NCBI GenBank assembly: GCA_028820405.1
Contig: JAPPJI010000001.1
Span: forward strand, 1 to 62,731
Direction of reading: 5' to 3'
DNA: 62,731 bases
Source: Candidatus Kaiserbacteria bacterium
GTDB lineage: Bacteria; Patescibacteriota; Minisyncoccia; Phycocordibacterales; JABAAK01
The notes under the pieces were generated by a model. The model ran no database searches and had not been told where the DNA came from. It saw nothing but the letters and a program-made list of their open reading frames with translations. Below are positions 1 through 62,731 of the stretch, one piece after another (within the stretch, counting starts at the first letter, position 1; each line of letters opens with the position of its first letter). Both the position numbers and the translations under genes were made by a program.

Positions 1-1979
1 GCAACCTCACTCCCCATGAGCATATCAAACGTTCTGTTCGCCTGTTCTGCATCTGCAACAGACACTCGTTTTAACATGCGGTTTTCCGGTTTCATCGTTG
101 TCTCTTGCAACTCTTCATAGTTCATCTCCCCCAGCCCTTTATACCGCTGCACAAAGAGCCCCGCAGGCTGACCGTCAGCTCCCTTCTTCACTCCTTTTGC
201 GATGGTGGCAATGATCTGATCTCGTTCCTGGTCAGAGAACGCGTAATGTGATTCCCTCCCCTTCTTCACCTTGTATAGCGGTGGTTGGGCAAAGTAGACA
301 TTCCCGTTATCAATGAGCTGTCGGAAGTAGCGGAAAAAGAGGGTGAGGATGAGGGTGCGGATGTGTGCCCCGTCAACATCAGCATCGGTAGCGATGATTA
401 CCTTGCCATATCGGAGTTTTGACGGGTCAAACGCTTCACCGACGGATGTTCCGAGTGCGATGATGAGTGACTTCACCTCTTCCGATGTCATCACTTTATC
501 AATCCGAACCCGTTCCACGTTGAGAATCTTCCCTTTCAGCGGAAGCACTGCCTGTGTTCGTCGGTCTCGACCTTGCTTTGCCGTCCCGCCGGCTGATTCA
601 CCCTCGACGATAAAGAGTTCAGACTCGTCCCTGTTTTTCGACTGGCAGTCAGCAAGCTTGCCGGGTAGGGTCATGCCGTCAAGCGCACCTTTTCTGAGAA
701 TACTGTCCTTTGCGGCTCGGGCTGCCTTTCGGGCTTCAAGGGCAAGGAGCACTTTGGAAACAATAGCACGCCCGTCGGACGGGTGCTCTTCAAGGAATGC
801 CTTGAACGCGTCGTTGAAAACCGTCTCAACCGCAGAGCGTGCTTCAACGCTGCCGAGCTTTGCTTTCGTCTGACCTTCAAATTGAATCTCCGGCAGGGTG
901 ACAGAGATGATGGCGGTGATACCTTCAAGGACATCATCACCGGTGAACTTGTCGTCATCCTTCACCAGCCCTTTGTCCTTCGCGTACGCGTTGAGGGTTC
1001 GTGTCAGTGCTGTCTTGAAACCGGTGACGTGGGTACCGCCTTCCGGGTTCGGAATCGTGTTACCGAATGCAAATACCCGTTGGGAAATGTCATCAACGTA
1101 CTGCAGGGCGATAAAGACACCGGTGTCACCAACCTCACGATTCGTCGAAAAAATAGTATTGTGAATCGGTTTTTGTGTGTTGTTATGGTATCGGACAAAT
1201 GATGAGAGGCCGCCGTCGTAGAAGAAGGAGTAGGTTGGTGCGTTTGGAAATCGTTCGCGTGTATAAAAAACATCTTCGGGGATAGTGCCGATGTCAATGG
1301 TGCGTGCGTCAATAATGCGGACATGCATTGATTGAACAAGAAATGTTTGATTTCTGATATGCTCTTTGATTCGTTCCGGGTCAAATACCGGCTCGTTAAA
1401 ATCAATACCGCTGAACACGGTTTCATCCGGACGGAAGGTAACAACGGTTCCTTGGTGCTCTGTCTTTCCGAGTTCTTGCAGTTTTGTCGCCGGCTTCCCC
1501 AGGTGGTATTCCTGACGGAAGAGCGAACCCTCGCGGTGCACCGAAGCGGATACCTCTTTCGAGAGTGCGTTTACAACAGAGACACCGACACCGTGCAGAC
1601 CGCCGGAGACACGGTACCCTTCACCGCCAAACTTTCCTCCCGCATGCAAAGTGGTCATAATTGTCTCGAGTGCGGAGACCTTCGTCTTTGGGTGTATGTC
1701 AACCGGAATGCCGCGACCGTTATCAACAATTCGAACCACATTGTCCGGGAGCAATGCTATCTCAACTTCACTGCCGTGTCCTCCCATCACCTCATCCCGA
1801 GAGTTATCGAACACTTCCCAGATGAGATGGTAGAGACCGTCGATACCAGTTGTTCCGATGTACATTCCCGGTCTTCGGCGAACCGCTTCCAGACCTTCAA
1901 GGACCGTAATATCACTTGCGGTGTACCCTGATTTTTTTGCAGACCTTTTTTTTGCAGGTTGTTTTTTCCCGGTTGCCAT
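1..1979 (-). CDS. gyrB: DNA gyrase subunit B (C-terminus cut by left window edge)
   Basis: Not in the supplied ORF track because the frame has no stop inside the window. Manual minus-strand translation from ATG 1979..1977 gives MATGKKQPAKK...YTASDITVLEGLEAVRRRPGMYIGTT...GLHGVGVSVVNALS...FIVEGESAGGTAKQGRDRRTQAVLPLKGKILNVE...IATDADVDGAHIRTL...YKGLGEMN. The frame stays open to position 1. Confidence 0.9.
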   Translation of the reverse strand, partial: MATGKKQPAKKRSAKKSGYTASDITVLEGLEAVRRRPGMYIGTTGIDGLYHLIWEVFDNSRDEVMGGHGSEVEIALLPDNVVRIVDNGRGIPVDIHPKTKVSALETIMTTLHAGGKFGGEGYRVSGGLHGVGVSVVNALSKEVSASVHREGSLFRQEYHLGKPATKLQELGKTEHQGTVVTFRPDETVFSGIDFNEPVFDPERIKEHIRNQTFLVQSMHVRIIDARTIDIGTIPEDVFYTRERFPNAPTYSFFYDGGLSSFVRYHNNTQKPIHNTIFSTNREVGDTGVFIALQYVDDISQRVFAFGNTIPNPEGGTHVTGFKTALTRTLNAYAKDKGLVKDDDKFTGDDVLEGITAIISVTLPEIQFEGQTKAKLGSVEARSAVETVFNDAFKAFLEEHPSDGRAIVSKVLLALEARKAARAAKDSILRKGALDGMTLPGKLADCQSKNRDESELFIVEGESAGGTAKQGRDRRTQAVLPLKGKILNVERVRIDKVMTSEEVKSLIIALGTSVGEAFDPSKLRYGKVIIATDADVDGAHIRTLILTLFFRYFRQLIDNGNVYFAQPPLYKVKKGRESHYAFSDQERDQIIATIAKGVKKGADGQPAGLFVQRYKGLGEMNYEELQETTMKPENRMLKRVSVADAEQANRTFDMLMGSEV

Positions 1980-1999
1980 ACCCTTTGAATATCACCTCC

Positions 2000-2008
2000 A
2001 GTATACCA
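2000..2008 (-). promoter_or_regulatory. extended -10 element TGgTATACT upstream of gyrB (20 nt before ATG)
   Basis: The reverse complement of 2000..2008 reads TGGTATACT. It belongs to the same motif family seen before many genes in this window. Confidence 0.4.
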
Positions 2009-2049
2009 CAGAGGTACACCGCAAATCGGTTGACACTTCCCCTCTTCCG

Positions 2050-2202
2050 TTACTTGCTCTCCTTATACACAACGTGTTTTCGAAGCTTTCGGTCATACTT
2101 TTTCAACGTCAATGGATCGGGGTTCTGTTTCCGATTTTTTCTCGTGTGGTACACGTTTCCCGTCTCCTTGTTTTTCATCGTGACGATGTGATCTTGTGAC
2201 AT
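2050..2202 (-). CDS. rpmG: 50S ribosomal protein L33
   Basis: C-terminal part of track ORF 2050..2562. Starting at ATG 2202 gives MSQDHIVTMKNKETGNVYHTRKNRKQNPDPLTLKKYDRKLRKHVVYKESK, with typical L33 length and the KKY..R..KH...KE.K ending. Confidence 0.85.
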   Translation of the reverse strand: MSQDHIVTMKNKETGNVYHTRKNRKQNPDPLTLKKYDRKLRKHVVYKESK

Positions 2203-2239
2203 GGTGACATGATACACCACGGGATAAAAAAAAGACAAA

Positions 2240-2953
2240 TTATGACCACTTTCGATACAGTGTATACAAAATCGCACAGAGTTCGACGGCGATGATGGTG
2301 AGAACAGCAGCAATCCAGACGAGGATGGTGTTGATTTCCCGACCTGACCCTGTCGAAGCAGGGATTTGTTGCGTAGGCGGACATGACTCATCCACCTCAT
2401 TCTTTTGTGTAAGTGGCGGCAGTGTTGCCGATTGCTCCGGTGCACGAAAATGAGGTATCGGGTTGGTTGCAAGGGCTCCCGGTGTCGCGGGTGCTGCAAC
2501 GAACAGTCCGTCCATGTTGTGCAGCGATGCACCGGTGTTGTCAGACCGGCTGTCTGATTCATAGGTCGTCACGTCTCCATGAATGTCTCCGCTCATTGCA
2601 CGGATAGTGCCGTATTGATCGAGAGAGAATGATGAAAGGAACAGGGGTCCGAAATATTCCGGATAGTCGGCGAGGAAACGGTCTTTGTCTTGCACGATGA
2701 CTGATGCCTTTCGGGGAGGAAGAAACCCGGTTCCTGTTGACGATATTGAATGGGAAATGCCGTTCACGACGATTTGTATTGAGTCGGCAGAAATATCACC
2801 ACCTTCATTGTGTGCGATTTCAATCCATTCGTATCCCGTATCGTCTGCGGGCGGGTTGTACATAACTTCTGTTATGACAAACGAAGCAGATGCTATATGC
2901 GGCAAGAACGTGGTGATAAGGAGCGGTGTGAGACGATACCAGGTTGTTAGCAT
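2240..2953 (-). CDS. secreted lamin-tail-domain (LTD) protein with C-terminal membrane anchor
   Basis: N-terminal signal-like segment. LTD-like core FVITEVMYNPPADDTGYEWIEIAHNEGGD...NTGASLH...APATPGA. C-terminal hydrophobic helix ILVWIAAVLTIIAVELCAILYTLY. Its ATG directly abuts the TAG stop of the upstream gene (2954). Confidence 0.65.
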   Translation of the reverse strand: MLTTWYRLTPLLITTFLPHIASASFVITEVMYNPPADDTGYEWIEIAHNEGGDISADSIQIVVNGISHSISSTGTGFLPPRKASVIVQDKDRFLADYPEYFGPLFLSSFSLDQYGTIRAMSGDIHGDVTTYESDSRSDNTGASLHNMDGLFVAAPATPGALATNPIPHFRAPEQSATLPPLTQKNEVDESCPPTQQIPASTGSGREINTILVWIAAVLTIIAVELCAILYTLYRKWS

Positions 2954-5305
2954 CTACTGACGAACAGTAATTTTCGGCAACTTCAGAATGTCGCCGGTGT
3001 TTCCGGCTGTGTCGGTAACAGAGATAGTGCAGTCAGTGTAGGTGCCGTTGTCGAGTCGATACAGAACGCCGTGTCCGCCGTTCCGCACAATGAACGGAAG
3101 GAGTCCTTCACCGCAGGATCCTCCGTACGTCACCCGCAGCCAGTCACCCATCTGTATGCCGGCAACGCGAACAGGGATGATGACCGGTGCTTCTCCTGAG
3201 AAAGTGATCTCCGTGTTAGTGATACCATTCATGATCGTTGGCGGTGTTGTGTTTCGGACGATGACAATGTCATCTCTCGGATCATTTTCTTGCCCTCCTT
3301 CGTCACGGACACGAAGTGCAAGTGCCACCCGGTTATCACGAGTCATACCGTCTGACTGTCGGGAAAATCGTAGGGTATAGTCTGCACGAACAGAGCCGTT
3401 CGGTCTGTTTTGTATGACAGGATCGCTGACTCGTAGTGCACTGTTCTGTGTGGACGGCGTCAGGGTGAGACCGTATTGCGAGACAACCGTGTCATCGGTG
3501 TACTGTGTCACGTCGTCAGAAATAATGAAAGTTGCCCGGGCAGTGTCTGTTGTTATAAAGAAGAGGTTTTTCCCGGACGGTACCGTTCGCCCGTTAATAT
3601 GGGTGACGGCAATAACGGGTCGTGTACCGGGCAGTCCGGAAGCCGTTGCTAGTGTAGGATCTTCAGCAACCTGTTGGTGCGTAACGTGCTGTGTCCCTGG
3701 TGTTGGAGGACCGGGGAATAGGTCATCCTCAAGGATATGCAGTGTCATGCCGTCTTTCTTTGCTCCGTCACTGCTGCTGTACGTTACCGTGTCGAGAATC
3801 TGCCCTGTCTCTGTCACCTGCAGTGAAAGCGTGTCTCCGGAATCAAGGAGTGACATTGGTGAACGGAATAGCGGACCGCTGTAATCCGGGAAGTCAGATG
3901 AAAATGCCTCCGGCTTCTTTGCGATGATGGCTGATGATTGAGATGCGACCAATGTTGATCCCTCTCGGTGCGTGATTGTTCGAGAGCGGTCTCCGTCAAT
4001 AAGGGTGAGGAAGGTGAGGTCAAGCGGTGCATCGCCGTCATTGGTTACCTCAATCCACTCTGTTGTGATACCTGCAGAGGTTGAGTAGGAGATTTCGCTA
4101 ATATGTGCCGCGAGAGGGCCGGTTTCAATAACTGCAACGTTACCTCCTTCACTCGGTGACAGTACGTATGTCGTATTTCCTGCCAGGTCAGAGACGGTGA
4201 CACAAAGGGGTTGTATTTGTTCGGTTTCGGAAAGATCAATGCGGGCTGAAGAGAAGACAGGGGGTATGGAACGCGTGTGCTCCGTTGACGATAGTGCCTG
4301 GTATCCTTCAGCATCACACGTGCCATCGTCAAGCACCTTATACCGCACCGTTTGGACAAGGTGGTCTTCTTCAATGGAGATTTCAATACTTGTTTCCTGC
4401 CGTGAGACGGAAAGAATCGGCGGTGTTGTGTCGATAATAACCGTCTTGCCGTGGTGTACTATCTCCCCTTCCGCAACGGAATCGCTTTCTGATTCAACGG
4501 AAAAAGTGGGAGTTCCTGTTTCGTCATCTTCTTGAACAATGTAGGTGAATACCTGTTGCACGTCATCACTCTCTGGTGATTCGATGAAATTTCGTTGCAA
4601 TCGTTGGTCACCAATGTAGAGGTCAGCGGTGAGCTGCGGGATACGTTCAGTGTGGAAAATTCGTAGTGATATCCCGTCTCCCGCGTCAAGGAACACACCG
4701 CTCGGGGTGTCGTTGCCACCGGTCACCGCTGTTGTGACCGAAGTGACCTGTGGCTGCACCCGATATGACTCAAGCGGGTTTCTCGCAACCTCTCCCGGCG
4801 TTGCAGGTGCAACGACTAATCCATACTCAGTAACGTGGAGTGAAACACCGGTGTTGTTCGCTCGAGGGTCAGAGGTGTAAGACGTTTGATAGATAACCGT
4901 ATTCCCAACAGAGATGGTTATTCGTGGTGTGCCGATATCCGGAAGGTCCATCGTCGCCTGAAAGAGCGGGCCGGTATATTCTTGATACGTATTGCGAAAA
5001 TCATCCGGGTCGGCGGCGATGATTGCGACACCACCGGGGCGAAGTGTTGTCGACGTTGTCTGGTGCGGCATAATCGTACTCGTTTTTTCATCTCCGCCGG
5101 AAGAGACCGTGACAGAGAGTGCCGTCAGGTCAAGTGACTGATTGCTGTTGTTCACCACCTCAACCCATTCACCGCCGTCTCGCGGTGCGTAGAGAACTTC
5201 TGACAACTCAACACTGCTTCCCTGTGCGTAGGTTGGCAAGACGGAGAAGAGAAGACCGACAACAAGTGCCGGTACGAAGGAAAAGATCAAACATATTTTT
5301 TGCAT
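2954..5305 (-). CDS. large secreted multi-domain surface protein with two LTD-like modules
   Basis: 783 aa with an N-terminal signal peptide (MQKICLIFSFVPALVVGLLFSVLPTYAQG). Two LTD-like modules: VELSEVLYAPRDGGEWVEVVNNSNQSLDL...NNTGVSLH...APATPGE and AHISEISYSTSAGITTEWIEVTNDGDAPLDL. The remainder is beta-rich, Ig-like sequence. Confidence 0.65.
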   Translation of the reverse strand: MQKICLIFSFVPALVVGLLFSVLPTYAQGSSVELSEVLYAPRDGGEWVEVVNNSNQSLDLTALSVTVSSGGDEKTSTIMPHQTTSTTLRPGGVAIIAADPDDFRNTYQEYTGPLFQATMDLPDIGTPRITISVGNTVIYQTSYTSDPRANNTGVSLHVTEYGLVVAPATPGEVARNPLESYRVQPQVTSVTTAVTGGNDTPSGVFLDAGDGISLRIFHTERIPQLTADLYIGDQRLQRNFIESPESDDVQQVFTYIVQEDDETGTPTFSVESESDSVAEGEIVHHGKTVIIDTTPPILSVSRQETSIEISIEEDHLVQTVRYKVLDDGTCDAEGYQALSSTEHTRSIPPVFSSARIDLSETEQIQPLCVTVSDLAGNTTYVLSPSEGGNVAVIETGPLAAHISEISYSTSAGITTEWIEVTNDGDAPLDLTFLTLIDGDRSRTITHREGSTLVASQSSAIIAKKPEAFSSDFPDYSGPLFRSPMSLLDSGDTLSLQVTETGQILDTVTYSSSDGAKKDGMTLHILEDDLFPGPPTPGTQHVTHQQVAEDPTLATASGLPGTRPVIAVTHINGRTVPSGKNLFFITTDTARATFIISDDVTQYTDDTVVSQYGLTLTPSTQNSALRVSDPVIQNRPNGSVRADYTLRFSRQSDGMTRDNRVALALRVRDEGGQENDPRDDIVIVRNTTPPTIMNGITNTEITFSGEAPVIIPVRVAGIQMGDWLRVTYGGSCGEGLLPFIVRNGGHGVLYRLDNGTYTDCTISVTDTAGNTGDILKLPKITVRQ

Positions 5306-5314
5306 ACAGTGCCG

Positions 5315-5323
5315 AGTATAACA
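5315..5323 (-). promoter_or_regulatory. extended -10 (TGtTATACT) 9 nt upstream of ATG 5305; predicts a leaderless mRNA
   Basis: The reverse complement of 5315..5323 is TGTTATACT. A 9-nt gap (5306..5314) separates it from the start codon, and there is no SD. Confidence 0.5.
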
Positions 5324-5341
5324 TAAGGCTTTTATTGCGAG

Positions 5342-5497
5342 ATGATGTTTGTGGAATACGGCATACTATGTGCAATGATGAAGTCGGTTCTCTATGCCAT
5401 CTTGTTCTTTGTCGTCATCGTTGCAATAGCGAGCATGTTTGTCATCAACACAGAGTACCGAAACGTGGACGGTGAACGCATTGCGGACGAATCCTAA
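5342..5497 (+). CDS. possible small membrane protein (51 aa; alternative start 5375, 40 aa)
   Basis: Not in the track (below its size cut-off). Translation: MMFVEYGILCAMMKSVLYAILFFVVIVAIASMFVINTEYRNVDGERIADES, with one clear hydrophobic helix. It fills an otherwise empty 188-nt gap. Its stop overlaps the pheT stop by 4 nt (convergent). Confidence 0.3.
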   Translation: MMFVEYGILCAMMKSVLYAILFFVVIVAIASMFVINTEYRNVDGERIADES

Positions 5498-7797
5498 CGA
5501 ACAATAAAACCGCGATCCTCAAGTGCACGGGTCAGGTGTTCCATCGATGCGGTCACCTGCTTGTCATCCAGTGTTTCTGTGTCTGACTGGAAGACGAGTC
5601 GAAACGCATACGACGTTTTTCCGTCTTTTGTAAATTCATCAAAGAGTGACACTTGCCGGAGATATTCGCCGGCATACTCTCGTATGCACTCTTCTGCCGC
5701 GGCAGTATCAGTGTTGTCCGGGACAAAGACGGCGAGGTCGCGAAGCACGAACGGGTATTTTGACGGTGTCTTATATCGGATTGTATCTGAAGCGGTAAAA
5801 GGGGTATCGGTACCCGATAACGGGATGTCTGCAAGCGGAACCTCCCAAACGGATCCGTCAAATCCGCCCGGAATCGGAACCACGTCTCGTACCTCCTGCT
5901 CAACCTGTTTCATGTCTACTGCTTTTCGTCCGAGTGTCGGACAGACACCGAGTGCAATGTGCATAGACATGCCGTCTTCTGAAAATACCGTCCCGACCTC
6001 CATGACACGGACAGTGTCTAATCCGAGGAGGTCGCCGTAGTAAGCGGCTTGTTCAAGGGCTTGTTCAGTGCCGGGTCGCAGCGCTGTCCGCAGACATCCC
6101 TTGTCCTTTGCAACCGGGCGTACAACGCAGAGCGGACTTTTTTTACAAAACGATGAAGTCATTATTTCTGAAAACCCAAGTGTTTGAAGTTTCTGTACTA
6201 CCGCAACGTGTTGAGCATATGTCGGACTAACAGAACCTGGTGGCTGTTGTTCCGGCTCTCGGTCAGAAACCGTGTCATACCCCATGATGCGGCTAATCTC
6301 CTCTATGAGGTCACGTTCATCGCGAAGGTCAGGACGAGTAACGGGGACGGAGACGATGAACCGTTTTTCATCATCAAACAGGCGGCCGACACGAACGGAT
6401 CGGGAGAGGTCAAGCGGCTTTTCAACGACACTATTTGCACCGCCTGACCCTTCCGCTTCAACCGTTGTCTTATGGTCAGTGATAATAACACAGTGACTGA
6501 TCCCTTCCGCTACCGAGCCGTGGACAATGGGAAACCCTGCTTCTTGTACGGATTCAGTCCGAACGGATGCATCCGGGTCATTTGCTTTGGTAAAAATAAT
6601 GTCGCCGGGTTCCGGCTGTTCAACAGGTGCTGCGAAAAGACATTGGTTGATAGACACCCTCGGTATTGATTTTCCGGCCTGTGCTGCCGCCCAGCAGACG
6701 AGTGACGAGCAGTCAAACTGATCGGGGGCGTCTCTCGTGACTGAGGAACCGTAAACATACGGCTTCCCTATCTGTTCACGTATCTTTTTCAAAAACACTT
6801 CCTTGGGGTTTTCATATTGATACGAAAAGTGCAATCGATCAAACACACCCGCGATGTCCTCTTGGGTATATGAAGTCCCCAATATGCTGTTTACCTCACG
6901 GACCGACACGCCGGTGACTCGCTGCTTGCCGACAGGGATTCGCTGACTATCGGCGGAGTCGGTGACGGTGCCGTACTGACTGAAAAAGGCTATCGCATGT
7001 TGTGCGGACTCATCGATAATTTCCGGCGGGAGGTTTTGGGAGAACCGCTGTGATGCATCAGTTGTTCTTCCGATCCGTCTGGTTGTTCGTCGTATGCTCA
7101 GACCGTCGAATACTGCCATTTCTAAATAGATGTCAGTTGTTGTTTCATCTACCTTTGTCGCTTCGCTGCCGATAACGCCGGCAAGTGCGATCACGGTATC
7201 GTTTGCTGCATCGGTGATCACAATGTCTTCAGGTGAAAGCGTAACCGCTTCTCCGTTGAGCGGGGTAAATGGCTCTTGGTCGTGAGCCTGACGAACGGCA
7301 AATGACCCGGACACTTTTTTCGCGTCAAATGCGTGCACAGGGTGACCGATGTCGAAGAGAAAATAGTTGGCAAGGTCTGTGATAGGGTTGATACCTCTCT
7401 GACCAATGCAGCGTAAACGTTCGGCTATTTGGGACGGCGTCTCTTTCAGTGAGAGGTTTTTGACGGTGAGCGTTGCATACCGGTCGCACCGCTCTGTCCG
7501 GATACAGTTTTCTGATGGGTGCGTAAACTGAATTGGTACCGCATCTCTTTTTCGGGAGAGCTGTTGTGAAAGTATCGCACCAAGCTCGTATGCGATGCCT
7601 TGATGTGCAAGGCAGTCAACAGAACGATTCGGCAGGATGTCCAGTTCGTACACCGCTGTTCCGTCTTCCGCCGTCGATACCGCATCAACTTCAAATGCAT
7701 GCCGGTTTAAAAGGTCGGCAATCGTTTGCGGTTCAGGTAACGGTGTGTCGAAGTATGACTGTAGCCATGCATGGCTGAATACTCCCTTCATAGACAA
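5494..7797 (-). CDS. pheT: phenylalanine--tRNA ligase beta subunit, lacking the N-terminal OB (B2) domain and carrying an inserted NlpC/P60-like domain
   Basis: N-terminus HAWLQSYFDTPLP...LLNRHAFEVDAV. B3/B4 region ILPNRSVDCLAHQGIAYELG and GHPVHAFD. B5 region VSVREVNSILGTSYTQEDIAGVFDRLHF ... VSVPVTRPDLRDERDLIEEISRIMGYD. C-terminal FDX-ACB-like KYPFVLRDLAVFV...SYAFRLVFQS. Confidence 0.9.
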   Translation of the reverse strand: MSMKGVFSHAWLQSYFDTPLPEPQTIADLLNRHAFEVDAVSTAEDGTAVYELDILPNRSVDCLAHQGIAYELGAILSQQLSRKRDAVPIQFTHPSENCIRTERCDRYATLTVKNLSLKETPSQIAERLRCIGQRGINPITDLANYFLFDIGHPVHAFDAKKVSGSFAVRQAHDQEPFTPLNGEAVTLSPEDIVITDAANDTVIALAGVIGSEATKVDETTTDIYLEMAVFDGLSIRRTTRRIGRTTDASQRFSQNLPPEIIDESAQHAIAFFSQYGTVTDSADSQRIPVGKQRVTGVSVREVNSILGTSYTQEDIAGVFDRLHFSYQYENPKEVFLKKIREQIGKPYVYGSSVTRDAPDQFDCSSLVCWAAAQAGKSIPRVSINQCLFAAPVEQPEPGDIIFTKANDPDASVRTESVQEAGFPIVHGSVAEGISHCVIITDHKTTVEAEGSGGANSVVEKPLDLSRSVRVGRLFDDEKRFIVSVPVTRPDLRDERDLIEEISRIMGYDTVSDREPEQQPPGSVSPTYAQHVAVVQKLQTLGFSEIMTSSFCKKSPLCVVRPVAKDKGCLRTALRPGTEQALEQAAYYGDLLGLDTVRVMEVGTVFSEDGMSMHIALGVCPTLGRKAVDMKQVEQEVRDVVPIPGGFDGSVWEVPLADIPLSGTDTPFTASDTIRYKTPSKYPFVLRDLAVFVPDNTDTAAAEECIREYAGEYLRQVSLFDEFTKDGKTSYAFRLVFQSDTETLDDKQVTASMEHLTRALEDRGFIVR

Positions 7798-8498
7798 AAC
7801 TGATTAACAACCCGAAGGTCGCCGCTGTACAGGAGGCGTATATCATCAAGACCGTATCGAAGCATTGCAATCCTATCAACGCCGACACCGAATGCAAACC
7901 CTTGGTATCGACGGGCATCAACACCGGCACGGCTGAGTACGTGGCGGTGCACCATGCCACACCCAAGGATCTCCAGCCAGTCGGTATCTTCCGGTCGTTT
8001 GATGTCTACCTCCAGACTCGGTTCGGTAAAGGGGAAGAAGCTCGGTCGATACCGAATGTCAATGGCATTGCCGAAAAGCTGTTGCAGCATGAAGGAGAGT
8101 GTCTGCTGCATGTCAGCAAGCGTCGTGTTTTCGGTGACACAAAAACCTTCCAGTTGGTGAAACTGCACTTCGTGTGTTCTGTCTGTTGCTTCGTTGCGGA
8201 ACACTTTTCCGGGAACGATAACCCGATACGGAGGATCATGCCGCTGCATGTACCGCACCTGCATCGGAGAAGTGTGGGTTCGAAGGAGCTCTCCCTCGTG
8301 CCCGCGAAGCCAGAAGGTATCCCACATTTCTCGTGATGGGTGGTGTTCCGGAATGTTCAGGGCGTCAAAGTTGTACTCCTCCGTTTCCCGCTCCGGACCC
8401 GTTTCAACAGCATAGCCGAGGCTGCGGAATAGGGTCACGAAATCACTTGTCACCAGGGTAATCGGATGCACACCTCCTTTCCGCACAGCAGGTTTCAT
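7788..8498 (-). CDS. pheS: phenylalanine--tRNA ligase alpha subunit (short form, catalytic core only)
   Basis: Motifs HPITLV, FDALNIPEHHPSREMWDTFW, LRTHTSPMQVR, GKVFRNE, FHQLEG and GFAFGVGVDRIAMLRYG. Start placed at ATG 8498 (MKPAVRKGG) because a minus-strand extended -10 lies 7 nt upstream. Track start 8519 is the alternative. The 3' end overlaps the pheT start by 10 nt. Confidence 0.88.
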   Translation of the reverse strand: MKPAVRKGGVHPITLVTSDFVTLFRSLGYAVETGPERETEEYNFDALNIPEHHPSREMWDTFWLRGHEGELLRTHTSPMQVRYMQRHDPPYRVIVPGKVFRNEATDRTHEVQFHQLEGFCVTENTTLADMQQTLSFMLQQLFGNAIDIRYRPSFFPFTEPSLEVDIKRPEDTDWLEILGCGMVHRHVLSRAGVDARRYQGFAFGVGVDRIAMLRYGLDDIRLLYSGDLRVVNQFCL

Positions 8499-8501
8499 AT
8501 G

Positions 8502-8510
8502 TGCCATACT
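8502..8510 (+). promoter_or_regulatory. extended -10-like TGcCATACT, 7 nt upstream of ATG 8518
   Basis: Read directly on the plus strand. It overlaps the minus-strand -10 that serves pheS. Confidence 0.4.
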
Positions 8511-8514
8511 ACCA
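8506..8514 (-). promoter_or_regulatory. extended -10 TGgTAGTAT, 7 nt upstream of pheS ATG 8498
   Basis: The reverse complement of 8506..8514 is TGGTAGTAT. Confidence 0.45.
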
Positions 8515-8517
8515 CAC

Positions 8518-9003
8518 ATGCATATCCTGCTCTGCGAAAATATACGGAGTACGCTTAATGTCGGCAGTATATTTCGAACTGCAGATGCGGTTGGGTTTGA
8601 AAAGGTGCTCCTCGTCGGCTACACCCCCTGCCCCATTGATCGCATGGGTCGGGAAAACGAAAAGATGCATAAAACCGCACTCGGTGCAGAAAAAACAGTG
8701 CCCTGGCACCACTACGAAACAGTTGGCGGTGCATTGCAGGATCATCAATATGCAACGCCGGTTGTCATTGAGCAGACAGATCGTGCAACTTGCTACACCG
8801 ATTATGCGTTGAGTAATCCCACTATTTTCATCTTCGGCAATGAAGTGTCCGGAGTATCACAAGATGTGCAAAAAGAGGTTCCCCTGCATCTCTCTGTACC
8901 GATGCGAGGGAAAAAAGAATCGTTAAACGTCGCTGTCTGTGCCGCAGTTATCGCGTACCACTATGCGATGGTTTCGTGCAACAAAGAGAGCCGAGGAACG
9001 TGA
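8518..9003 (+). CDS. SpoU/TrmH-family RNA 2'-O-methyltransferase
   Basis: Motifs ENIRSTLNVGSIFRTADAVG, IFIFGNEVSGVS and IPMRGKKESLNVAVCAAVIAY, which are the SPOUT knot motifs. Confidence 0.8.
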   Translation: MHILLCENIRSTLNVGSIFRTADAVGFEKVLLVGYTPCPIDRMGRENEKMHKTALGAEKTVPWHHYETVGGALQDHQYATPVVIEQTDRATCYTDYALSNPTIFIFGNEVSGVSQDVQKEVPLHLSVPMRGKKESLNVAVCAAVIAYHYAMVSCNKESRGT

Positions 9004-9015
9004 TGTCCTCGGCTC
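8988..9015. terminator. perfect 10-bp hairpin between convergent genes
   Basis: GAGCCGAGGA (8988..8997), 8-nt loop, TCCTCGGCTC (9006..9015). It spans the TGA stop at 9001. The U-tract is weak on both strands. Confidence 0.4.
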
Positions 9016-9026
9016 AGGGTGAATTG

Positions 9027-9500
9027 CTACCGTTCTCGCCAGCCAGCCTGTCTGCGGATTGGACACAGGATCGGATCGGTGTTTTTGTTGGGGAAAAGGG
9101 TGAGAGGGAGTCGTTCAATCTCCTTGCGGTATTCTTCCATCTCTGCGAGTAGTTCGTTCAGGGTGAGCTGATAGATACCCACCCACCCTTTGTATTCTTC
9201 ATAGGTGATGAACGTCTTTATGAGTTCGGATATTCGGTTTGCCTCTCGGTTTAGGTCATCAATAGTACGCTTCTGCAGGCGAGACCGGCAGTTGTATTCG
9301 GGCAGGGGGCGGATAGGTCGTCGCCCGAAGAACGGCTCTGCCATTATTTCCATGCTTGACAGAAGCTTTTTCAGCTTGAACCGATAGCAGTATACGAGAC
9401 CGGGCTGCTGACTCTTGTTAAAAAATAAGATAAGGTCAACGTATCTCGACAGACCTGTTTCAATGCCTTCAGATTGTTGTTCAGCTGCGGTAAAGGGCAT
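9027..9500 (-). CDS. hypothetical protein (157 aa)
   Basis: Start trimmed to ATG 9500 (MPFTAAEQQ), which follows a strong SD GGAGGTGG (reverse complement of 9503..9510). No family recognised. Confidence 0.55.
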   Translation of the reverse strand: MPFTAAEQQSEGIETGLSRYVDLILFFNKSQQPGLVYCYRFKLKKLLSSMEIMAEPFFGRRPIRPLPEYNCRSRLQKRTIDDLNREANRISELIKTFITYEEYKGWVGIYQLTLNELLAEMEEYRKEIERLPLTLFPNKNTDPILCPIRRQAGWRER

Positions 9501-9587
9501 GACCACCTCCTTTCTGTTGACAGCACAATACGTTAGCAAAGGTTACTTAAATCCCCTCTTTACCTATCATATAGTACATCGCCGCGT

Positions 9588-9615
9588 TTGACAAAACAGC
9601 AAATGCCGTTATATT
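9588..9615 (+). promoter_or_regulatory. sigma70-type promoter TTGACA-16-TATATT, 8 nt upstream of topA ATG 9624 (leaderless)
   Basis: TTGACA at 9588..9593 and TATATT at 9610..9615. The TTG start used by the track at 9588 is the -35 box itself. Confidence 0.55.
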
Positions 9616-9623
9616 CAGTAACT

Positions 9624-11795
9624 ATGAGGCACCTTGTTATTGTTGAGTCACCAACGAAGGTAAAAACGGTCGGAAAGTACCTCGGACGTGAGTACGACGT
9701 CGTTGCATCAGTCGGTCACATACGAGATCTTCCCAAGAGTGATAAAGATGCAGTTGATGTCGAACATGATTTTAAGCCGAAGTACGTTGTGAGCAAGGAA
9801 AAGGAGAAGGTTGTGGATGATATTGCAAAGCGGGCAAAAAAAGTAGATTCGGTCATTCTTGCAACTGACCCCGATCGAGAGGGAGAAGCCATTGCGTGGC
9901 ATATTCAGCAGGCGACGGGAGTGAAGAATCCGAAGCGGATTATTTTCCATGAAATCACTGAAGAGGCAGTGCTTGAAGCACTCAAGCACCCCCGCTCTAT
10001 TAACCAGGAGCTGCGTAAATCACAGGAAGCACGACGGGTTCTTGACAGGCTCTTTGGCTACACTCTCAGCAAGCTCATTTGGGAAAAGGTGCGGTACGGT
10101 CTCTCAGCCGGTCGCGTGCAGTCCCCCGCCCTCCGCATCCTCATGGAGCGTGAGCGTGAGATACAGAAATTCAAACCGGAGACGTTTTGGGAACTCAACG
10201 GAACATTTAAACGGAAAGATGGGTCAGAGCATCTTGCGTCCTGTGAAGTCACCTTTCCGGAGAAGGAAAAAGATACGGTACAAGACATTCTCAAACGTGC
10301 TCCGCAGGAGTCGTGGACTGTTCATGCCGTACAGGAGCGACTGCAAAAGAGAAACCCGCGGGCACCGTTCACCACGTCTACCATGCAGCAGGCTGCAAAC
10401 TCAATGCTCGGCTGGTCACCGTCGTATACCATGCGGATGGCACAAAAATTGTATGAGGCCGGTCACATCACCTACATGCGAACGGATTCAACCAGTCTCT
10501 CTGCGAGTGCACATGCAATGATTAAGAACCGTATCACAGAGACGTACGGTAAGCAGTACTACAAACGAACAATCTACAAGACAAAAAGCAAATCGGCGCA
10601 GGAAGCCCACGAAGCAATCCGGCCATCAAATATTGCCAATGTATTTTGCGGCACGACAAAACAAGAGAAAGCCCTCTACGAACTCATCTACAACCGAACC
10701 GTTGCCAGTCAGATGATTCCCGCCGAGTTTATTCGCAAAGTTGTCTCGTTTGCTGCACATAACATTCCCCACTTCCTTGTCCGCGGTGTCTCGGTCAAAG
10801 AACTCGGTTGGTGCCGGGCAGATGAAGGATCCTGTGCAGAAGAAGTTATCCTCCCTGACTTTGCTGAAGGCGAGCCGATGACCTGCACGCAGATACAGGA
10901 GGTAGAAAAGCAAACAACGCCGCCGCCCCGATACTCCGAGGCCGGACTCGTGAAAGAACTTGAGGGGCGCGGTATCGGTCGACCGTCAACCTATGCGTCA
11001 ATTATTCAAACACTCATCGAACGAAAGTATGTTGAGAAGGAACAGCGGGCGCTTGTCCCCACAGATCTCGGCGATGTTGTCAGCACATTCATTGAGGACA
11101 ATTTCGAGTCATATATTAGTGATTCATTTACCGCGACGATGGAACAGACCCTTGACGGTATCGCGGAGGGGAAAGATACCTACGAAAAAACTCTCTCTGA
11201 CTTCTACTTTCCGTTCAAGAAGACAGTCGAAGGGAAAAAAGATATTGAGAAGCTGACAACCCTCGGTCCGGCTCCGGAGAATCTCACGTGTCCCGAGTGC
11301 GGTGCACCGATGGACCGGAAGCTGTCAAAAACCGGCGTGTTCCTCAGCTGTTCAAAATTTCCGGATTGTAAGGGGGCTCGAACGAAAGACGGTGAGGAAA
11401 TCCAACCGCCGAAAGAGATCGGTAAGGAATGCCCGAAGTGCGGTGCTCCGCTCGTGCAGCGAACCGGTCGATACGGCAACTTTATCAGCTGCCAATCGTA
11501 TCCGAAGTGTAAGTACATTGAAGAGGATCCGGAAGAGAAGAAAAAGCGTGATACCGGAGTTACCTGTACTGAGTGTAAGAAAGGAACCATTATCGAACGG
11601 AACGGTCGATACGGTCCGTTCTACGGCTGTTCAGAGTACCCTGATTGCTCCTACGCGATGAAAGCAAAACCGACAGGAGCCGTCTGTCCGCTCTGCAGTG
11701 CACTGATGATGGAGGGGACCAAGACTATCCCGGACCGTTGCTCAATTAAGACGTGTCCCATGCACAATCCGCATAAAATGGAGAAGGAGGGGTAA
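9624..11795 (+). CDS. topA: DNA topoisomerase I with four C-terminal zinc-ribbon repeats
   Basis: Toprim motif MRHLVIVESPTKVKTVGKYLG, plus DPDREGEAIAWH. Active-site tyrosine motif ITYMRTDS. Cys4 ribbons CPECGAP..CSKFPDC, CPKCGAP..CQSYPKC, CTECKKG..CSEYPDC and CPLC...CSIKTC. Confidence 0.92.
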   Translation: MRHLVIVESPTKVKTVGKYLGREYDVVASVGHIRDLPKSDKDAVDVEHDFKPKYVVSKEKEKVVDDIAKRAKKVDSVILATDPDREGEAIAWHIQQATGVKNPKRIIFHEITEEAVLEALKHPRSINQELRKSQEARRVLDRLFGYTLSKLIWEKVRYGLSAGRVQSPALRILMEREREIQKFKPETFWELNGTFKRKDGSEHLASCEVTFPEKEKDTVQDILKRAPQESWTVHAVQERLQKRNPRAPFTTSTMQQAANSMLGWSPSYTMRMAQKLYEAGHITYMRTDSTSLSASAHAMIKNRITETYGKQYYKRTIYKTKSKSAQEAHEAIRPSNIANVFCGTTKQEKALYELIYNRTVASQMIPAEFIRKVVSFAAHNIPHFLVRGVSVKELGWCRADEGSCAEEVILPDFAEGEPMTCTQIQEVEKQTTPPPRYSEAGLVKELEGRGIGRPSTYASIIQTLIERKYVEKEQRALVPTDLGDVVSTFIEDNFESYISDSFTATMEQTLDGIAEGKDTYEKTLSDFYFPFKKTVEGKKDIEKLTTLGPAPENLTCPECGAPMDRKLSKTGVFLSCSKFPDCKGARTKDGEEIQPPKEIGKECPKCGAPLVQRTGRYGNFISCQSYPKCKYIEEDPEEKKKRDTGVTCTECKKGTIIERNGRYGPFYGCSEYPDCSYAMKAKPTGAVCPLCSALMMEGTKTIPDRCSIKTCPMHNPHKMEKEG

Positions 11796-11807
11796 CGATA
11801 ATAAGGT

Positions 11808-13271
11808 ATGGCAGAGTTATTGATTACGGCAGAGGATATTATTGCAGCACGACCGAGAGGGTCTCGTGGCAAGGAGGAGGATCTCATTAGGAAAGCGTGT
11901 GCCTTTGCAAAGGAAAAGCACGGCGACCAGATGCGGTATTCCGGTCACCCCTACTACACGCATACGTTTGAAGTCGGGAGAATACTTGCCGGTATGGGCA
12001 TGGGTGCGACTGTTATCGCTGCCGGTATCTTGCACGATGTTATTGAAGACACTGACACTACGGAAAAAGATCTTGAAAAAATGTTCGGAAAAAAGATTGC
12101 CTTCTTCGTAAATGGAGTGAGCAATCTTGGTGATGTGCGGTACCGCGGTCTTGATACGCGGGTGAAGTCATTGCAAAAACTATTTGTCGCGACATCGAAA
12201 GACCTCCGGGTTATCCTCATCAAACTTATTGACCGCTTGCACAACATGCGAACACTTGACGCGGTGAGTAAGGTGAAGCGAAAGCGGATTGCAAATGAAA
12301 CAATTCGCGTCTATGCACCGATTGCTGAACGGCTCGGTATGGGTGACGTTCGATCAGAGCTTGAGGAATTAGCATTTAAACATCTTGAGCCGGATCGATA
12401 CCGATCAATCAGCGAAGAGGTGCAGGCGGTAACGAAATCTGTCTCTACTCAGGCAATGGAAAAGAAACTGACCCGTGCGATTGGCAAAAAAAGCATCACT
12501 TGTACTATCACCTCAAGAATCAAAAGTGCATATAGCACATATAACAAAATGAAGTTTAAGCGGTATTCGATTGAGCAGATTCAAGATCTTATTGCCTTTC
12601 GTATTCTTGTCGATGATGTACAGATGGCATATCGTGTCCTTGGCATCGTGCACGGTGAGTGGCGGTCAATCCCTCGGACATTTAAAGATTACATTTCCCT
12701 GCCAAAACCAAACGGATACCAAGCACTCCACACCACCATTCTTATCGGTCAACATGTTGTTGAGGTGCAAATTTTAACGCACGACATGCAACGACAGGCA
12801 CAATTCGGCATCGCAGCACATTTTACCTACAAAGAGAAACAGCGAGGAGTGCCCGGCATCAATTTAGATTGGTTCAAGAAACTGCTTCCCCAATCAGCCG
12901 TTACCGGTCCTGCGTGGGTAGATCAGGTGTCTTCCATGCACGGTGACGGTGAAGAATTTCTGCAGAACATGGAATCAGACTTTCTTAAAGAGCGGATATT
13001 CGTCTTCACGCCCAAAGGTGACGTTGTTGATTTGCCGAAGGAGGCGACCGTCGCTGACTTTGCGTTTGCTATTCACAGTGACATCGGTCTCAGGGCAGAA
13101 GGCGGATTCGTTAACGGTAACTATCGATCACTGCGACACGAACTCGAAAATGGTGATGTTGTGCTCGTGAAAGCCGGAAAACGCGACCGAGTGACAGAGA
13201 AATGGCTCGACTGGATAAAGACGGCGGAAGCCCGAACGAAAGTGCGGCGTGCTACAAAGAAAAGTTCTTAA
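11808..13271 (+). CDS. RelA/SpoT-homolog (p)ppGpp synthetase/hydrolase (HD + synthetase + TGS; no ACT/RRM tail)
   Basis: HD motif HDVIEDT and DRLHNMRT. Synthetase motifs SRIKSAYSTYNKM, DLIAFRILV and PKPNGYQALHTT. TGS motif IFVFTPKGDVVDLPKEATVADFAFAIHSDIG. Confidence 0.9.
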   Translation: MAELLITAEDIIAARPRGSRGKEEDLIRKACAFAKEKHGDQMRYSGHPYYTHTFEVGRILAGMGMGATVIAAGILHDVIEDTDTTEKDLEKMFGKKIAFFVNGVSNLGDVRYRGLDTRVKSLQKLFVATSKDLRVILIKLIDRLHNMRTLDAVSKVKRKRIANETIRVYAPIAERLGMGDVRSELEELAFKHLEPDRYRSISEEVQAVTKSVSTQAMEKKLTRAIGKKSITCTITSRIKSAYSTYNKMKFKRYSIEQIQDLIAFRILVDDVQMAYRVLGIVHGEWRSIPRTFKDYISLPKPNGYQALHTTILIGQHVVEVQILTHDMQRQAQFGIAAHFTYKEKQRGVPGINLDWFKKLLPQSAVTGPAWVDQVSSMHGDGEEFLQNMESDFLKERIFVFTPKGDVVDLPKEATVADFAFAIHSDIGLRAEGGFVNGNYRSLRHELENGDVVLVKAGKRDRVTEKWLDWIKTAEARTKVRRATKKSS

Positions 13272-14208
13272 ACGTATACACATCATCGTCATCAGAAGTC
13301 TCCGGTGACGACTCTCCTTCGCTCACAGGAACATCTCCGGCTGGAACCGGATCGGCAATGAGACCGTCACGTTCCTCTCGTGCCTGCTGTAGTTTCTCGA
13401 TGATGCCGTCAAGGTCATCGTCAGAGAAGTAGTCAATCAGGATCCTCCCTCCTTCGTCTCCTTTTGTTCGTATTTGTACCCGAGTATCAAGGATCCCTTC
13501 AATGGCCGATTGTGCCTGCATAACACGAGGGCTGTGTTCCTGCTTCCTCGCCCGGTCGGCTGCCTGACGGCGGGCAATGGCTTCAGAGTCTCGAACGGTA
13601 ATGCGTCGTTTTATAATTTCCTGAAACAGTGCCTCTTGTTCATCAGGTCGGTCAACGAGCATGAGGAGCGGACGGGTGTGCCCTTCCTTCATCTTATTTT
13701 CAGAAAGTGCATCAAGCATGTGTTCCGGCAGCGAGAGGATGCGGGTGGTGTTTGATATGTATTCCTTGCTCCGACCCATGCGGTTCGCAAGGTCAGCACG
13801 GCTCACGCTGAATTCATTGATGAGCTGCGTGAATGCCCGTGCACGGTCAACCGGGTTGAGGTCTTCCCGCTGCAAGTTCTCTATGATGGCGAGCTCAAGC
13901 CGTGCCATGTTGTCGAGCTCGTCGGAGCGGATAATGACGGGGACATCATCAATGCCGGCAATTTCAGCTGCCCGCAATCGTCGCTCGCCGGCGATGAGTT
14001 CATATCGGGCAGTCATTGCACCGCCGTCCCCCATCGATTCTTTTTTGGTAACAACGAGCGGTTGCAAAATGCCGTACTGCCGGATAGATTGTGCCAATTC
14101 AACTAAACTTTCCTCAGAAAACACTTTTCTCGGTTGGTACGGGTTCGGGTCAATCTTACCGAGAGAAACCCAAAAAACAGACAGCGAACTCGGTCGTTCA
14201 TAATTCAT
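13252..14208 (-). CDS. parB: ParB/Spo0J-family partition protein (no parA neighbour)
   Basis: Motifs IDPNPYQPRKVF, ILQPLVV and ELIAGERRLRAAEIAG (ParB box), followed by an HTH region. Start trimmed to ATG 14208 (MNYERPSS) because the longer track ORF would run through tRNA-Leu. The 3' end overlaps the rel 3' end by 20 nt. Confidence 0.85.
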   Translation of the reverse strand: MNYERPSSLSVFWVSLGKIDPNPYQPRKVFSEESLVELAQSIRQYGILQPLVVTKKESMGDGGAMTARYELIAGERRLRAAEIAGIDDVPVIIRSDELDNMARLELAIIENLQREDLNPVDRARAFTQLINEFSVSRADLANRMGRSKEYISNTTRILSLPEHMLDALSENKMKEGHTRPLLMLVDRPDEQEALFQEIIKRRITVRDSEAIARRQAADRARKQEHSPRVMQAQSAIEGILDTRVQIRTKGDEGGRILIDYFSDDDLDGIIEKLQQAREERDGLIADPVPAGDVPVSEGESSPETSDDDDVYTFKNFSL

Positions 14209-14216
14209 ACAAGAGC

Positions 14217-14222
14217 AGTATA
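14217..14222 (-). promoter_or_regulatory. -10 hexamer TATACT 8 nt upstream of parB ATG
   Basis: The reverse complement of 14217..14222 is TATACT, with no SD. It sits back-to-back with the tRNA-Leu -10. Confidence 0.4.
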
Positions 14223-14229
14223 CACAATT

Positions 14230-14238
14230 TGATATACT
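14230..14238 (+). promoter_or_regulatory. extended -10 TGaTATACT 8 nt upstream of mature tRNA-Leu 5' end
   Basis: Read directly on the plus strand. Confidence 0.5.
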
Positions 14239-14246
14239 GCATGCGA

Positions 14247-14328
14247 GCCGAAGTGGCGGAACCGGTAGACGCGCACGACTCAAAATCGTGTACCTTTTGG
14301 TGTGAGGGTTCGACCCCCTCCTTCGGCA
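14247..14328 (+). tRNA. tRNA-Leu (anticodon CAA), class II, CCA not encoded
   Basis: Acceptor stem GCCGAAG/CTTCGGC. Anticodon stem CACGA/TCGTG with loop CTCAAAA. Long variable arm. T-arm GAGGG-TTCGACC-CCCTC. Discriminator A. Confidence 0.85.
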
Positions 14329-14342
14329 CTACAAACCATTGC

Positions 14343-15251
14343 ATGCAATCAGAGAACCCCCTCCTCGTCATCATCGGACCGACTGCCAGCGGAAAAAGTG
14401 ATCTCGCTGTTGACCTGGCACTTCGGTATCGCGGTGAAGTGGTATCTGCCGATTCACGGCAGGTGTATCGAAACCTTGACAGCACGACAGGAAAAATAAC
14501 AGGACAGGACATGCGTGGTGTTCCGCACCACCTTCTTGATATTGTTGATCCCGGAGTAATGCACAGTGCACACGACTTTGTTGATCGGGCAACCGCCTGC
14601 ATACAGGATATCCGCAGTCGCAATTACCTCCCCATTGTCGCGGGCGGCACCGGCTTTTACATTGAGGCACTCCTCTTTCACGGAACAATGAGCAATGTAC
14701 CAAGGAATGAATCGTTTCGAAAAGATGCAGAAAAACGAGATCTGCAGTCATTGCAAACGGAACTCAAGCAGCGTGATCAACATGCCTACGAGCGAACCGA
14801 CGTGCAAAACCCTCGCAGACTCATTCGTACTCTTGAAGTTATCAGGGCACTTGGCGTCTTTCCCATGCAACAACGGCACCCCCGGTATCAATACCACATG
14901 GTCGGTATTGAACACGGCATGACCCACCTCCGCGAACGGATACAACGACGGCTTGATGATCGATTTTCTGCCATGGTGCAAGAAATACAAAAGCACCTTG
15001 ATGACGGCGTTGATCCGACCTGGCTCGATAATCTTGGTTTGGAGTGCCGACATGTGGTGCGCATGTTCACCGAGCACGTTGATGAGCAGACAACACGAGA
15101 AAACCTTTTTCGGGCAATTGTTGCGTATGCAAAACGACAACGAACGTGGTGGAAACGGTATCCGGAAACGGTCTGGTACCGAGAGAATGAGCGTAAACAA
15201 CTCTACCATGACCTCGACGACTTCTTTGCAGGCGGGTCCACTAGGACTTGA
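14343..15251 (+). CDS. miaA: tRNA dimethylallyltransferase
   Basis: Motifs MQSENPLLVIIGPTASGKSDLAV, VSADSRQVYR, PHHLLD and GGTGFY. Track ORF 14091..15251 was trimmed because its N-terminal part covers tRNA-Leu and the parB start. Confidence 0.9.
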   Translation: MQSENPLLVIIGPTASGKSDLAVDLALRYRGEVVSADSRQVYRNLDSTTGKITGQDMRGVPHHLLDIVDPGVMHSAHDFVDRATACIQDIRSRNYLPIVAGGTGFYIEALLFHGTMSNVPRNESFRKDAEKRDLQSLQTELKQRDQHAYERTDVQNPRRLIRTLEVIRALGVFPMQQRHPRYQYHMVGIEHGMTHLRERIQRRLDDRFSAMVQEIQKHLDDGVDPTWLDNLGLECRHVVRMFTEHVDEQTTRENLFRAIVAYAKRQRTWWKRYPETVWYRENERKQLYHDLDDFFAGGSTRT

Positions 15252-15304
15252 ACCTAGAACGGCGGTTTTGGAGACCGCTGTTTTACCAATTAAACTATAG
15301 ACCC
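15233..15304 (-). tRNA. tRNA-Trp (anticodon CCA)
   Basis: Reverse complement reads GGGTCTA-TA-GTTTAATTGGTAAAAC-A-GCGGT-CTCCAAA-ACCGC-CGTT-CTAGG-TTCAAGT-CCTAG-TGGACCC-G. It overlaps the last 19 nt of miaA on the opposite strand. Confidence 0.85.
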
Positions 15305-15805
15305 CTCCCTATCTGTATACCACACTCGGTCGTGTTGTATGGCAGTGAGCGGGTTTCCTCCGTCATACTTAAAGACATCAACAAAGAGAAATTCTACCAA
15401 GAGCCACGCACCGAGAACGAGGATGAGTCCGAGTATCCCCCACAGCAACTTTCCTTTTGCCTTCCGAAATTCAGATTCAATATCTCCGCCACGAAGAATG
15501 TTCGTCGCAAAGAGGAATCCTATCCAGGTGATGAGGGCGACGATGCCAAAAATAGCAAACCAGATGAGGTATCGCATGATGCGAACGCCAACTTCTTTCA
15601 ATCGATCAAACGTACATGCATTTTCCGATCCGGGAAAGCCGCAATCGACAACCAGACCGTCCGGTGGGTTTACCTTTTCAGCGGGGTCAACTGATTCTTG
15701 AGGATTGCCGGTTTGGGCGGCGGCAAAAAAAGTTGTTCCGGTGAGCAAGGAGGTGAGAAGAAGAATAGCAACACTTATACGAACCGTGCGGTGCCCCAGG
15801 TACAT
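15290..15805 (-). CDS. VirB2/TrbC-like type IV secretion pilin-family membrane protein (candidate)
   Basis: Signal peptide, a Cys pair (DCGFPGSENAC), then two hydrophobic helices separated by GGDIESEFRKAKGK. This layout matches the CPR T4SS-pilin family (Pfam PF18895-like) as I remember it. The 3' end overlaps tRNA-Trp by 15 nt. Confidence 0.5.
   Translation of the reverse strand: MYLGHRTVRISVAILLLTSLLTGTTFFAAAQTGNPQESVDPAEKVNPPDGLVVDCGFPGSENACTFDRLKEVGVRIMRYLIWFAIFGIVALITWIGFLFATNILRGGDIESEFRKAKGKLLWGILGLILVLGAWLLVEFLFVDVFKYDGGNPLTAIQHDRVWYTDREGSIV
15314..15322 (-). promoter_or_regulatory. extended -10 TGgTATACA 9 nt upstream of tRNA-Trp 5' end
   Basis: The reverse complement of 15314..15322 is TGGTATACA. 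It lies inside the last codons of the pilin-like ORF. Confidence 0.45.
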
Positions 15806-15856
15806 ATACCAGCACTATACCATGTGCCTTTATTCTGCTATATACTTAAAGCACAT

Positions 15857-15942
15857 GCGTCGGTGGCAGAGTGGTCAAATGCAATGGACTGTAAATCCAT
15901 CGCCAAACGGCTTCGCAGGTTCGAATCCTGCCCGGCGCACCA
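15857..15942 (+). tRNA. tRNA-Tyr (anticodon GTA), class II, CCA encoded
   Basis: Acceptor stem GCGTCGG/CCGGCGC. Anticodon stem ATGGA/TCCAT with loop CTGTAAA. Long variable arm. T-arm GCAGG-TTCGAAT-CCTGC. Discriminator A followed by CCA. A TATACT -10 lies at 15841..15846. Confidence 0.85.
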
Positions 15943-15947
15943 GGGTA

Positions 15948-15976
15948 GTGACAAATATTCTATCATATTGTATAAT
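15948..15976 (+). promoter_or_regulatory. promoter GTGACA-17-TATAAT for ORF 16037
   Basis: GTGACA at 15948..15953 and TATAAT at 15971..15976. It is followed by a leader of about 55 nt with SD AGGAG (16026..16030). Confidence 0.5.
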
Positions 15977-16036
15977 ATATTCATATGACCTTTACCAGCC
16001 TATTAGGCCCTTGAGCTCTAAACCTAGGAGAAACTC

Positions 16037-16426
16037 ATGCTATTAATTTCGTTGGTTGCGGTGGCAGCATTGACTGCCGGTGGAGTTTTGTCCACAAACG
16101 CAGGTAGGACTATCTCTACGAGGTCCTATGAGAGCGAAACCCGAGTATTACAAGACCTGAGGGGATCAGCTCGGCAGCCGGATGTATACGCTGAGTTGGC
16201 GTTGGAGCACTTCGTCCGAGAGATGGGTGGGGTGCAGTCGTTCGTAACCTTCAAAAAAGAGGTTACGAATAACCGTTACAACAACGTTGGCGTGAAAGTC
16301 AATGCTGTCATCCTTGAGAGCGGCCGACCTACCGCCGTAAAAGCGGCACGCCGTCTCAAAGACCGGCTATATAAGGTGGGGATTATTCCCACGGTTGACA
16401 TCAAATTCGTCACTGTTGAGGAGTAA
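16037..16426 (+). CDS. hypothetical small secreted/membrane-anchored protein (129 aa)
   Basis: N-terminal hydrophobic segment MLLISLVAVAALTAGGVL. It has its own promoter, SD and terminator. No family recognised. Confidence 0.55.
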   Translation: MLLISLVAVAALTAGGVLSTNAGRTISTRSYESETRVLQDLRGSARQPDVYAELALEHFVREMGGVQSFVTFKKEVTNNRYNNVGVKVNAVILESGRPTAVKAARRLKDRLYKVGIIPTVDIKFVTVEE

Positions 16427-16438
16427 GTATTTCTCAAA

Positions 16439-16475
16439 GCCCCTACACACCCAGCGTGTGTAGGGGCTTCTTTGT
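16439..16475. terminator. intrinsic terminator hairpin shared by convergent ORF 16037 and clpB
   Basis: GCCCCTACACAC (16439..16450), loop CCAGC, GTGTGTAGGGGC (16456..16467), then TTCTTTGT. Confidence 0.6.
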
Positions 16476-19165
16476 TATACCGTCACCGTCTCTTTCTTTT
16501 TCGGAACAACGTCAGAAGATTCACCGACGGCAAAGGTGTACTCATCTTCTTTTACACTGATAGTAATGGTAGATCCTTCTGAAACTGCTTTTTCGATAAT
16601 AAGGTTGGCAAGAGGGTTGAACAGATCTGTTTGTATCTTTCTGCTCAACGGCCGTGCCCCAAACTTTGCGTTATACCCTTCTTTCGCAATTTTGCTGTAG
16701 ACTTCTTTCTCAACAACAACGGAAATGTCTCGATCCGCAAGACGGTCAACCGCTTCAGCAATGAGAATGGAAACGATCTTTCGAACACACTGTTGATCAA
16801 GCGTCTTGAATACGATGATCTCATCAAGGCGGTTCAGGAACTCTGGTTTAAATGCTTTTTGCAATGTTTCCATAACACGATCCCGTACCTCTGCGTTCTG
16901 TTTCGCTTCAGCGTCTTTCTTCTTGAGAGACTCACCGAATCCGATTTGACTCATATTTACCAACTGCTCAGACCCGACGTTTGATGTAAGAATGATAATA
17001 GTATTTTTAAAATTCACCACACGTCCTTTACTGTCAGTCAGGCGACCATCATCAAGTACCTGCAAGAGGATGTCGAAAACACCGGGGTGTGCTTTCTCTA
17101 CCTCATCAAAAAGAACGACAGAGTACGGTCGGTGTCGAACAGATTCTGTCAATTTACCCGATTCCTCATAGCCGACATATCCGGGAGGTGCTCCGATTAG
17201 CTTTGAGACCGTGTGACGTTCCATGTATTCAGACATGTCGAAACGAATCAGTGCTTTTTCGTCATCAAAGAGGTAGCGTGCAAGCTCTTTCGCAAGTGCC
17301 GTTTTTCCGACACCAGTCGGTCCCAAGAAGAGGAATGATCCGACCGGTCGCTCCGGGTTTGCAATGCCGGCACGTGACCGCTTAATCGCAGCGGTAATTT
17401 TTTCGACAGGATCATTCTGACCGATGATTCGCTTCTTCAGAATGCCGTCCATTCGATCGAGCCGCTTTGCTTCGGTTTCGAGCATCTTTGTTGCAGGTAT
17501 ACCGGTCCATCGGGAGATAACAGCGGCGATATCTTCGTCAGTAATCTCCTCACGAAGCATTTTTCTGTTTTTCTGCAATTGGCGAAGGGTGTTTTGTTCA
17601 CGACGGAACGAACTCTCAAGAACGGGGATATCTTGGTATCGGATCTCTGCGGCACGACCGTAATCAGCACGGCTCTCCGCTTCTTCACCTTCGTGGCGTT
17701 TTTTCTCAAGGTCTGTTTGCAGTTCTTTAATTTTCTCAATCGTCTCTTTCTCATTCTTCCACCGCACTTCAAGTTCACGACTTTTCTCCTTTACGTCTGC
17801 AATCTCTTTTTCGAGCTCCTCAATTCGTGCCTGTGTCTTCTCATCTTTTGCGGCTTCGTAATCTTTTCGCATCGCTTCAAGCTCAATTTCAAGCCGCATG
17901 GACTCCCGATGCACTTTATCAAGCTCCGGCGGTTTGTTCTCAAGGGAAACCCGAACGAGTGATGCCGCTTCGTCAATCAGGTCAACTGCTTTGTCCGGCA
18001 GGAATCGTTCTGTTATGTAGCGGCTGCTCAGTCGAACTGCAGCGACAATTGCCGCATCGGTCACCCGAATACCGTGGTACACCTCATACCGACCGCGAAG
18101 ACCGCGAAGGATAGAAACAGCGTCTTCTATTGACGGCTCGGAGATGTAGACCGGCTGGAATCGTCGGGTCAGTGCACCATCTTTTTCAACATACTGCTGG
18201 TATTCTTTCAGTGTGGTGGCACCGATCATACGCATCTGTCCGCGGGCAAGAGCCGGCTTGAGAATGTTTGCCGCGTCAACCGTTCCTTCGGCACTCCCTG
18301 CCCCAACAAGCGTGTGTACCTCATCAACAAAGATAATGTACTGATCGCTCGCATCCTCAACTTCCTTCATTACCTTTTTGAGACGGTCTTCAAATTCGCC
18401 GCGGAACTTTGTTCCCGCTAACATCGAAACGATATCCAGGCTAATGAGCTCTTTCTTTCGCATAGACTCCGGGACATCGCCGTGGACGATTCGCTGTGCC
18501 AGCCCTTCACCAAGAGCGGTTTTTCCGGTTCCGGGTTCACCGATAAGGATGGGGTTGTTTTTTGTTCGGCGGGAAAGAATTTGAATCACCCGATTCATTT
18601 CCTCATCCCGACCGATAACCGGATCCAGCTTATTCTCACGAGCGAGCTGTGTCAGATTGCGACCGAATTTTTCCAAGTTTTTTGCCTTCTGCTGTTGATC
18701 TTCTTTTTTCTCTTCCTGGCGAAATGCGAGAATGGTCTCATAGACCTCCTTTGAGTTCAGTCCGAATTCGCTCATGATGCCGCGAAGTACCCCCGGCTTC
18801 TCGAGGATGGCAAGAAACAGGTGTTCCGTTGATACGTACTGTTCCTTCATCATGGTTGCAATTCTCCCTGCATGGTCAATAGCCATCGCAAGTTCAGGGG
18901 TTGTAAAGAGTTGCACAACTGCTCCGTCCTGCATCTCAAATGACGATGCATTCACTTCAAGCAGTGCCAGCGTTTGTTCACGCAATGCATACGGGTCAAT
19001 GCCCAATCGCTGCAAAATAGGCTGTACCAGACCATCATCCTGGCCGACGAGAGCGGCAAACAGGTGCACCGGTGACATGTTCTGGTGACCATTCTCAACA
19101 ACGTGCTCCTTTGCTATCTCGAAAGCTTCTCTCGCTTTAGTTGTGAACTGTTTCGGGGAAGGCAT
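16475..19165 (-). CDS. clpB: ATP-dependent chaperone ClpB
   Basis: Clp N-terminal repeats. Two Walker A motifs, GEPGTGKTA and GPTGVGKTA. Long coiled-coil middle domain between the AAA modules. Start set at ATG 19165 (MPSPKQFTTKAREA); track start 19204 is a GTG. Confidence 0.92.
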   Translation of the reverse strand: MPSPKQFTTKAREAFEIAKEHVVENGHQNMSPVHLFAALVGQDDGLVQPILQRLGIDPYALREQTLALLEVNASSFEMQDGAVVQLFTTPELAMAIDHAGRIATMMKEQYVSTEHLFLAILEKPGVLRGIMSEFGLNSKEVYETILAFRQEEKKEDQQQKAKNLEKFGRNLTQLARENKLDPVIGRDEEMNRVIQILSRRTKNNPILIGEPGTGKTALGEGLAQRIVHGDVPESMRKKELISLDIVSMLAGTKFRGEFEDRLKKVMKEVEDASDQYIIFVDEVHTLVGAGSAEGTVDAANILKPALARGQMRMIGATTLKEYQQYVEKDGALTRRFQPVYISEPSIEDAVSILRGLRGRYEVYHGIRVTDAAIVAAVRLSSRYITERFLPDKAVDLIDEAASLVRVSLENKPPELDKVHRESMRLEIELEAMRKDYEAAKDEKTQARIEELEKEIADVKEKSRELEVRWKNEKETIEKIKELQTDLEKKRHEGEEAESRADYGRAAEIRYQDIPVLESSFRREQNTLRQLQKNRKMLREEITDEDIAAVISRWTGIPATKMLETEAKRLDRMDGILKKRIIGQNDPVEKITAAIKRSRAGIANPERPVGSFLFLGPTGVGKTALAKELARYLFDDEKALIRFDMSEYMERHTVSKLIGAPPGYVGYEESGKLTESVRHRPYSVVLFDEVEKAHPGVFDILLQVLDDGRLTDSKGRVVNFKNTIIILTSNVGSEQLVNMSQIGFGESLKKKDAEAKQNAEVRDRVMETLQKAFKPEFLNRLDEIIVFKTLDQQCVRKIVSILIAEAVDRLADRDISVVVEKEVYSKIAKEGYNAKFGARPLSRKIQTDLFNPLANLIIEKAVSEGSTITISVKEDEYTFAVGESSDVVPKKKETVTV

Positions 19166-19244
19166 GATCTCTATCCAAGTATATGCAGTATACTGTCTCG
19201 CCACCCTGTTTTCAAACTTTTACACCACAAACATAACTCCCCCG

Positions 19245-20012
19245 CTACAACGCTGATTCTTCAGAGGCAAAGAGCTTGTCTGCGTCAACAGATGCTACCC
19301 ATTCTGACTCATCGGTGATGAAACCAAAGAACCGTCCTTCAACAAACACGACTGACGGAAGAGTGGCAGATGTTTCCTGAATTGACGTGCGAATGAGCGG
19401 CATACCGTTTGTTCGGGTCTGTACTTGAGAGACGATACCGTCAAGCACCCGCTCGTCTTCGGCAAAGCCGCCAAATATGACAACGTTTTTCCCGACGGCG
19501 GCAGGGACTGCCGTCAGCGGAATGTGCTGCGACGGGCTGTACCGGTCATCAAGCGGACGGAGGAGTGAGTATGCGTAGTCGCTTGCAACAACGGTGTAGA
19601 AGATAGTTCTTCCGTCACGGGTAACATTGTATCGGCGATTTTCCTGCAGTCGCTCTGAGGCAATAATTGCACCGTCGTCTGAGACAAAGACACCAACTGA
19701 CGCCGGCTGCGAACCGAAGTAGATGTCGATGAGTGACGGTCGGACAACACCGGCAATAGACTCAGCTGTAATGATTGACGGGTCTTCAGTCGGAGACTCA
19801 ACGAGTGCCGCGACATTATCTTTATTAATAATGCGGTGAATGGTCTGCTGGATAATGGTGGGTTGATTACTGTCGGACGCTACGTTAAACGACATGCGCT
19901 CAGAGACAACTGAGAGGACGGCGACCGAGACAGCCGAACTCGTCACTAACGTTACGAGCAACACCAGGAGAATCATCTGTGAATTGTTCAGCTGATCAAG
20001 ACCAAGTTTCAT
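19245..20012 (-). CDS. membrane-anchored hypothetical protein, possibly a trypsin-fold domain without catalytic residues
   Basis: N-terminal TM helix (MILLVLLVTLVTSSAVSVAVLSVV). GVFVSDDGAIIAS and PLIRTSIQETSATLPSVVFVEGRFFGFI resemble HtrA/S1C strands, but no His or GxSGG motif is seen. Confidence 0.5.
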   Translation of the reverse strand: MKLGLDQLNNSQMILLVLLVTLVTSSAVSVAVLSVVSERMSFNVASDSNQPTIIQQTIHRIINKDNVAALVESPTEDPSIITAESIAGVVRPSLIDIYFGSQPASVGVFVSDDGAIIASERLQENRRYNVTRDGRTIFYTVVASDYAYSLLRPLDDRYSPSQHIPLTAVPAAVGKNVVIFGGFAEDERVLDGIVSQVQTRTNGMPLIRTSIQETSATLPSVVFVEGRFFGFITDESEWVASVDADKLFASEESAL

Positions 20013-20049
20013 GGTACCAGTATACCGATAAAAGTATCATCAAAACAGA

Positions 20050-21201
20050 CTATGTCGTTGCGAGCGGTAAACAAGTTTTCATAGCCTGAACAAGTTTTCG
20101 CACCTCTTTTTTTGTTGTTGACGGGAGAAGGCCCATGCGAATTGCCTCGACCCCCTGCACCGAGCACGCACTGCTTGTTGATGTTGAAAAACCGTGCGTA
20201 TCGAGGAGTGTTGCAAGGTACGCATGGTTGGTGTTAGGAAATGTTACATACAGCAGGTGCGGTGCCAGTTTTTTCCAATCAGCGGGACGAACATCTTTCA
20301 GGTATTTTTCAAGACCGAGTACGTAGACATCAGAAAAAGAAGCATCTATCTGCTCCGCGAGGGATTGCCTCAGTGATGAGATGTGTTGTATGAGGTCAGA
20401 TTGGTGCCGGTGTGTCTCTTGCACCGCAGTCGAAAAGCCATAGATGAGGGCAACCGGCGGTGTTCCGGGCCGCATGTCAAAGACACTATGTTCACCCTGG
20501 AGACCGGTGTACCGCTTTGCTTCCTGAAACAAAAGTGCACCGACTCCCTGCGGTCCGAATGTTTTTGTTCCGTCAATCGTTGCAGCGTCAACACGGAGTG
20601 TGTGTGGTGAACAGTTGTGATATGCCGTTCCCTGTGCAGAGTCGGTGTGAACAAAGATGGCAGGTTGTTTTTCCCGACATGCGTCTGCAATGCGGGCAAT
20701 TGGCTGAACAAGACCGTGAAGGCTGTTTACTAACTGCAAAGAAAGGCATACCGTATTTTCACGAACTTCCTTGACAATGTCTTCCGGGGTAAACAGTCTG
20801 CCGCGTGACGGGGTTGCAATCGTTCCCCGGACACCGAGTGTACGAACGTATTCAAGCACTTTGAAAACGGAACTATGCTCGTCAAATCCAATCAGTACGT
20901 GCATGTCAGTAAGTGGTTTACCGTCGCGGAGACCCTGCAGCAGGGCCGTTCGAACGGCGAGCAGATTTGCCTCTGTTGCACCTGAGGTAAAAATAATATC
21001 ACCTGCCTGCATTTGATAGGTGCGGGCAATCATAGTCCGAGACCGCTCGACATAGTCATCAGCAGCTCTTCCGTGATGATGTGCTGAAAGCGGATTTCCG
21101 AGAGATCCTTGCACCTGTTTTCGCAGCACATCACGAACCGCTCGATATGATTTTTTGTGCAGTGGCGTAAATGCCCCGGAGTCAAAGTATCGGTGCTTCA
21201 T
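20050..21201 (-). CDS. cysteine desulfurase / class-V aminotransferase (NifS/IscS-like)
   Basis: Motifs IIFTSGATEANLLAV, HTDSAQG, PLP-lysine context IDGTKTFGPQGVGALLF, and C-terminal STSSACS with the candidate catalytic Cys. Confidence 0.85.
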   Translation of the reverse strand: MKHRYFDSGAFTPLHKKSYRAVRDVLRKQVQGSLGNPLSAHHHGRAADDYVERSRTMIARTYQMQAGDIIFTSGATEANLLAVRTALLQGLRDGKPLTDMHVLIGFDEHSSVFKVLEYVRTLGVRGTIATPSRGRLFTPEDIVKEVRENTVCLSLQLVNSLHGLVQPIARIADACREKQPAIFVHTDSAQGTAYHNCSPHTLRVDAATIDGTKTFGPQGVGALLFQEAKRYTGLQGEHSVFDMRPGTPPVALIYGFSTAVQETHRHQSDLIQHISSLRQSLAEQIDASFSDVYVLGLEKYLKDVRPADWKKLAPHLLYVTFPNTNHAYLATLLDTHGFSTSTSSACSVQGVEAIRMGLLPSTTKKEVRKLVQAMKTCLPLATT

Positions 21202-21262
21202 GAGGGGATTGTAACACGAGGTTGGTGTTGGTGGTGAAACTCAGCATGTTCAAAACTGCACC

Positions 21263-21309
21263 GGATAAAAATAAAAGCCCCTGTACACTTTCGTTTGTGT
21301 ACAGGGGGC
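21263..21309 (-). terminator. strong intrinsic terminator about 60 nt upstream of the cysteine desulfurase start
   Basis: On the minus strand: GCCCCCTGTACAC-AAACGAAA-GTGTACAGGGGC followed by TTTTATTTTTAT. Confidence 0.6.
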
Positions 21310-21377
21310 TTGGAGCCGCTTGCCGTTGTGTAGTATAGCCACGCTTGTTGGTATCTCAACCGTTCGCGTCATGGGTA

Positions 21378-21410
21378 TCAGCGGTGGTTTTCGACCCGGT
21401 GGTGGCACAT
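21378..21410 (-). other. 10-codon mini-ORF MCHHRVENHR with strong SD (leader peptide or chance ORF within an sRNA)
   Basis: On the minus strand: AAAGGAGGATACC-ATG TGC CAC CAC CGG GTC GAA AAC CAC CGC TGA. The SD can pair with the upstream CCUCUU through a GAAA loop. Confidence 0.25.
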
Positions 21411-21456
21411 GGTATCCTCCTTTTCAAGAGGTGAATGTTCATATCAATATGTTTGT

Positions 21457-21485
21457 ATAATAACAGTGATTTGTATATTTGTCAA
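21457..21485 (-). promoter_or_regulatory. near-consensus promoter TTGACA-17-TATTAT driving the leader/mini-ORF transcript
   Basis: The reverse complement of 21480..21485 is TTGACA and of 21457..21462 is TATTAT. Confidence 0.55.
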
Positions 21486-21510
21486 TACTTGTCTCTTTTC
21501 TACCCCTCCA

Positions 21511-21541
21511 TTGACTGTTTCTTGTCCATTTCACGTATAAT
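21511..21541 (+). promoter_or_regulatory. promoter TTGACT-19-TATAAT, 9 nt upstream of infB ATG (leaderless)
   Basis: TTGACT at 21511..21516, TATAAT at 21536..21541, ATG at 21551. There is no SD. Confidence 0.5.
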
Positions 21542-21550
21542 GGCTGGTAT

Positions 21551-23041
21551 ATGCCAGCACGACCACCAATCATTGCCGTTGTTGGACATATTGACCACGG
21601 CAAGTCAACATTGCAGCAGGCGATTCGCAATGCGAATACCGAGCTCAAGGAGGCAGGTGATATCACCCAGCACATTGGGGCCTATGAGCTCCATGCATCG
21701 TACGAAGGGTCTGAACGCCGGGCGACTATCATTGACACCCCGGGACACGAGGCTTTTTTGCATGTCAGAGAGCACGGTCTTGAGATCGCAGATATTGCCC
21801 TGCTCGTTGTCTCATCGGAAGAGGGATGGAAAGAGCAAACACAGGAAACGTATGAGGTGATACAAAAATTGAAAACCCCTTTCATCATCGTTTTTACAAA
21901 AATAGACACTGAAAAAGCGAATATTGAAACAGCAAAACAGAGTGTACTCAAACAAGGCATTCTTCTTGAGCAGCTTGGCGGATCCATTCCGTGGATTGGC
22001 GTCTCCTCAACAACAGGCGAAGGTGTCTCAGACCTCATTGACCTCATTTTCCTCACCACCGACGTGTATGAGATTGTGGAAGACCGAACTGACGGATCTG
22101 TCGGTACCCTCGTTGAAGCCGACATTGATCCAAAAGTTGGTATTACCGGAACCGTCATTGTTCTGCAAGGAAGTCTCACCTCCGATCACTATGTCCGCAT
22201 CGGGTCCAGCACCGCTCCGCTCCGCATCATGACAAACGACCGGGGGAAAAAGGTAACTGATGTTGTTCCGTCAACACCGGTACGTATTGCCGGCTTTGAC
22301 ACGGTCCCCGCTATCGGTGCACCGGTCTTCCGGTATGACAGCAGGAAAGATGCAACCGAAGCGGCAAAGAGTGCAGTATCAAAAAAGCAACAACGAACCG
22401 TTGACACCGGTGAACGCGGCAGAACCATATCTCTCGTCATCCGTTCTGATACTGCGTCGGGTCTCACCTCCATTGAACGGGCAGTTGCAGCCGTTGCAGA
22501 AGAAGGCATCACCTTCTCTATTGTTAAACGTGCAGTCGGTCAGGTGACTGAAGAAGATGTTCGCATTGCAAAGTCACAGGATGGCGGTCAGGTGCTCGGA
22601 TTCCACACGACCGCTGATCAACGGGCAAAACGGCTTGCTGAACGAACAGACACACCGATCCATCTCTTCCCGACAATCTATGAGGTAACGGCATGGGCAA
22701 AAGAGCTGTCACAGGAAAAACGAGGAACATACGAACTACAGAATGTAACCGGCGAGGCATCTATCATCAGAATATTTGAAGAGCAGCCGGCACAGAACAC
22801 CTACATCGTTGGTGCTCAAGTGACTGAAGGGTCTTTCAAAAAGGGGCAAAGCATTGCGATAAAGCGGGGAGAATCAATTGCCGGTCAATTCGTGGTTGAA
22901 TCCCTTGAACAGCGAAACAAAGAGCAGGATAGCGTGTCGGGAGAAAAGCAGCAATTTGCAATGCGTATCAAAGGAGAGGGATCCGTTGCACTGCAAGACA
23001 CTGCTGTTGCACTTCCCGACCTCACAGACAAGTCATCATGA
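21551..23041 (+). CDS. infB: translation initiation factor IF-2 (short form, no N-terminal extension)
   Basis: Motifs IIAVVGHIDHGKSTL, DTPGHEAF and TKID, followed by the beta-barrel and C-terminal domains. Confidence 0.92.
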   Translation: MPARPPIIAVVGHIDHGKSTLQQAIRNANTELKEAGDITQHIGAYELHASYEGSERRATIIDTPGHEAFLHVREHGLEIADIALLVVSSEEGWKEQTQETYEVIQKLKTPFIIVFTKIDTEKANIETAKQSVLKQGILLEQLGGSIPWIGVSSTTGEGVSDLIDLIFLTTDVYEIVEDRTDGSVGTLVEADIDPKVGITGTVIVLQGSLTSDHYVRIGSSTAPLRIMTNDRGKKVTDVVPSTPVRIAGFDTVPAIGAPVFRYDSRKDATEAAKSAVSKKQQRTVDTGERGRTISLVIRSDTASGLTSIERAVAAVAEEGITFSIVKRAVGQVTEEDVRIAKSQDGGQVLGFHTTADQRAKRLAERTDTPIHLFPTIYEVTAWAKELSQEKRGTYELQNVTGEASIIRIFEEQPAQNTYIVGAQVTEGSFKKGQSIAIKRGESIAGQFVVESLEQRNKEQDSVSGEKQQFAMRIKGEGSVALQDTAVALPDLTDKSS

Positions 23042-23343
23042 ATGAGCGTGATATAAAAAGTGGTCGGGTGACATCAATTGTGCATGAAGGGGTTGCAAAA
23101 TTTATTACAGAAACGGCAAACAACAGCTCCTTTATTACTGTCTCGTATGTCCACCTGACAAAGTCAGGATCAAGTGCCCGGGTATACTATTCCGTCTTCC
23201 CGGAAGAGCGGTCAGAACAGGCTGCTGACTTTCTCAGGCGGCAGGAACAGGCGTGCAAGGAGTATCTCAAGAAACACAGCATGCTGCGAACGGTCCCGAC
23301 GATCCGATTCGTTCAGGCAAAAGAGATGCCTGGTACAGGGTGA
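23038..23343 (+). CDS. rbfA: ribosome-binding factor A
   Basis: ATGA overlap with the infB stop. RbfA-like length and sequence, with RTVPTIRF near the C-terminus, in the conserved infB-rbfA order. Confidence 0.8.
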   Translation: MNERDIKSGRVTSIVHEGVAKFITETANNSSFITVSYVHLTKSGSSARVYYSVFPEERSEQAADFLRRQEQACKEYLKKHSMLRTVPTIRFVQAKEMPGTG

Positions 23344-23370
23344 TGCAAGTGTAGTACACTGCACCCATCA

Positions 23371-23442
<72 letters not shown>

Positions 23443-23462
23443 CAAAACATACACGCTGCTAC

Positions 23463-23951
23463 ATGAAGCATAAAGAGCATGCACCCCAACGATCAGGAAA
23501 AGACTATCTGCCACTCATTATTATCATTACCCTCATCGGCATTGTTGCCGGTATTAGCAGCGGCGGTGACATAGACCGGTTCATGCTGAACAGCATGATA
23601 GGGGTTTTCCTCGTCTTCGGCGGATTCAAACTCATTGACTTGAAAGGGTTTGTTGACGGATACGCAACCTATGATTTGCTGGCAAGACACTGGCGGGGGT
23701 ATGGGTACCTCTACCCATTTCTTGAAATTGCCTTCGGTCTTGTCATGTTTGCAGGATTTCACCCTGACTGGCTGCTGTGGACAGAGGCGGCGTGGATGAT
23801 TTTTAGCAGTCTTGGCGTTGTCATTGCCATGAGAAGGCAGACAGATATTCAGTGTGTTTGTCTTGGCACCGCTCTCAAAATCCCTCTCACCTCTGTTACT
23901 GTGCTAGAGAATGTTGGCATGGCAGCACTTGCAATAGCATTGATTTTGTAA
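23463..23951 (+). CDS. MauE/DoxX-like integral membrane protein
   Basis: Four hydrophobic helices and a CVCLG motif (DIQCVCLGTALKIPL), typical of the MauE-type family as I remember it. Track ORF trimmed to ATG 23463 because the longer form covers tRNA-Cys. Confidence 0.55.
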   Translation: MKHKEHAPQRSGKDYLPLIIIITLIGIVAGISSGGDIDRFMLNSMIGVFLVFGGFKLIDLKGFVDGYATYDLLARHWRGYGYLYPFLEIAFGLVMFAGFHPDWLLWTEAAWMIFSSLGVVIAMRRQTDIQCVCLGTALKIPLTSVTVLENVGMAALAIALIL

Positions 23952-23970
23952 TCAACCACTCATACTGTAG

Positions 23971-24052
23971 TGCCGAGGAGAGGACTTGAACCTCCACGGG
24001 TTACCCCACTGGTTCCTAAGACCAGCGCGTCTACCAATTTCGCCACCTCGGC
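23971..24052 (-). tRNA. tRNA-Leu (anticodon TAG), class II
   Basis: Reverse complement reads GCCGAGG-TG-GCGAAATTGGTAGACGC-G-CTGGT-CTTAGGA-ACCAG-long variable arm-GGAGG-TTCAAGT-CCTCT-CCTCGGC-A. Confidence 0.85.
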
Positions 24053-24055
24053 ATG

Positions 24056-24128
24056 TCCGCCCACTAGGACTCGAACCTAGGACCTCCCGGTTAAGAGCCG
24101 GCTGCTCTACCAACTGAGCTATGGGCGG
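24056..24128 (-). tRNA. tRNA-Lys (anticodon CTT)
   Basis: Reverse complement reads CCGCCCA-TA-GCTCAGTTGGTAGAGC-A-GCCGG-CTCTTAA-CCGGG-AGGTC-CTAGG-TTCGAGT-CCTAG-TGGGCGG-A. It lies 3 nt upstream of tRNA-Leu(TAG), so the two are probably co-transcribed. Confidence 0.8.
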
Positions 24129-24139
24129 CATTGCTATCT

Positions 24140-24148
24140 ATACTAGCA
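24140..24148 (-). promoter_or_regulatory. extended -10 TGcTAGTAT 11 nt upstream of tRNA-Lys
   Basis: The reverse complement of 24140..24148 is TGCTAGTAT. Confidence 0.45.
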
Positions 24149-24166
24149 AATTGTTTGCCCTTTGTG

Positions 24167-24904
24167 CTATACGTACCGTTCCAACCCTTCAAGAAATTCA
24201 CCGTACGGCATAAATGACACGCCGCCGAACAGGAAAAAGAAACCGATGAGAATGAAAAGCAGTCCGCCGATCATCTGCATGGTCGCAGTTCCCCGCTCAG
24301 CGATGTTGAGGAGTCGCGATGATTTGGCATACAGCACCGTCAGTACTGCAAGAGGTACCATCATGCCGAATGAAAAGACAATCAGGAGTGCCATGCCGGT
24401 GAGCACGGATCCGGACGATGCGGCAAGGACAAGAATGCCACCGAGAAGCGGACCGACACACGGTGACCACCCCACCGCAAAAATAGCACCGATGATCACT
24501 GCCCCGACCGGAGTTGTCGGTGAGAGAGTTTTGGGGAGAGAAGCAAAACGGGATCGTTGCAGTTGTTTCGGCAGTGCTATGACCTTGAGGAGAATCAGTC
24601 CGATAGCAATAAAGAAAATGCTGCCGGTGGTAACGAGCAGAGGCTTTATCTGATTAAACAGCAATGCTACCTGACTGAACTGACCGAAGAGACCGGCAAT
24701 ACCGCCAAAAAATGTGTAAGTGCAGGCAAATCCGACAAAGAACCACAGCGTGGAGAGGAGTGCTTGAGCAATACTCGTCTGCTGCTCCCTGCTCACCAAG
24801 AGGGCGATGTACCCGAGCACCAGAGGATAGTTACACGGAAAGAACGTGATGGCTATCCCGCCGATAAACGCTGCAAAAAAACTAATTGATATTGCTTCAA
24901 CCAT
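24167..24904 (-). CDS. ccdA: CcdA/DsbD-family thiol:disulfide electron-transfer membrane protein
   Basis: Six TM helices with the two hallmark cysteines, FFPCNYPLV and GWSPCVGPLLG. Confidence 0.8.
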   Translation of the reverse strand: MVEAISISFFAAFIGGIAITFFPCNYPLVLGYIALLVSREQQTSIAQALLSTLWFFVGFACTYTFFGGIAGLFGQFSQVALLFNQIKPLLVTTGSIFFIAIGLILLKVIALPKQLQRSRFASLPKTLSPTTPVGAVIIGAIFAVGWSPCVGPLLGGILVLAASSGSVLTGMALLIVFSFGMMVPLAVLTVLYAKSSRLLNIAERGTATMQMIGGLLFILIGFFFLFGGVSFMPYGEFLEGLERYV

Positions 24905-24910
24905 TATCCC

Positions 24911-25729
24911 CTATCCTCGAACTTTCGAGATGAGGTCTCGAACATTCGGTCCGCCGGTCGGGTCTTCAAGCGGGAATGCACCCGGGATACGTTCAACTGC
25001 TCCTGTCTTTGTATTGACGAGGAATGATCCGGGCGTTCCGTTCACGCCGTATGCCTGAGCATCAGCACCATGTTGACTGACAACCTGTGAGGAAGGGCTT
25101 CCTGACTCAAGACATGCATCCATTTGACTGTCGGTTAATCCGGCACTGAGACCGAGTTTTCGGTACGCCGCAACGGGATCAGGTGTGTTCACCGAGTCAG
25201 ACGCAAAGACAGAGTCGGTAAAGGTCCAGAACAGGTCGTCACCTCCGTGAATACGTGCACAGTCAGCAAGTTTTGCTGCTTCATCGGCAGTTTCGTGGAA
25301 TGAGAGCGGGAGGTGTCGGTACACCCATGTTACCGATCCGTCATCAACCAATGCCTTAACGACAGAGTGGAAGCGCTGGCAAAAGCCGCACTCAAAGTCT
25401 GAATATTCAATGAGGAGAATGTCTCCGTCACCTCGTGTCGCGTCATTGTCGCGAACTGAAAATACGTCACTGTCACTTGCAGAGAGCACTTCTTCGGGCT
25501 CGGGTTGGACTTCCGTCGGTGCCGGTGCCGGCGGTGTTTCCGGCTGTTTAACCGTATCACCACCGTCAGTATTTTTATGCAGATTGACTTTGGCTCCGTT
25601 TGATGCGTAAAGCATGCCGGAGATAAAGATGATGCTGAAAATAACGAGAACAATGAACAAGGTACCCGCTTTTCGGACATTCATCGTCTCAAGCGGATTC
25701 TCGGGGGTATCTTTTTTATGATCATTCAT
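24911..25729 (-). CDS. membrane-anchored DsbA-like thioredoxin-fold oxidoreductase
   Basis: N-terminal TM helix, Pro-rich linker, then LLIEYSDFECGFCQRFH (CxxC) and VYRHLPL. Confidence 0.75.
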   Translation of the reverse strand: MNDHKKDTPENPLETMNVRKAGTLFIVLVIFSIIFISGMLYASNGAKVNLHKNTDGGDTVKQPETPPAPAPTEVQPEPEEVLSASDSDVFSVRDNDATRGDGDILLIEYSDFECGFCQRFHSVVKALVDDGSVTWVYRHLPLSFHETADEAAKLADCARIHGGDDLFWTFTDSVFASDSVNTPDPVAAYRKLGLSAGLTDSQMDACLESGSPSSQVVSQHGADAQAYGVNGTPGSFLVNTKTGAVERIPGAFPLEDPTGGPNVRDLISKVRG

Positions 25730-25793
25730 GGCAAAGCGTTTAATGGGAATTATTAACGATGCGTCCAGTATACCATAGATGGTAAAAAATCAA

Positions 25794-26480
25794 CTACCGT
25801 ACTTCAGCGACCAGTGCCGTTATCCGGCTGAGAAAATCATCGTAATTGTTCGCATAGGAGATGCCGATCGGTCTCCCGTTGTAGACAACGACAATGTAGG
25901 GGGTTCCCTGGGCACCGAGTTGCCATCCCTCTTTACTGTCCTCACGAACTTTGTTGTGAATAACAGAATCTCTGATAACACAAGATTGGAAGTCCTGTAA
26001 CGAGACGCCGAGTGATGCAACCTTCTGTTCAATTGCCCGATCCGTGCCTTGATCATGTCTGTCGTCATAGAGGTACTTCGCAAAAGCGGTGTACGCTTCG
26101 TCTCCCCCATGTTTGCCAACGCACTCAGCGGCAACCGCCAGGTCAAACGACTGTTTCGCGGTATCAGGGAAAAGGTGTCGAGAGACAAGCATTACCGGTT
26201 TTTCAGTAACAAGCCGGTCAAGCGTATCTTGCATTGCGGCACACATCAGGCATTCAAAGTCTGAGTATTCAATGAGGGCGATGGGGGAAGACCGGTCTCC
26301 CCGAACATGATCAGTTGACCGTACATCAGTTAGCCCGACAAGCGTGTATTGGGAATCAATAACCCCGAGGGTTGCAATTCCCCGCTTCACAAACTGGACG
26401 GATGGGTGCTCAACGGCAATAAGAGACACAAAAAGTATGGCAATGGCAATGGCAATACTTACCTTTCGCCTCCGGTTCAT
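25794..26480 (-). CDS. membrane-anchored DsbA-like thioredoxin-fold oxidoreductase (paralog)
   Basis: N-terminal TM helix, ALIEYSDFECLMCAAMQ (CxxC) and VSRHLFP. Confidence 0.75.
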   Translation of the reverse strand: MNRRRKVSIAIAIAILFVSLIAVEHPSVQFVKRGIATLGVIDSQYTLVGLTDVRSTDHVRGDRSSPIALIEYSDFECLMCAAMQDTLDRLVTEKPVMLVSRHLFPDTAKQSFDLAVAAECVGKHGGDEAYTAFAKYLYDDRHDQGTDRAIEQKVASLGVSLQDFQSCVIRDSVIHNKVREDSKEGWQLGAQGTPYIVVVYNGRPIGISYANNYDDFLSRITALVAEVR

Positions 26481-26504
26481 CTGTCCTAGTATAACGCAAA
26501 CAAA

Positions 26505-26513
26505 TGGTATACA
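26505..26513 (+). promoter_or_regulatory. extended -10 TGgTATACA upstream of infC
   Basis: Read directly on the plus strand. It lies 10 nt before in-frame ATA 26524. Confidence 0.4.
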
Positions 26514-26523
26514 CTGTGGGCAT

Positions 26524-27075
26524 ATAAGAAGAGGAGCAAGAAAACCGCCACAGCCAAAGGTTCGTGTGAATGAGGATATTCGTTCACGAGAGGTTCGGCT
26601 TATTGACGCTGAAGGAAAGAACGTCGGCGTTGTCCCACTGAAGGAGGCCTTGGTAGCGGCAGCAAAAGAACATCTTGATCTGGTGGAAATAACGGGACGA
26701 TCGAGTCCTCCCGTTGTCCGTATCGCTGACTACGGTAAGTATCAGTACGAACAGAATAAATTGAAAAAGAAGTGGTCAGAGCAGGATCGTGAGCGAGGGA
26801 AAAAACGCGTTGAGGAGACGAAACATACGCAGATTAAGCCGGGGACGAGTGGCGACACGCTTGAGCTGCGAATTCGAAAAATACGGGATTGGCTTGACAA
26901 CGGCAGTAATGTGCAGGTTGACCTCTACCTCTTCGGTCGATACAAGGGTATGGATGAGACATTTTTGAAAGAAAAGCTGAACACTTTTGTTGAGCAAATT
27001 CCCGGGGATGTGAAACGGGTTAACGATATTCAAAAGAGTGCCAAAGGGTTTTCGGTAACACTGCGAGCATCGTAG
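26524..27075 (+). CDS. infC: translation initiation factor IF-3 (start codon uncertain, probably non-canonical)
   Basis: Motifs RVNEDIRSREVRLIDAEGKNVGVV, LDLVEI, PPVVRIADYGKYQYE and a C-terminal domain. Track start ATG 26344 would overlap divergent dsbA by 137 nt. Candidate starts are ATA 26524, or GTG 26566 preceded by AAAGG. Confidence 0.85.
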   Translation: MRRGARKPPQPKVRVNEDIRSREVRLIDAEGKNVGVVPLKEALVAAAKEHLDLVEITGRSSPPVVRIADYGKYQYEQNKLKKKWSEQDRERGKKRVEETKHTQIKPGTSGDTLELRIRKIRDWLDNGSNVQVDLYLFGRYKGMDETFLKEKLNTFVEQIPGDVKRVNDIQKSAKGFSVTLRAS

Positions 27076-27098
27076 ATATCCTGCAGACAGCCTTTTTG

Positions 27099-27107
27099 TG
27101 ATATACT
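27099..27107 (+). promoter_or_regulatory. extended -10 TGaTATACT 7 nt upstream of rpmI ATG (leaderless)
   Basis: Read directly on the plus strand. There is no SD. Confidence 0.5.
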
Positions 27108-27114
27108 CTACCCC

Positions 27115-27303
27115 ATGAGCACAAAGACGAACAAAGCGATTTTATCCCGTGTTCGGGTCACAAAAAAGAGAAAACTGGAGGTATCCGGAAAAGGACGGGG
27201 TCACTTTAATGCAAAACAGAAGCAGTCGAAAAAGCTCGGGCAAAAACGGAAGCGAACTATGACACTTTCTGCAAAAGTTCGGCAACGATACTTAGTTTCA
27301 TAA
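27115..27303 (+). CDS. rpmI: 50S ribosomal protein L35
   Basis: 62-aa basic protein MSTKTNKAILSRVRVTKKRKL... in the conserved infC-rpmI-rplT order. Confidence 0.85.
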   Translation: MSTKTNKAILSRVRVTKKRKLEVSGKGRGHFNAKQKQSKKLGQKRKRTMTLSAKVRQRYLVS

Positions 27304-27309
27304 CGGCAT

Positions 27310-27675
27310 ATGGTACGAATAAAACGAGGTACAATATCACTTAAATCAAGAAAATCCCTCCTAAAAAAGGTGAAGGGGTATCGTTGGGGTCGATCAAAAA
27401 AGGAACGGCAGGCACGAGAAGCACTCTTTCATGCCGCTTCCTATGCCTTCGCCCACCGAAGAAAGAAGAAGGGTGATTTTCGAAAACTGTGGACGACACG
27501 CATTTCTGCAGCATTGAGACCGCACAACCTCTCATACAGTGCACTCATACACCAGCTTAAACAGCATGATGCTCACCTGAATCGAAAGATGCTCGCACAG
27601 CTCGCACAGCAACATCAGGATGTCTTTGATCGAGTTGTTAAACAGGTTGCATCATCAGAGGCGGCGAAGAAGTAG
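27310..27675 (+). CDS. rplT: 50S ribosomal protein L20
   Basis: Sequence MVRIKRGTISLKSRKSLLKKVKGYRWGRSK...RRKKKGDFRKLWTTRISAA. Confidence 0.9.
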   Translation: MVRIKRGTISLKSRKSLLKKVKGYRWGRSKKERQAREALFHAASYAFAHRRKKKGDFRKLWTTRISAALRPHNLSYSALIHQLKQHDAHLNRKMLAQLAQQHQDVFDRVVKQVASSEAAKK

Positions 27676-27996
27676 TCGAGCCGTTGCGACACCGGCTACA
27701 CCAATGAGGATGTCACTCGCCGTGTCGGTGACATACGGGATACCTTCAGCCGGGATACGAATGATAAACACCTCAAAGAGCTCCCAGCAGGTAATTGCAA
27801 TAAAGGAACTGACAGCGAAAAGGAGTGGTCGCTGTGCAAAAAAGAAAAACAAAAAGGCTCCAATCACAAAGCCGCCGATACCGTGTACCAGGAGGTCAAA
27901 CCAGTTAATAGTCCAATAGAGGAAGAGGGATGTGCCAGTGGTATGCAAAACAAGCATGACACATGCCGCAAACAAAGTAATGATGAGGACCCGCAT
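27655..27996 (-). CDS. small integral membrane protein (113 aa; alternative start 28029)
   Basis: Three to four hydrophobic helices (MRVLIITLFAACVMLVLH..., LVHGIGGFVIGAFLFFFF...). The track ORF upstream part overlaps ndk out of frame, so it was trimmed. Its 3' end overlaps rplT convergently by 21 nt. Confidence 0.5.
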   Translation of the reverse strand: MRVLIITLFAACVMLVLHTTGTSLFLYWTINWFDLLVHGIGGFVIGAFLFFFFAQRPLLFAVSSFIAITCWELFEVFIIRIPAEGIPYVTDTASDILIGVAGVATARLLLRRL

Positions 27997-28015
27997 TCGT
28001 CGGCGATAGTTGTCA

Positions 28016-28612
28016 TCAATCAAGATCATTGTCAAAATTAACGTCGTATAAAATGTGTTCGTATACCGTCTGATACGACACGATTTCATCTGAGGTGAAC
28101 CAAATTGCAATTTCCCGTTCCGCTTCTTCGGGAGTTCCGGATGCATGAATAGCATTTCTGATTGCCCGACCGCTGCCGTCGGCAAGCTGGTACGAGTCAA
28201 GAACAAAATCACCCCGTATCGTACCAACATCAGAGGAGAGCGGTTCCGTACTTCCTACCAACTTTCTCACCAGCGGCACCGCACCGGCACCCTCAAGAAT
28301 CATAACTATAATTGGTCCTGCGGTCATAAACCGTTTCAACTGCTGTAATACAGCGTCACCAAGCTCTTCAGCCGTCTTACCGTCTGATTCGCCGCCTTTG
28401 TTTTCCAAAATCTTTTTACCGACCTGTTCTCGCCACGTTGGCTCAGCGAGGTAGTGCTGTTCAACCATGTCAGCGTCAGCAACAACCATCTTGAGGGCAG
28501 TAAGTTTCAAACCGACTCGCTCAAACCGTCTGATAATTTCACCGACGAGGGCACGCTGAATCGAGTCAGGTTTGAGGATAACGAGTGTTCGCTGTCGTCG
28601 TATATCATCCAT
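28016..28612 (-). CDS. ndk: nucleoside-diphosphate kinase (198 aa, with internal insertions and a C-terminal extension)
   Basis: Motifs RTLVILKPDSIQRALVGEIIRRFE, GPIIVMILEG, GTIRGDF and the active-site His context RNAIHASG. Confidence 0.85.
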   Translation of the reverse strand: MDDIRRQRTLVILKPDSIQRALVGEIIRRFERVGLKLTALKMVVADADMVEQHYLAEPTWREQVGKKILENKGGESDGKTAEELGDAVLQQLKRFMTAGPIIVMILEGAGAVPLVRKLVGSTEPLSSDVGTIRGDFVLDSYQLADGSGRAIRNAIHASGTPEEAEREIAIWFTSDEIVSYQTVYEHILYDVNFDNDLD

Positions 28613-28620
28613 ACGCCCCT

Positions 28621-28629
28621 AGTCTACCA
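28621..28629 (-). promoter_or_regulatory. extended -10 TGgTAGACT 8 nt upstream of ndk ATG (leaderless)
   Basis: The reverse complement of 28621..28629 is TGGTAGACT. It overlaps the map stop codon. Confidence 0.45.
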
Positions 28630-29397
28630 CAACGGACCAGTTATTATCTCAGGCGCTTTGTCACCCTGCACAATAACCGTGTGTTCAAAATGTGCGGACA
28701 AACTGCCGTCAGCGGTCTCAATAGTAAATCCGTCATCACTTGTCACGACCCGTGGATCCTTCCCTGAGAAAAATATCGGCTCAATGGCAACCACCTGCCC
28801 TTCTTGCAGCTGCACACCTTTTGTGCCGCCAATATTCGGTATAAACGGATCTTCATGCTGTGCTGCGCCGACACCGTGACCACCCAGCTCGGGCGGAACG
28901 GTAAAATTGTACTCCCTTGCAGTACCTTCAACAGCAGATCCGATAGCATCGGTTGTTGAACCGCTATGTACAAACATCATGGCGTACCCTGAAGCCTTCC
29001 GCGTTGCATCAACAAGTTTCCGTGCTTCAGGACTGCCGGCACCGATGATAGTCGTGCACGCAGTATCAACATAGACACCTTGATATATCAGACCGCAGTC
29101 GAGTGAGACAACGTCACCATCTTTGAGCACCTTCTCTCGATGGGGGATACCGTGAACGACTTCATTGTTTACCGACACACACAGCGTTGCCGGAAATGCT
29201 CGGGATGATCCGCCCGGTTTGTAATTGAGAAATGACGGTTGACAGTCACGTGCTGTGATCTCTTTGTTCGCAAGACTGTCAAGGTCTGCCGCCGACACCC
29301 CTGCCCTGCTCTCTGCGATAACGGCGTCAAGGACAGAGCGGAGATGTTTGCCGGCGGATCGAAAGACCTCCCGCTCCTCGTCTGTTGTGATAATCAT
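28624..29397 (-). CDS. map: type I methionine aminopeptidase
   Basis: Motifs VVHGIPH, GDVVSLDCGLIYQGVYVDTACT, GGHGVG and IEP. Confidence 0.9.
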   Translation of the reverse strand: MIITTDEEREVFRSAGKHLRSVLDAVIAESRAGVSAADLDSLANKEITARDCQPSFLNYKPGGSSRAFPATLCVSVNNEVVHGIPHREKVLKDGDVVSLDCGLIYQGVYVDTACTTIIGAGSPEARKLVDATRKASGYAMMFVHSGSTTDAIGSAVEGTAREYNFTVPPELGGHGVGAAQHEDPFIPNIGGTKGVQLQEGQVVAIEPIFFSGKDPRVVTSDDGFTIETADGSLSAHFEHTVIVQGDKAPEIITGPLW

Positions 29398-29984
29398 ATG
29401 GTAATGAACGGTTTGACTCGCTCGTGTACTTCTTCAACCGTCCCGACACCGTCAATATCACAAAAATGCACATGTTCGTGATCACGAAGATATTTGATAG
29501 ATGCTGCCGTTCCTTCTATCTCATCGTTATACAGAGCGATACGGTCACGAATAACCTCTTCTCGATCATCTTCACGACCGCGTTTAAGGAGACGCTTGAT
29601 CACCTCGTCATCAGGAACGTCCAAAAGAAAAATGTTAACATGCATGCCTTCCAAAAAGAGGAGGAGTTCGACGAGAATTTGTGCTTCAAGCGGTTTCCTC
29701 CCCGCACCATCGATAACGATATGCTCAAATGATGCCGTTGTTTTCGTCAGAGCATTCACCCACATTGTGATTGGGAAAGCAGACGGAACGAGACCGCCTT
29801 GGGACATGACGTCACCAAGACGTCTTGTTATCATAGTATCCGACGATTTGACGTGGTCACGAAGCAGTTGCCCTGTTTCAATTGAAACCCACTCCGATTT
29901 ACGCTCTGTCAGCAGTGACTCAACAAGATCCCGCTGGGTCCCTTTTCCAGAACCCGGGGGACCAAAGAAGAGATATGATTTCAT
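29394..29984 (-). CDS. adk: adenylate kinase
   Basis: Start MKSYLFFGPPGSGKGTQ at ATG 29984, with an ATGA overlap with map. In the conserved secY-adk-map order. Confidence 0.85.
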   Translation of the reverse strand: MKSYLFFGPPGSGKGTQRDLVESLLTERKSEWVSIETGQLLRDHVKSSDTMITRRLGDVMSQGGLVPSAFPITMWVNALTKTTASFEHIVIDGAGRKPLEAQILVELLLFLEGMHVNIFLLDVPDDEVIKRLLKRGREDDREEVIRDRIALYNDEIEGTAASIKYLRDHEHVHFCDIDGVGTVEEVHERVKPFITI

Positions 29985-29990
29985 AGCCAC

Positions 29991-29999
29991 ACTATACCA
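29991..29999 (-). promoter_or_regulatory. extended -10 TGgTATAGT 6 nt upstream of adk ATG
   Basis: The reverse complement of 29991..29999 is TGGTATAGT. Confidence 0.4.
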
Positions 30000-30008
30000 C
30001 ACGAGGTA

Positions 30009-31286
30009 TTACGCCATCTCCAGCGTATCCCGAACACGTGCAGTTATTTTGCGGTACACATCAAGAACAACATGGACAACAATAAGAGCACCGGTACCCC
30101 CTATCGCAAAGATAAAGGTTCCTGCTGTTGATCCGGTAATAACGAAGGGGAGGGCGGCGATTGCGGCGAGGAATATTGCGGCATAAAAGATAATGCGCAC
30201 AAGCACGGTACCAAAATATGACTCTGTCTCCTCACCGGGGCGAACGCCGGGGATAAAAGCACCCTGTTTCTGCAGATTGTCCGAGATCTTTTTCGTATTG
30301 AAAATGATCGGCGTGTGGAAGTATGTAAAGAACACGGTAGCAAGAGCAACAACGAGTGCATACGGGTACCCTTGTGCAAGTTGTTCGGTAACAAAGAGAC
30401 CGATCGGTTGTAGTACTGCAACGTTAGCCTCACTCAGATATCGAAAAATATATTGGAAAAACATCGCGACCGTAATAGAAAAAATAACAGGGAGTACACC
30501 AGCCGGGTTTACCTTCACCGGGACATACGTTTCAACCCGCCGATCATGTGCACCGTGTCCGATGCCATATCGGGCATAGGTAATGGGTACGGGACGATCG
30601 GCTTCGTTCATCCATACCGCAACCATACAGCCAATTACAATGCCAATAAACCCAAGAGCATAGGAGAGCAGGAGATCAGGTGAATAGGTTGCGGTTACCT
30701 GTGTTATCAGCGTTGGAATATTTACAACAATACCGGCAAAGATGATCATGGAAATACCGTTCCCGATACCAAACTCGGTCATGAGTTCACCGATCCACAT
30801 ACTGAGCATGCAGCCGGTAACAATGAGGAGGATAGTCATTGCCATGTCAGGAATCGGCATGCTCGGAATGACACCCTGAGATTGAAAATAGAGCAAAATA
30901 CCGCCGGCATTCAGTGCAGCAACAGGAACAGTTGCAATACGACTCCACTGTCCGATTTTCCGACGACCGACATCCCCTTCTTCGTGATAGAGTGAGTGCA
31001 GCCGAGGAGAGACAGATGTGAGAAGCTGCACAACAATGGAAACGGTGATGTACGGAAAGACTCCCAGCATTGCAATAGAAAAATTCGAAAGCCCGCCGCC
31101 GGAAAAGAGGTTAAACACGCCAAGAATTTGGTTTTGGTAGAGAAGTGACGTCAGTGCCGCTTCACTAATCTGCGGGATCGGAATAGATGTCAGGAGGCGA
31201 AACACCAAAAGACCGACAATGACAGCAAGAAACCGCTTCAAAAGAACGGTATCGGTCAAACATGCTTTAAATGCCTTCGTTGACAT
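30009..31286 (-). CDS. secY: preprotein translocase subunit SecY
   Basis: Ten-TM SecY pattern. Start trimmed to ATG 31286 (MSTKAFKA...LKRFLAVIVGLLVFRLLTSIPIP), because the track extension overlaps rplO. Confidence 0.92.
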   Translation of the reverse strand: MSTKAFKACLTDTVLLKRFLAVIVGLLVFRLLTSIPIPQISEAALTSLLYQNQILGVFNLFSGGGLSNFSIAMLGVFPYITVSIVVQLLTSVSPRLHSLYHEEGDVGRRKIGQWSRIATVPVAALNAGGILLYFQSQGVIPSMPIPDMAMTILLIVTGCMLSMWIGELMTEFGIGNGISMIIFAGIVVNIPTLITQVTATYSPDLLLSYALGFIGIVIGCMVAVWMNEADRPVPITYARYGIGHGAHDRRVETYVPVKVNPAGVLPVIFSITVAMFFQYIFRYLSEANVAVLQPIGLFVTEQLAQGYPYALVVALATVFFTYFHTPIIFNTKKISDNLQKQGAFIPGVRPGEETESYFGTVLVRIIFYAAIFLAAIAALPFVITGSTAGTFIFAIGGTGALIVVHVVLDVYRKITARVRDTLEMA

Positions 31287-31293
31287 AGTGCTA

Positions 31294-31731
31294 TCAGTGT
31301 ACCGCACCGCCAGCTTCCTCGATGTGTTTCTGTGCAGATGCTGAGACACGACAGCGACGAATCGTGACCGAGTGTGACAGGTCTCCTCGGCTGACAATCG
31401 AAACACGAGGTTCACGACCTCGAACACGTCCGATGATTCGACGGGTAATGAGCTCCTTCGGTGTTACGGTTTCACCGTTTGAAAAGTTTCTGTCAATCAT
31501 CTGCAAGGTAATGACTCGCTCACCACGGTCTCCTCGAATTCCTCGTGCACGATTACGATTATGTCCGCGACGTTTCGGGATCCGTTGCAGTTCGTCTCGA
31601 ATTGCCGGTCGGATTCGGCGACCCGCTCGCGATCGCTGCCCTTTATCGCCCCGACCGGATTTTCTCCCGCGAACACCGCCACGACCGATTCGCTTTTTCT
31701 TTCTTGTGCGTGTTGCAAGTGTATGAAGCAT
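31294..31731 (-). CDS. rplO: 50S ribosomal protein L15
   Basis: Motif KKKRIGRGGVRGRKSGRGDKGQ. ATG at 31731 (track start 31737 is a TTG). Confidence 0.88.
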   Translation of the reverse strand: MLHTLATRTRKKKRIGRGGVRGRKSGRGDKGQRSRAGRRIRPAIRDELQRIPKRRGHNRNRARGIRGDRGERVITLQMIDRNFSNGETVTPKELITRRIIGRVRGREPRVSIVSRGDLSHSVTIRRCRVSASAQKHIEEAGGAVH

Positions 31732-31747
31732 AGACAATGGTTAATGG

Positions 31748-32338
31748 TTACGACCGCATCGTTGTGAATGCACGAATTGTTGCCCGGGCATTGTTGAGGT
31801 GGTTCTTGCTTCGTGAATGAATTTTCGCGTTGATTTTTTGAATACCGGCGAGTTCAACAACCGTCCGAACAGCACCTCCTGCAACAAAGCCTTTTGCCGG
31901 TCGAAGGTGTACCAGTGACGCACAATACTTACCGGATGCTTCACTCGGGATTCCTTTCTCTTCTGTTAACGGGACATCAACGACCCATCGTTGTGCCTGA
32001 TACCGTGCCTTCTCTATAGCAGTTGCCATGTCAGGACCGTTGCCGGTACCGATACCAACCTTCCCTTTTTCGTTACCGACCGCCACTGCAACACTCAAAC
32101 TGAAACGGCGACCACCGGCGACCACACGAGATACACGACGAACGGAGAGCACGCGGGATTCAAACTCGGACTTCACCCGCTCACGTCGCTTTGACCGGCT
32201 GAACGGTGACGGACGTGACTTTCTTCCACGACCACCGTCGTTTCCTCGACCGTTTCTCTGCCCCCTCATTTCAGGCTTAGCATCTCCTTGATTTCTCTCT
32301 TCACCCTGTTTCTGCTGTTTTGTTTCTTCTTCAGTCAT
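31748..32338 (-). CDS. rpsE: 30S ribosomal protein S5
   Basis: Sequence VLSVRRVSRVVAGGRRFSLSVAVAVGNEKGKVGIGTG with a Gly/Arg-rich N-terminal extension. Only 16 nt separate it from rplO, so there is no room for L30. Confidence 0.9.
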   Translation of the reverse strand: MTEEETKQQKQGEERNQGDAKPEMRGQRNGRGNDGGRGRKSRPSPFSRSKRRERVKSEFESRVLSVRRVSRVVAGGRRFSLSVAVAVGNEKGKVGIGTGNGPDMATAIEKARYQAQRWVVDVPLTEEKGIPSEASGKYCASLVHLRPAKGFVAGGAVRTVVELAGIQKINAKIHSRSKNHLNNARATIRAFTTMRS

Positions 32339-32343
32339 AGTAG

Positions 32344-32691
32344 TTAAAATTGTACACCGCCAGAGCGGACAGCATCAGCAAAAGCTTTCACCGAACCGGT
32401 ATACGGAAACCCGCCCCGGTCAAAGACAACATGTTGCACACCGTTTTCAGATGCCCACTTCGCCACAAGACCGCCAATCTCTTCTGACTGTTGGAGTGCA
32501 CCTTTCCCTTGACCTTTCAGTGATGACGTGCCCATAAGGGTTTTCTGTACACCGTCGTCAATAATCTGTGCGTACACGTTTTTGTTTGATCGAAAAAATG
32601 CAAGTCGCGGTCGATCTGCCGTTCCTGAGATTTTTGCACGAACTCGTCGTTTCCGCTGATCTCGTCGTTCTTTTTTTCCTCCTTGCTTCAT
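32344..32691 (-). CDS. rplR: 50S ribosomal protein L18
   Basis: Start at ATG 32691: MKQGGKKERRDQRKRRVRAKISGTADRPRLAFFRSNKNVYAQIID. Confidence 0.88.
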   Translation of the reverse strand: MKQGGKKERRDQRKRRVRAKISGTADRPRLAFFRSNKNVYAQIIDDGVQKTLMGTSSLKGQGKGALQQSEEIGGLVAKWASENGVQHVVFDRGGFPYTGSVKAFADAVRSGGVQF

Positions 32692-32707
32692 AGGTAAAAT
32701 AAATAGG

Positions 32708-33250
32708 TTACGCAGTGGCTTCAGCACGCTTTCCTTGCTTTCGTCGAACATACTCGTCAACATATCGAATCCCCTTTCCTTTGTACGGCTCAGGTTTTCG
32801 CACCTGACGAATGTGTGATGCAAACAAACCGACTAACTCTTTATCTGATCCGGTGACGCTGATGACAGCGTCATTTACCGCAACCTGCAGCCCTTCCGGA
32901 ATATCCAGCTCAACAGGGTGTGAGAACCCGACTGTTAAGACGAGTTTCGTCCCTTTTACCTCAGCCCGGTATCCGACACCGATAATTTCAAGATCTTTCT
33001 TGTATCCTTCGGTGACACCGATAATCATATTTTTCGCATGAGAAGAGAAGGTCCCCCACAAACTTCTCCCGAGACGGGTGTTCTTTGCTAATCCTGCGGT
33101 TAGCGTTTCTCCGTCAACGGAAAACGTAACTTCATCCCGAACCGGTCGTGAAAGCTCCCCCTTCGGTCCTTTTACCGTCAACTGCTGATCTGCAAAAGAT
33201 ACCTCAACCCCGCTCGGAATTGTTATGACTTGTTTTCCAATCCTTGACAT
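32708..33250 (-). CDS. rplF: 50S ribosomal protein L6
   Basis: Sequence MSRIGKQVITIPSGVEV...LTVKGPKGEL...GVGYRA. Confidence 0.9.
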   Translation of the reverse strand: MSRIGKQVITIPSGVEVSFADQQLTVKGPKGELSRPVRDEVTFSVDGETLTAGLAKNTRLGRSLWGTFSSHAKNMIIGVTEGYKKDLEIIGVGYRAEVKGTKLVLTVGFSHPVELDIPEGLQVAVNDAVISVTGSDKELVGLFASHIRQVRKPEPYKGKGIRYVDEYVRRKQGKRAEATA

Positions 33251-33256
33251 ACACGT

Positions 33257-33652
33257 TTACCACAATGAGAAGAGTACTTCACCCCCAACCTGATCTTTCC
33301 TTGCTTCACTTCCTGTCAATATTCCCTTCGGCGTTGAAAGGAAGAGGGTTCCGTATCCGTTTCTGACCGGTTTAATATCACGAAAACCAAGGTATACCCG
33401 GCGACCTGGCTTTGAAATCCTTTTAACGCCATGGATACGGTGTTCACCTCCTTCGCCATACTGCAAGGTGATGATAAGCTGCTTCTTCGGTCCGTGACCG
33501 TCTGTCGTTACATCAGCAACATATCCTGCGGTTCGCATCTTCTGTGCCACACTATTCCTCATTTTTGAATAGGAGACGGTAACCGTTTCACCACGAACCA
33601 TTCCACCATTTTTTATTCGGACGATCAAATCCGCAATGCCGTCCATTACCAT
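33257..33652 (-). CDS. rpsH: 30S ribosomal protein S8 (alternative start 33646 in a TAATG overlap with rpsN)
   Basis: Sequence [13 protein letters not shown]...GGEVLFSLW. Confidence 0.9.
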
Positions 33653-33915
33653 GATGATTTTCGTAAACCCGGTACGTGTCCTTTTGCCGCCTGTTCACGG
33701 AGACAAATACGCGACATACCGAACTGCCGAAGATAGCCTCGTGACCGACCGGTGATGAAACACCGGTTTCTAATCCGAACAGGACAAGAATTCCTCGGTA
33801 ATTTTTGCAAACCCTCCCAGTCACCACGCTCTTTTAACTCGGTGCGTTTTTTTGCGTATTTCTCCGCAAGTCGCATTCTTTTTTCATTTCGTGCAATGAG
33901 TGACTTTCTTGCCAT
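33646..33915 (-). CDS. rpsN: 30S ribosomal protein S14 (long, non-zinc form)
   Basis: Sequence [13 protein letters not shown]...[26 protein letters not shown]...GLRKSSW. ATG at 33915. Confidence 0.88.
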
Positions 33916-34050
33916 ATACAACTACGTAGACCAGACACGCCATATCGGGCATGCTCTATGGTCAAAAGATATAGTAGCATTGCTTCGGTGCATTCCACAA
34001 GTCGGTGCAATACGAGCATGTTTTCGCATAATGTCAACCAATTTCATACC

Positions 34051-34608
34051 CTAGTTACTATCATTTTTCTCGTTGGTAAACGGAACACCGAGATGCTCAA
34101 AAAAAGCAATTGCCTCGTCATGGTTCGATGCTGACGTCACCACCGTCACCGCAAGACTGAACACATCCTGCAGGTTTTCATCAGGTGTCTCAGGAAAAAT
34201 CGTATGTTCTTTTATACCAATTGTCAGATTCCCCATCTCGTCAACAGAGGTACGAGAGATACCGCGAAAGTCTCGCATGCGAGGAATTGCAACATGGATC
34301 AGTCGATCAAAAAAATAGAGCATGCGTTTCCCCCTCAGTGTTGCGGCAAACCCGATAACTTCACCTTCCCGCAGCTTAAACGATGCGATAGACTGCCGAG
34401 CTTTCCTCGGTGACGGCTTTTGACCGGTTATCTTCGCGAGACGGTCCTGGATGAGCTCAACACGCTGACCGTCTTTCCTCACCCGACCGATACCGGTGGA
34501 AACAATGATTTTCTCAATCTTTGACGCCTGCATGGTATTCTTCCAGGAAAATGCATCCTTCAATGACGTAAATGTTTCATTTAATTTTGTTTCTGTCTTT
34601 GTTTTCAT
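34051..34608 (-). CDS. rplE: 50S ribosomal protein L5
   Basis: Sequence QKPSPRKARQSIASFKLREGEVIGFAATLRG..M..F.DRLI with the spc-operon position. Confidence 0.9.
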   Translation of the reverse strand: MKTKTETKLNETFTSLKDAFSWKNTMQASKIEKIIVSTGIGRVRKDGQRVELIQDRLAKITGQKPSPRKARQSIASFKLREGEVIGFAATLRGKRMLYFFDRLIHVAIPRMRDFRGISRTSVDEMGNLTIGIKEHTIFPETPDENLQDVFSLAVTVVTSASNHDEAIAFFEHLGVPFTNEKNDSN

Positions 34609-34611
34609 ACG

Positions 34612-35031
34612 CTATGATTTCTTTTTCGCAGCAGTACCGGTCTTTTTCTTTGCAACTTTTTTCTTGACGACCTGTTTCTTTGCACTTTGCCGCTTCGTCT
34701 TCTTTTTCGCCGCCTCCTTTGTTTCTGTTACCGCAGCACCGTCGGCACGAGCAACCCGCTTCTTCTCTTTGCCGACACCGGCATATCCAATTCGCGTTTG
34801 CTTCTTACTCTTCTTGTCAAAGTATGAGACATTTGAAATTGCAATAGGCATTGCCCGTTTCTCCGTCGTCCCTTTTTCATTTCGAAGACGAGGCTTCATG
34901 TGCACCGTCTTCATATTGAGACCTTCAACAATAACCGTCTCCCGTTCCGGGACGACAGAGGAGACAACCCCCGTCTTACCCCGGTCAGATCCCTTCAAAA
35001 CAATAACAGTATCTCCTTTTCGTATCTTCAT
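34612..35031 (-). CDS. rplX: 50S ribosomal protein L24 with Lys/Ala-rich C-terminal tail
   Basis: KOW motif in MKIRKGDTVIVLKGSDRGKTGVV. About 50 aa of KKK-rich tail. Confidence 0.88.
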   Translation of the reverse strand: MKIRKGDTVIVLKGSDRGKTGVVSSVVPERETVIVEGLNMKTVHMKPRLRNEKGTTEKRAMPIAISNVSYFDKKSKKQTRIGYAGVGKEKKRVARADGAAVTETKEAAKKKTKRQSAKKQVVKKKVAKKKTGTAAKKKS

Positions 35032-35039
35032 ACACCTTG

Positions 35040-35411
35040 TTACACAACTTCCGGGGCCATGGAAACAACTCTTCGGTACCCCTTTGCATCCAGTTCTCGC
35101 GGCACCGGACCAAATATTCTTGTTGAGAGCGGCTCCTTCTTCTTTCGATCAACGATAACAACTGCATTCTCACTAAAAGAAATATACGAACCGTCTTTTC
35201 GACGGTATGGCTTTTTCTGCCGAACAACAACAGCATGCACAACCTGTTTCTTTTTCACTTCCTTTCGTGGCTCAGCTGTTTGCACCGAACAGGCGACTTC
35301 GTCACCAATGCGGGCATATCGACGGGCACTGCCGCCGAGCACTTTGAACACGCGAACAATACGCGCACCGGAGTTGTCAGTTACACGAACAATGGTTTGG
35401 GGCTGTATCAT
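35040..35411 (-). CDS. rplN: 50S ribosomal protein L14
   Basis: Sequence [21 protein letters not shown] overlap with the rpsQ stop. Confidence 0.9.
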
Positions 35412-35656
35412 ACGTCTTTCGGTAAAAGGCGAAACCGTTTCTCCTTTGAAATCGGTCGACATGCTTCAAAGGAAACAACGTCGCCGGGGTTGGCGATGCC
35501 GTCAGGGTCATGCACTTTATATCGTTTTGTCACCTGACGATACTTCCCGTATTGCGGGTGACGAACATATCGAGTCACCGCGACAATAGCGGTTTTCTGC
35601 ATAGGAGACGCGACAACAGATCCTTTGAATACTTTTTTCTTTGTTTCTTTTTCCAT
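35408..35656 (-). CDS. rpsQ: 30S ribosomal protein S17
   Basis: Sequence [32 protein letters not shown] with the operon position. Confidence 0.88.
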
Positions 35657-35662
35657 ACCATC

Positions 35663-35911
35663 CTACACCTTTGCCTTTGAAGGTGTCTCTTTGCCCGTAT
35701 CATCCACTATTTCTTTCTCTTTGGCAACGGTCGTTACTTGGGAGAGGGCAGCAGAAATGCGGGCAATCTTCTTTCGCAATAATTGACGTTTCTTCACATC
35801 TGTGCCGGAACGAGGCGGACGAAGCATCGCATTGCAGAGATCTTTTCGGGCAGACCGAAGACTATCAAGCAACTCACTTCGTTTCTTTGTGGTATATACT
35901 TCCTTTTTCAT
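35663..35911 (-). CDS. rpmC: 50S ribosomal protein L29
   Basis: Position between rplP and rpsQ. Helical basic protein; ELLDSLRSARKDL resembles L29. Confidence 0.8.
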   Translation of the reverse strand: MKKEVYTTKKRSELLDSLRSARKDLCNAMLRPPRSGTDVKKRQLLRKKIARISAALSQVTTVAKEKEIVDDTGKETPSKAKV

Positions 35912-36333
35912 ACGTCACTTCGTGTTACAAACTTCACCCGTACCGGCAGTTTTCTGCCTGCCTTAGCCATCGCTTCTCGTGCAACGGGAACAGACACACC
36001 GGAAACTTCAAAGAGGACGTGTCCGGGAAACACCTGCACTTCAAATCCTTGCGGATCTCCTTTCCCTTTCCCCATACCCGTCTCTGCAGCCTTCTGTGTC
36101 CAAGGACGATCGGGAAAGATTCGAATCCAAACACGCCCTTCTTTACCAAGTGTCCGGGCAATAACACGACGAGCTGCTTCAATCTGGTTTGATCGAATGC
36201 GGGCTGCTGATAGTGTTTTGACACCGCAGGTACCGAAGTTGAGTGTTGCCCCGCGACTTGCGTTTCGCATAGTATCTCTCTTTCGTCGTGCACGCTGGAA
36301 ACGTCGATATTTTACTTTCTTTGGAAACAACAT
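35908..36333 (-). CDS. rplP: 50S ribosomal protein L16
   Basis: Sequence MLFPKKVKYRRFQR...IEAARRVI...RIFPD.P.T.K..E.RMGKGKG. Confidence 0.9.
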   Translation of the reverse strand: MLFPKKVKYRRFQRARRKRDTMRNASRGATLNFGTCGVKTLSAARIRSNQIEAARRVIARTLGKEGRVWIRIFPDRPWTQKAAETGMGKGKGDPQGFEVQVFPGHVLFEVSGVSVPVAREAMAKAGRKLPVRVKFVTRSDV

Positions 36334-36336
36334 AGG

Positions 36337-36990
36337 CTATGCTTTCTCAATCTCCCCTTTATAGATCCACACCTTCACCCCCAGTGTTCCGTACGACAGA
36401 ACAGCATTTCGATGTGCATAGTCAACATCAGCACGAAGCGTTTGTAACGGCACCTGTCCTTCACGCACTTTCTCAACACGGGCGATTTCAGCACCGCCAA
36501 GTCTGCCGGAGATGACGACCCGACAGCCGAGAACATCACGGCTTGCGATAACTTTCTCAACGGTATGCTTCATTAGCCGTCGGTAGTGCATGTTTCGTTT
36601 CAGGGAGTCGACAACGGAATCAGCAACCAGCCCGGCATCCTGATCAACGTACCGCACCTCTTCAACACGAATCTTCACCTGTCCGTTGAGTCCGTGTCTT
36701 CGGGTGAATCGTTTTACCCGATCGATGAGGGCCTCGATACCAACACCATCGCGACCGATGATGAGACCGGGGCGGGCAGTTTTAATAGTCACTTGCAATT
36801 CATCACGGTCACGTTCAAAAATCATTTCACTTACCGCTTTATCAGCGAGCTCTTTGTCAAGAAAGGTGCGAATGAGGTGGTCTTCACGCAAGAGGGCACG
36901 GTATTGTTTCCTGCTTCCGGAGAACCAGTGAGATCGCCAATCTCTCGTTATGCCGAGACGAAATCCGTATGGGTGTACTACATGCGTCAT
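36337..36990 (-). CDS. rpsC: 30S ribosomal protein S3
   Basis: Sequence HPYGFRLGITRDWRSHWF, KH domain, GRLGGAEIAR. Confidence 0.9.
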   Translation of the reverse strand: MTHVVHPYGFRLGITRDWRSHWFSGSRKQYRALLREDHLIRTFLDKELADKAVSEMIFERDRDELQVTIKTARPGLIIGRDGVGIEALIDRVKRFTRRHGLNGQVKIRVEEVRYVDQDAGLVADSVVDSLKRNMHYRRLMKHTVEKVIASRDVLGCRVVISGRLGGAEIARVEKVREGQVPLQTLRADVDYAHRNAVLSYGTLGVKVWIYKGEIEKA

Positions 36991-37310
36991 ACTGTTTTTT
37001 GTTCCTCAAGGGTAACATGCACTGTGCTTGTCCGCCGAACGTTTGGCGTTGCCCTTCCAAACGCACGCGGTCGATATCGCTTCATTACGATCCCCTGGTT
37101 CACAATCACTGATCTCACGACCATATCTTCCGCTCGCTTTCCTGCATTTGTGACTGCGGAACGAATGAGCTTACTAATCGGCTCAGATATCTTCTTGTCA
37201 ATAACCTGCAACAGTGCGAGTGCCTGCGGGACTTGCTTACCGAGCACCTCGCGGGTAACAAGGCGGACTTTTCGCGGCGGCTGTCGATAGTTTTTAAGAG
37301 TTGCTTTCAT
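36987..37310 (-). CDS. rplV: 50S ribosomal protein L22
   Basis: Position, plus PRKVRLVTREVLGK and RPRAFGRATPNVRRTSTVHVTL. Confidence 0.88.
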   Translation of the reverse strand: MKATLKNYRQPPRKVRLVTREVLGKQVPQALALLQVIDKKISEPISKLIRSAVTNAGKRAEDMVVRSVIVNQGIVMKRYRPRAFGRATPNVRRTSTVHVTLEEQKTV

Positions 37311-37313
37311 ACG

Positions 37314-37646
37314 CTACATTGTTGTTTCTTTTGCAGACCGTGCCGCTGCGATTTCTGCCTGCTTCTGTTCCTCTTCGGTCGCCTTTTGCAGTCGACCACC
37401 GTGCCCGGGAAATCGTTTTGTTGCAACAAATTCGCCAAACCTGTGTCCGACCATTTCTTCACTAACCACAATATCAGTATGCGTCTTTCCGTTGTGGACG
37501 CTGAAAGTGAAGCCGATCATCTCCGGGGCTATCTGACTCCGACGAGCCCATGTTTTGATAGGAGGGGTATCACCGGGGCTTTTGCCGGCTATTTTCTTCA
37601 TAAGTTTCCAGTCAACAAATGGACCTTTTCGGACAGACCGTGTCAT
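37314..37646 (-). CDS. rpsS: 30S ribosomal protein S19 with C-terminal extension
   Basis: Sequence MTRSVRKGPFVD...GFTFSVHNGKTH..I.V.EEMVGHRFGEFVATKRF.GH. Confidence 0.9.
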   Translation of the reverse strand: MTRSVRKGPFVDWKLMKKIAGKSPGDTPPIKTWARRSQIAPEMIGFTFSVHNGKTHTDIVVSEEMVGHRFGEFVATKRFPGHGGRLQKATEEEQKQAEIAAARSAKETTM

Positions 37647-37687
37647 ATAGTGGTATGGTATCTAAAATTGCATAACAGGTCAAACAG

Positions 37688-38536
37688 CTAACGTCGCTTT
37701 CCGACCGGACGTCGACGAACGATGTGAGCGTTTGAATATCGTGACGGTGACCGCGTCTTCTGCTGCTTGCCGGACGGCTTTCCCCATTTTGTCACTGCAC
37801 GACGACGACCGCGACCCTGACGACCTTCACCGCCTCCGTGCGGGTGATCAACCGCGTTCATCGCGTTACCCCGAACAACCGGTCGCCGTCCCATCCACCG
37901 CTTTCGACCCGCTTTTCCGATAACACGAAGGTGGTGTCCTTTGTTTGAAACAGATCCGACAGAGGCAAAACAGGTCACCGGCACCTTTCGAATTTCCTGA
38001 GACGGCATCTTAATGTGGGCAAATGAACCGTCATGACCGAGCAGGGTTGCAGCACTACCGGCCGATCGGGCGAGGATTGCCCCGCCATCCTTTTTCAATT
38101 CAACATTGTATACATCAGTACCGACCGGAATATGCTGGATCATAAGACGGTTGCCCGGGCGGAGCGGAGCTCGTTCTGACGTGACAATTTCAGTACCGAC
38201 CTTGACTCCGTCCGGTGTCAGCAAATACCGACGCTCACCGTCTCGGTAGCAGACGAGTGAAATGAATGAAGATCGATTTGGATCATATTCAACCGTTTCA
38301 ATAACACCCGGTATGTCACGCTTTTCCAGCCGAAAATCAACAGAACGGTACCGACGTTTCTGACCGCCTCCACGATGCCGCACGGTGATACGTCCGGCAT
38401 TGTTGCGGCCAACTGACCGACGCATACCTGCAGTCAGCGGTCGAAACGGATTGCTGCCGCTGAGCAAACGCCGATAGAGCGGTATTGTGGTACCGCGCTG
38501 TCCAGGTGTCCTTGGTTTATATTTCTTCATCGCCAT
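37688..38536 (-). CDS. rplB: 50S ribosomal protein L2
   Basis: Sequence GRNNAGRITVRHRGGG.KR.YR..DF and NAVDHPHGGGEG. Confidence 0.92.
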   Translation of the reverse strand: MAMKKYKPRTPGQRGTTIPLYRRLLSGSNPFRPLTAGMRRSVGRNNAGRITVRHRGGGQKRRYRSVDFRLEKRDIPGVIETVEYDPNRSSFISLVCYRDGERRYLLTPDGVKVGTEIVTSERAPLRPGNRLMIQHIPVGTDVYNVELKKDGGAILARSAGSAATLLGHDGSFAHIKMPSQEIRKVPVTCFASVGSVSNKGHHLRVIGKAGRKRWMGRRPVVRGNAMNAVDHPHGGGEGRQGRGRRRAVTKWGKPSGKQQKTRSPSRYSNAHIVRRRPVGKRR

Positions 38537-38544
38537 ACATTCTG

Positions 38545-39018
38545 TTATACAAGACTGATAGTGTCACCGGGTTTCAAGACAACATACGCCTTTTTCCTTG
38601 ACGCGGTGAACCCGTATCGTTGCTGTCGCTGATTTTGGGTACGAACCTGTTTCCGACGAGACGGTCGCCTTGCTATGCGAACTGATCGAGGACGGACCCC
38701 ATACACCGCTTCAACTGCCTGTGCGACAGAAAACTTGTCCGCTCGATCATGCACAAGAAATGTGTACACTCCTTTTTCAGACAAGTCGGCCGCCTTTTCA
38801 GTGACGACAGGACGGGAGAGGATGCGGTATGACGACAGACGATCCGCTGCGGGAATCCCTTCCTGTTTTTGGTACGATCGATGTATGTGTGACAGACGCC
38901 TGGTCCGACGCATTGAACTCGACCGCTTGGCTCGCACCGGTTTTACCGATACCGGTACTGCACCTTTTGCGTCTTCTTTGTCGTCATCGCCTTTTTTAAA
39001 TAGTGTGGGGAAAATCAT
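38545..39018 (-). CDS. rplW: 50S ribosomal protein L23 with an N-terminal extension of about 60 aa
   Basis: Core ILSRPVVTEKAADLSEKGVYTFLVHDRADKFSVAQAVEAVYGV. The ATGA overlap with rplD supports the upstream start. Confidence 0.85.
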   Translation of the reverse strand: MIFPTLFKKGDDDKEDAKGAVPVSVKPVRAKRSSSMRRTRRLSHIHRSYQKQEGIPAADRLSSYRILSRPVVTEKAADLSEKGVYTFLVHDRADKFSVAQAVEAVYGVRPRSVRIARRPSRRKQVRTQNQRQQRYGFTASRKKAYVVLKPGDTISLV

Positions 39019-39701
39019 ACGCGTGATGAAACAGGTTTCTTTGCTCGTGTTGATCGCTCTTCAAGACCGGAAAGTGTTTTTTCCGGATCAACAAAGACAA
39101 TCTTGTTCGGAAGAAGAATGTCTCGTGCGTGCACTGTTGCGAGTGACGCGGTTGCAATGCCAGGAATGTTCGCAAAACTCCTGAGGACCGCTTCATTTTT
39201 CTCGGCAAACACAAACAAACATCGATGCTTCGGTCCTTTATCCGGGCAAACGTGATCAACCAACGTCGCCGCAGTTTTTGTCGAAGGTTTTTCAAGTGAC
39301 AGGTCACTGAGAAACACGATTGATTCACTGCGAGATCGCTCTGAAAGGGCAATAAAGAATGCCTTTGCCCGTACTTTTCTATTAAGGGAAACACGGTAAT
39401 CTTTCTCCGCAGACGGACCGAAGGTAACACCACCACCAACCCACAACGGCGATCTGATGGATCCGTGCCGTGCACGCCCGGTTCCTTTCTGTCGCCATGG
39501 CTTGCGACCGCCGCCGCGAACCTCTGACCGACCTTTCGTGTGTGCAGTCATTGATCGACGGTTGTGCTCAAAACTTGTCACCGCTTGGTGCATGAGTGTT
39601 GGTGACCACGGAAGTGCAAAGAGATGTTCAGGAAGATCTACGGTCCCCCGCTCTTTCCCGTCCTGCGTATAAAGTGGTGCTGTGAGACTTGTCTTATTCA
39701 T
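39015..39701 (-). CDS. rplD: 50S ribosomal protein L4
   Basis: Sequence AHTKGRSEVRGGGRKPWRQKGTGRARHGSIRSPLWVGGG. Confidence 0.9.
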   Translation of the reverse strand: MNKTSLTAPLYTQDGKERGTVDLPEHLFALPWSPTLMHQAVTSFEHNRRSMTAHTKGRSEVRGGGRKPWRQKGTGRARHGSIRSPLWVGGGVTFGPSAEKDYRVSLNRKVRAKAFFIALSERSRSESIVFLSDLSLEKPSTKTAATLVDHVCPDKGPKHRCLFVFAEKNEAVLRSFANIPGIATASLATVHARDILLPNKIVFVDPEKTLSGLEERSTRAKKPVSSRV

Positions 39702-40261
39702 ACACCTTGAACCGTAACTAATGTTCCGCGTCGTCCCGGTATTGACCCATGCAGGAGAAGAAGACCTCGCTCTTTGTCGACCGAGATAACTCGAGTCCCC
39801 TTTATCGTTACCTGCTGACCGCCGGTACGACCGGCCATTCTTGTCCCCTTCGGAACACGGCTCCGGAGACCGGATCCGATAGATCCTGGCTGCCGCTCGT
39901 TATGCTTCTGACCGTGGGATCGAGGACCACCATGAAATCCGTGCCGACGAACGACACCCTGAAACCCTTTTCCCTTTGCCTGAGCACTCACCCGAACAAC
40001 GTCACCGGGACCGAATACGTCAGTGCCTGAGATCGCCTGGTTCATCTCATAGTCTGACGTGTCCCCACGAAATTCTCTATGCCCGGCCTGCTTTTTTGAC
40101 TGGGGATATGAAACCTGCACCGCACTGTATCCGTCTTTCTCTTCACTCCGGAGGAGAGAAACATTCAGCGGCTCAAGCGAAATGACCGTTACCGGCTGCA
40201 CGACACCGTCGTCGTCAAACAGTTGGGTCATTTGTAGTTTTCTTCCGATGATGAATTTCAT
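39698..40261 (-). CDS. rplC: 50S ribosomal protein L3
   Basis: Sequence MKFIIGRKLQMTQLFDDDG and GKGFQGVVRRHGFHGGPRSHG. Confidence 0.9.
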   Translation of the reverse strand: MKFIIGRKLQMTQLFDDDGVVQPVTVISLEPLNVSLLRSEEKDGYSAVQVSYPQSKKQAGHREFRGDTSDYEMNQAISGTDVFGPGDVVRVSAQAKGKGFQGVVRRHGFHGGPRSHGQKHNERQPGSIGSGLRSRVPKGTRMAGRTGGQQVTIKGTRVISVDKERGLLLLHGSIPGRRGTLVTVQGV

Positions 40262-40278
40262 AGGTTATTCCCACACCC

Positions 40279-40623
40279 TCACGACAACATCTGTGCCTCA
40301 ATAGAAACACCGGCTGGCAACGAAAGATTGCTCAGCGCTTCAATCACCTGTGGTGATGGTTGTTCAATATCAAGGAGTCGCATGTGCGTTCGCATTTCAA
40401 ATTGTTCCTGCGATGTCTTCGCGACAAATGATGCCCGATTGACCGAGTGTTTTTTGATTTTCGTCGGCAGTGGGATTGGTCCGACAACGCTTGTTTCAAG
40501 GCGGGATGCCGTCTCAATTATCTGCTTCACCGACGAATCAAGAACACGAGGTTCGTATGCTTGCACACGCATGCGAAGCGTATGCACACCAGACTTTTTT
40601 GTAGTCTTAGGTTGACTTGCCAT
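40279..40623 (-). CDS. rpsJ: 30S ribosomal protein S10
   Basis: Sequence LRMRVQAYEPRVLD...GPIPLPTK...FEMRTHMRLLDI. Confidence 0.9.
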   Translation of the reverse strand: MASQPKTTKKSGVHTLRMRVQAYEPRVLDSSVKQIIETASRLETSVVGPIPLPTKIKKHSVNRASFVAKTSQEQFEMRTHMRLLDIEQPSPQVIEALSNLSLPAGVSIEAQMLS

Positions 40624-40644
40624 ACGTTGATACCGTTATGGTAG

Positions 40645-41835
40645 TTAGGAGATAATCTTTGTTACCACACCGGCACCGACCGTACGACCACCTTCGCGAA
40701 TCGCGAATCGCTGTTGCTCTTCAAGTGCAACAGGACTGATGAGAGAAACGGTTACGTTGATCGTGTCGCCTGGCATTGCCATCTTCACGTCTTCCGCAAG
40801 CTTCAGCTCACCGGTCACGTCAGTTGTTCGAATGTAGAACTGCGGTTTGTAGCCACCGACAATCGGTGTGTGACGACCTCCCTCGTCTTTCGAGAGGATG
40901 TACACTTCGGCTTCAAATTCTTTGTGCGGTGTTACCGATCCGGTAGCGGCAAGCACCTGACCTCGGTGAATATCTTCTTTCTTCACACCCCGAAGCAGCA
41001 CGCCGGCGTTGTCACCGGCACGACCTTCATCGAGTTCCTTATTGAACATTTCAATACCGGTCACCGTTGTCTTCTCTGTGTCCTTAATACCGACAATTTC
41101 AATCTCTTCACCAACTTTTACAATTCCCCGCTCAATCTTACCCGTCACCACTGATCCTCGACCTTCAATAGAGAAAATGTCTTCAATCGGCATGAGGAAC
41201 GGCTTATCCGTGTCTCGCTTCGGCTCCGGGAAGAAGGTATCCATCGCATCAACGAGCTCAATAATCTTCTTTCCTTCCTCACCGGTCGGGTCCTCGAGCG
41301 CCTTCAGGGCGGATCCTCGAATAACGGGAGCATTGTCACCGTCAAACTCATATTTGCTCAAGAGTTCTCGCATCTCAGCTTCAACAAGGTCAATAATCTC
41401 AGGATCATCAACCATGTCACACTTGTTAATAAAGACGATAAGATTCGGCACACCGACCTGTCTTGCAAGCAGGATGTGCTCACGGGTTTGTGGCATTGCC
41501 CCGTCAGTTGCGGCGACAACAATAACCGCACCGTCCATCTGTGCGGCACCCGTAATCATGTTTTTAATATAGTCAGCGTGACCGGGAGCGTCGACGTGTG
41601 CGTAGTGTCGCTTCGGTGTCTCATACTCATTGTGCGAAAGCGCAATGGTAATACCACGAGCTTTTTCTTCCGGCGCGTTGTCAATACCTTCAACGTCCTT
41701 GACGCGAGCACCATATCCTTCTGTGTTATTCAACACATTGAGGATAGACGCCGTCAACGTCGTTTTTCCGTGGTCAACGTGACCAATAGTCCCCACGTTT
41801 ACGTGAGGTTTGCTTCTATCAAATGCTTCTGCCAT
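40645..41835 (-). CDS. tuf: elongation factor Tu
   Basis: Start at ATG 41835: [29 protein letters not shown], then DAPGHADY and NKCD. The 30-aa track extension was rejected. Confidence 0.93.
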
Positions 41836-41994
41836 ATCGTATGTTTTTTGTAGGGTGATAATGATGCATTCAAGGGTTTTTCGCCTGATACAAAACAACA
41901 GACCATTGCTTACCGCAATGTGCAAAAAAGAGCCACATGCAATGTCGCTTTCACGACAATGGGTATAGTAAACCGAAACGGGAAAGATGGCAAG

Positions 41995-42306
41995 TTAGGC
42001 AATTACTGCTTCAGCCTTTTCTGCGTACTCGTTCTTGATCTTGAGCACTTCTTTTTCCAACAGTGCAGACAGGTCAATCCCTTTTCCTGAGAGCAGTTTG
42101 ACAACTCCCTCACCGTCCTGTTGTTCAAAAAACCCTACAAGCATTTCCTGTTCACTCTCGTCAAGCTGTTTAAGTATTTCTGTCAATGCACGTGTCTCAA
42201 CAATTGCAACCGCTTTACTAAGAATCTCATCTCGAACATCTTCAGGTGAGTTCTCAATACCGAGTACTTCACCAAGACCCATCTTTTCAACTTCTTCCGT
42301 TAACAT
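41995..42306 (-). CDS. small acidic helical hypothetical protein (103 aa)
   Basis: Start at ATG 42306 (MLTEEVEKMGLGEV) with a TATACT -10 located 6 nt upstream. Track start 42327 is a TTG. No family recognised. Confidence 0.55.
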   Translation of the reverse strand: MLTEEVEKMGLGEVLGIENSPEDVRDEILSKAVAIVETRALTEILKQLDESEQEMLVGFFEQQDGEGVVKLLSGKGIDLSALLEKEVLKIKNEYAEKAEAVIA

Positions 42307-42312
42307 ATTTTT

Positions 42313-42318
42313 AGTATA
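42313..42318 (-). promoter_or_regulatory. -10 TATACT 6 nt upstream of ATG 42306
   Basis: The reverse complement of 42313..42318 is TATACT. Confidence 0.35.
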
Positions 42319-42359
42319 CGTCGGCAAAGTGCCAAAGAAAAGAAGTTATACACACCTTG

Positions 42360-45300
42360 TTAAAGTGCGGCAAACCTGCTGATATCAGCACTGCCGAGGA
42401 TAATTTCCCCTGCGGTTGACGACTGTCTGACAAGGTTGAAATATTTACCGCCACCACTAACCGTAGCTCCCTCTGCCTTCTGAAGAATAGAAATAATTCC
42501 CTGAGGGTCCTGTCGTTCTTCGACAATGCTCTTGGCAAGTTCCGGAACAGCTTCATTCATAAGGGTAGCGTTTCCGGCGTGATCAAGCATTGCGATTTTA
42601 AGCACGGATTCAACAGCAGCAACAAGACTCACCGGAACTTCACCGTCACCTTTCAGGTCAAACAAGTCTTTCTTCTCCTCGGAAACAGATGTTATGAATC
42701 GCTCCACCATAGATTCATCGGGACGGCTAAACGAAATACCGTTTGCAGCCTTACCTTCACCGAGGTCAATAACCAGTGTTTCTATTGACCCATCACTGCC
42801 CCGGACCACATCCGCGGACGCCGGCAGTGAAGCGAGGCGATCGGACCATCCGGACTCACTGCTAAACCACGGCTTGAAGTCGGCAAGTGAAACATTCTCA
42901 AGTGACGTTCCTCCTTTCTGGAAACTCACCGTTACGTCACCAAGATCATTACCGGCAACTTCCTGTAAGATTGCAGCAAATTCTTCTGAATCGGCAGAAA
43001 ATCCTTCCTCAGGTTCTGAGAGATCCGCCGCTGGTTCCTGATCGGGAGCCGGGGACGACACTGTCTCATCGATACCTGCCATGGATTGATCTGACATCTC
43101 TTCATCCATTTTTTGATTCGGCATGACCTCACTCTGATTCTGTTCTGCAGCTGCAGTATCGGGCTGAGAAGGTGTTGCCTCGCTCTCTGCCGGCGATACG
43201 CCCTCTGTGCCGGAAAGGAATTCCTGAACTGCCTGTTTGTTTATCGTATCCCCGATTTCAATATAGTTAGGAGCATCACCGAGATTTCTCACGTCAGCAC
43301 GCATGCCAAACTCCTTGAGCCGTGCTATCTTTTCCTTCGCGCTGAGCTGTGACCACTTCTGCACAAACGAAGATTGCTGTTCAGGTTCGTATTCAAGAAT
43401 GGTGAACAATCTGTCTCCTTTTTGAACCGTATGCAAGTCAGCAGACAGCTCTGCTTCGTGACCTTCTGCCTCAGGTTTTCCACTGTCAGAAATCTCCACC
43501 TTATTCTCCGGAGCGGATGTTGTGTCAGGCGTCTCGACGCCGGACAGTGCACTGTAGAGGTCTTGCGCCTGATCCCGAAGAACGAAACCGGCCGCACCTC
43601 CGATGACGGCACCGAACAAAAAGGCCTTCTGTCGTTTTGAAACACCTTTCTTCCTGAATGCTACTTCCCGCCTATGATCAACTGATTCAACAAGGTCAAG
43701 GAACTTCTGCACCCGATCAGCATTGTTGAGGTCGTTTTTCGCAGCTTCTACCTTGAGGTTAATTTCTTGCTGCAACAAATGTTGATATATAGACTCAAGA
43801 CGAACGTATGCCGGTTTCTGCAAGAATCTCTCTACGTCACCACCCTGCTGTCTTACAAACGCAAGGTAATCGTTACGAAGTGTCATGACCTCGGCAAACG
43901 TACCTCCTCGGACACTCTTCTGGTTTTCAAATGTTTCCAAGAAATTTTCTAATTTCTGCTCCTCTGCCTTTTCTTCTCTCGTTGCAACAAAACTCTCAGC
44001 TGTTATACCGCCGCCGACAGCACCAAGTCCTGCAGTCCATGCAATGAAGGCAGGACTCCCAACGGCACCGGTGCCAAAACCGAGGAGAGCGGTAATGACA
44101 TTACGAACCGATGCCTGTCGTGCCATGAACTTGAGAATCCCTGCAGTTTTTCCTTTCCTGGCGTCGATGCGGTGACGCACACCAAGCACGTTCTTGTCAT
44201 ATAGATTCATCTCAGAAAACGATTGGTATGCCTGTTTCAGTTTCTCTGTAAAGGATGCCTGCTCCAGTTCACTCTGGGCATCCGAAAGATCTTTATCAAG
44301 CATGTCAACGATTTCTTCTTCAACATGATCTATCCGCTCTTTTTTGTCCTTGAGCTGTTCAATCTCTTCTTCAGTCTTACTCCTATTCGTCTCATACTCC
44401 TGCATCATGTCGCTCACGTGTAACGCTTTTCTTTCAGCATCCTCAAGTATGTGCCGTGACTTCTCAACAGCTTCTTCCTCACCGCCGCTCTCAGCACCTT
44501 CTTCTTTTATTCGATCAATGAGATCCTTTGTAGCCACTTGCCGCTGTTCCCAATCAGCCTCTCGCTCGTGGAGAACGGCAGTCTTCTCCTTCACGGCAAT
44601 AGCCTCAGGCTCAAGCAGTGTCTGTGCAGTTTGCTCAACCGTCATTTGAGAGTTAAGATCAACACCTTCCTGTCCGGCTTTTTCTTGGATATCAGCAATT
44701 TCTTTTTCAATGTCAGCGATTTCTTTCTGAGACATCTCTCTGGATTCAGCGAGAGCCTTTTCGGCACGTGCCAGCCGATCTGCTGACTCCTTGTCACTGT
44801 CTTGACCTTCTTTTTCTGTGTTCTGAAGGACTTCCCGAGCAACCCTCGCCTCCTCTTCTTGATCAGCTAGCACCTGACCCCACTTCGCGTCACATCCTAA
44901 AAGGGCAGTTGTCTTTTCGTTGTTCGCAACAATGAGCGGGTGCAGTACCGTGAACACGCGCCGCTGGTTCGGACTGACGTTAACTTGTTCAGCTTCTCTT
45001 TGAACACGGGCAAGCTCCTGTCGAGCCTTTTCGATATCACGCTGCGCCTCCCGTTGAATGTTCGCAAGTTTTTGCTCAGCCTGTTCAAGATCTTGCTGTC
45101 GTTTCTTTTCCTGGTTCAGCACTTCTTGCTTTTTCTCAAAATCCTCCCTTGCAGTCGCAACCGCTGTCAGAGCACTTTCATGCTGAGCCTGGAGATCGCC
45201 GTGTGCTCGGGCAAGGTATGAGAGCTCCTGTTCTGCCCGTGACAGAGATTTCTCTACCTGCTTCAGCTGCTCCTTTCTGGCAACTTCTGCCGTACTCTGA

Positions 45301-46133
45301 GAACGTAGCTTTTCTTGCTTCGCCTGTATCTGACGCAGCATACCCCCCTTCTCTTCCTCCATCTCCCTTTTTCTGTCAGCTTCTATCCCAGCATGCTTCT
45401 CCTGTAGTTCTGTAAGCGGATCTTGTTCGATATCCGGCTCATCCTCGGTGTGGACAGGTGCGGGTCCTTCCACGTCACTCTCAGGAACCTGATCTTCCGA
45501 TTCTGCTACCGGTTCAGGTTCTGCTTCCTCTTGAGGAGATTCATCTTCTTCATTGACACCCTCTGCAACCTTCTCTTCTCGAGGCGTTCTTTCTTTCCCC
45601 TCCTCACCTTCTTTCATTGCAGACGTCTCGTGATGAGATGAAGGTTGTTCTTCCTGCCCCGCAGCGTCACCGCTTCCCCCCTTCACCTCACCAGCAGTCT
45701 CTGCAACAACGTCACCGAGATCACTGGTTTCATCATCCGGATCAGCACCCTGTTCACGCACATACTGCTTCAACCTTGCGATCTCAAACAGACTGAACGG
45801 TGGAACAGATCGTCGCGGATCGTCTGCCTGAGATACTTTGAAAAGACTGACAAAAGTATTGTGTAGCATTTCGAGACTGTGTCGATACACGTTCATCTTC
45901 TCTTCCGCTTCTTCCTCACTGAGATCGCTGTCATACAAACCCCTTGCGAACATCTCAATAGATTTACGCAGTTGTTCAAAACCGCCACCCGCTCCACCTT
46001 TCTGTGCATACTGAAAGACCGTGTTCACCGTGCCGTCTTGCAACATCCCTCGCAACACCTCATCTTTTCCGACCGATTCCCGAGCAACCGACCGTTCTTT
46101 TTGTTCACGCTGTACCACCGTATCCTCTGCCAT
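42360..46133 (-). CDS. 1257-aa Glu-rich coiled-coil membrane protein (hypothetical)
   Basis: About 675 aa of N-terminal acidic heptad-like sequence. Gly-rich hydrophobic segments VRNVITALLGFGTGAVGSPAFIAWTAGLGAVGGGI (about aa 676-715) and AFLFGAVIGGAAGFVL (about aa 837-852). About 400 aa of C-terminal region. No family recognised. Confidence 0.7.
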   Translation of the reverse strand: MAEDTVVQREQKERSVARESVGKDEVLRGMLQDGTVNTVFQYAQKGGAGGGFEQLRKSIEMFARGLYDSDLSEEEAEEKMNVYRHSLEMLHNTFVSLFKVSQADDPRRSVPPFSLFEIARLKQYVREQGADPDDETSDLGDVVAETAGEVKGGSGDAAGQEEQPSSHHETSAMKEGEEGKERTPREEKVAEGVNEEDESPQEEAEPEPVAESEDQVPESDVEGPAPVHTEDEPDIEQDPLTELQEKHAGIEADRKREMEEEKGGMLRQIQAKQEKLRSQSTAEVARKEQLKQVEKSLSRAEQELSYLARAHGDLQAQHESALTAVATAREDFEKKQEVLNQEKKRQQDLEQAEQKLANIQREAQRDIEKARQELARVQREAEQVNVSPNQRRVFTVLHPLIVANNEKTTALLGCDAKWGQVLADQEEEARVAREVLQNTEKEGQDSDKESADRLARAEKALAESREMSQKEIADIEKEIADIQEKAGQEGVDLNSQMTVEQTAQTLLEPEAIAVKEKTAVLHEREADWEQRQVATKDLIDRIKEEGAESGGEEEAVEKSRHILEDAERKALHVSDMMQEYETNRSKTEEEIEQLKDKKERIDHVEEEIVDMLDKDLSDAQSELEQASFTEKLKQAYQSFSEMNLYDKNVLGVRHRIDARKGKTAGILKFMARQASVRNVITALLGFGTGAVGSPAFIAWTAGLGAVGGGITAESFVATREEKAEEQKLENFLETFENQKSVRGGTFAEVMTLRNDYLAFVRQQGGDVERFLQKPAYVRLESIYQHLLQQEINLKVEAAKNDLNNADRVQKFLDLVESVDHRREVAFRKKGVSKRQKAFLFGAVIGGAAGFVLRDQAQDLYSALSGVETPDTTSAPENKVEISDSGKPEAEGHEAELSADLHTVQKGDRLFTILEYEPEQQSSFVQKWSQLSAKEKIARLKEFGMRADVRNLGDAPNYIEIGDTINKQAVQEFLSGTEGVSPAESEATPSQPDTAAAEQNQSEVMPNQKMDEEMSDQSMAGIDETVSSPAPDQEPAADLSEPEEGFSADSEEFAAILQEVAGNDLGDVTVSFQKGGTSLENVSLADFKPWFSSESGWSDRLASLPASADVVRGSDGSIETLVIDLGEGKAANGISFSRPDESMVERFITSVSEEKKDLFDLKGDGEVPVSLVAAVESVLKIAMLDHAGNATLMNEAVPELAKSIVEERQDPQGIISILQKAEGATVSGGGKYFNLVRQSSTAGEIILGSADISRFAAL

Positions 46134-46242
46134 ACACTATGCACAGATAGTGTACATCGGTGTGTACTGGGAAACTACATCTATACACATTGAATGAGAT
46201 TGCTGCGGTGCACAACTCCTCGTGCACAAGGGTGTTGTGCTG

Positions 46243-46248
46243 TACACT
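46243..46248 (+). promoter_or_regulatory. -10-like TACACT 6 nt upstream of ATG 46255
   Basis: Read directly on the plus strand. There is no SD. Confidence 0.3.
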
Positions 46249-46254
46249 GATACC

Positions 46255-46689
46255 ATGCCAACCGCCGAAGGAAGTACGTTTAGCGAAGAACTGGAATCTA
46301 TTAAAAACGAGGTCAAGCAGTCACTTGATCAGGAACGAACCCGGAAACAAAAAAGAGACCAACCTGCAGGTCGCGAACACACAAGTGCAGAGCGGGAGAT
46401 GCTGGCAGTTCGCGACGCGATAGCAAAACTGACGGGTCACGAACCAAAAACGGTCGTTCCGCCACCCGTTAATCAGGAGGGCGGCACAGATACCGATCAC
46501 TTCACTGACATTGACGAATCGGTAAAGAAAGAAGTGACGGACCTCGTGGAAGAAACACTCAGCGGCGGCAGTATTGCTGCCGTTGCAGCGAAAGCAATGA
46601 AAAAGAATGACCCGCTTATCCTCGACCTATACCACGATGCTATGGCGAGAGAGACGCACCGGCGGTTTTCTGATCAAAACGCACCATGA
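46255..46689 (+). CDS. acidic hypothetical protein (144 aa)
   Basis: Start at ATG 46255 (MPTAEGSTFSEE); track start 46222 is a GTG. Its stop overlaps the next gene start (ATGA), implying coupling with the ATPase. Confidence 0.55.
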   Translation: MPTAEGSTFSEELESIKNEVKQSLDQERTRKQKRDQPAGREHTSAEREMLAVRDAIAKLTGHEPKTVVPPPVNQEGGTDTDHFTDIDESVKKEVTDLVEETLSGGSIAAVAAKAMKKNDPLILDLYHDAMARETHRRFSDQNAP

Positions 46690-49094
46690 TCCTCGACCCG
46701 CTTCTCGATAAATTGACAGACCTCTGGAACACCCTCCTTGCATCTGAGCGGGTCACGCAGGCATATGCACTCTTTGGTGCCGCAATCGGTATCTGGGTTA
46801 TGTCTATGGCCGCCCTCTGGTTCACGAAACGGCGATCCCGAAAAAAGGCCCTCAAAGAAGCTGTTGCATATACCCTACTGCAGGTAACACAGACACCGCA
46901 TGCGGGTAACGACGAACAACAAAATGACCTTGTGCAAATACGGCTGTTTGAAGACCTCCTGCACTCTATCGTCCCTGAAAAAAAATCCATCACACTTGAG
47001 ATGGCGGTGCCGAGCAAAGGAACTGACATCATGTTTTTTATTGCCGTACCAAAAGAGTACGAGGATACCGTGAAAACGCAGGTGCGGCGGGTCTTTGAAC
47101 GAGCACAGGTGCAAGAGGTCTCTGACTACACCATATTCCGAGAAGGCGGTCACAGCGAGCTGCTTGACCTTACTCTCAGCCAATATGACGGATTGCCGAT
47201 CTATACGTATAAAAAGAGTGAGACCGACACCTTCGCCCCTATTATCGGAACCTTTGCAAGTGCACGGGAAGACGGCGTCGGCATTGCCATGCAGCTCACC
47301 CTCCGGCGATCAGACAAACAGAAAGCACGGGAGATACGGGGCGTTCTGAAAGACCTCAGGCGAGGAAAACGCCTGAAAGAGATCAAGCCGACCGGTGTCG
47401 GCGGAAAACTGCAGCAAGCGGCTGCGGTTGCCAACACCGGAGATGAAAAAGAACCGGAAGCGTCCCCCGAGGCAGCACTTGTCGAAGAGAAGGTATCAGA
47501 ACAACTCTATAACGTTACCGTACGACTCGGCATCTGCACTGACAGTGAGGAAAAAACGAGACTCCTCTCTGAAACCCTGCAGGGGCGGTTTGAATCGTTT
47601 GGCTCCGCAGAGCATAATGCTTTCTCATTTACAAAACGAAAGGACAAGACAACTGCCCTCAACTTTACCTTCCGCCTCCATGACGTAAAAAGAAGTTCGA
47701 CGCTCAACGCACAGGAAATCACCAGCATCTTCCACCTGCCGACGAGACCGCTTGAGGTGGGGAACCTCCAATGGATGAAGACGAAACGGGTTGCAGCACC
47801 GACAGAGACAGCAACCGAAGGACTCTTCCTCGGAGATAACCTTTTCCACGATCAAAAAAAGGAAATATACATGCCGGAACAAGACCGTCTGCGACACATC
47901 TACATCATCGGTCAAACCGGAACGGGAAAGACAGCGAGTATCAAATCAATGGCATACCAGGATATTCAGAGCGGGAAAGGACTCTGTATCATTGATCCGC
48001 ACGGTGACCTCGTCGACGATATGCTCACCACTATCCCGGAGAGCCGACTCGATGACGTCATTGTCTTTGATCCGAGTAACGTGAAGAGTCCTCTCGGACT
48101 TAATATGCTTGAGTATGACAAAAGCCGTCCGGAAGAGAAGACGTTTATCGTCAACGAAATCCTTTCCATCTTCAACCGTCTGTTTGGACAGAACAACCCT
48201 GAGTCAACCGGTCCGGCATTTCAGCAGTACATGCGAAACACACTTTTGCTCCTGATGGACGGCAAGCAGGATGAGCCTGCAACTCTCATGGAGGTTCCCC
48301 GTGTCTTCACCGATGATTCGTTTCGCGAGTCACTTTTAAAACAGTGCACGCTTGAGCCGGTACGGCAGTTCTGGGAAGATGAGGCGAGTAAAGTGGAGGG
48401 TGATTGGAGCCTCAGCAATATTGCTCCGTACATCACATCAAAGTTTGGCAACTTCACGACCAATGACTATGTCCGTCCGATTATTGAACAACCGCACTCA
48501 TCATTCTCATTCCGAGAGGTCATGGATTCCGGGAAGATGTTGTTTGTAAAGTTGCCGAAGGGAAAAATCGGAGAGATCAATGCACAACTTCTCGGCATGC
48601 TCGTAACAGGAAAAATTGCCCTTGCCGCATTCTCTCGAGACGATGTCCCCGAACATGAGCGAAAAGACTTCTTCTTCTACATCGACGAATTTCAAAACTT
48701 TACCACTGACAGTATCAGTCAGATTCTCTCCGAGGCAAGAAAATACCACCTCAGCCTCACTATTGCACACCAGTACATGGAACAGCTCACTGATGATATT
48801 CGCGGTGCCGTTCTTGGTAATGTGGGGACAACAATTGCATTTCGAACGGGTATTCAGGACGCGGAAATATTAGAAAAGAAATTTTCACCGGAGTTTTCAG
48901 CACAGGAGTTAAGTGATATCGAAAACCTCAACTGTGTCATCAGCATGCTCTCCAATCAAAAAGTGCTTTCACCATTTACTATGCACATTCGTTTTGCTCC
49001 GCAAGGAAACCCAAACCTGCGAGACCATGTTATCAGCTATACATCACTTAAACACCAAAAAGAGGTGCAAAAAAAAATGGGAGCACATAATTAG
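46686..49094 (+). CDS. membrane-anchored VirD4/TraG/TrwB-like (type IV coupling protein-like) P-loop ATPase
   Basis: N-terminal TM helix (AYALFGAAIGIWVMSMAALWF). Walker A IIGQTGTGKTAS followed by CIIDPHGDL. Walker B FFFYIDEFQNF. ARKYHLSLTIAHQYMEQL resembles the TraG/TraD C-terminal motif. Confidence 0.6.
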   Translation: MILDPLLDKLTDLWNTLLASERVTQAYALFGAAIGIWVMSMAALWFTKRRSRKKALKEAVAYTLLQVTQTPHAGNDEQQNDLVQIRLFEDLLHSIVPEKKSITLEMAVPSKGTDIMFFIAVPKEYEDTVKTQVRRVFERAQVQEVSDYTIFREGGHSELLDLTLSQYDGLPIYTYKKSETDTFAPIIGTFASAREDGVGIAMQLTLRRSDKQKAREIRGVLKDLRRGKRLKEIKPTGVGGKLQQAAAVANTGDEKEPEASPEAALVEEKVSEQLYNVTVRLGICTDSEEKTRLLSETLQGRFESFGSAEHNAFSFTKRKDKTTALNFTFRLHDVKRSSTLNAQEITSIFHLPTRPLEVGNLQWMKTKRVAAPTETATEGLFLGDNLFHDQKKEIYMPEQDRLRHIYIIGQTGTGKTASIKSMAYQDIQSGKGLCIIDPHGDLVDDMLTTIPESRLDDVIVFDPSNVKSPLGLNMLEYDKSRPEEKTFIVNEILSIFNRLFGQNNPESTGPAFQQYMRNTLLLLMDGKQDEPATLMEVPRVFTDDSFRESLLKQCTLEPVRQFWEDEASKVEGDWSLSNIAPYITSKFGNFTTNDYVRPIIEQPHSSFSFREVMDSGKMLFVKLPKGKIGEINAQLLGMLVTGKIALAAFSRDDVPEHERKDFFFYIDEFQNFTTDSISQILSEARKYHLSLTIAHQYMEQLTDDIRGAVLGNVGTTIAFRTGIQDAEILEKKFSPEFSAQELSDIENLNCVISMLSNQKVLSPFTMHIRFAPQGNPNLRDHVISYTSLKHQKEVQKKMGAHN

Positions 49095-49107
49095 TGCTCC
49101 CATAGTA

Positions 49108-50106
49108 CTACATTCTCTCCAACCGATATACGGGGCGAAATCCTTTGCTGATAGCAAATGCTCGGAATTCTTGCAGCTTTTTCTGCACTCTTCCGTCAAT
49201 CAGCTTGGCACGATGGATAACGCTATTTGCGTAACCCTGTCCGCGCTTCCAAGATCCGCCAGGACCGGCATAGTACGCACCCAATGAAAACAGAATTCGG
49301 TTTCCACGACCTTTCCTGTCGTACAGTTTCTTTAGATAGTACGCTCCTGTGAGCATACTTCCCTGAAAACTCCACGGGTCAACAGGTTTTGACAGACCGT
49401 AAAACTTCCGAACCTTGTCTCGTCTTGGGTTGTAAGAAATCTTCACGAGACCGCCTTTGACAGCAATGTAGGCACGAGTGCACCCACCGATACTGCCAAT
49501 CTCTTTCTGACATACTGTGCGGGAAAAACCCGCCCTTTTCTGCATGTCAGCGAGAGCAGATCTCGTCTTCTTCCCCATGCGACCATCCTCAGCCAGGCGG
49601 TATCCCCGCCTGTTGAGAAACCACTGAACGATACGTACGTCGTTCGCGGTTGTCACTAATTTGCCACGCCTGATGCGGGCAGAAAATTGCGTCTTTGACC
49701 GGACAACGGTGTATCCATTCAATTCCGCAAAAGTGGAAGGTATTACTTGCGTGACTCCGATTGCTCCGCCCCAGCCATAACCGGGGCGACGTGACGCACA
49801 AGCCAATTTCGGATCATAGCCGAACTGTTCGGCAAAAATCCAGAATAGGGGTGCGTCTCTCGACGGATGGGCATCAGCAATGCCAGCACCCGACGATCCG
49901 ATATTTTTGCCCATACCACTTTCTTGCTGGGCAAGTGCGATCAAAAGCGGGAGCGAAAGCCCCGTTTTCTGAGAAGCCAACATCAACGCGTCCATCGCGT
50001 AGGTGTGACCTCTACCATCCGCACTCTCCCAATCATCAAAGCAGTGACCCTTTGCAGAGACCATCTGAGCCATACCGGTTATCAGTAGTGCCAGCAACAA
50101 TGCCAT
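49108..50106 (-). CDS. secreted lytic transglycosylase (SLT domain) with embedded peptidoglycan-binding repeat
   Basis: Signal peptide. Catalytic-Glu motif LLIALAQQESGMG, then GAIGVTQVIPSTF and GAYYAG. PG_binding_1-like VRIVQWFLNRRGYRLAEDGRMGKKTRSALADMQ. Strong SD GAGGAGG before the ATG. Confidence 0.7.
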   Translation of the reverse strand: MALLLALLITGMAQMVSAKGHCFDDWESADGRGHTYAMDALMLASQKTGLSLPLLIALAQQESGMGKNIGSSGAGIADAHPSRDAPLFWIFAEQFGYDPKLACASRRPGYGWGGAIGVTQVIPSTFAELNGYTVVRSKTQFSARIRRGKLVTTANDVRIVQWFLNRRGYRLAEDGRMGKKTRSALADMQKRAGFSRTVCQKEIGSIGGCTRAYIAVKGGLVKISYNPRRDKVRKFYGLSKPVDPWSFQGSMLTGAYYLKKLYDRKGRGNRILFSLGAYYAGPGGSWKRGQGYANSVIHRAKLIDGRVQKKLQEFRAFAISKGFRPVYRLERM

Positions 50107-50158
50107 GCTGTCCTCCTCGTTGTTGGATTATTGTAGATAAATGTTCTCGTATACCAAT

Positions 50159-50187
50159 ATAATACAATAAATGATATAAATCGTCAA
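50159..50187 (-). promoter_or_regulatory. promoter TTGACG-17-TATTAT for the transglycosylase (leader of about 45 nt with SD)
   Basis: The reverse complement of 50182..50187 is TTGACG and of 50159..50164 is TATTAT. Confidence 0.5.
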
Positions 50188-50261
50188 TATTCTCTCTTTT
50201 CTTGCCTTTCTGGAGACAAAAAGGCTGTAAAATAAGGGTATTTTTGAAAAAATGCCGATAT

Positions 50262-52439
50262 TTAGGCACTTTTCCCACCTCCCCCTGAACGACTCGCAAT
50301 GACCTCATCAGCGATGTTTTTCGGCACCTCTGCGTAGTGAGAGAACTCCATGGTTGAGGTTCCCCGACCGTTGGTCAGCGATCGAAGGCTCGTGGTGTAG
50401 CCAAAAATCGTTGCGAGGGGTATTTTCACTTTTAACACCTTCAAATTTCCCTGATCCTCAGCCCCTTCCATCTGTCCTCGGCGAGACGAGAGGTCACCGC
50501 TGACGTCCCCCATGGTCTCTTCCGGCACCGTCACCTCCATATCCATAATCGGCTCAAGAAGGATGGGATCTGCCTGTTTGATTCCTTCGCGGAATGCTTG
50601 TGCTGCCGCCACCTTGAAGGCAATCTCAGATGAGTCAACTTCGTGATATGACCCGTCATATAAATCAACTGCGACATTGACCATCGGATAGCCGGCATAG
50701 ACTCCTCGATCCATTGACTCACGAACCCCCTTCTCAACCGCCGGGATATACTCCTGCGGAATAACTCCCCCTTTGATACTGTTGGTAAACATGAAGGTCG
50801 CATCATGTTTTACGTTCTTCGGCAGTGCTGCAACCTCTTCTTCTGTCATCTCAGGGAGTGGTGCAATCTTCATCTTCACGTGACCGTACTGACCGCGACC
50901 TCCCGTCTGTCGAACGTACTTCTCTTCGATATCCGCCTCTTTTCGAATTGTCTCGCGGTATGCAACCTGAGGCTGTCCGACTCCCGCTTCAACGTTGAAC
51001 TCCCGCTTCATACGATCAACAATCACCTCAAGATGCAATTCACCCATACCGGCAATGATTGTTTCTCCGGTTTCAGCGTCAGTGTGCACGCGAAATGTCG
51101 GATCCTCCGCAGAGAGGCGGGTGAGTGCGATACCCATCTTTTCTTGATCAGACTTTGTCTTCGGTTCAATCCTCAACTGGATCACCGGTTCCGGGAACAC
51201 AATCTTTTCTAACTCAACCGGCTCCTTCTCATCACAGAGTGTGTCAGATGTTTTTGCATCTTTCAGACCGACAGCTGCGGCAATCTCACCGGCATACACC
51301 ACACCAACCTCTTCCCGCTCATTTGCATGAAGACGAACAATACGACCGATACGTTCTTTGTCGCCGGTTCGGGTGTTGTGCACATAGGAGCCGGCTTTGA
51401 GCATGCCGGAGTAGACACGGAAAAAGGCAAGTTGACCGACAAACGGATCAATTTGCAGTTTGAAAACAAGGGAAGAGAATGGCTCTTCATCAGACGCGGG
51501 TCGTTCAATAGTGACATCGGGGTCTTTCGGGTGTGTTCCCTGCACCGGCGGAATATCTATCGGTGCCGGAAGATAGTCCACAACGGCATCAAGCACGAGC
51601 TGCACCCCGTTGTTTTTCAGTGCGGATCCCGCAAATACCGGAAAGACCGTATTCGCAATGGTACCCGTTCGAACTGCCTGCTTCAGATCCGCAACGGGAA
51701 TCTCTTCACCGGCAAGGAATTTCTCAGCAATACCGTCATCAACATCTGCAGCCTTCTCAATTAATTCAGCACGATACTCAGTTGCTTTTTCAACAAGGTC
51801 GGCAGGAATGTCATCTTCACGGATAACTGATCCCATTTCACCCTCAAAGTAGTGTGCACGCATGGTGAGCAGGTCAACGACGCCGGAAAGATTATCTTCA
51901 ATACCGATCGGAATCTGCATGCGAACGGCGTTCGGAGAGAGGCGGTCACGAATCGTTTGAAACGCCTTGTCGTAGTCGGCACCAATTCGATCAAGCTTAT
52001 TGATGAAGCAAATACGGGGAACATGGTACTTATCAGCCTGCCGCCATACCGTCTCTGATTGCGGCTGTACACCGGCGACACCGTCAAAGACAACAACACC
52101 GCCGTCGAGCACTTTCAGGGACCGCTCAACCTCTGCAGTGAAGTCAACGTGACCGGGTGTGTCGATAATGTTGAAGCGGTAGCTGTGCTCTTTGTCACCT
52201 TTCTTTTCTGTCGGTATCCAAAAACACGTTGTCGCAGCTGAGGTGATGGTGATACCCCGTTCGCGCTCCTGCTCCATCCAGTCCATGACCGCCTCACCCT
52301 CGTGCACCTCACCAATTTTATGCGAGACACCGGTATAAAAAAGGATACGCTCGGTTACTGTTGTCTTTCCGGCATCAATGTGTGCAATGACACCAAAATT
52401 GCGAACACGATCCAGCGGATAATCTCGAACTTCCGTCAT
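50262..52439 (-). CDS. fusA: elongation factor G
   Basis: Motifs [23 protein letters not shown] and NKLDR, with the full five-domain length. Confidence 0.93.
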
Positions 52440-52451
52440 ACACCTTTCACT

Positions 52452-52919
52452 CTACCACGCCAGATGAGCAAACGCTCGGTTTGCTTCCGCCATTTTCTGT
52501 GTGTTCTCACGACGAGCAACTGCTGCTCCCTCATTCTTACTCGCATCAATGATCTCAAGAGCAAGCCGCTTGTGCATCGGCATCCCTTTTCGCTCCTTTG
52601 CCGCCTGTAGGATCCATCGAAGTGCCAACATAAACCGACGGTTTGCAGGGACATCCTGCGGAATTTGATAGTTTGCACCGCCAACACGACGAGACCGAAG
52701 CTCAGTGAGCGGCCCGACATTTTGCAGTGCTTCTTCGAAAATAAGCTGCGGGTCTTTTTTCAACCCTTTCTCCATTTCATCAAACGCCTGATACACAATA
52801 GTTCGTGCAACGTTCTTCTTGCCCCGTTCCATGACGTAGTGGATGAGACCGGCAACCTTAACCGACCCATACTTGGGGTCAGGCATAATGGTCCTCTTTT
52901 TCTTCAGTGGTCGTCTCAT
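52452..52919 (-). CDS. rpsG: 30S ribosomal protein S7
   Basis: Sequence MRRPLKKKR..PDPKY... with the str-operon position. Confidence 0.9.
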   Translation of the reverse strand: MRRPLKKKRTIMPDPKYGSVKVAGLIHYVMERGKKNVARTIVYQAFDEMEKGLKKDPQLIFEEALQNVGPLTELRSRRVGGANYQIPQDVPANRRFMLALRWILQAAKERKGMPMHKRLALEIIDASKNEGAAVARRENTQKMAEANRAFAHLAW

Positions 52920-52930
52920 AATTTGTCTGT

Positions 52931-53338
52931 CTATTTCGGTCGCTTTGTTCCGTAACGGCTTCGTGCCCGCCGCCGACTTTCAACCCCTTCGGTGTTCAAG
53001 GTACCGCGAACGATAGTGTAGTTCACACCGATATCCTTCACACGACCACCACGAACCAATACAACAGAGTGCTCTTGCAGGGTGTGACCTTCACCAGGAA
53101 TGTATGCGGTTACCTCCATACCGTTTGTCAGGCGAACACGAGCAATCTTACGCATCGCGGAGTTCGGCTTTCGAGGGTTCCTCGTTCCGACTTTCACACA
53201 CACCCCACGCTTGAACGGAGAAAGGTAATAGGTGGTTCGATTTGTCCCTGCATTAAACCCTTGGCGAAGTGCCACCGTCTTCACCTTGTTCCCTCGTTTC
53301 ACCCGCTTTCGTCGGACGAGTTGATTAATTGTCGGCAT
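52931..53338 (-). CDS. rpsL: 30S ribosomal protein S12
   Basis: Sequence [10 protein letters not shown]... and PKKPNSA.RK motif ([16 protein letters not shown]). ATG at 53338. Confidence 0.9.
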
Positions 53339-53382
53339 ATATACCACAAGGTATCATATGATGCCAACATTCTGCAACCTCC

Positions 53383-54000
53383 CTAGACACCGAGAAATCG
53401 TTGTGTGATGAACCACACCAACGTAGCAAGCGGTTGTGCGAGGAAGAAGACGATACCGAGAAGGACGAGAATAAGGAATATCGGGTTGCTTCCCACTTCA
53501 GCCACCTTTTCCTCAAAACGAAGTCGTGTCTGCATCGGCAAAAACGCACTGACAATTTTTGACCCATCAAGCGGCGGCACGGGGATGAGATTCAAAAAGG
53601 CAAGAAAGAGATTGATACCAACCGCCATTGAAAAGAGCGGGACGGCACTGGCGTCAGCAAAAAGTCGAAACAGCAGAGCAAAGAGGAGTGCCAGGGCAAT
53701 ATTTGTTGCAGGACCGGCTGCCGCAACAAGTGCTTCTCCGAACCGACCCCGCAAGTTATACGGATTGTACGGCACCGGCTTTGCCCAGCCAAAAAGAATG
53801 CCGGCGTTCGTAATGATGAGAAACGCCGGGATGATGATAGTGCCTATGAGGTCAATATGCGGGATGGGATTAAGTGTCAACCGCCCCTGATCCCGTGCGG
53901 TCGGATCACCAAGAAGTGAGGCTGCATAGCCGTGTGCAACTTCGTGCAAAATAACGGCAATGCCGATGATGAGAATGAAGGCACCTGTCATTGCACCCAT
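53383..54000 (-). CDS. site-2 protease (peptidase M50) family membrane protein (alternative GTG start 54012)
   Basis: Zinc motif HEVAHGY, NPIPHIDL, LNLIPVPPLDGSK, multiple TM helices. Confidence 0.75.
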   Translation of the reverse strand: MGAMTGAFILIIGIAVILHEVAHGYAASLLGDPTARDQGRLTLNPIPHIDLIGTIIIPAFLIITNAGILFGWAKPVPYNPYNLRGRFGEALVAAAGPATNIALALLFALLFRLFADASAVPLFSMAVGINLFLAFLNLIPVPPLDGSKIVSAFLPMQTRLRFEEKVAEVGSNPIFLILVLLGIVFFLAQPLATLVWFITQRFLGV

Positions 54001-54049
54001 ACTAGCACGCACCTGGTATCAGGGCACCTTGCCGTCAGGTATACCATCG

Positions 54050-54058
54050 TGATACAGT
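54050..54058 (+). promoter_or_regulatory. extended -10 TGaTACAGT 8 nt upstream of rpmB ATG (leaderless)
   Basis: Read directly on the plus strand. There is no SD. Confidence 0.45.
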
Positions 54059-54066
54059 ACAGACAT

Positions 54067-54309
54067 ATGGCAAAACAGTGTCCAATAACGGGAAAGAGAC
54101 CGGTTGTCGGGGGCGGATACAGCAACCGAACGCGAGCAACGAAGTTCAATCCGACCGGCCGAACCTGGAAACGAACGAACCTGCAAAAGCAGACCTTTAT
54201 CGTCAACGGGAAAAAGGTCAAGGTGAGTATTACCGCAAAAGGACTTAGGTCCGTCAAAAAGCACGGGGCAGAAAAGGTGCTGAAAATGATCGGTGCCCTC
54301 CGTCCGTAG
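54067..54309 (+). CDS. rpmB: 50S ribosomal protein L28
   Basis: Sequence MAKQCPITGKRPVVGGGYSNRTRATKFNPTGRTWKRTNLQKQ. Trimmed from track ORF 53932..54309. Confidence 0.85.
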   Translation: MAKQCPITGKRPVVGGGYSNRTRATKFNPTGRTWKRTNLQKQTFIVNGKKVKVSITAKGLRSVKKHGAEKVLKMIGALRP

Positions 54310-54318
54310 TGGTATACT
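54310..54318 (+). promoter_or_regulatory. extended -10 TGgTATACT 9 nt upstream of secG ATG (leaderless)
   Basis: Read directly on the plus strand. Confidence 0.45.
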
Positions 54319-54327
54319 GAAAAAACT

Positions 54328-54549
54328 ATGTTTATCCTCCAGGTACTCCAAGTTGTCAGTGCGATCCTTCTGATTGTCGCCATTCTTGCCCAGCAGAGTG
54401 AGTCTAATGTCGGCAGTGCCTTCGGTGGTGGCGAAGTGTCTGAAAGCGGAGCACACAAGCGCCGAGGATCGGAGAAGGCACTCTTCATCAGCACCATCAT
54501 CCTCGCCGCCTTTTTTGTTGCCAGCCTCGTTACACCATTCTTTTTCTAA
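54328..54549 (+). CDS. secG: preprotein translocase subunit SecG
   Basis: 73 aa, two TM helices, LLIVAILAQQSESNVGSAFGGG motif. Confidence 0.8.
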   Translation: MFILQVLQVVSAILLIVAILAQQSESNVGSAFGGGEVSESGAHKRRGSEKALFISTIILAAFFVASLVTPFFF

Positions 54550-54559
54550 ACGGTACCGA

Positions 54560-55438
54560 TCAGCAGCGAATGGTATTTTCTTTTGTTATGCAAAACGATA
54601 CCGTTCCGTCAACGGTTCGGTATACCCGTGCATCGGGGTGTTCTGCAACATATGCAGCAGTTCGATTCAAGACTGTATGGTGCGGATGCTTGTACGGATT
54701 CCCTTCTCCGTATGAAAAAACAATACTGTGCGGCTCTGCCTTCTCAAGCATTGCTTGAGAAAATGAGGTGCGGGATCCGTGGTGCCCTGCTTTGACAAGC
54801 TCAATATCGGCTAACAGGTCCGGAAATACATTGAATAACACATCTTCAACAGCAACGGGAGCATCTCCAGTGAGGAGTACTTGTTGATCACCATACTGCA
54901 CAAGAAGAACAACGGAAGCGGCATTTTTGTCAGCAACAGTACGATCGAGCGGCCAAAGGAGAGAGAGGGTAACATCGTCAAGAATAAATTGCTGTGCACG
55001 ATCAACCTGATGCACTGCAATCTTTCCCGCCTGCTCCTTTGCGTACACACGCTCCATCACCGCACGATACACCTGCGTCTCCGCGGGGATGAATGAATGG
55101 ATGACTGACGAAATATCATATTGATCAAGAACCGCAGCAAATCCGCCAATGTGGTCTGCATCAGGATGTGTCATGACGAGAGCATCAATGTGCTTGTCAC
55201 TCGCCTGCATAACATGATTGAGTGCAGCTGACACTGCACCGTCCCGTCCTGCATCAACGAGAACTTGACGACCGCTTGGTGTTTCAATAAGTATCGAGTC
55301 TCCCTGCCCGACATCAAGGAAATGAACGCGAACCATCGGCACTTCTGTCTCAAGCGGCACCCACACCAATACGTACCACCAATACCCGGCGACAGCGGTG
55401 CAAAGAATAAAAAATTGAATGACAAAACGTTTCGCCAT
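54560..55438 (-). CDS. ComEC/Rec2-type metallo-beta-lactamase-domain protein (stand-alone MBL domain with one TM helix)
   Basis: Sequence VHFLDVGQGDSILIETPSGRQVLVDAG, THPDADHIGG, LLTGD, AGHHGSRTS. Start at ATG 55438 (MAKRFVIQFF). Confidence 0.7.
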   Translation of the reverse strand: MAKRFVIQFFILCTAVAGYWWYVLVWVPLETEVPMVRVHFLDVGQGDSILIETPSGRQVLVDAGRDGAVSAALNHVMQASDKHIDALVMTHPDADHIGGFAAVLDQYDISSVIHSFIPAETQVYRAVMERVYAKEQAGKIAVHQVDRAQQFILDDVTLSLLWPLDRTVADKNAASVVLLVQYGDQQVLLTGDAPVAVEDVLFNVFPDLLADIELVKAGHHGSRTSFSQAMLEKAEPHSIVFSYGEGNPYKHPHHTVLNRTAAYVAEHPDARVYRTVDGTVSFCITKENTIRC

Positions 55439-55446
55439 ACACCCCC

Positions 55447-55455
55447 ACCCTACCA
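55447..55455 (-). promoter_or_regulatory. extended -10 TGgTAGGGT 8 nt upstream of ATG 55438
   Basis: The reverse complement of 55447..55455 is TGGTAGGGT. Confidence 0.4.
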
Positions 55456-55459
55456 CTGC

Positions 55460-55492
55460 AAATAAAAACAGCCCGTGATACCCACGAGCTGT
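55460..55492 (-). terminator. intrinsic terminator after the DUF378 gene
   Basis: On the minus strand: ACAGCTCGTGG-GTAT-CACGGGCTGT followed by TTTTTATTT. Confidence 0.55.
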
Positions 55493-55521
55493 TTTCATCC
55501 CCGCCACACATATAGTATGAA

Positions 55522-55779
55522 TTATTGGTTCATCGTGCCCTCAACCGTCGTCCTCTGCTTCATCATGCTGTCACAGCATCCTTTGCTCACCGAAAGGATG
55601 ACTGCGGAAACACCGACGATAACGTAAATGATGTTTTCAAGCACTTGAAGACCAATGAGATCGGATGCGAGATATTCAACGAGGTTGAAGTACTCATCCA
55701 TGAACAATCCGGTGACTCCGACGAGTCCCCAGTTCAGTGCACCGATCAGGACAAGTATCATTGCGATCTTATGAATCAT
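55522..55779 (-). CDS. DUF378-family small membrane protein
   Basis: Sequence IAMILVLIGALNWGLVGV...IIYVIVGVSAVI. Confidence 0.7.
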   Translation of the reverse strand: MIHKIAMILVLIGALNWGLVGVTGLFMDEYFNLVEYLASDLIGLQVLENIIYVIVGVSAVILSVSKGCCDSMMKQRTTVEGTMNQ

Positions 55780-55850
55780 ATGATTTTACGCGTAAATAAG
55801 TAGTAATATATGAAGATTCCTCCATATATGCTTTCAGTATACGGCACACT

Positions 55851-56765
55851 TTACCCGTTATTACCAGTATTCCCGACAAGTGCCTGAACCCGCTCTGGAA
55901 TCGGTGGATGCGTGTCAAAGAGTCGCATAAAACCTAACCTTTTTTCCGTTGGCGGGATAGTTCGACCACGTGCATGTGAAGCAAACGGATCTGCAATGAA
56001 CAGGTGTGCAGTGGCAGTCCGAGCCCCTTGCACCGGTCGACTCGCCCGTTCAATCTTTCGCAGTGCCGATGCAAGACCCTCAGGGTATCGCGTATAAACA
56101 CCGGCAGTTGCATCGGCGAGAAATTCACGCTTTCGTGACACCGCAAAACGAATGATCATAAGGATGATTGGTGCGACGATATAGATCGGAAGCAGGATGA
56201 GCATATTACCACCTTCTTCGTCAGAAGAGAACAGTGATGCGTGCAGTGCAAGGTCAAGTAAGATCGTCACCATCCCGAACAGCACGACAATAACCGTCAT
56301 GATGAGCGTGTCTCGGTTTTGAATGTGGGCAATCTCATGCGCAAGCACGCCTTCAAGTTCCTGTTTCTCCATGACGTGCAAGAGACCGCTGGTTACCGCA
56401 ACCGCGGCATGCTTCGGATCTCTCCCCGTTGCAAAGGCATTTGGGGCAGGATCGTCGATGACGTAGAGTTTTGGCATCGGCACGCCGATACTGATACAGA
56501 GATTCTCGACGCTGTTCCAGTAGTCAAAGTGGGTGTCCCGAGTCACCGGCTTTGCTCTCGTTATGCGAATGACAATTGTATCCGACTTCCAGTACGCAAC
56601 AACATTAAGCCCGACAGAGAGAATCACTGCAATATAGAGGATTGCAGGAGATGCAAAGATGACAGAGATCAACCATGAAATGGCGATCACCACAATCAGA
56701 AACAGTCCCATGAAAAAGAATGTTCGCCGAACATTGTGTGCCTGTTCTCGGTAAAGTGATGACAT
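55851..56765 (-). CDS. htpX: M48-family zinc metalloprotease HtpX
   Basis: TM helices plus the HEIAHIQNRD zinc motif. Confidence 0.85.
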   Translation of the reverse strand: MSSLYREQAHNVRRTFFFMGLFLIVVIAISWLISVIFASPAILYIAVILSVGLNVVAYWKSDTIVIRITRAKPVTRDTHFDYWNSVENLCISIGVPMPKLYVIDDPAPNAFATGRDPKHAAVAVTSGLLHVMEKQELEGVLAHEIAHIQNRDTLIMTVIVVLFGMVTILLDLALHASLFSSDEEGGNMLILLPIYIVAPIILMIIRFAVSRKREFLADATAGVYTRYPEGLASALRKIERASRPVQGARTATAHLFIADPFASHARGRTIPPTEKRLGFMRLFDTHPPIPERVQALVGNTGNNG

Positions 56766-56782
56766 ACAGCAGTACTGAGTTG

Positions 56783-57340
56783 TTAAAACGAAACATCAAC
56801 GGGCTTTTCAGCTGCCTCTTTTTCATCAGCGGACAACTCAAAAAACTCAGCGGGAGTGAAGCGGAACAGAGCAGCAATACTGTTCTTAGGAAACGTCTGT
56901 ATTGCAGAATTGAAATCCTGCACCGTTGCGTTATAAAAACGACGGGAAGCTTGAATCTTGTTCTCTGTGTCGCTCAACTCTTTCTGCATTTCAACAAACG
57001 ATGCACTTGCTTTGAGGTCTGGATAGTTTTCCGCAACTGCAAAAATAGACTTCAGTGCGTCAGTGAGCATGTTTTCTGTTGCTCCGGCGTCCTGCACGCC
57101 GTTTGCCTCAAGTGCTTTTGCCCGAAGTGACGTCACCCGTTCAAATGTTTCCTTTTCGTGTGCCGCATATCCTTTAACGGTATTTACTAAGTTAGGAATG
57201 AGGTCGTGGCGACGCTTCAGCTGTACGGAAATATCAGACCATGCCTCATCCTTTCGGTTACGTGCACGAACCAAACTGTTATACAGAAAAGCAAGTACGG
57301 CACCGAGTGCAAAGATGACGATAATAACTGTTGTCAGCAT
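56783..57340 (-). CDS. lemA: LemA-family protein
   Basis: N-terminal TM helix, then [33 protein letters not shown]...RRFYNATV. The lemA-htpX pairing is typical. Confidence 0.8.
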
Positions 57341-57379
57341 AAGATGGGGAAGTATTCCCAGTGTACACGATTAAGAACC

Positions 57380-59029
57380 TTAATACATGCCGCCGCCCAT
57401 TGCAGCAGGGTCTACCTCCGGCTTCTCTTTCTCCGGGATGTCAGCGACCGCTGCTTCGGTTGTCAGGAAGATACCGGCAGTTGAAACAGCATGCCGCAGC
57501 CCGCCCCGAGCCACTTTCAATGGATCAATGACACCGGCAGCAAACATGTCCTCAACATGCACCCGTTTCAGCGCGTCGTACCCTGCTGATTCACTGGTAC
57601 TCTCTTGCACCTTACGAACAACTGCCTTTCCTTCCCCGTCACCGAGTGCATTTTCAACAATACGAATAAGAGGAGCCTCAAGCGCTTCGATGACAATGTT
57701 ATACCCTTTCTCTTCATACTCATCACCCCACGTCATTTCACCCCGTTTGTTTCTGAGATATTTGGCAATGTGTGCAAATGCTGATCCGCCGCCGGCGATA
57801 AGTCCTTCTTCAATTGCCGCTTTGGTTGCATTCACCGCATCTTCAACCTTCAGTTTCAGATACTTCATTTCAGCCTCAGTCGCAGCACCGACACGGATCA
57901 CTGCAACACCGCCTGCCAGCTTTGCGATACGGTCACGCAACTTATCTTTCTCAAACGTACTCTCAGTTTGCTCAAGTGTTGCTTCAAGTGACGTTATACG
58001 GTCGTTAATAGCAGTCTTTGTTGTCGCAGACCCGACGATGACAGTACTGTCTTTCTTCGCGACGATGCGTGATGCACGTCCGAGTGCTTCAATGCCAACA
58101 GTCTCAAACGACATCCCGGTGTCTTGTGTCACAACCTGTGCACCGATAGTTACGGCGATATCGCCAAGCAATTCTTTCTTACTGTCGCCAAACCCTGGCG
58201 CTTTGATAGCGAGCACATTGAAGGTGCCACGCAATTTGTTGAGGACAAATGTGGTCAGTGCCTCACCTTCAACGTCTTCAGCAATGATGACGAGATCTTT
58301 CATGCCAGCTTGGGTCACCCGCTCAAGGAACGGCATGATATCCTTCACGTTGCCAATCTTTCCGTCGGTAATGAGAACCGGGACATCCTTGTACTCTGCT
58401 TCAAGCCGTTCCGGATTAGTCATCATGTACGGAGAGACATACCCCTTATCAATCTCAAGTCCTTCGACAACCTCCGACTCAATCGTCAGTGACTGCGACT
58501 CCTCAACAGTTACCACCCCTTTATCACCGACTTTCTGCACGGTTTCGGCGATGATCTTTCCGAGTTCAGCCGACTCAGCGGACACTGATGCAACGTGAAC
58601 AACCTCCGCATCATTTGAGACGTCACGTTTCACCTGCTGCAGTCGCTCTTCCGCCACCTTGTGTGCCTGCTCCATACCGCGACGAACGGACAGTGCATTT
58701 ACTCCTTTATCAACCTGCTTCATACCCTCATTGATCATGGACTGCACCAACACAACCGAGGTGCTCGTTCCGTCACCGGCAAGATCATTTGTTTTGTTCG
58801 CCACCTCCTTTGTTATCTCGGCACCGATGTTTTCAAACGGATCTTCAAGAGAGATGTCACGTGCAATAGAGACACCGTCGTTGGTGATAGTCGGACCGCC
58901 GTAGGATTTTTGCAGGGCAACGTTTCGTCCGAACGGACCAATGGTGATACTCACCGCTTTTGCAACGGCATCAATCCCCTTTCTGATTTTCGCTCGTGCC
59001 TCTTCGTCAAAAATAATGTGTTTAGCCAT
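57380..59029 (-). CDS. groL: chaperonin GroEL
   Basis: Start at ATG 59029: MAKHIIFDEEARAKI. Motifs AGDGTSTS, AIKAPGFGD, C-terminal AAMGGGMY. Confidence 0.93.
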   Translation of the reverse strand: MAKHIIFDEEARAKIRKGIDAVAKAVSITIGPFGRNVALQKSYGGPTITNDGVSIARDISLEDPFENIGAEITKEVANKTNDLAGDGTSTSVVLVQSMINEGMKQVDKGVNALSVRRGMEQAHKVAEERLQQVKRDVSNDAEVVHVASVSAESAELGKIIAETVQKVGDKGVVTVEESQSLTIESEVVEGLEIDKGYVSPYMMTNPERLEAEYKDVPVLITDGKIGNVKDIMPFLERVTQAGMKDLVIIAEDVEGEALTTFVLNKLRGTFNVLAIKAPGFGDSKKELLGDIAVTIGAQVVTQDTGMSFETVGIEALGRASRIVAKKDSTVIVGSATTKTAINDRITSLEATLEQTESTFEKDKLRDRIAKLAGGVAVIRVGAATEAEMKYLKLKVEDAVNATKAAIEEGLIAGGGSAFAHIAKYLRNKRGEMTWGDEYEEKGYNIVIEALEAPLIRIVENALGDGEGKAVVRKVQESTSESAGYDALKRVHVEDMFAAGVIDPLKVARGGLRHAVSTAGIFLTTEAAVADIPEKEKPEVDPAAMGGGMY

Positions 59030-59042
59030 AGACAGGTATGTG

Positions 59043-59363
59043 TTACGCAGTGGATGTGAGAATACCGATGACGCTTCCCTCGCTGACCAGGTGATACTCT
59101 TTGCCATCAACCGTCACCTTATCACCCCAGGAGAAAAGAACTTTTTGCCCGACCGCTACTTTGGGTTTAATGATACTCCCGGCATCAGTTTCCCGACCCG
59201 ACCCGACGGCACGAACAATGCCGATGTTTGTGTCACTGCTCTCAGAACTTTTGGGGAGTAAAATACCGGATCGTACCTCTTCACCTCCCTCAACTTTTTC
59301 AACGAGAACACGATCTCCCAGCGGAGTTATCGGAACAGAATCTGCTGTCTTGTCAACATCCAT
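59043..59363 (-). CDS. groS: co-chaperonin GroES
   Basis: Sequence ITPLGDRVLVEKVE...SGILLP...VGQKVLFS with the position before groEL. Confidence 0.88.
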   Translation of the reverse strand: MDVDKTADSVPITPLGDRVLVEKVEGGEEVRSGILLPKSSESSDTNIGIVRAVGSGRETDAGSIIKPKVAVGQKVLFSWGDKVTVDGKEYHLVSEGSVIGILTSTA

Positions 59364-59372
59364 ACGCGTTTT

Positions 59373-59402
59373 ATTATAGAAAAAATTACCTTAATAATAC
59401 AA
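59373..59402 (-). promoter_or_regulatory. promoter TTGTAT-18-TATAAT, 9 nt upstream of groES ATG (leaderless); no CIRCE seen
   Basis: The reverse complement of 59373..59378 is TATAAT and of 59397..59402 is TTGTAT. Confidence 0.45.
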
Positions 59403-59456
59403 AACTATTTATATACTAAAAATTTTAATTTATCAAAAAAGGAAATTAGAAATATT

Positions 59457-60629
59457 TTATGAGGTATTTAAGACATTATTATAATCTATCTTATTCTTAA
59501 AAAAGACGCTAATAATAGAATGTCCATATATATTCCCACCTTCTTTTTTACATTCATGAGCAATTCTTCCTGCGATAACTGCCGGAGACCTTTTAATCTT
59601 CTTTGATATGTTGAGAATCGCCTGCTTTACATCCTCAGATTCCATTATACTTCTCCTCACACGTGCGAAGTCTGGGATGAGATATTTTTCTGCAAACAAG
59701 TCAGCTTCTCGCTCTACTCTTTCATTTCTTCGTGATACCCCCTCTTCTTCAAGGTCAACATAACATTCTTTTTTACCATGCTTCAAAATATGACCAATTT
59801 CATGAAATACATTAAACCAAAATCTATCTTCACTCTTCCTAGTTGTCGTAATCATAATAAGTGCCTTGTCAGGACTAACCCACGTTGCAGCACCTTGGGC
59901 ATGCGTATTCTTAAAATACGGCATATATGCTAAAACAATTCCGCAATCCTTCAGCATCTCTTCTAGTTTAGGCAAATATACACTGCTATCCTCTTGAGAT
60001 AGCTGTGCCATGTCTTCTAATTTCGTCTTTAACGCACTTTTATCAAAGTGACCAACACGGGTTTTCTGTGCCTTCTTCATTCCTAGTTGTAACCATGCGA
60101 CCGTTGTATACCTATTGAATGATCGTCCTTTGTGTTTTCTAAAAGCAATTTGTGAAGTATGACAGCCCTCTACATTTTTGAGAGAACTGACACCAAAAAA
60201 TTGTCGGAGGTTAAGGATTATGTCTCCGGCATTAGAGGCAGTGTTTCTTAATTTATCCACAAGCCCGAACCGAGAGAGCTCTTTATAGGTCTCAGTAAGA
60301 TCGGGATCACAGAGATATACCTTCGCCTCTTCTTTAAGTTCGGACTCCTTTTGAAGTTTCAATATATCTTCCTCGTACTGACTCTGCAGGTTTGTCCAAT
60401 ATGTTTCAGAAAACGGAAACACGTTGCTGAGGTGAGAAGCGGTTTTTCTTGTAATCGGATTTTTCCCTTTAACAATTTCATTTACCGCTTTCTCTGACAT
60501 CCCGATTCTTTGCGCAAGATCTTTTTGAGTGATAGAAAATTCATCAAGTACTTCAACAAGAAACTCACCCGGGTGGATAGCGGTTACCATCTCCCATCCC
60601 TTTATTTCTTCTTTAACATTTTTTCTCAT
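59457..60629 (-). CDS. fusion of a HigA-type XRE HTH antitoxin domain and an ImmA/IrrE (COG2856, DUF955) zinc-peptidase domain
   Basis: N-terminal HigA-like HTH: IHPGEFLVEVLDEFSITQKDLAQRIGMSEKAVNEIVKGKNPIT. C-terminal HExxH motif FNVFHEIGHILKHG followed by READLFAEKYLIP. The gene is AT-rich. Confidence 0.7.
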   Translation of the reverse strand: MRKNVKEEIKGWEMVTAIHPGEFLVEVLDEFSITQKDLAQRIGMSEKAVNEIVKGKNPITRKTASHLSNVFPFSETYWTNLQSQYEEDILKLQKESELKEEAKVYLCDPDLTETYKELSRFGLVDKLRNTASNAGDIILNLRQFFGVSSLKNVEGCHTSQIAFRKHKGRSFNRYTTVAWLQLGMKKAQKTRVGHFDKSALKTKLEDMAQLSQEDSSVYLPKLEEMLKDCGIVLAYMPYFKNTHAQGAATWVSPDKALIMITTTRKSEDRFWFNVFHEIGHILKHGKKECYVDLEEEGVSRRNERVEREADLFAEKYLIPDFARVRRSIMESEDVKQAILNISKKIKRSPAVIAGRIAHECKKEGGNIYGHSIISVFFKNKIDYNNVLNTS

Positions 60630-60640
60630 AATATTGTTAT

Positions 60641-60961
60641 TTAATGATAATCATCTACTATTTTTAATATTTTAATTTCTTGTATTGACTGTTTGATAAA
60701 CTGACCATTCTTATTCTTCTCGTATGGTCTATGTGGCTCACAGATCAGCCTCTTTGTATTCCTTCTCTCGGCAATATCTATCGCAAAACAACCTGCGAGA
60801 GTACCTTGTAAAAAATGTGCCTTACCGGCACTCACTGGCTCAAGATCGCAAAAAGTTTCTGCTGCCCTTATGCTCGCCATACGCTTCTTTGTAGTGCGAT
60901 TACTCTTGGCATACTTTTCAACTTTCTTTTTTAGGCTTTTGCTACTCCAGTGTATTTTCAT
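60641..60961 (-). CDS. HigB/RelE-superfamily toxin candidate
   Basis: 106 aa located upstream of the HigA-like gene (the reversed order typical of higBA). AHFLQGTLAGCFAIDIAERRNTKRLICEP and the terminal IVDDYH resemble the HigB-like killer family. Confidence 0.55.
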   Translation of the reverse strand: MKIHWSSKSLKKKVEKYAKSNRTTKKRMASIRAAETFCDLEPVSAGKAHFLQGTLAGCFAIDIAERRNTKRLICEPHRPYEKNKNGQFIKQSIQEIKILKIVDDYH

Positions 60962-60981
60962 AGTACTATGGCTCTCATTTC

Positions 60982-61002
60982 TATTAACCTAGTATGTTAA
61001 TA
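60982..61002. promoter_or_regulatory. 7-bp inverted repeat TATTAAC-N7-GTTAATA, candidate HigA operator overlapping a -10-like CATACT
   Basis: TATTAAC at 60982..60988 and GTTAATA at 60996..61002, 20-40 nt upstream of the higB-like ATG. Confidence 0.4.
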
Positions 61003-61109
61003 ACTTTTCTCAAAATACACTGAGGCTACATAAAAATCAAACAGAAGCAATCTGACATTGCACGTATGACAATCAGCACAGGCACACATAGATTGTTTTC
61101 TGGTGATTT

Positions 61110-61149
61110 TATGCATGAAAAAAGGCGAGTACACATTTGTGTACTCGCC
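61110..61149 (-). terminator. intrinsic terminator after ORF 61157..62236
   Basis: On the minus strand: GGCGAGTACACA-AA-TGTGTACTCGCC followed by TTTTTTC. It starts 8 nt after the TAA stop. Confidence 0.6.
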
Positions 61150-61156
61150 CGAAATA

Positions 61157-62236
61157 TTATAGAACCTGAGCAAGAGGACTCCCTTGCCCTACCGTTACCT
61201 CCGACAGAGCGGGTCCGTCTGACCCGCACGCCCGTTGCCGAGTCTGCTCTTCCAAGCTCCTCGCATGTTGGTGCAAGTTGGAAGGTGACGGGGCGAACTG
61301 ACGAAACAGCTTCTTGAAGGTGTCCCGCTTTTCAGTGGAGCACCCGTCTCTCCCGATAAAGTCTTGAGAGAGGTGCACTCTGGTGTACGGATAGACGCCG
61401 AGGCTTCTTACCACCTTTCCTTCAAGAACCCAGCCGTCACTGTCATAGTTCTTGAACGTTAAATGGAGCGGGTCGATAGGAGAAGAGCACGTCCCTTTCC
61501 CGTCACCGAATTCGCAGTACAAATACATGGCTGCGGTAACGACACGGGAGAACGATGCATCCATTCCTTGAATGGTGAAACGTATTTTGTTTCCACCAAT
61601 AGAGGAAGGCAGACTTCTGTTTCGCACACCTTCCGACTCGGTAACAATAACCTGGAGAGCAGTGCGAGTATCCTCGACGATATCTCGAAGATCTCTCTCT
61701 CCGCTCGCAATGAAAACCCGCTCTCCTGAAAAGAGTGTCGGGTCCGTAAGCTTGCGATCCCAGTACTCAAGCAAGGGACGAGCGAGCATAAGCTGCTCAT
61801 ATTCCTTGTTTGCCGTGAGCTCATAGAACTCGCGAGTGCCGCCTGTCCGCACCTTAAGGTGCCGAACCCCGGTCGTTAAGACGGCGAGTCCGGTGCCGAG
61901 ATGGTCAGCGCAGACACCTTCATAGGTACCAGAGAGGCACCCTTCTACCTGTACCGGCTCAACGTGCGGAGTCGCAGGTTTGGGAGCGGGCTCAGGAGCA
62001 GTGGTGTGCGGTCCTCTGCCAGAATCTAACGAATTGAGGTGGAATGCCAGTAAGTAGCAAGAAAATGCCACGGACAATGCGAGAAGAATTCCGAGGATCT
62101 TCACTTGTTTTTTAGACACTTGAAACGTTGCTGCAACATCGGCACCTTGCTTGGTATTGCGACCCTTGATCCTTCGCATTGCGTGGACCGTATTCGGATG
62201 CCAAGGCTTATTGCTCTCTCTACGCGTAGTGGCCAT
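61157..62236 (-). CDS. membrane-anchored hypothetical protein with Pro-rich linker and Cys-containing extracytoplasmic domain
   Basis: Basic N-terminus, TM helix ILGILLALSVAFSCYLLAF, linker APEPAPKPATPHVEP, about 270 aa of unknown domain. SD GGAGGT lies 6 nt before the ATG. Confidence 0.6.
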   Translation of the reverse strand: MATTRRESNKPWHPNTVHAMRRIKGRNTKQGADVAATFQVSKKQVKILGILLALSVAFSCYLLAFHLNSLDSGRGPHTTAPEPAPKPATPHVEPVQVEGCLSGTYEGVCADHLGTGLAVLTTGVRHLKVRTGGTREFYELTANKEYEQLMLARPLLEYWDRKLTDPTLFSGERVFIASGERDLRDIVEDTRTALQVIVTESEGVRNRSLPSSIGGNKIRFTIQGMDASFSRVVTAAMYLYCEFGDGKGTCSSPIDPLHLTFKNYDSDGWVLEGKVVRSLGVYPYTRVHLSQDFIGRDGCSTEKRDTFKKLFRQFAPSPSNLHQHARSLEEQTRQRACGSDGPALSEVTVGQGSPLAQVL

Positions 62237-62297
62237 CAGTGGACCTCCTTATGGTAGGTAAGTAAATGGTAAGGTTTTTCTTGTTCGTTCCTATTAT

Positions 62298-62326
62298 TTT
62301 ATATAAAAAATCATATGTTTTGTCAA
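62298..62326 (-). promoter_or_regulatory. promoter TTGACA-17-TATAAA for ORF 61157..62236
   Basis: The reverse complement of 62321..62326 is TTGACA and of 62298..62303 is TATAAA. Confidence 0.5.
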
Positions 62327-62375
62327 GCATCAAGCGACCTTTTCCCTTGAAAAATAAGGATATTTTGCCCAATCA

Positions 62376-62731
62376 CTACCTTTTTGTCTGCACATCTTCA
62401 ACCTCATATGTCTGTAACGGATCGTTGGGATCCCTCCTCGTATATCCCCTGCCGGTTACAATAAAGGTATATGTTTTCCCATTTTCCGGATTTTTTAGGA
62501 CTTCGTTGTCAATAAAATGGGTATATCGAGGGTCAGCTTTTAATCTGTTCAGACCTTTCTGCTCAGCTCCATTTACCCTGCGAATCAGATATTTTGTGGG
62601 CGAACTACCCGCATTTTCCCGTTCGGCAATCCAATGCCCGGCTGCTCCCCCTTCCAGCACGACTTTGGCATCAAACTGCTGTCGAATACCATCGGTATCC
62701 GTGCCTACATTAATATCAATGACACCGCCAG
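62376..62731 (-). CDS. C-terminal part of an unknown protein (N-terminus beyond right window edge)
   Basis: The frame of track ORF 62376..62660 stays open upstream to position 62731 (...GGVIDINVGTDTDGIRQQFDAKVVLEGGAAGHW...). The GTG at 62660 is probably internal. Confidence 0.5.
   Translation of the reverse strand, partial: GGVIDINVGTDTDGIRQQFDAKVVLEGGAAGHWIAERENAGSSPTKYLIRRVNGAEQKGLNRLKADPRYTHFIDNEVLKNPENGKTYTFIVTGRGYTRRDPNDPLQTYEVEDVQTKR

Follow-up and report, generated by a model that had tools for sequence, protein, structure and literature searches.

Results

The pheS-pheT locus

The window, by which we mean the whole stretch of 62,731 nucleotides from Candidatus Kaiserbacteria bacterium that was analysed (GCA_028820405.1 JAPPJI010000001.1:1-62731), contains a pheS-pheT operon set among housekeeping genes. 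Both genes, with the features of their products described below, are encoded on the minus strand. The pheS gene (7788..8519) specifies a PheRS alpha subunit of 243 aa that consists of the catalytic core only (Pfam tRNA-synt_2d, E=2.9e-91). It scores 286.5 bits against TIGR00468 (cutoff 237), and since only model positions 64-322 of 324 are aligned, the N-terminal coiled coil is missing. The pheT gene (5494..7797) is a single uninterrupted ORF for the PheRS beta subunit, into which an NlpC/P60 domain is nested. It encodes 767 aa when read from a TTG codon and 765 aa in the gene-caller version, whose ATG at 7791 shares the tetranucleotide ATGA with the stop codon of pheS. The window also encodes an SLT/PG_binding protein.

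The order of domains in PheT (B3/B4, a split B5, B6/B7 and FDX-ACB, encoded after pheS) is that of bacterial PheRS beta. A B1-like N-terminal domain (residues 1-46; 7660..7797) is fused directly to the B3/B4 region, such that residue 47 corresponds to residue 153 of Thermus thermophilus PheT; the Pfam profile search gave no PF01588 match, i.e., no tRNA_bind/B2 OB-fold. Loss of B2 has already been noted for CPR PheRS-beta (PMC5370408). The B3/B4 editing domain (residues 104-275; 6973..7488; Pfam B3_4, E=1.5e-50) keeps the equivalents of T. thermophilus N250, H261, E334, T354 and A356, while T249 is replaced by Ala. B5 is present in two halves: residues 291-334 (6796..6927), whose last strand, ...DRLHFSYQYE, is the first strand of a hairpin; and residues 479-510 (6268..6363; Pfam B5 at 475-507), which comprise the second hairpin strand, RFIVSVPVTRPD, and the DLIEE acidic helix. 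The catalytic-like B6/B7 module follows (residues 513-670; 5788..6261), which matches Pfam tRNA_synthFbeta weakly (E=0.046) and aligns to T. thermophilus residues 441-580, and the protein ends with the B8 or FDX-ACB anticodon-binding domain (residues 679-762; 5512..5763; E=1.1e-18). An AF2 model of the whole chain is confident (mean pLDDT 93.9, pTM 0.82), and its best fold matches in the PDB are bacterial PheRS beta chains (E~1e-47). On TIGR00472 the protein scores 333.7 bits, below the NCBIfam equivalog cutoff of 402.65. Because of this score, the missing B2 and the interrupted B5, some members of the family carry the NCBI name "C40 family peptidase" or "beta subunit-related". No second PheT from the same contigs (641-831 kb) is found among the top 120 homologue matches.

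A complete NlpC/P60 domain in the B5 hairpin turn

The hairpin turn of B5 holds a complete NlpC/P60 (MEROPS C40) papain-like Cys hydrolase domain. The domain occupies residues 335-478 (6364..6795, translated as FLKKIREQ...DDEK). The insertion point maps between T. thermophilus PheT residues 440 and 441, which is the turn itself, and homologues have either about 145-183 aa at this position or just 2-7 aa (15 aa in one case); this gap in length indicates that the insert proper is approximately residues 330-478, beginning some five residues earlier, near nucleotide 6810. PF00877 (NLPC_P60) is matched at residues 344-405; the score is 36.5 bits for full-length PheT and 42.3 bits (E=8e-11) for the insert alone, the gathering cutoff being 23. 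The alignment is limited to profile positions 1-61 of 105 because of a family-specific sub-insert (residues ~406-430; 6508..6582; AF2 pLDDT 88-93), which separates the GDxxF strand from the His strand. Its size is 17-47 aa, and in a clade of stand-alone modules described below it is about 45 aa and highly conserved.

NlpC/P60 is the sole type of match to the insert in searches of Pfam, NCBIfam, PDB sequences and PDB folds, and homologous PheTs already bear precomputed PF00877 in automated annotation. Modelled together, B5 and P60 (B5::P60) are predicted with pLDDT 96.7 and pTM 0.92. The best Foldseek match of this unit in the PDB is Acd24020 (7cfl; E=4.9e-09, TM 0.82-0.84, rmsd 2.3 A), with LytE, CwlO, RipA/B and SagA as other fold neighbours (target TM 0.75-0.84, rmsd 2.3-3 A). 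All of these best neighbours are P60 domains from peptidoglycan endopeptidases of the gamma-D-Glu type; the 44 chains at E<=1e-3 are apparently all of NlpC/P60 type.

Catalytic and pocket residues

Residue conservation was counted over 222 distinct PheT-embedded and 85 stand-alone P60 modules. The catalytic Cys363 (FDCSS; 6709..6711) is Cys in every one of them (222/222 and 85/85), and the catalytic His435 (ISHCV; 6493..6495) is His in 221/222 and 85/85, respectively. The sole embedded copy without this His (P0009) has Arg and is sister to an insert-less protein. The third triad residue is Glu447 in the window (TVEAE; 6457..6459), while most homologues have His in an IHA motif: among embedded modules the position is His in 186, Glu in 17 and other residues in 19, and the stand-alone modules are Cys/His/His in 85/85.

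The residues that line the substrate pocket of DL-endopeptidases are also present. For DvLysin and YkfC, S2/S1 subsite roles (L-Ala/gamma-D-Glu) have been assigned to DvLysin Y322, S334 and PR350NS352 (Xu et al., PMC4600125), and the PY..G, DCS and PR.S motifs of the insert supply the Tyr, Ser, Arg and Ser of these subsites. Tyr347 (GKPYVYG; 6757..6759) takes the position of the active-site Tyr from which DL-endopeptidases form a hydrogen bond to D-Glu, and is Tyr in 217/222 embedded modules; Ser364, next to Cys363, is equivalent to S334 (Ser in 215/222); and Arg380 (IPRVS; 6658..6660) is equivalent to the Arg of PR350NS352 (Arg in 220/222), with Ser or Thr two positions further in 183/222. 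Because these S1/S2 residues are signatures of the P60 family as a whole, they favour the same chemistry rather than one particular substrate. The loops on the prime side, among them the conserved sub-insert, are unlike those of characterized P60 enzymes, and the mean net charge of the module is slightly negative, about -2.

Neither the embedded nor the stand-alone forms have a hydrophobic leader or signal peptide, or a LysM, SH3b or other wall-binding domain, and the module thus lacks both the export signal and the wall-binding domain of a secreted peptidoglycan hydrolase.

Spread and age of the insertion

Within the Paceibacteria/Parcubacteria the insertion is both old and widely distributed, is conserved like the synthetase's own domains, and has the composition of its host gene. 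PheT with nested P60 occurs in at least 157 GTDB species genomes of this group, including records titled "chromosome: 1", and in about 94 of 140 further representatives of 50%-identity clusters; insert-less relatives also exist. The GC content is 0.512 for the insert and 0.514 for the rest of pheT, and mean pairwise identity is 40.5% for P60, 41.5% for B3/4 and 32.1% for B6/7.

These results agree with most of an earlier note made from the DNA sequence of the window, which had placed an NlpC/P60 domain of about 145 aa at residues 335-478, inside B5, in a PheT without B2 and beside a PheS without its coiled coil. The domain is recovered by the PF00877 search that the note suggested, the split B5 matches and the AF2 fold agree with its position, homologues move its start to about residue 330, and the missing PF01588 match and the TIGR00468 coverage confirm the two absences. 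The codons of Tyr347, Cys363, Arg380, His435 and Glu447 were checked, and the triad is intact and in the correct order as claimed. Two outcomes that the note had named as refuting, loss of Cys/His in homologous inserts and an assembly chimera, are contradicted by the residue counts, and by the equal GC and the recurrence of the insert, respectively.

Repeated loss, and survival outside PheT

In an NJ tree built from core columns, insert-less PheTs are nested within insert-bearing clades, and Fitch parsimony gives 12 state changes overall. The module has been precisely lost about ten times, each deletion leaving a clean hairpin scar in B5. The editing residues of B3/B4 (equivalents of N250, H261, E334, T354 and A356) are equally conserved in 67 insert-bearing and 43 insert-less PheTs, being present in 56-66 of the 67 insert-bearing homologues. 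We infer that P60 is an accessory module, dispensable for aminoacylation and for B3/B4 editing, which would account for its repeated loss.

B5::P60 also exists as stand-alone relics of about 226 aa, in at least 74 clusters, which begin straight at the B5 strand (e.g., MINKPIYRIGLS). The relic ORF lies directly 3' of a gene for a monomeric PheRS (PheS+FDX-ACB) in all nine loci for which upstream sequence is available, and in eight of the nine overlaps its stop codon as ATGA. Within the stand-alone family, identity is 67.5% for P60 compared with 43-47% for the B5 remnants; both halves of B5 are kept, but only two of its four acidic positions are conserved. Adjacency to PheRS is not general, given two loci (L087 and L089) in which a pair consisting of B5::P60 and a Peptidase_C39_2-like gene persists away from any PheRS gene. 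In a more distant subgroup of monomeric-PheRS loci (L083-L085), neither B3/B4 nor P60 is present in the three sampled, and no P60 remnants were detected there by tblastn. A 213-aa ORF between pheS and pheT at another locus (L090), considered as a diverged P60, has neither a Pfam match nor P60 motifs and was rejected.

A Peptidase_C39_2-like gene is the immediate downstream neighbour in 29/62 loci with an embedded module and in 6/13 with a stand-alone one. None of the CPR-type pheT loci that lack the insert has it (0/28; Fisher p~1e-6, without phylogenetic correction). The window's own clade (the window and L001-L003) is without an adjacent copy. The predicted partner is cytoplasmic and papain-like, with a Pfam match of E=1e-12 and Cys/His/Asp motifs present; a PDB sequence search with it gave nothing useful.

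Discussion

A proposed accessory amidase carried by PheRS

The scenario that we favour, with a probability of roughly one half, is that P60 is an active, cytoplasmic amidase of the gamma-D-glutamyl type, tethered to PheRS and belonging to a pathway for peptides or muropeptides. Judging from its sequence and predicted fold, P60 would be a catalytically active amidase of the DL-endopeptidase type. Its probable substrates are stem peptides derived from peptidoglycan, or small peptides of a similar kind, and the cut would follow a gamma-D-glutamyl-like residue. B5, through which beta docks on the alpha catalytic core, would form one rigid unit with P60, and PheRS would serve as a carrier and co-expression platform. 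In many lineages, P60 probably acts together with the Peptidase_C39_2-like peptidase encoded immediately downstream; in one lineage, the B5::P60 relic would have survived alone once the rest of PheT disappeared. Peptidoglycan synthesis belongs to the core genome of Parcubacteria (PMC4508563), and stem-type peptides therefore exist in these organisms. Because the module has no signal peptide or wall-binding domain, a substrate derived from peptidoglycan would have to be met in the cytoplasm. The P60 module showed no link to genes for recycling or uptake.

Possible action on a PheRS product

An alternative scenario, which we regard as possible but unlikely, is that B5 holds P60 beside the alpha core and that P60 hydrolyses one of the esters or anhydrides that PheRS produces. 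Candidate substrates are mischarged or D-aminoacyl-tRNAPhe, N-blocked Phe-tRNA and Phe-AMP. The domain would then give the enzyme a new, second site for proofreading or regulation, and its Cys might place this site under redox control, as in the amidase of GspSA (see below). A Cys-His hydrolase could in chemical terms cleave aminoacyl esters. The persistent position of P60 in B5, the strict ATGA linkage of its gene to pheS or PheRS genes, and the retention of both B5 halves in the relic are all to be expected if P60 acts on a PheRS product. From bacteria to human, B5 meets the alpha catalytic core through a conserved interface (10.1101/067587), and the insertion sits in this very domain; the B5 acidic residues D, D, E and E are kept in 67/67 insert-bearing PheTs, and B5::P60 is predicted as a rigid unit. 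In addition, the monomeric PheRS enzymes beside the relic have no B3/B4 domain, and the relic retains its overlap with the stop codon of their gene in 8/9 loci.

Against this scenario, the B3/B4 editing residues are fully kept beside the insert, and about ten losses of P60 have left the remainder of PheT intact. At the loci compared, P60 does not stand in for a degenerate or absent B3/B4; the 3/3 distant monomeric-PheRS loci that have neither imply that the two are not complementary, at least at that locus. Replacement of B3/B4 editing by P60 is excluded by these loci together with the equal conservation of the editing residues with and without the insert. Stand-alone B5::P60 occurs at a distance from PheRS genes in L087 and L089, and in the relic B5 evolves much faster than P60 and keeps 2/4 of the acidic positions. 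Moreover, the fold and pocket residues match amidases of peptidoglycan peptides, the module is on average slightly negative in net charge, and Pfam, NCBIfam and PDB searches gave no homology of the insert to a known editing fold (B3/B4, CP1, INS/YbaK, AlaX or DTD).

We therefore consider a new editing site less likely than an accessory amidase. The earlier note had suggested a new editing or hydrolase module, or a moonlighting domain; a hydrolase, possibly moonlighting, fits all of the findings, while the editing part is disfavoured by the intact B3/B4, the approximately ten deletions, the DL-endopeptidase pocket and the peptidase gene partner. A broader version, to which we give somewhat less credence still, is that B5::P60, often with C39_2, is an unrecognized catalytic accessory of PheRS that docks via B5 and acts on the synthetase's product. 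It may be a second proofreading or deacylation site, or may perform an acyl-enzyme step that joins Phe-tRNA or Phe-AMP to gamma-D-glutamyl stem peptides. Such a role would explain why translational coupling to PheRS persisted after the rest of beta was lost.

Other scenarios

It is improbable that P60 is non-catalytic, its fold merely binding a ligand or partner, or stabilizing a PheRS that is without B2 and the alpha coiled coil. Inactive P60 domains do exist (RipD is among the fold matches), and since all sampled CPR PheRS enzymes are without B2, compensation is conceivable. However, insert-less CPR PheTs are also without B2, so that insert and B2 loss are uncorrelated, which excludes compensation for the lost B2 and coiled coil. 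Nor would binding alone require the near-invariant Cys and His (221-222 of 222 embedded and 85/85 stand-alone modules), and the His-to-Arg copy beside a domain-losing lineage is as expected for the decay of an enzyme.

More doubtful again is an acyl- or aminoacyl-transferase, in which the Cys of P60 would form a thioester with a gamma-D-glutamyl peptide, or with Phe taken from Phe-tRNA, and pass the acyl group to an amine instead of water. In this way, the output of PheRS would feed into the modification of an acceptor, for instance a peptidoglycan precursor. The NlpC/P60 superfamily includes true acyltransferases, e.g., LRAT and LnsA (PMC10318531; PMC7387801); a stem-peptide-type pocket is found here on the enzyme that makes Phe-tRNA; and tRNA-dependent peptidoglycan bridge enzymes are reported for most OD1 genomes (PMC4508563). 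Yet by sequence and fold the module groups with hydrolytic P60 domains and not with LRAT-like families, and the pattern of losses that opposes an editing role opposes a transferase too.

Finally, there is practically no chance of an artefact, whether an assembly chimera or a P60 gene joined to pheT by a frameshift. The ORF is unbroken, and B5 re-forms around the insert in a confident AF2 model. Equal GC, together with in-frame recurrence in the assemblies of many studies, covering at least 157 species genomes, and in the ~94/140 further cluster representatives, excludes both a chimera and a recent transfer.

Implications and comparison with known systems

The nesting of P60 in PheT has been kept throughout an entire class of ultra-small bacteria that depend on a host, and the evolutionary series that we describe (embedded, cleanly excised, alone beside monomeric PheRS, and absent) separates the function of the module from that of PheT. 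A cytoplasmic P60 amidase of muropeptides or peptides would point to an unrecognized salvage pathway in organisms unable to synthesize amino acids; action on PheRS products would amount to a new kind of synthetase quality control. A practical implication is that the insert pushes PheT under the NCBI equivalog cutoff, and pheT may consequently seem absent in genome-completeness and metabolic surveys. A full-text literature search found no published description of a PheRS-NlpC/P60 fusion, and no known case of a papain-like peptidase domain on an aminoacyl-tRNA synthetase.

The closest relatives in fold are the classical C40 DL-endopeptidases, of which LytE, CwlO, Acd24020, RipA/B and SagA are secreted and YkfC functions in cytoplasmic recycling. 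They share with the PheT domain the fold (TM 0.75-0.84), the Cys-His-His/Glu order and the Tyr, Ser, Arg and Ser subsites, and the likeness to YkfC extends to the cytoplasm, where PheT P60 would also have to act. Unlike these enzymes, PheT P60 is without signal peptide, LysM or SH3b and is nested in a domain of an aminoacyl-tRNA synthetase; its motif is DCSS rather than DCSG; it has the 17-47 aa sub-insert before the His strand; and its rigidly attached neighbour is B5, where DL-endopeptidases have SH3b.

That a hydrolase can be built onto a synthetase is known from E. coli glutathionylspermidine synthetase/amidase (GspSA), in which a papain-like Cys amidase (CHAP, of the same superfamily) and an ATP-dependent ligase are on one polypeptide. 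The amidase of GspSA is fused N-terminally, reverses the ligase's own product and is regulated via its Cys. The PheT domain is instead a nested insertion, and may well act on something other than a PheRS product.

The editing modules of synthetases (PheRS B3/B4, CtdA, CP1 of Leu/Ile/ValRS and INS of ProRS) are likewise hydrolase domains nested in or appended to a synthetase, and there are free-standing versions in both cases: CtdA, a free-standing relative of B3/B4 (PMC12449066, PMC12268091), and the B5::P60 relic. However, the folds are unrelated, B3/B4 is intact beside the insert, and the pattern of losses is not complementary.

The PheS+FDX-ACB gene that precedes the relic in Parcubacteria has the architecture of the mitochondrial-type monomeric PheRS (TIGR00469) and of the NCBIfam family "PheS-related mystery ligase SrmL". 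Its products score just below both cutoffs, with 248.9 bits for pheS_mito (cutoff 258) and 261 bits for SrmL (cutoff 300). The Parcubacteria enzymes differ from these systems in being bacterial and in lying at the ancestral pheST-gyrB locus, where in one clade they are then followed by the PheT relic.

RESULTS

An NlpC/P60 domain interrupts the B5 domain of PheT

The window pheT gene is a minus-strand ORF of 767 aa (5494..7797). Immediately upstream on the same strand lies pheS (7788..8519, 243 aa), and its stop codon overlaps the start of pheT (ATG at 7791) as ATGA. Pfam divides PheT into B3_4 (residues 104-275), B5 in two pieces, NLPC_P60 (residues 344-405; 36.5 bits, gathering score 23) and FDX-ACB (residues 679-762). 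Searched alone, the insert (PheT residues 335-478, the translation of 6364-6795, minus strand) matched NLPC_P60 at E=8e-11, and its top NCBIfam matches outside PheT models were RipC, p60/Iap, RipB and RipD. By alignment, the insertion point falls between residues 440 and 441 of Thermus thermophilus PheT, in a beta-hairpin turn of B5. A family-specific sub-insert (17-47 aa) ahead of the His strand accounts for the Pfam match being confined to the N-terminal half of the P60 profile; on its prime side, the cleft probably owes its shape to this sub-insert. An earlier note, made from the sequence alone, had placed an NlpC/P60 domain inside B5 with Cys363 (FDCSS), His435 (ISHCV) and Glu447 (TVEAE) as its catalytic residues; B5 is indeed split around the insert, and all three codons are where the note had them.

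Architecture, operon position and editing residues identify the host protein as PheT, although its score of 333.7 bits lies below the NCBI equivalog cutoff of 402.65. Its B2 domain is missing, as the note had also said, with residue 47 pairing with T. thermophilus residue 153 in the alignment. The window PheS matches the TIGR00468 model (324 positions) only from 64 to 322 and so lacks the N-terminal coiled coil. Loss of B2 from many CPR PheRS-beta proteins has already been published (PMC5370408). The window IF-2 (21551-23041, plus strand), which has only 496 aa and begins directly at the GTPase domain, is another translation factor that has been trimmed.

Gene content marks the window as ordinary chromosome: it encodes ribosomal proteins, SecY, EF-Tu, IF-2, ClpB, RelA/SpoT, ParB, MiaA, topoisomerase I and six tRNAs. 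Directly downstream of pheT are two adjacent minus-strand ORFs of 783 and 237 aa with lamin-tail (LTD) domains (2240-5305), the larger of which, with its hydrophobic N-terminus, probably encodes a surface protein. Two further minus-strand ORFs have no Pfam family: one of 170 aa (9027-9539), flanked by the genes for the SpoU methylase and topoisomerase I, and one of 1257 aa (42360-46133) that adjoins a TraG/VirD4-like type IV coupling ATPase gene (46686-49094, plus strand).

An AF2 model of the whole PheT from an 83-sequence alignment had a pLDDT of 93.9 and a pTM of 0.82, and Foldseek matched it to PheRS beta chains in the PDB (E~1e-47). The segment comprising both B5 halves and P60 (B5::P60; 6268-6927), modelled alone, gave a pLDDT of 96.7 and a pTM of 0.92, values that predict a single rigid two-domain unit. 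Foldseek matched this segment to 44 PDB chains at E<=1e-3, and all those recognised by name were NlpC/P60-type; they include Acd24020 (7cfl; TM 0.82-0.84, rmsd 2.3 A), LytE, CwlO, RipA/B, SagA and Trichomonas NlpC. By every available sequence and structure test the domain belongs to the NlpC/P60 family.

The insert is widespread in Parcubacteria

A scan for the pattern DAPxxFDCSS over one genome per GTDB species gave 171 matches; 157 of them were confirmed. Wherever a record title among the matches is taxon-specific, it names Parcubacteria/Paceibacteria-type MAGs (Zambryski-, Wolfe-, Yonath-, Terry-, Nomura-, Lloyd- and Campbellbacteria, Paceibacter); the title 'uncultured Candidatus Saccharibacteria', which is frequent, stems from bulk binning of MAGs and is untrustworthy as taxonomy. 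Three matches lie on records titled 'chromosome: 1'. An exhaustive HMMER search with the insert against 1.84 billion cluster representatives returned 78 hits at E<=1e-10, and ~94 of 140 newly returned proteins within the best 150 of that search were PheT-embedded. Among the best 115 homologues (>=540 aa), the insertion point holds either ~145-183 aa or only 2-7 aa (15 in one), and near insert-less relatives carry a normal hairpin turn there, e.g. ...LGFVYKQTSQGEFAISVP... The spread of the insertion, which the note had proposed to check, thus extends to at least 157 species genomes; this, together with a GC content of 0.512 in the insert against 0.514 in the remaining pheT, speaks against the assembly chimera that the note had allowed for. 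We conclude that the insert is a real, folded and ancient feature, and consider an artefact practically excluded.

Database names (those of P0058, P0069, P0263 and P0279) are inconsistent: full-length proteins with the insert are named 'C40 family peptidase' or 'beta subunit-related protein', and 220-aa stand-alone forms are named 'phenylalanyl-tRNA synthetase beta chain', which could distort marker-gene and completeness counts.

Gain, loss and survival of the module

In a crude NJ tree of 576 core columns, from which the insert was left out, insert-less proteins fall within insert-bearing clades, and there are close sister pairs with and without the insert (P0009/P0023, P0012/P0029). Fitch parsimony requires 12 state changes in all. 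We read this pattern as a single early gain and, after it, some ten precise losses; the module is an accessory of PheT.

In 9 of 80 genome loci, the motif lies in a short ORF of ~226-256 aa that contains P60 with its two flanking B5 halves and nothing else. A ~380-aa gene consisting of a PheS core and FDX-ACB precedes this relic in nine loci with upstream sequence (eight of those above, plus L082), and the relic ATG overlaps the PheRS stop codon as ATGA in eight of these nine. The Parcubacteria clade with a mitochondrial-type monomeric PheRS ahead of the relic is represented by L004 (4793-6618), L014, L018, L019, L020, L023, L028, L068 and L082. This monomeric PheRS (~382 aa) scores 248.9 bits with pheS_mito, 261 bits with 'SrmL' and 162.5 bits with bacterial pheS. 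Because gyrB comes next, as it does near pheST in relatives, the relic occupies the ancestral locus. Parcubacteria very commonly have monomeric PheS+FDX-ACB enzymes, and no description of a monomeric PheRS in free-living-type bacteria was found in the literature searched. At one monomeric locus (L084), an 89-aa stand-alone tRNA_bind (B2-like OB) ORF (3631-3900) lies just upstream of the PheRS, as if B2 too had survived as a separate gene.

The stand-alone family comprises at least 74 clusters at 90% identity, under names such as C40 peptidase, LytE, NlpC/P60 and even 'PheRS beta chain'. Identity within it is 67.5% for P60 versus 43-47% for the B5 remnants, in which only two of four acidic positions stay conserved; Cys/His/His is present in 85/85 copies. 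Since P60 is far better conserved than its B5 surroundings, the peptidase is the part under selection, having outlived every other PheT domain.

Catalytic residues and substrate pocket

The triad is intact, as the note had supposed: among 222 non-identical PheT-embedded modules, Cys is present in 222 and His in 221, and the third position holds His in 186 modules, Glu in the 17 that form the window's own clade, and various residues in the other 19. The note had named loss of Cys or His in homologous inserts as contrary evidence; the one such case is P0009 (808 aa), which has Arg for the catalytic His and bears extra insertions. It is sister to the insert-less P0023 and so looks like a decaying copy en route to loss. 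Over 63 full-length insert-bearing orthologues, mean pairwise identity is 40.5% for P60, 41.5% for B3/B4, 43.2% for B8 and 32.1% for B6/B7.

Four residues build the L-Ala (S2) and gamma-D-Glu (S1) subsites of DL-endopeptidases: Tyr in the YGWG motif, the Ser that follows the catalytic Cys, and both Arg and Ser in the PRNS motif (Xu et al., PMC4600125). The embedded modules have these S1/S2 residues: Tyr in 217/222, Ser in 215/222, Arg in 220/222 and Ser/Thr in 183/222. From such conservation the domain looks catalytically alive and under selection.

A second peptidase gene accompanies the module

In many loci the next gene encodes a ~170-200-aa Peptidase_C39_2-like protein (C39_2; Pfam E=1e-12 to 4e-8) without a leader peptide, whose Cys, His and Asp motifs are kept in the sequences examined. 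When all ORFs of 171 fetched loci and the window were translated and HMM-searched, C39_2 was found directly downstream on the same strand in 29/62 evaluable loci with embedded P60, many with a gap of -4 to +10 nt, in 6/13 stand-alone loci, and in 0/28 loci with an insert-less CPR-type pheT (Fisher p about 1e-6, ignoring phylogeny). Examples are L019:6612-7169, L018:6647-7249, L089:4593-5159 and L011 from ~7408. C39_2 is not a neighbour in the window or its closest relatives (L001-L003). At L087 and L089 the B5::P60 and C39_2 pair lies away from any PheRS gene, and at L089 the two genes overlap. A sequence search found no PDB homologue of the C39_2 protein; PF13529 is among the catalytic domains of phage lysins (10.1101/2021.02.23.432618) and is otherwise poorly characterised (PMC10318531).

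L086 encodes a more diverged 204-aa FDCSS-type P60 protein (P0167; 5001-5615). Genes for a Mur ligase and a MurL-type epimerase/ligase, enzymes that handle UDP-MurNAc-L-Ala-Glu, lie about 1.5 kb away. L090, of an insert-less lineage, has a Peptidase_C93 gene after gyrB; between its pheS and pheT, overlapping both, is a 213-aa ORF (3363-4004) with no Pfam match, in which a RGFGRRGLGERRL stretch gives the impression of a GNAT acyl-CoA motif.

DISCUSSION

The architecture is surprising, very well supported and accompanied by an informative natural deletion series. The cytoplasmic location of P60, its rigid mounting on B5 and its accessory status are shown; its function we infer. Our preferred interpretation, to which we give a probability of roughly one half, is a cytoplasmic gamma-D-glutamyl-type amidase carried by PheRS. 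P60 would be an active amidase cutting bonds of the gamma-D-glutamyl type in small peptides that come from peptidoglycan or are similar, and PheRS would carry it and ensure its co-expression. Since Parcubacteria have retained the synthesis of peptidoglycan but lack that of amino acids (PMC4508563), turnover or salvage of stem peptides in the cytoplasm is plausible. The window itself encodes an SLT lytic transglycosylase with a PG_binding_1 domain (49108-50106, minus strand), indicating that the organism remodels peptidoglycan.

The alternative of a hydrolase coupled to PheRS function, including the new editing module that the note had suggested, now seems less likely. The coupling of the module to pheS/PheRS genes is tight and real, and B5 is the beta-subunit domain in contact with the alpha catalytic core, an interface that bacteria and human have in common (10.1101/067587). 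However, if P60 replaced the editing site or backed it up, B3/B4 might be expected to decay beside it, and P60 should persist where B3/B4 is gone. The equivalents of T. thermophilus N250, H261, E334, T354 and A356 are equally conserved in 67 insert-bearing and 43 insert-less CPR PheTs, and at three sampled monomeric PheRS loci (L083:4001-5140, L084:4001-5140, L085:4001-5149) gyrB follows directly, with no P60 remnant by tblastn. The mean net charge of the module, about -2, is also not that of an RNA-binding surface. Moreover, the joint inheritance of two cytoplasmic papain-like peptidases points to a peptide-processing pathway rather than tRNA chemistry. Given the near-invariant Cys and His, a non-catalytic domain is improbable, and a transferase slightly more so; readings outside those considered here take the remaining confidence.

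A full-text literature search, with most subscription journals outside its coverage, turned up no account of an aminoacyl-tRNA synthetase with a P60 domain. With respect to known systems, the monomeric enzyme ahead of the relic has the same PheS core and FDX-ACB layout as the mitochondrial-type PheRS. The window P60 domain, in contrast to the secreted cell-wall hydrolases of its family, lacks the features of that class. As an architectural analogy, glutathionylspermidine synthetase carries a fused CHAP amidase, much as PheRS carries P60. For the amidase that we favour, the nearest functional precedent is provided by the YkfC-type cytoplasmic stem-peptide amidases.

What the first reader, a model, noticed from the sequence alone, without database searches (positions are those of the whole stretch)
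21263..21485. Promoter + SD-sequestering hairpin + 10-codon Cys/His-rich mini-ORF + intrinsic terminator upstream of the cysteine desulfurase
Read on the minus strand, in order:
- TTGACA-17-TATTAT (21485..21457).
- About 40 nt later, CCUCUU-GAAA-AGGAGG, a 6-bp stem with a GNRA-like loop that contains the SD.
- ATG TGC CAC CAC CGG GTC GAA AAC CAC CGC TGA (21410..21378).
- A 68-nt spacer.
- A GC-rich hairpin plus UUUUAUUUUUAU (21309..21263).
- About 60 nt further on, the desulfurase ATG (21201).

This is the architecture of a leader-peptide or riboswitch attenuator, or of an independent sRNA of about 185 nt. I do not recognise it as any known leader. Three His codons and one Cys codon in ten codons, upstream of a cysteine-consuming enzyme, is suggestive but weak.
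Basis: partly seen in the sequence, partly recalled or inferred. Interest (0 to 1): 0.62.

Follow-up and report, generated by a model that had tools for sequence, protein, structure and literature searches.

The report
Orphan small RNA unit beside desulfurase
Between two housekeeping genes of an ultra-small (Kaiserbacteria-type) bacterium lies a self-contained mini-gene (strong promoter, 10-codon reading frame, conserved RNA hairpin, terminator) that most likely makes a small structured RNA. It is not a control switch for the neighbouring cysteine desulfurase, and it is known from only two genomes.

Summary
The promoter is the only one in the 636-kb genome that scores at least 11/12 and also has a TG extension.

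The element does not appear to be a leader of the desulfurase:
- That gene has its own extended -10 (TGTTACAAT) 6 nt before a leaderless ATG. The same arrangement occurs in relatives that lack the element.
- 11 related genomes or contigs lack the element at this site. Only the sister lineage (contig L031) has it.
- No antiterminator pairing exists. The terminator survives every simulated ribosome position.

The unit is under selection. Between the window and L031, third codon positions of the flanking gene are 45% identical. A 69-nt imperfect hairpin (21406..21338) is 84-88% identical, with two compensatory pair changes. The promoter, SD, ATG, ORF length and terminator are also kept.

The peptide itself is poorly conserved (MCHHRVENHR against MRHQAVEDHR). 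The Cys is lost, and the changes are not concentrated at third positions.

The promoter and 5'UTR are paralogous to those of SD-led accessory genes elsewhere in the genome.

Rfam, a custom covariance model on 400 genomes of the order, and pattern scans found no other homologue.

Best reading: a lineage-specific, independently transcribed structured sRNA, possibly with a translated mini-ORF. Its function is unknown. No transcript data could be obtained.

The parts
21480..21485 (-). -35 hexamer TTGACA, in the context TATTGACAAATAT and preceded by an A-rich stretch (21486..21502)
   Evidence: It is invariant in L031. The same TATTGACAAATAT context occurs at the paralogous promoter on contig C3.
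21457..21465 (-). Extended -10, TGTTATTAT. The probable transcription start near 21450 is inferred, not shown.
   Evidence: L031 has TGTTATTGT at the same spacing. This is the only promoter in the genome that scores at least 11/12 and has TG.
21416..21431 (-). Anti-SD/SD hairpin CCUCUU-GAAA-AGGAGG; the SD is AAGGAGG at 21422..21416
   Evidence: A UUCACC(U/C) anti-SD-like motif upstream of an SD recurs in L031 and in the leaders of SD-led accessory genes at C3:1479, C23:30333 and C23:30709.
21378..21410 (-). 10-codon mini-ORF MCHHRVENHR plus TGA
   Evidence: L031 has the same length and stop, MRHQAVEDHR. All 4 changed codons are non-synonymous, and 7 of 9 third positions are identical (read).
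21338..21406 (-). Conserved 69-nt imperfect hairpin (P1 to P5, apical loop ACCC). Its 5' arm is codons 2-10 and the stop codon of the mini-ORF.
   Evidence: RNAalifold consensus: 19 pairs, 100% paired in both sequences, 2 compensatory changes and one G-U to G-C change. It is 84% identical overall and 88% in the distal part. Test of the structure predicted from this genome alone: p about 0.006.
21311..21337 (-). Variable spacer between the hairpin and the terminator
   Evidence: 49% identity with 8 gapped columns, and a different length in L031.
21263..21310 (-). Intrinsic terminator: stem 21307..21278, loop AAACGAAA, then UUUUAUUUUUAU
   Evidence: L031 keeps it with one compensatory change (U-A to C-G) and one C-G to U-G change. 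The stem resembles terminators at C3:1888 and window 16437.
21199..21216 (-). NOT part of the element: the desulfurase's own extended -10 (TGTTACAAT, 21216..21208), then 6 nt, then a leaderless ATG (21201)
   Evidence: The same layout occurs in L031, L032, L033, L041 and L034, and with variations in the genus representatives.
21511..21553 (+). NOT part of the element: the divergent infB promoter (TTGACT 21511..21516, 19 nt, TATAAT 21536..21541) and the infB ATG at 21551
   Evidence: Pfam identifies IF-2. The two promoters stand back to back.

Best explanation
The stretch 21485..21263 (minus strand) is a self-contained transcription unit restricted to one small lineage. It is not the leader of the desulfurase.

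Proposed sequence of events:
1. A very strong sigma-70-type promoter starts an RNA of about 175-190 nt. This is inferred.
2. The RNA ends at a conserved intrinsic terminator. The terminator also shields the desulfurase's own leaderless promoter, which lies just downstream.
3. The selected part of the RNA is a 69-nt imperfect hairpin (21406..21338). Its sequence and pairing are both conserved.
4. The 5' part (anti-SD/SD hairpin, SD, ATG) is the standard leader of this genome's SD-led accessory genes. Ribosomes therefore probably load and read the 10-codon ORF, which runs up the 5' arm of the hairpin and stops near its tip.

I take the RNA to be the functional product: a structured sRNA acting in trans, or an RNA that binds a protein. 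Translation of the mini-ORF would then be either incidental or a way to open or destabilise the hairpin, as in dual-function sRNAs.

Shown here:
- the anatomy;
- conservation above neutral, and covariation;
- absence from the outgroups;
- the desulfurase's independent promoter;
- the lack of any antiterminator.

Inferred only: that the unit is transcribed, that the mini-ORF is translated, and the mode of action.
For: - Promoter quality: 11/12 plus TG, unique in the genome.
- Terminator.
- Homologous unit at the same site in L031.
- (window, L031) are sister lineages with bootstrap 100, and L032, which lacks the unit, is the outgroup.
- Third-codon identity is 45%. The hairpin is 84-88% identical and the promoter region 74%. 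The SD-ATG spacer, the post-hairpin spacer and the post-terminator region are 18-49% identical.
- Hairpin: 19 of 19 pairs kept, 2 compensatory changes, one G-U to G-C change.
- Structure predicted from the window alone and tested on the L031 substitutions: p about 0.006.
- Compensatory change in the terminator.
- No conserved ORF of 20 aa or more on either strand.
- Substitutions show no third-position bias in the mini-ORF.
- The desulfurase's own extended -10 and leaderless ATG are conserved with or without the element.
- The promoter, 5'UTR and terminator are paralogous to those of an SD-led gene at C3:1479-1877. The leader type is shared with the C23 accessory genes.
Against: - No transcript data.
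- Only two sequences, so covariation rests on 2-3 events. The tool's own shuffle control has no power with two rows.
- In the full-length fold of the window RNA alone, the minimum-energy structure does not contain the consensus hairpin. It does in the 83-nt context and in L031.
- No target or partner was identified. A crude duplex scan showed the neighbouring genes are not outliers.
- The conserved SD, ATG and ORF length fit a coding or translation-dependent role equally well.
Confidence: 0.5

Rival explanations
1. A micro-protein gene. The 10-residue peptide (MCHHRVENHR / MRHQAVEDHR) is the product, and the hairpin is only its 3' part or a stabiliser. Both peptides would have His at position 3 of the mature N-terminus, the X-X-His pattern of Cu/Ni-binding ATCUN motifs. 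That resemblance is from my own knowledge and was not tested.
For: - The SD and ATG are conserved while the spacer between them is not (5 against 7 nt, unrelated sequence).
- ORF length and stop codon are identical, and there is no indel in the variable codons 4-5.
- The leader is the type used by real SD-led protein genes in this genome.
- His3, Val6, Glu7, His9 and Arg10 are kept.
Against: - 4 of 9 residues after the Met differ, including Cys to Arg and Arg to Ala.
- All codon changes are non-synonymous.
- 7 of 9 third positions are identical, against a 45% background. That is the pattern of RNA-level constraint, not peptide-level constraint.
- The strongest conservation continues for 40 nt past the stop codon.
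- Functional free 10-mers made directly by ribosomes are rare (own knowledge).
Confidence: 0.13
2. One reading: a cis-acting leader-peptide or riboswitch attenuator that sets read-through from the strong promoter into the cysteine desulfurase.
For: - The order promoter, SD, short ORF, hairpin, terminator, gene is that of classical attenuators.
- The unit points at the desulfurase and ends 61 nt before it.
Against: - The desulfurase has its own extended -10 6 nt before a leaderless ATG, with no SD for internal initiation. Relatives without the element have the same arrangement.
- The element is absent from 11 related loci.
- No Rfam hit even at E <= 10.
- The segment next to the terminator is unconserved.
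- Blocking the ORF region never disrupts the terminator in either sequence.
- The Cys codon is not conserved, there is no run of regulatory codons, and His drops from 3 to 2.
Confidence: 0.06
3. A decaying relic of an SD-led accessory gene cassette, like the one at C3:1400-1925. The promoter, leader, start codon and terminator survive and the coding body is lost, leaving no present function.
For: - Both the promoter/5'UTR and the terminator resemble those flanking the 132-aa ORF on C3: 73-76% over 59-75 nt, E = 1e-4 to 4e-10.
- The ORF is only 10 codons.
- The unit is a lineage-specific insertion.
Against: - A relic would have decayed. Neutral sites between the two carriers are saturated at 45% third-position identity, and the spacers inside the unit are unalignable.
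- Despite that, the core is 84-88% identical with compensatory changes, and the promoter hexamers are intact.
- The body has no similarity to the C3 ORF.
Confidence: 0.08
4. A DNA-level element: the 69-bp imperfect palindrome is a protein-binding or recombination site, for example a landing site for mobile DNA between two promoters, and not an RNA structure.
For: - The locus is variable. The sister clade (L033, L041) carries a different GC-rich insert at the same position.
- The stems are conserved mostly at the sequence level.
Against: - One pair is G-U in the window. On the other strand, or in duplex DNA, that would be a C-A mismatch.
- The palindrome sits precisely between a conserved promoter and a terminator in the same orientation.
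- No flanking repeats or recombinase gene were seen.
Confidence: 0.04

Closest known systems
Dual-function (coding) bacterial sRNAs, e.g. SgrS/SgrT, RNAIII/delta-haemolysin, SR1/SR1P
   Same: A free-standing unit with its own promoter and intrinsic terminator. It combines a short SD-led ORF with a conserved structured RNA part.
   Different: - The ORF is far shorter (10 codons) and its peptide is poorly conserved.
- No base-pairing seed or target was found.
- No sequence or Rfam relationship.
- The unit is known from only two uncultured genomes.
Ribosome-mediated transcription attenuators (trpL, hisL, pheL, pyrL leaders)
   Same: The order promoter, SD, short ORF, hairpin overlapping the ORF, intrinsic terminator.
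   Different: - No conserved regulatory codons.
- No antiterminator alternative.
- A separate conserved promoter lies between the terminator and the downstream gene.
- The downstream gene is leaderless.
Translation-attenuation leaders of inducible resistance genes (ermC, cat-86, cmlA leaders)
   Same: A leader ORF of 8-19 codons whose coding sequence forms the 5' arm of a stable hairpin.
   Different: In those systems the 3' arm hides the SD of the next gene. Here the 3' arm contains no SD followed by a start codon, and a terminator follows instead of a gene.
This genome's own SD-led accessory gene cassettes (C3:1400-1925, C23:30333 and C23:30709)
   Same: - Homologous TATTGACAAATAT promoter context.
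- The UUCACC(U/C) anti-SD motif, followed by an SD and a start codon at the same distance.
- A GCCCCUG...CAGGGGC terminator type.
   Different: Those cassettes carry ORFs of 83-132 aa. This unit carries 10 codons and a conserved hairpin unrelated to them.

Membership tests
Leader-peptide transcription attenuator | Short translated leader ORF with an SD upstream of the terminator | tested here: met
   SD AAGGAGG, 5 nt, then ATG, 10 codons. The layout is conserved in L031. Translation itself was not shown.
Leader-peptide transcription attenuator | Conserved (usually tandem) codons for the sensed amino acid | tested here: not met
   Cys changes to Arg. His codons drop from 3 to 2 and form no run in L031.
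Leader-peptide transcription attenuator | Antiterminator pairing that competes with the terminator when the ribosome stalls | tested here: not met
   Constrained folds with the ribosome on the AUG, at the stop, or over the whole ORF all keep the terminator, in both sequences. The segment next to the terminator is unconserved.
Leader-peptide transcription attenuator | The regulated gene depends on read-through, with no promoter of its own after the terminator | tested here: not met
   TGTTACAAT lies 6 nt before a leaderless ATG, and is conserved in relatives without the element. This is promoter-sequence evidence only.
Riboswitch (any Rfam family) | Match to a described aptamer model | tested here: not met
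   cmscan at gathering scores on the whole window, and at E <= 10 on 21100..21650, gave only a chance hit to a plant-virus element on the opposite strand.
Riboswitch (any Rfam family) | Wide conservation upstream of the same gene class | tested here: not met
   Absent upstream of the orthologous desulfurase in G001-G005, G007, G009, L032, L033, L034 and L041. The covariance model found nothing in 400 genomes of the order.
Independent bacterial sRNA gene | Own promoter and own intrinsic terminator bounding a non-coding stretch of 50-300 nt | tested here: met
   Both are conserved in L031, and the terminator has a compensatory change.
Independent bacterial sRNA gene | Conservation above the neutral rate, with structure-preserving substitutions | tested here: met
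   84-88% identity against 45% at third codon positions. Two compensatory pairs. p about 0.006. Only two sequences.
Independent bacterial sRNA gene | A discrete transcript is detected | not testable with these tools
erm/cat-type translation attenuator | The 3' arm of the leader hairpin sequesters the RBS of the downstream gene | tested here: not met
   The 3' arm (21370..21338) has no SD followed by a start codon, and no conserved ORF follows.
6S RNA / SRP RNA (housekeeping RNAs of similar size) | Match to the family model and presence across relatives | tested here: not met
   RF00013, RF00169 and RF01854 give no hit in the genome. The element is absent from relatives. The lineage also lacks the Ffh M domain, as already reported for Parcubacteria (PMC4508563).

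The most novel reading that the evidence does not exclude
The unit could be a ribosome-gated RNA. Translation of the 10-codon ORF, which is driven by a leader type otherwise reserved for accessory protein genes, would unwind a sequence-conserved hairpin. The activity or stability of the RNA would then report the cell's translational status. Alternatively, the product could be a decapeptide with an N-terminal X-X-His metal-binding site encoded beside a cysteine desulfurase. Either would be a new kind of mini-gene in the very small genomes of CPR bacteria.
Probability: 0.12. Interest if true: 0.55.

Novelty: new member of a known kind. Interest (0 to 1): 0.3.

Why it matters
Non-coding RNAs in CPR/Patescibacteria are little studied, to my knowledge, because the organisms are uncultured and Rfam models rarely match. 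This case shows that a 0.6-Mb genome, otherwise dominated by leaderless housekeeping genes, has gained and kept a small RNA unit built from the expression signals of its accessory genes.

The practical consequence is for annotation. The desulfurase should not be annotated as attenuator-controlled, and the Cys/His link should be dropped.

The value is limited. There are only two instances, no expression data and no function.

Tried and rejected
- **Rfam.** Gathering scores on the whole window, and E <= 10 on the locus, gave nothing.
- **BLASTN of the element against 60 relatives.** It found only itself and a paralogous promoter/leader on contig C3.
- **Pattern scans for the conserved core.**
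  - JGI metagenome contigs gave 2 hits, both inside unrelated coding genes.
  - GTDB genome contigs gave 0 hits, then 26 hits, all in unrelated GC-rich taxa.
  - IMG/VR gave 0 hits for the core. The 45 hits for a loose 5'UTR pattern had no core hairpin.
- **Covariance model R1.** On 400 genomes of the order it gave only E about 0.3 noise. On all fetched loci it matched only L031.
- **Protein searches for close relatives.** Searches with the desulfurase and with infB found only four or five informative contigs.
- **Longer or recoded ORFs.**
  - The other two sense frames, the antisense frames and TGA read-through were all examined.
  - Each is broken by a 1-nt indel, or lacks a start codon in one of the two sequences.
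  - None shows a third-position bias.
- **Relic of the C3 132-aa gene.** The body shows no similarity to it. That ORF has no Pfam or PHROG family.
- **Relic of the DUF378-like gene (my reading of its sequence)** that precedes the desulfurase in G002-G004. I saw no similarity by eye; this was not tested by alignment.
- **Target search by duplex folding against 987 gene starts.** It was uninformative, and the neighbours are not outliers.
- **6S, SRP RNA, hammerhead, K-turn/K-loop and tRNA-like readings.** All were rejected. The models do not match, and the compensatory pair 21375/21370 contradicts the K-loop register.

Full report
**Setting**

The window is contig C22 of a 636-kb, 27-contig genome. 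Close protein relatives are labelled Candidatus Kaiserbacteria, within Parcubacteria/CPR.

The finding lies in the 349-nt gap 21202..21550. On one side is infB (+ strand, ATG 21551; Pfam GTP_EFTU and IF-2). On the other is a class-V aminotransferase / cysteine-desulfurase-type gene (minus strand, ATG 21201; PF00266).

**Observation**

- TTGACA (21485..21480), 17 nt, TATTAT (21462..21457), with TG at 21465..21464. The score is 11/12.
- The hairpin CCUCUU-GAAA-AGGAGG (21431..21416), which holds the SD.
- ATG at 21410 and TGA ending at 21378 (MCHHRVENHR).
- A 68-nt spacer.
- An 11-pair terminator stem (21307..21278) followed by a U-tract.
- The desulfurase ATG 61 nt further on.

Genome-wide, 18 sites reach 11/12, against 3-15 in block shuffles. 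This is the only one that also has the TG extension. Folding of the 190-nt RNA gives z = -2.8.

**It is not the desulfurase's leader**

Directly before the desulfurase ATG lies TGTTACAAT (21216..21208), then six bases, then the ATG, with no SD. That is an extended -10 promoter driving a leaderless mRNA.

The same layout is found in every relative I read:
- L031: GTGTTACAATCCCACCATG.
- L032: GTGCTACAATCCATGCATG.
- L033 and L041: TGCTACAATCCGCATATA(CA)TG.
- L034: TGTGATATCATCATAGGTATG.
- The genus representatives have equivalents.

The gene therefore has its own conserved start signals downstream of the terminator. A read-through transcript would present an internal AUG without an SD.

**Distribution**

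Same-genus GTDB representatives fall into two groups:
- G001 and G005 have infB and the desulfurase back to back, with a gap of only about 80-110 nt. So do G007 and G009 of the same family.
- G002-G004 have a small membrane-protein gene upstream instead.

Among the closest metagenomic relatives:
- L032 (82% desulfurase identity) has a 78-nt gap.
- L034 and L035 (67%) have 62 nt.
- L033 and L041 (69-71%) carry a different, GC-rich insert.

Only L031 (82%, a Logan contig) has a 340-nt gap with a homologous unit.

A maximum-likelihood tree of the desulfurase plus the infB N-terminus (499 columns) places the window and L031 as sisters with bootstrap 100. L032 falls outside them. The simplest history is one gain in their common ancestor, followed by vertical inheritance.

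No further copy was found by any of these:
- BLASTN in 60 relatives.
- A covariance model in 400 genomes of the order.
- Pattern scans of JGI metagenomes, GTDB genomes and IMG/VR. All hits were chance matches.

**Selection**

Between the window and L031, the desulfurase is 82% identical in protein but only 45% identical at third codon positions. Neutral sites are therefore close to saturation.

Identity inside the unit is strongly mosaic:

| Segment | Identity |
|---|---|
| Promoter region | 74% (both hexamers and the TG essentially intact) |
| Leader | 68% |
| SD-ATG spacer | 20% (5 against 7 nt) |
| Mini-ORF | 82% |
| Hairpin 21406..21338 | 84% (88% in its distal part) |
| Spacer after the hairpin | 49%, with indels |
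| Terminator | Conserved stem and loop |
| Post-terminator stretch | 18% |

Such a mosaic speaks for long divergence with purifying selection on particular parts. It does not fit recent transfer or a decaying relic.

**RNA structure**

RNAalifold gives one long imperfect hairpin, built as follows:
- P1: GCCACC pairs with G(C)GUGGC.
- P2: GUC pairs with GA(U/C).
- P3: (A/G)ACC pairs with GGU(U/C).
- P4: CGCU pairs with A(C)GCG.
- P5: A(U/C) pairs with (A/G)U.
- The apical loop is ACCC.

All 19 pairs are standard in both sequences. Two pairs changed on both sides (A-U to G-C, and U-A to C-G), and one changed from G-U to G-C. Shifting the partners by 1-3 columns drops pairing to 21-34%.

To avoid circularity, I took the minimum-energy structure of the window's 83-nt segment alone. 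I then asked how often 10 random substitutions would keep as many pairs and produce two compensations. The answer was 0.6%.

The terminator also shows one compensatory change and one wobble change.

With only two sequences this is suggestive, not proof. In the full-length fold of the window RNA alone, the consensus hairpin is not the minimum-energy structure.

**Coding or not**

The mini-ORF is 10 codons in both sequences, with the same stop: MCHHRVENHR against MRHQAVEDHR.
- Four codons differ, and all four changes are non-synonymous.
- Seven of nine third positions are identical, against a background of 45%.
- Conservation runs on for 40 nt past the stop codon.

This is the signature of RNA-level constraint, not peptide-level constraint. 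The Cys and one His are not conserved, so the suggested link to cysteine or histidine falls.

The other frames, the antisense frames and TGA read-through are interrupted by a 1-nt indel, or lack a start codon in one of the two sequences.

Even so, the SD and the ATG are kept while the bases between them are not. The leader is also of a type used by real protein genes. Ribosome loading at 21410 is therefore likely to matter.

**Origin of the expression signals**

The promoter context (TATTGACAAATAT), the leader (GAACATTCACC, then the SD) and the position of the start codon match contig C3:1400-1481. The match is 73-76% identity, with E = 1e-4 for the window and 4e-10 for L031. There they drive a 132-aa orphan ORF next to a SocA/Panacea-type gene. 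The C3 terminator also resembles this one.

Two further SD-led small accessory genes, on C23, have the same kind of promoter. The 'SD-sequestering hairpin' is therefore a shared trait of this genome's accessory-gene leaders and not a special regulatory device of this locus.

**Attenuation tested directly**

I folded both RNAs with the ribosome footprint blocked on the AUG, at the stop codon, and over the whole ORF. In every case the terminator hairpin stayed in the minimum-energy structure. The only segment that could hold an antiterminator is unconserved in both sequence and length.

**Other readings excluded**

- There is no 6S or SRP RNA match in the genome.
- Twelve relatives also show no SRP RNA (either type) and no Ffh M domain. 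This is already published for Parcubacteria (PMC4508563).
- The hairpin has none of the SRP helix-8 motifs.
- A crude duplex scan against 987 gene starts gave no special affinity for the neighbouring genes.

**Conclusion**

The attenuator interpretation is not supported.

The best reading (about 0.5) is an independent, lineage-specific small transcription unit. Its selected product would be a structured RNA carrying a probably translated 10-codon ORF. It was assembled from accessory-gene expression signals and inserted between two leaderless housekeeping promoters.

The rivals are:
- a functional decapeptide (0.13);
- a relic cassette (0.08);
- a cis attenuator (0.06);
- a DNA-level site (0.04).

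Noticed in passing
whole genome G000 and 12 relatives (same genus, family and order): No SRP RNA (RF00169, RF01854) and no Ffh M domain (PF02978) in any of the 13 genomes, several of them single-contig. The controls were positive. This is already reported for Parcubacteria (Nelson and Stegen 2015, PMC4508563). 6S RNA (RF00013) is also undetectable in G000.
   Followed up: yes
L033:2770-2990 and L041:2345-2470 (minus strand): The sister clade (69-71% protein identity) carries a different, GC-rich insert of 150-250 nt at the same position, between the infB and desulfurase promoters. Its first 40 nt or so are shared between the two contigs. This intergenic site seems to accept insertions repeatedly.
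   Followed up: no
genome contig C3:477-1925 (locus L002): A SocA/Panacea-domain gene (C3:895-1344, minus strand; PF13274, E = 4e-22) with a 131-aa partner. It lies divergent from an orphan 132-aa ORF (C3:1479-1877) that shares its promoter, leader and terminator type with the element studied here. This looks like an accessory or toxin-antitoxin-like islet next to a P-type-ATPase-sized gene.
   Followed up: partly
window 21416-21440; C3:1450-1475; C23:30360-30400 and C23:30745-30780: SD-led accessory genes of this genome share a UUCACC(U/C) stretch 5-10 nt upstream of the SD. It resembles the 3' end of 16S rRNA and can pair with the SD. It may be a common translation-damping or stabilising leader for the non-leaderless gene class.
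   Followed up: partly
window 16437-16469, 21275-21310; C3:1888-1920: Intrinsic terminators at unrelated loci share the stem core AAGCCCCU(G/A)(U/C)ACAC...GUGU(A/G)(C)AGGGGCUU. Whether it reflects a dispersed element or a preferred terminator design is open.
   Followed up: partly
L004-L006 (genomes G002-G004), upstream of the desulfurase: In three same-genus species, the gene upstream of the desulfurase is a co-directional membrane protein of about 70 aa (YKIAK..IGGLNWGLVG, DUF378-like by eye) in place of infB. Synteny around the desulfurase is therefore not fixed within the genus.
   Followed up: no

Follow-up and report, generated by a model that had tools for sequence, protein, structure and literature searches.

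A coupling-protein-like ATPase and its partner genes at the fusA-tuf junction of a Kaiserbacteria-like patescibacterium

What fills the interval between the translation genes fusA and tuf in the genome of a Candidatus Kaiserbacteria bacterium, one of the ultra-small CPR/Patescibacteria, and do the genes there belong to one system? An earlier note, made from the letters of a 62,731-nucleotide stretch of DNA (GenBank assembly GCA_028820405.1, contig JAPPJI010000001.1; the whole stretch is called the window here), described five ORFs on mixed strands between the two genes and proposed an undescribed module with type-IV-secretion-like parts. The layout was confirmed by ORF coordinates and by the ATGA shared by the stop of C and the start of D (46686-46689). 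The five ORFs, A to E, fill positions 41836-50261, with the following features in and beside the block.

40645-41835, minus strand: tuf, flanking gene, first of the tuf-rpsJ-... cluster; 396-aa EF-Tu as in relatives, the ATG start being Met31 of the listed TTG ORF
41965-41993, minus strand: promoter-like site before tuf, TTGCCA-17-TACTAT, a sigma-70-like consensus match only
41995-42306, minus strand: gene A, 103 aa from ATG, acidic and all-helical, DUF5663 family
42360-46133, minus strand: gene B, 1257-aa membrane protein
46134-46254, no strand: divergent spacer between B and C-D, with five GTRYACA motifs and a palindrome abutting the B start
46255-46689, plus strand: gene C, 144 aa from ATG, acidic and helical
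46686-49094, plus strand: gene D, 802-aa membrane-anchored P-loop ATPase
49077-49103, no strand: hairpin where the 3' ends of D and E face each other, 10-bp stem and T-run; the terminator call is for E, on the minus strand
49108-50106, minus strand: gene E, 332 aa, secreted SLT lytic transglycosylase with a PG_binding_1 insert
50159-50187, minus strand: promoter-like site before E, TTGACG-17-TATTAT, a sigma-70-like consensus match only
50262-52439, minus strand: fusA, flanking gene, last of rpsL-rpsG-fusA

All five ORFs are real genes, their order being conserved in an independent assembly (L166, with D 83% identical). The block has a GC content of 0.46-0.52, its GC3 and codon usage match the remainder of the window, and the codon distance of D is 0.050 (0.043-0.063 for other large window genes). 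Flanking repeats were not found, the block neither contains nor adjoins a tRNA gene, and none of the five genes encodes an integrase. These properties point to native chromosome of a Kaiserbacteria-like Patescibacteria member, not a recent import, as the earlier note had read from base composition. Its claim that each unit has promoter-like signals of its own stands for E and tuf, which are preceded by good sigma-70-like matches, and fails for the divergent B/C spacer, where none passed the promoter scan. The site before tuf, a consensus match only, suggests that tuf-S10 transcription may be independent of the str operon. The B/C-D spacer holds five of the window's 44 GTRYACA matches within 98 bp, as well as a palindrome (TACACTA-N8-TAGTGTA) conserved in L166, L081 and L083; these motifs may be regulatory. 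The D/E hairpin (ATGGGAGCAC-TAATTAT-GTGCTCCCAT then TTTTTTTT) could act in both directions.

Protein D has a TM helix (~25-48), a DUF8128 domain (~60-350; precomputed PF26449) and a VirD4/TrwB-like motor (~370-775) with Walker A (GQTGTGK, 409-415), Walker B (DE, 667-668) and a helical insert (~482-600); Walker A and B are invariant throughout the D family. The TM helix is missing in lineages with a C-D fusion, so the membrane anchor is not universal. Matches to TrwB_AAD_bind (40.3 bits), T4SS-DNA_transf (39.0), TraG-D_C (24.8) and DUF87 (28.7) all exceeded Pfam cut-offs, and the best NCBIfam match was the VirD4-like CD1115 family, with equivalog scores far under cut-offs (52 versus 250 bits). 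TrwB (1e-7) and DotL (2.5e-3) were the only significant sequence matches in a PDB profile search, HerA giving E-values of 0.014 to 1. The AF2 model of D had a pLDDT of 84.7; Foldseek searches of the PDB, run with two independent AF2 family models, matched TrwK/VirB4 over the full length (E 2e-16) and TrwB over the motor (TMt 0.6-0.68), with Cagbeta-CagZ (8dol) among the motor fold matches. Sequence profiles and predicted fold identify D as a homologue of VirD4/TrwB-type coupling proteins (T4CPs) and set it apart from FtsK and canonical HerA, which upholds the VirD4/TraG-like assignment made at first reading. The PDB fold ranking puts VirB4 slightly over VirD4, so that the place of D inside the superfamily is not clean.

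More than 5,400 relatives of D were found, essentially all in Patescibacteria. Outside the CPR, relatives on a Bacillus conjugative plasmid and in large Bacillus phages align along the full length. The plasmid homologue (NZ_CP032854.1, WP_121549396.1, annotated "DUF87 domain-containing protein"; 22% identity, 691 aa, E 1e-29, spanning most of the DUF8128 region) occupies the T4CP position; a Replic_Relax relaxase gene follows it immediately, together with a Tcp-like operon that includes a VirB4-like ATPase. Phage G gp156 was matched by BLASTP (24% over 773 aa, E 9e-45) and by Foldseek in BFVD (E 2.4e-45, TM 0.52, 822 columns), and phrog_5156 at E 1e-70. These relatives are consistent with descent of the motor from a coupling protein of Gram-positive conjugative elements, a part of the reading preferred below.

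C is separate and directly upstream of D in 41 of the 72 informative loci among GTDB species representatives, and fused to it in 17; in-frame fusions occur additionally in P0047 and P0128-P0132. The protein has a conserved C-terminal module of ~70 aa with an invariant L..G..D..HD, and no relative in Pfam or PDB. The ATGA overlap and the upstream or fused position of C in the surveyed loci argue for C-D as one unit. Found in essentially every Patescibacteria lineage sampled, the pair is the invariant core of the module throughout the phylum, and C the constant partner subunit of D, presumably bound to it.

Proteins A, B and C are acidic (aspartate plus glutamate, 19-22%). A is 55% identical to its L081 homologue and 38% to an L084 homologue carrying PF18908, and 9 of the 16 members of its family match Pfam DUF5663; it has no PDB relative. 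By this transitive evidence A belongs to DUF5663, and the three proteins said to have no family are now two. B has an acidic, coiled-coil N-terminal part of ~680 aa, a middle part with a Gly/Ala-rich hydrophobic hairpin (~682-716), a helical linker and a second Gly/Ala TM segment (836-854), and a C-terminal part of ~400 aa with a LysM-like motif (~901-916) and a conserved end domain (~1057-1237). Its C-terminal half found only five relatives among 1.84 billion representatives; the TM core is kept in L082, L001 and L084, and the end domain is duplicated in L081. Large proteins at the position of B in distant loci have a like architecture with two Gly/Ala TM segments and no detectable sequence similarity to B, the link being one of position and architecture.

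The order B-A-C-D was found in five distant loci, D-B-A-C in one and CD-B-A in two, all on the same strand with gaps of roughly 0-60 nt and with D 38-40% identical to that of the window. A local A profile matched in 12 of 79 distant D loci, and only 12 of the 79 carried DUF5663 and a B-like gene within 10 kb of D, so most genomes keep both elsewhere or lack them. A, a B-like protein, C and D recur as a widely conserved, uncharacterised module in tight, permuted operons of distant CPR lineages, with A and the B-like protein as recurrent accessories of the C-D core.

The N-terminus of E is signal-peptide-like, and Pfam matches to SLT (aa 44-129) and PG_binding_1 (aa 154-195) agree with the transglycosylase first described, which is intact; motifs read off the sequence are a catalytic E-S at E62, GVTQ at 117-120 and AYYAGPG near 277-283. 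Only L081 and L083 have homologues of E (55% identity), with a further one recognised by Pfam in L166, and no genome with D less than 78% identical carries E; its slot in L082, L084 and L085 holds other, unrelated small genes. E is lineage-restricted, and its place beside D may be chance. That all five form a single travelling unit, as had been suggested, does not hold: C-D is the core, A and the B-like protein are recurrent accessories, and E is limited to close relatives.

The entire block is kept in L166, L081 and L083; fusA stands beside D in L082, L084, L001 and L167, and tuf beside C-D in L085. Down to 53% D identity, all relatives checked have D next to fusA, tuf or both, in line with the stable embedding claimed earlier. 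D was never near either gene in 79 species-representative loci with D at most 45% identical, which makes the split junction a stable trait of one Kaiserbacteria-like clade only and not of the module. Neighbours of D elsewhere are dnaA-dnaN-recJ-comEC (L082, L084), dnaX, an FtsQ-like gene and secY-adk-map. The fusA-tuf spacer of other metagenomic relatives holds small variable insertions. On the present contig, VirB2-like pilin genes lie at window positions 15290-15805, and an array of five runs from the window's end, ~12 kb off the block. VirB4, VirB3, VirB6, VirB8 and a relaxase are absent from the block.

We put the probability at about 0.5 that the locus holds a native, domesticated C-D motor module with B and A, beside which E was recruited, and that it serves polymer transport. 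C and D would form a two-subunit motor, D membrane-anchored and presumably hexameric and C co-translated with it, and B and A would belong to the same functional unit. ATP hydrolysis by C-D at the inner membrane face would feed or energise polymer transport, the polymer being nucleic acid or unfolded protein. B, in which a long coiled-coil on the cytoplasmic side is followed by membrane segments and a putative extracellular C-terminal part, could be a dedicated membrane-spanning scaffold or conduit, and A its small partner; E, recruited beside the motor in the closest relatives, would open peptidoglycan locally. The module would have lost the relaxase context of conjugation, would act as a core gene set, perhaps independently of a VirB4 machine, and would have become fixed in this clade at the boundary of the str and tuf-S10 transcription units. 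The literature search found no paper on the four-gene module, nor for "DUF8128" or "DUF5663", whereas the ATPase is partly known, its N-domain being the Pfam family DUF8128 and orphan T4CP homologues in CPR having already been reported (PMC12102498).

It is possible, if doubtful, that D with the adaptor C is instead the coupling ATPase of the known Patescibacteria T4SS encoded elsewhere in the genome (where VirB4, TrsD, VirB3, VirB6 and VirB2-like pilins would be expected), with A, B and E as unrelated or loosely related neighbours. The T4CP families of D and the pilin genes on the contig would fit, as would reports that T4CP genes often lie far from virB4 (PMC12102498) and that the Southlakia T4SS locus has VirD4-like components (reviewed in PMC12857230). 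T4CP homologues, however, are found in more Patescibacteria genomes (2,918 of 3,035, 96%) than VirB4 (2,417, 80%); only 148 of 5,713 are near virB4, and the authors suggested that these homologues may be "exapted for other functions" (PMC12102498). In S. epibionticum the t4cp homologue is not essential, unlike the T4SS genes (PMC12102498), and no recognisable coupling protein was found in the essential T4SS cluster (Wang et al. 2023, PMC10633639). The conserved operon partners of D (C, DUF5663, B-like) include no known T4SS component, and the readable part of the contig, 72 kb, showed no VirB4.

It is unlikely that C-D is a housekeeping DNA translocase akin to FtsK/HerA, acting in chromosome segregation at division, in DNA repair or in DNA uptake with ComEC and not in secretion. 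DUF87/HerA is matched above the Pfam cut-off, HerA is among the fold matches, the D family is almost universal in the phylum, and the recurrent neighbours listed above would suit such a role, but FtsK_SpoIIIE is not among the Pfam matches, a NurA partner is absent, and the motor groups with TrwB and DotL over HerA in the PDB profile search. The closest full-length relatives outside the CPR stand in conjugation operons and phages, and the neighbours vary between lineages and belong to the usual core gene set of very small genomes. An origin of the block in a conjugative element or prophage that integrated into the fusA-tuf spacer and then decayed is largely refuted: Bacillus plasmid and phage relatives of D, SLT hydrolases (typical of such elements) and the variable spacer insertions recall one, whereas composition is native, integrase, relaxase, flanking repeats and tRNA are all absent, and C-D is near-universal with its position conserved down to 53% identity, from which any transfer from monoderm elements would be ancient and phylum-deep, not at this locus. 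Equally improbable is a role in defence against phages, in which D would be the HerA/mad8-like ATPase of the system. In PADLOC, D weakly matched mad8 (E 1.6e-14, in the motor region only) and HerA (E 7.5e-9), but these matches span only the generic P-loop core; A, B, C and E had no PADLOC match, no effector (nuclease, Sir2, etc.) is present, and the D family is universal and syntenic with core genes, not patchy in defence islands.

Compared with known T4CPs (VirD4/TrwB/TraG/TraD; PF10412, PF02534, PF12696), D shares the N-terminal anchor, RecA-like motor, Walker A/B and helical insert, but it has one TM helix where they have two, carries the extra ~290-aa DUF8128 domain between anchor and motor, and belongs to the chromosomal core, with partners of its own and no relaxase or mating-pair-formation gene in its block. 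The Bacillus Tcp/ICEBs1-like plasmid protein, homologous over its full length, is the closest annotated whole-architecture relative outside the CPR, yet it precedes a Replic_Relax relaxase, TcpE and a VirB4-like ATPase, all lacking beside the non-mobile D. Phage G gp156, the SPO1-like phage "VirD4 component-like protein" and phrog_5156 share the two-domain fold of D; these are viral genes, and gp155 (a VirB-like ATPase) adjoins gp156. We know of no C, A or B homologues beside the phage genes.

VirB4 (TrwK of R388) is the top full-length PDB fold match of D (~890 columns, both family models), which suggests an N-domain-plus-motor layout like that of VirB4, although D lacks its sequence signature (AAA_10 14 bits versus 27.5; TIGR00929 24 versus 643), TM-scores are low (0.25-0.32) and no VirB3 adjoins D. 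The VirB4 clade published for Patescibacteria comprises other proteins, whose neighbours are TrsD, VirB3, VirB6 and pilin (PMC12102498). With the Patescibacteria T4SS (Quinonero-Coronel et al. 2025, PMC12102498; Wang et al. 2023, PMC10633639) the block shares the phylum, monoderm-conjugation ancestry, absence of a relaxase and VirB2-like pilin genes on its contig, but the defining VirB4, TrsD, VirB3, VirB6 and pilins all lie outside it, and those papers make no mention of the C, DUF5663 or B-like partners. Like CagZ with Cagbeta, or IcmS/IcmW/DotN/LvgA with DotL, C is a small acidic helical protein encoded beside a T4CP and presumably bound to it; it differs from CagZ and the Dot/Icm adaptors in bearing no sequence relation to either, and from such T4CP-adaptor pairs in that some lineages carry it as an N-terminal fusion to D.

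The block between tuf and fusA (41836-50261) contains a real, conserved module derived from a type IV secretion system (T4SS), comprising four genes (B, A, C, and D) with C-D as the invariant core. The five-gene layout described in the earlier note agreed with our open reading frame (ORF) map and is confirmed.

Features of the block and its flanks
40645-41835, minus strand: tuf
41995-42306, minus strand: gene A, 103 aa
42360-46133, minus strand: gene B, 1,257 aa
46255-46689, plus strand: gene C, 144 aa
46686-49094, plus strand: gene D, 802 aa
49077-49103: hairpin (10-bp stem plus T-run) between the convergent 3' ends of D and E
49108-50106, minus strand: gene E, 332 aa
50262-52439, minus strand: fusA, then rpsG and rpsL

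C and D overlap by ATGA. GC content, GC3, and codon usage of the block were indistinguishable from those of the rest of the window, which bears out the earlier observation of flank-like composition and no recent import. Neither flanking direct repeats nor a tRNA gene was found in or beside the block, and no integrase or recombinase occurs among its five proteins; with its native composition, the block was rejected as a genomic island or integrated mobile element. Within a 111.6-kb metagenomic scaffold, the window corresponds to positions 48,826-111,556 in reverse orientation. Among species-representative genomes, the nearest is a Candidatus Kaiserbacteria metagenome-assembled genome (identities, 64% for D, 79% for fusA, and 88% for rpsL).

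The heptamer GTRYACA was over-represented across the window (44 observed versus 24.6 ± 5.5 expected), with five copies inside 98 bp of the B/C-D divergent spacer (46134-46254) and other sites at 21282-21303, 38761-38769, and 61129-61144. The palindrome TACACTA-N8-TAGTGTA adjoins the start of B and is kept in three relatives; array and palindrome are a possible operator for a regulator.

Gene D encodes the ATPase that had been read as VirD4/TraG-like, and the assignment held: matches to PF10412 (TrwB_AAD_bind; 40.3 bits, cut-off 20.5), PF02534 (T4SS-DNA_transf; 39.0 bits, cut-off 20.1), and PF12696 (TraG-D_C; 24.8 bits, cut-off 22) all exceeded their cut-offs, DUF87 scored 28.7 bits, and Walker A (GQTGTGK) and Walker B (DE) are intact and invariant in 23 diverse homologues. 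The top NCBIfam match was a VirD4-like family, far under equivalog level, and precomputed annotation gave an N-terminal PF26449 (DUF8128) domain. An AF2 model (pLDDT 84.7) comprised a transmembrane (TM) helix at residues ~25-48, an alpha/beta domain at ~60-350, and a RecA-like motor containing a helical insert (~482-600), which corresponds to the all-alpha insert of TrwB. The anchor is one hydrophobic helix followed by KRRSRKK, versus the usual two helices in coupling proteins (T4CPs); a hydrophobic helix lies in the first 120 aa of 99/109 unfused D homologues and is missing from forms fused to C.

Other ATPase families were weighed against these matches. Searched against solved structures (PDB), the D family profile found only TrwB (1e-7) and DotL (2.5e-3), with HerA-type entries at 0.014 to 1. 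TrwB was also the best fold match for the motor (TMt, 0.59-0.68; rmsd, 4.5-6.8), whereas the best full-length match for two D-family models was TrwK/VirB4 (E values of 2e-16 and 5e-15), at a TM of just 0.25-0.32 and an rmsd of 15-18 with N-domain and motor searched together; the second of these AF2 models, of a family member 35% identical to D, gave the same ranking. By sequence, VirB4 was rejected (AAA_10, 14.1 bits, cut-off 27.5; TIGR00929, 24 bits versus 643). Nor does D fall into an FtsK/HerA clade, an outcome that the earlier note had named as refuting its reading: FtsK_SpoIIIE was not among the Pfam matches, HerA_C was under its cut-off, NF040819 scored 15 bits versus 970, and no NurA-like neighbor was seen. 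A defense system was rejected by a PADLOC test.

Full-length relatives of D, with most of the DUF8128 region included, also occur outside CPR. One occupies the coupling-protein position on Bacillus subtilis plasmid NZ_CP032854.1, and others are found in phages (phage G gp156, SPO1-like phage proteins, and phrog_5156 at an E value of 1e-70). From the profile and fold matches together with these plasmid and phage relatives, D is a descendant of the coupling protein of monoderm conjugation systems and is neither FtsK nor a canonical HerA.

Three further observations concern the family. The architecture of DUF8128 plus motor is not CPR specific, being present in the coupling-protein position of Bacillus conjugative plasmids (L170) and in SPO1-like and jumbo Bacillus phages (phage SP8, L172; phage G, gp155-gp156 locus, L173). 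A distant member, database protein P0136 (1,164 aa), carries TrwB_AAD_bind, Replic_Relax (PF13814), and TraG-D_C and looks like a coupling-protein-relaxase fusion. The relative at locus L085 has a second D paralogue (18061-19851, minus strand; 596 aa), motor only, with no TM helix or DUF8128, ~40% identical to the motors of other members and ending in a basic low-complexity tail; a second paralogue agrees with the literature, which gives about two T4CP homologues for each Patescibacteria genome. Small genes beside this paralogue were rejected as pilins, having no Pfam matches.

At the 90% cluster level, D has >5,400 homologues, and the available source names are almost all Patescibacteria. ORF calling and local profiles were applied to 79 distant species-representative loci, at which D is ≤45% identical. 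Upstream sequence was available for 72 loci. In 41 of them, C was an unfused gene immediately upstream of D on the same strand; in 17, it was fused in frame to the D N terminus, with no TM helix. C-D fusions also occur in database proteins P0047 and P0128-P0132. The conserved part of C is a ~70-aa C-terminal helical module with an invariant L..G..D..HD, for which no Pfam or PDB relative was found. An iterative C profile spread into D, since C-D fusions are present among the D ORFs; the drift is itself evidence of fusion, and the search was redone with proteins of ≤320 aa only. A natural C-D fusion was modeled as a helical bundle (pLDDT ~70-90). The F18 small proteins upstream of D at 7 loci showed no detectable relationship to C (hhalign probability, 0.2%).

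The window copy of A has no Pfam match; it is 38% identical to the homologue at L084, which carries PF18908, and 9/16 aligned family members match PF18908, which makes A a probable member of DUF5663. A DUF5663 gene lies on the strand of D within a few kilobases at 12/79 distant loci, nearly always directly after a larger protein (231-1,479 aa); at L057, a 419-aa protein precedes a partial DUF5663 match. These operons are tight (gaps of roughly 0-60 nt) with permuted gene order: B-A-C-D at five loci (L022, L024, L026, L045, and L066), D-B-A-C at L021, and fused CD-B-A at L044 and L064.

At least 11 of the large partners have the layout of B: the N-terminal region is charged, a long hydrophobic stretch rich in Gly/Ala follows, and another Gly/Ala TM segment lies ~100-150 aa farther on. 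No reliable sequence similarity between B and the large partners was found, pairwise BLAST among the partners gave scattered weak links, and an iterative profile of the B TM core recruited Kaiser-like homologues only and no positional analogues; homology of B-like proteins is therefore not claimed. An exhaustive HMMER search of 1.84 billion representatives returned 5 relatives of the C-terminal half of B. From the charge distribution around its hydrophobic segments, the N-terminal 680 aa of B would be cytoplasmic and followed by a re-entrant hairpin, a linker on the cytoplasmic side, a single TM helix, and an extracellular C-terminal ~400 aa, in which a LysM-like motif lies. FliG_N and DUF2207 were rejected for A and B as sub-threshold Pfam matches. 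At L081 (5079-9476), two genes (966 and 357 aa) stand in place of B, with the DUF5663 gene between them; both end in the C-terminal domain of B (~40% identical to residues 1057-1237), a duplication of its putative extracellular end domain.

The fifth gene, E, matched PF01464 (SLT; 31.3 bits, cut-off 21.3) with a PG_binding_1 insert (34.5 bits) and has a QQES motif with the catalytic Glu read as E62 and a hydrophobic N terminus. The earlier description as a secreted SLT transglycosylase with a peptidoglycan-binding insert thus fits; E is predicted to be an intact, secreted lytic transglycosylase. Homologues were found only at L166, L081, and L083, where D is 78-83% identical, and unrelated small genes fill the slot at L082, L084, and L085. 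E is a recent local addition, and the five-gene module of the earlier note gives way to a unit of four (B, A, C, and D).

Gene order around fusA and tuf in relatives (identity of D in parentheses)
L166 (83%): tuf, A, B, C-D, E, fusA; block identical in order
L081 (78%): order as in L166, with B split and its end domain duplicated
L083 (80%): B, C-D, and E; next, a 125-aa ORF adjacent to truncated fusA, which adjoins a recombinase-bearing insertion
L082 and L084 (61-63%): rpsL-rpsG-fusA, a small gene, D-C, B-A, then comEC-recJ-dnaA-dnaN; no tuf
L001 (64%): rpsL-rpsG-fusA directly beside D-C, B-A; no tuf detected, genes beyond unannotated
L167 (53%): fusA directly beside D-C
L085 (56%): tuf directly beside C-D; fusA elsewhere

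The simplest reading is an ancestral fusA/D C.../tuf arrangement in this clade that was later broken on either side. D was near fusA or tuf at none of the 79 distant loci, and in one lineage fused C-D comes immediately after secY-adk-map, at the opposite end of the ribosomal gene cluster. The position between fusA and tuf is therefore specific to one clade: the stable embedding claimed for the block holds within this clade, whose listed members (D identity down to 53%) have D near fusA, tuf, or both, but not for the distant loci. Among 80 metagenomic fusA loci (56-68% fusA identity), tuf follows fusA in 28, with a gap of <1 kb in 22 of these and none carrying D; six have gaps of ~1.1-4.7 kb. 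Unrelated small genes occupy the gaps that we inspected, three of 0.7-1.0 kb among them. Together with the relatives and a promoter-like site upstream of tuf, these gaps suggest that the junction is an operon boundary tolerating insertions in this group. The position is of lesser interest, marking a permissive boundary.

At the nearest metagenomic fusA relatives (L086-L115), the spacer is often filled by 0.7-4.7 kb of small, unrelated genes, several with hydrophobic N termini, and the junction looks like a site of recurrent, tolerated insertion. In the close relative L083 (6830-15113), only the C-terminal 347 aa of fusA are left; next come genes for DUF885, cysteine dioxygenase-like, and sulfur-transport proteins, together with a large serine recombinase. 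The str operon of this relative seems to have been interrupted by an island.

Elsewhere in the window, and in contrast to the block, a low-GC stretch (0.38-0.39 versus ~0.50) at 59000-61000 holds a 390-aa HTH_3 plus Peptidase_M78 (ImmA/IrrE-like) gene (59457-60629, minus strand) and a 106-aa ORF without a family (60641-60961, minus strand). It is probably a foreign insertion, located between groES and a pilin array. The array, five VirB2-like genes at the window end (62376-62731 and beyond; L168, 7252-9861), has its fifth gene overlapping the window edge, and another VirB2-like gene lies at 15290-15805 (minus strand; PF18895, 30.6 bits). PheT (5494-7797, minus strand; Phe-tRNA synthetase beta with B3_4, B5, and FDX-ACB) contains, at aa 344-405, an NlpC/P60 peptidase-like domain (E value, 5e-9), which is also in the precomputed annotation of the contig and is an odd place for a cell wall peptidase fold. 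The sole Pfam match of a 783-aa protein (2954-5305, minus strand) was an N-terminal Lamin Tail Domain (E value, 5e-18); the protein has no other annotation.

Of the earlier reading as a translocation module, the conserved, T4SS-derived character stands with C-D as core, while the gene number falls to four and the fusA-tuf site proves clade specific. As the most likely mechanism, we propose a coupling-protein-derived motor with a dedicated adaptor and membrane scaffold (probability, about 0.5). The main rival, in which D is a distant coupling protein of the known Patescibacteria T4SS, draws on pilin-like genes (PF18895, 29-31 bits) ~16 genes from D, VirB2-like pilins lying ~12 kb from the block; no relaxase or VirB4/VirB6-type mating-pair-formation gene was found in the block or among the large ORFs of the window, VirB4, VirB3, and VirB6 were absent from 72 kb of contig (window plus a further 10 kb), and in these 72 kb the virB4/virB6 search proposed earlier returned only the pilins. 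We regard this account as rather unlikely. That C-D, DUF5663, and a giant Gly/Ala-zipper membrane protein form a phylum-wide, undescribed, VirB4-independent envelope translocation machine derived from a coupling protein is a tentative proposal, which we hold to be doubtful. Such a machine could have a role in moving nucleic acid or protein between epibiont and host and would explain why T4CP homologues are commoner than VirB4 in Patescibacteria.

A large fraction of bacterial diversity belongs to the Patescibacteria, whose members live on other cells and have neither nucleotide nor lipid synthesis. Nearly every one of their genomes encodes the coupling-protein-derived ATPase, a larger proportion than encodes VirB4. 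The gene stays next to translation or replication genes of the core set and is associated both with a partner that is fused or co-translated and with a giant protein that spans the membrane. Its near-universality, position, and partners make the ATPase a concrete and testable candidate component of the host-exchange machinery. What had been an orphan T4CP homologue becomes a defined four-gene module, linked with the unexplained homologues of Bacillus plasmids and of jumbo/SPO1-like phages, with the predictions that C binds D, that A and B associate with this pair, and that the module is VirB4 independent. The ATPase family is already catalogued but uncharacterized; our literature search found no paper on DUF8128 or DUF5663, and the partner set and C-D fusion evidence appear to be unreported so far.

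Among 3,035 Patescibacteria genomes, VirB4 was reported in 2,417 and 5,713 VirD4-like homologues in 2,918, just 148 of them near virB4; the VirD4-like homologue of Southlakia was non-essential, and the authors suggested exaptation (Quinonero-Coronel et al., PMC12102498). No coupling protein was seen in the essential T4SS cluster (Wang et al., PMC10633639). The Patescibacteria T4SS cluster (PMC12102498) is defined by VirB4 with TrsD, VirB3/PrgI, VirB6, and VirB2-like pilins within ~20 genes. On plasmid NZ_CP032854.1, the genes immediately downstream of the D relative encode a Replic_Relax relaxase, TcpE, and a VirB4-like ATPase.
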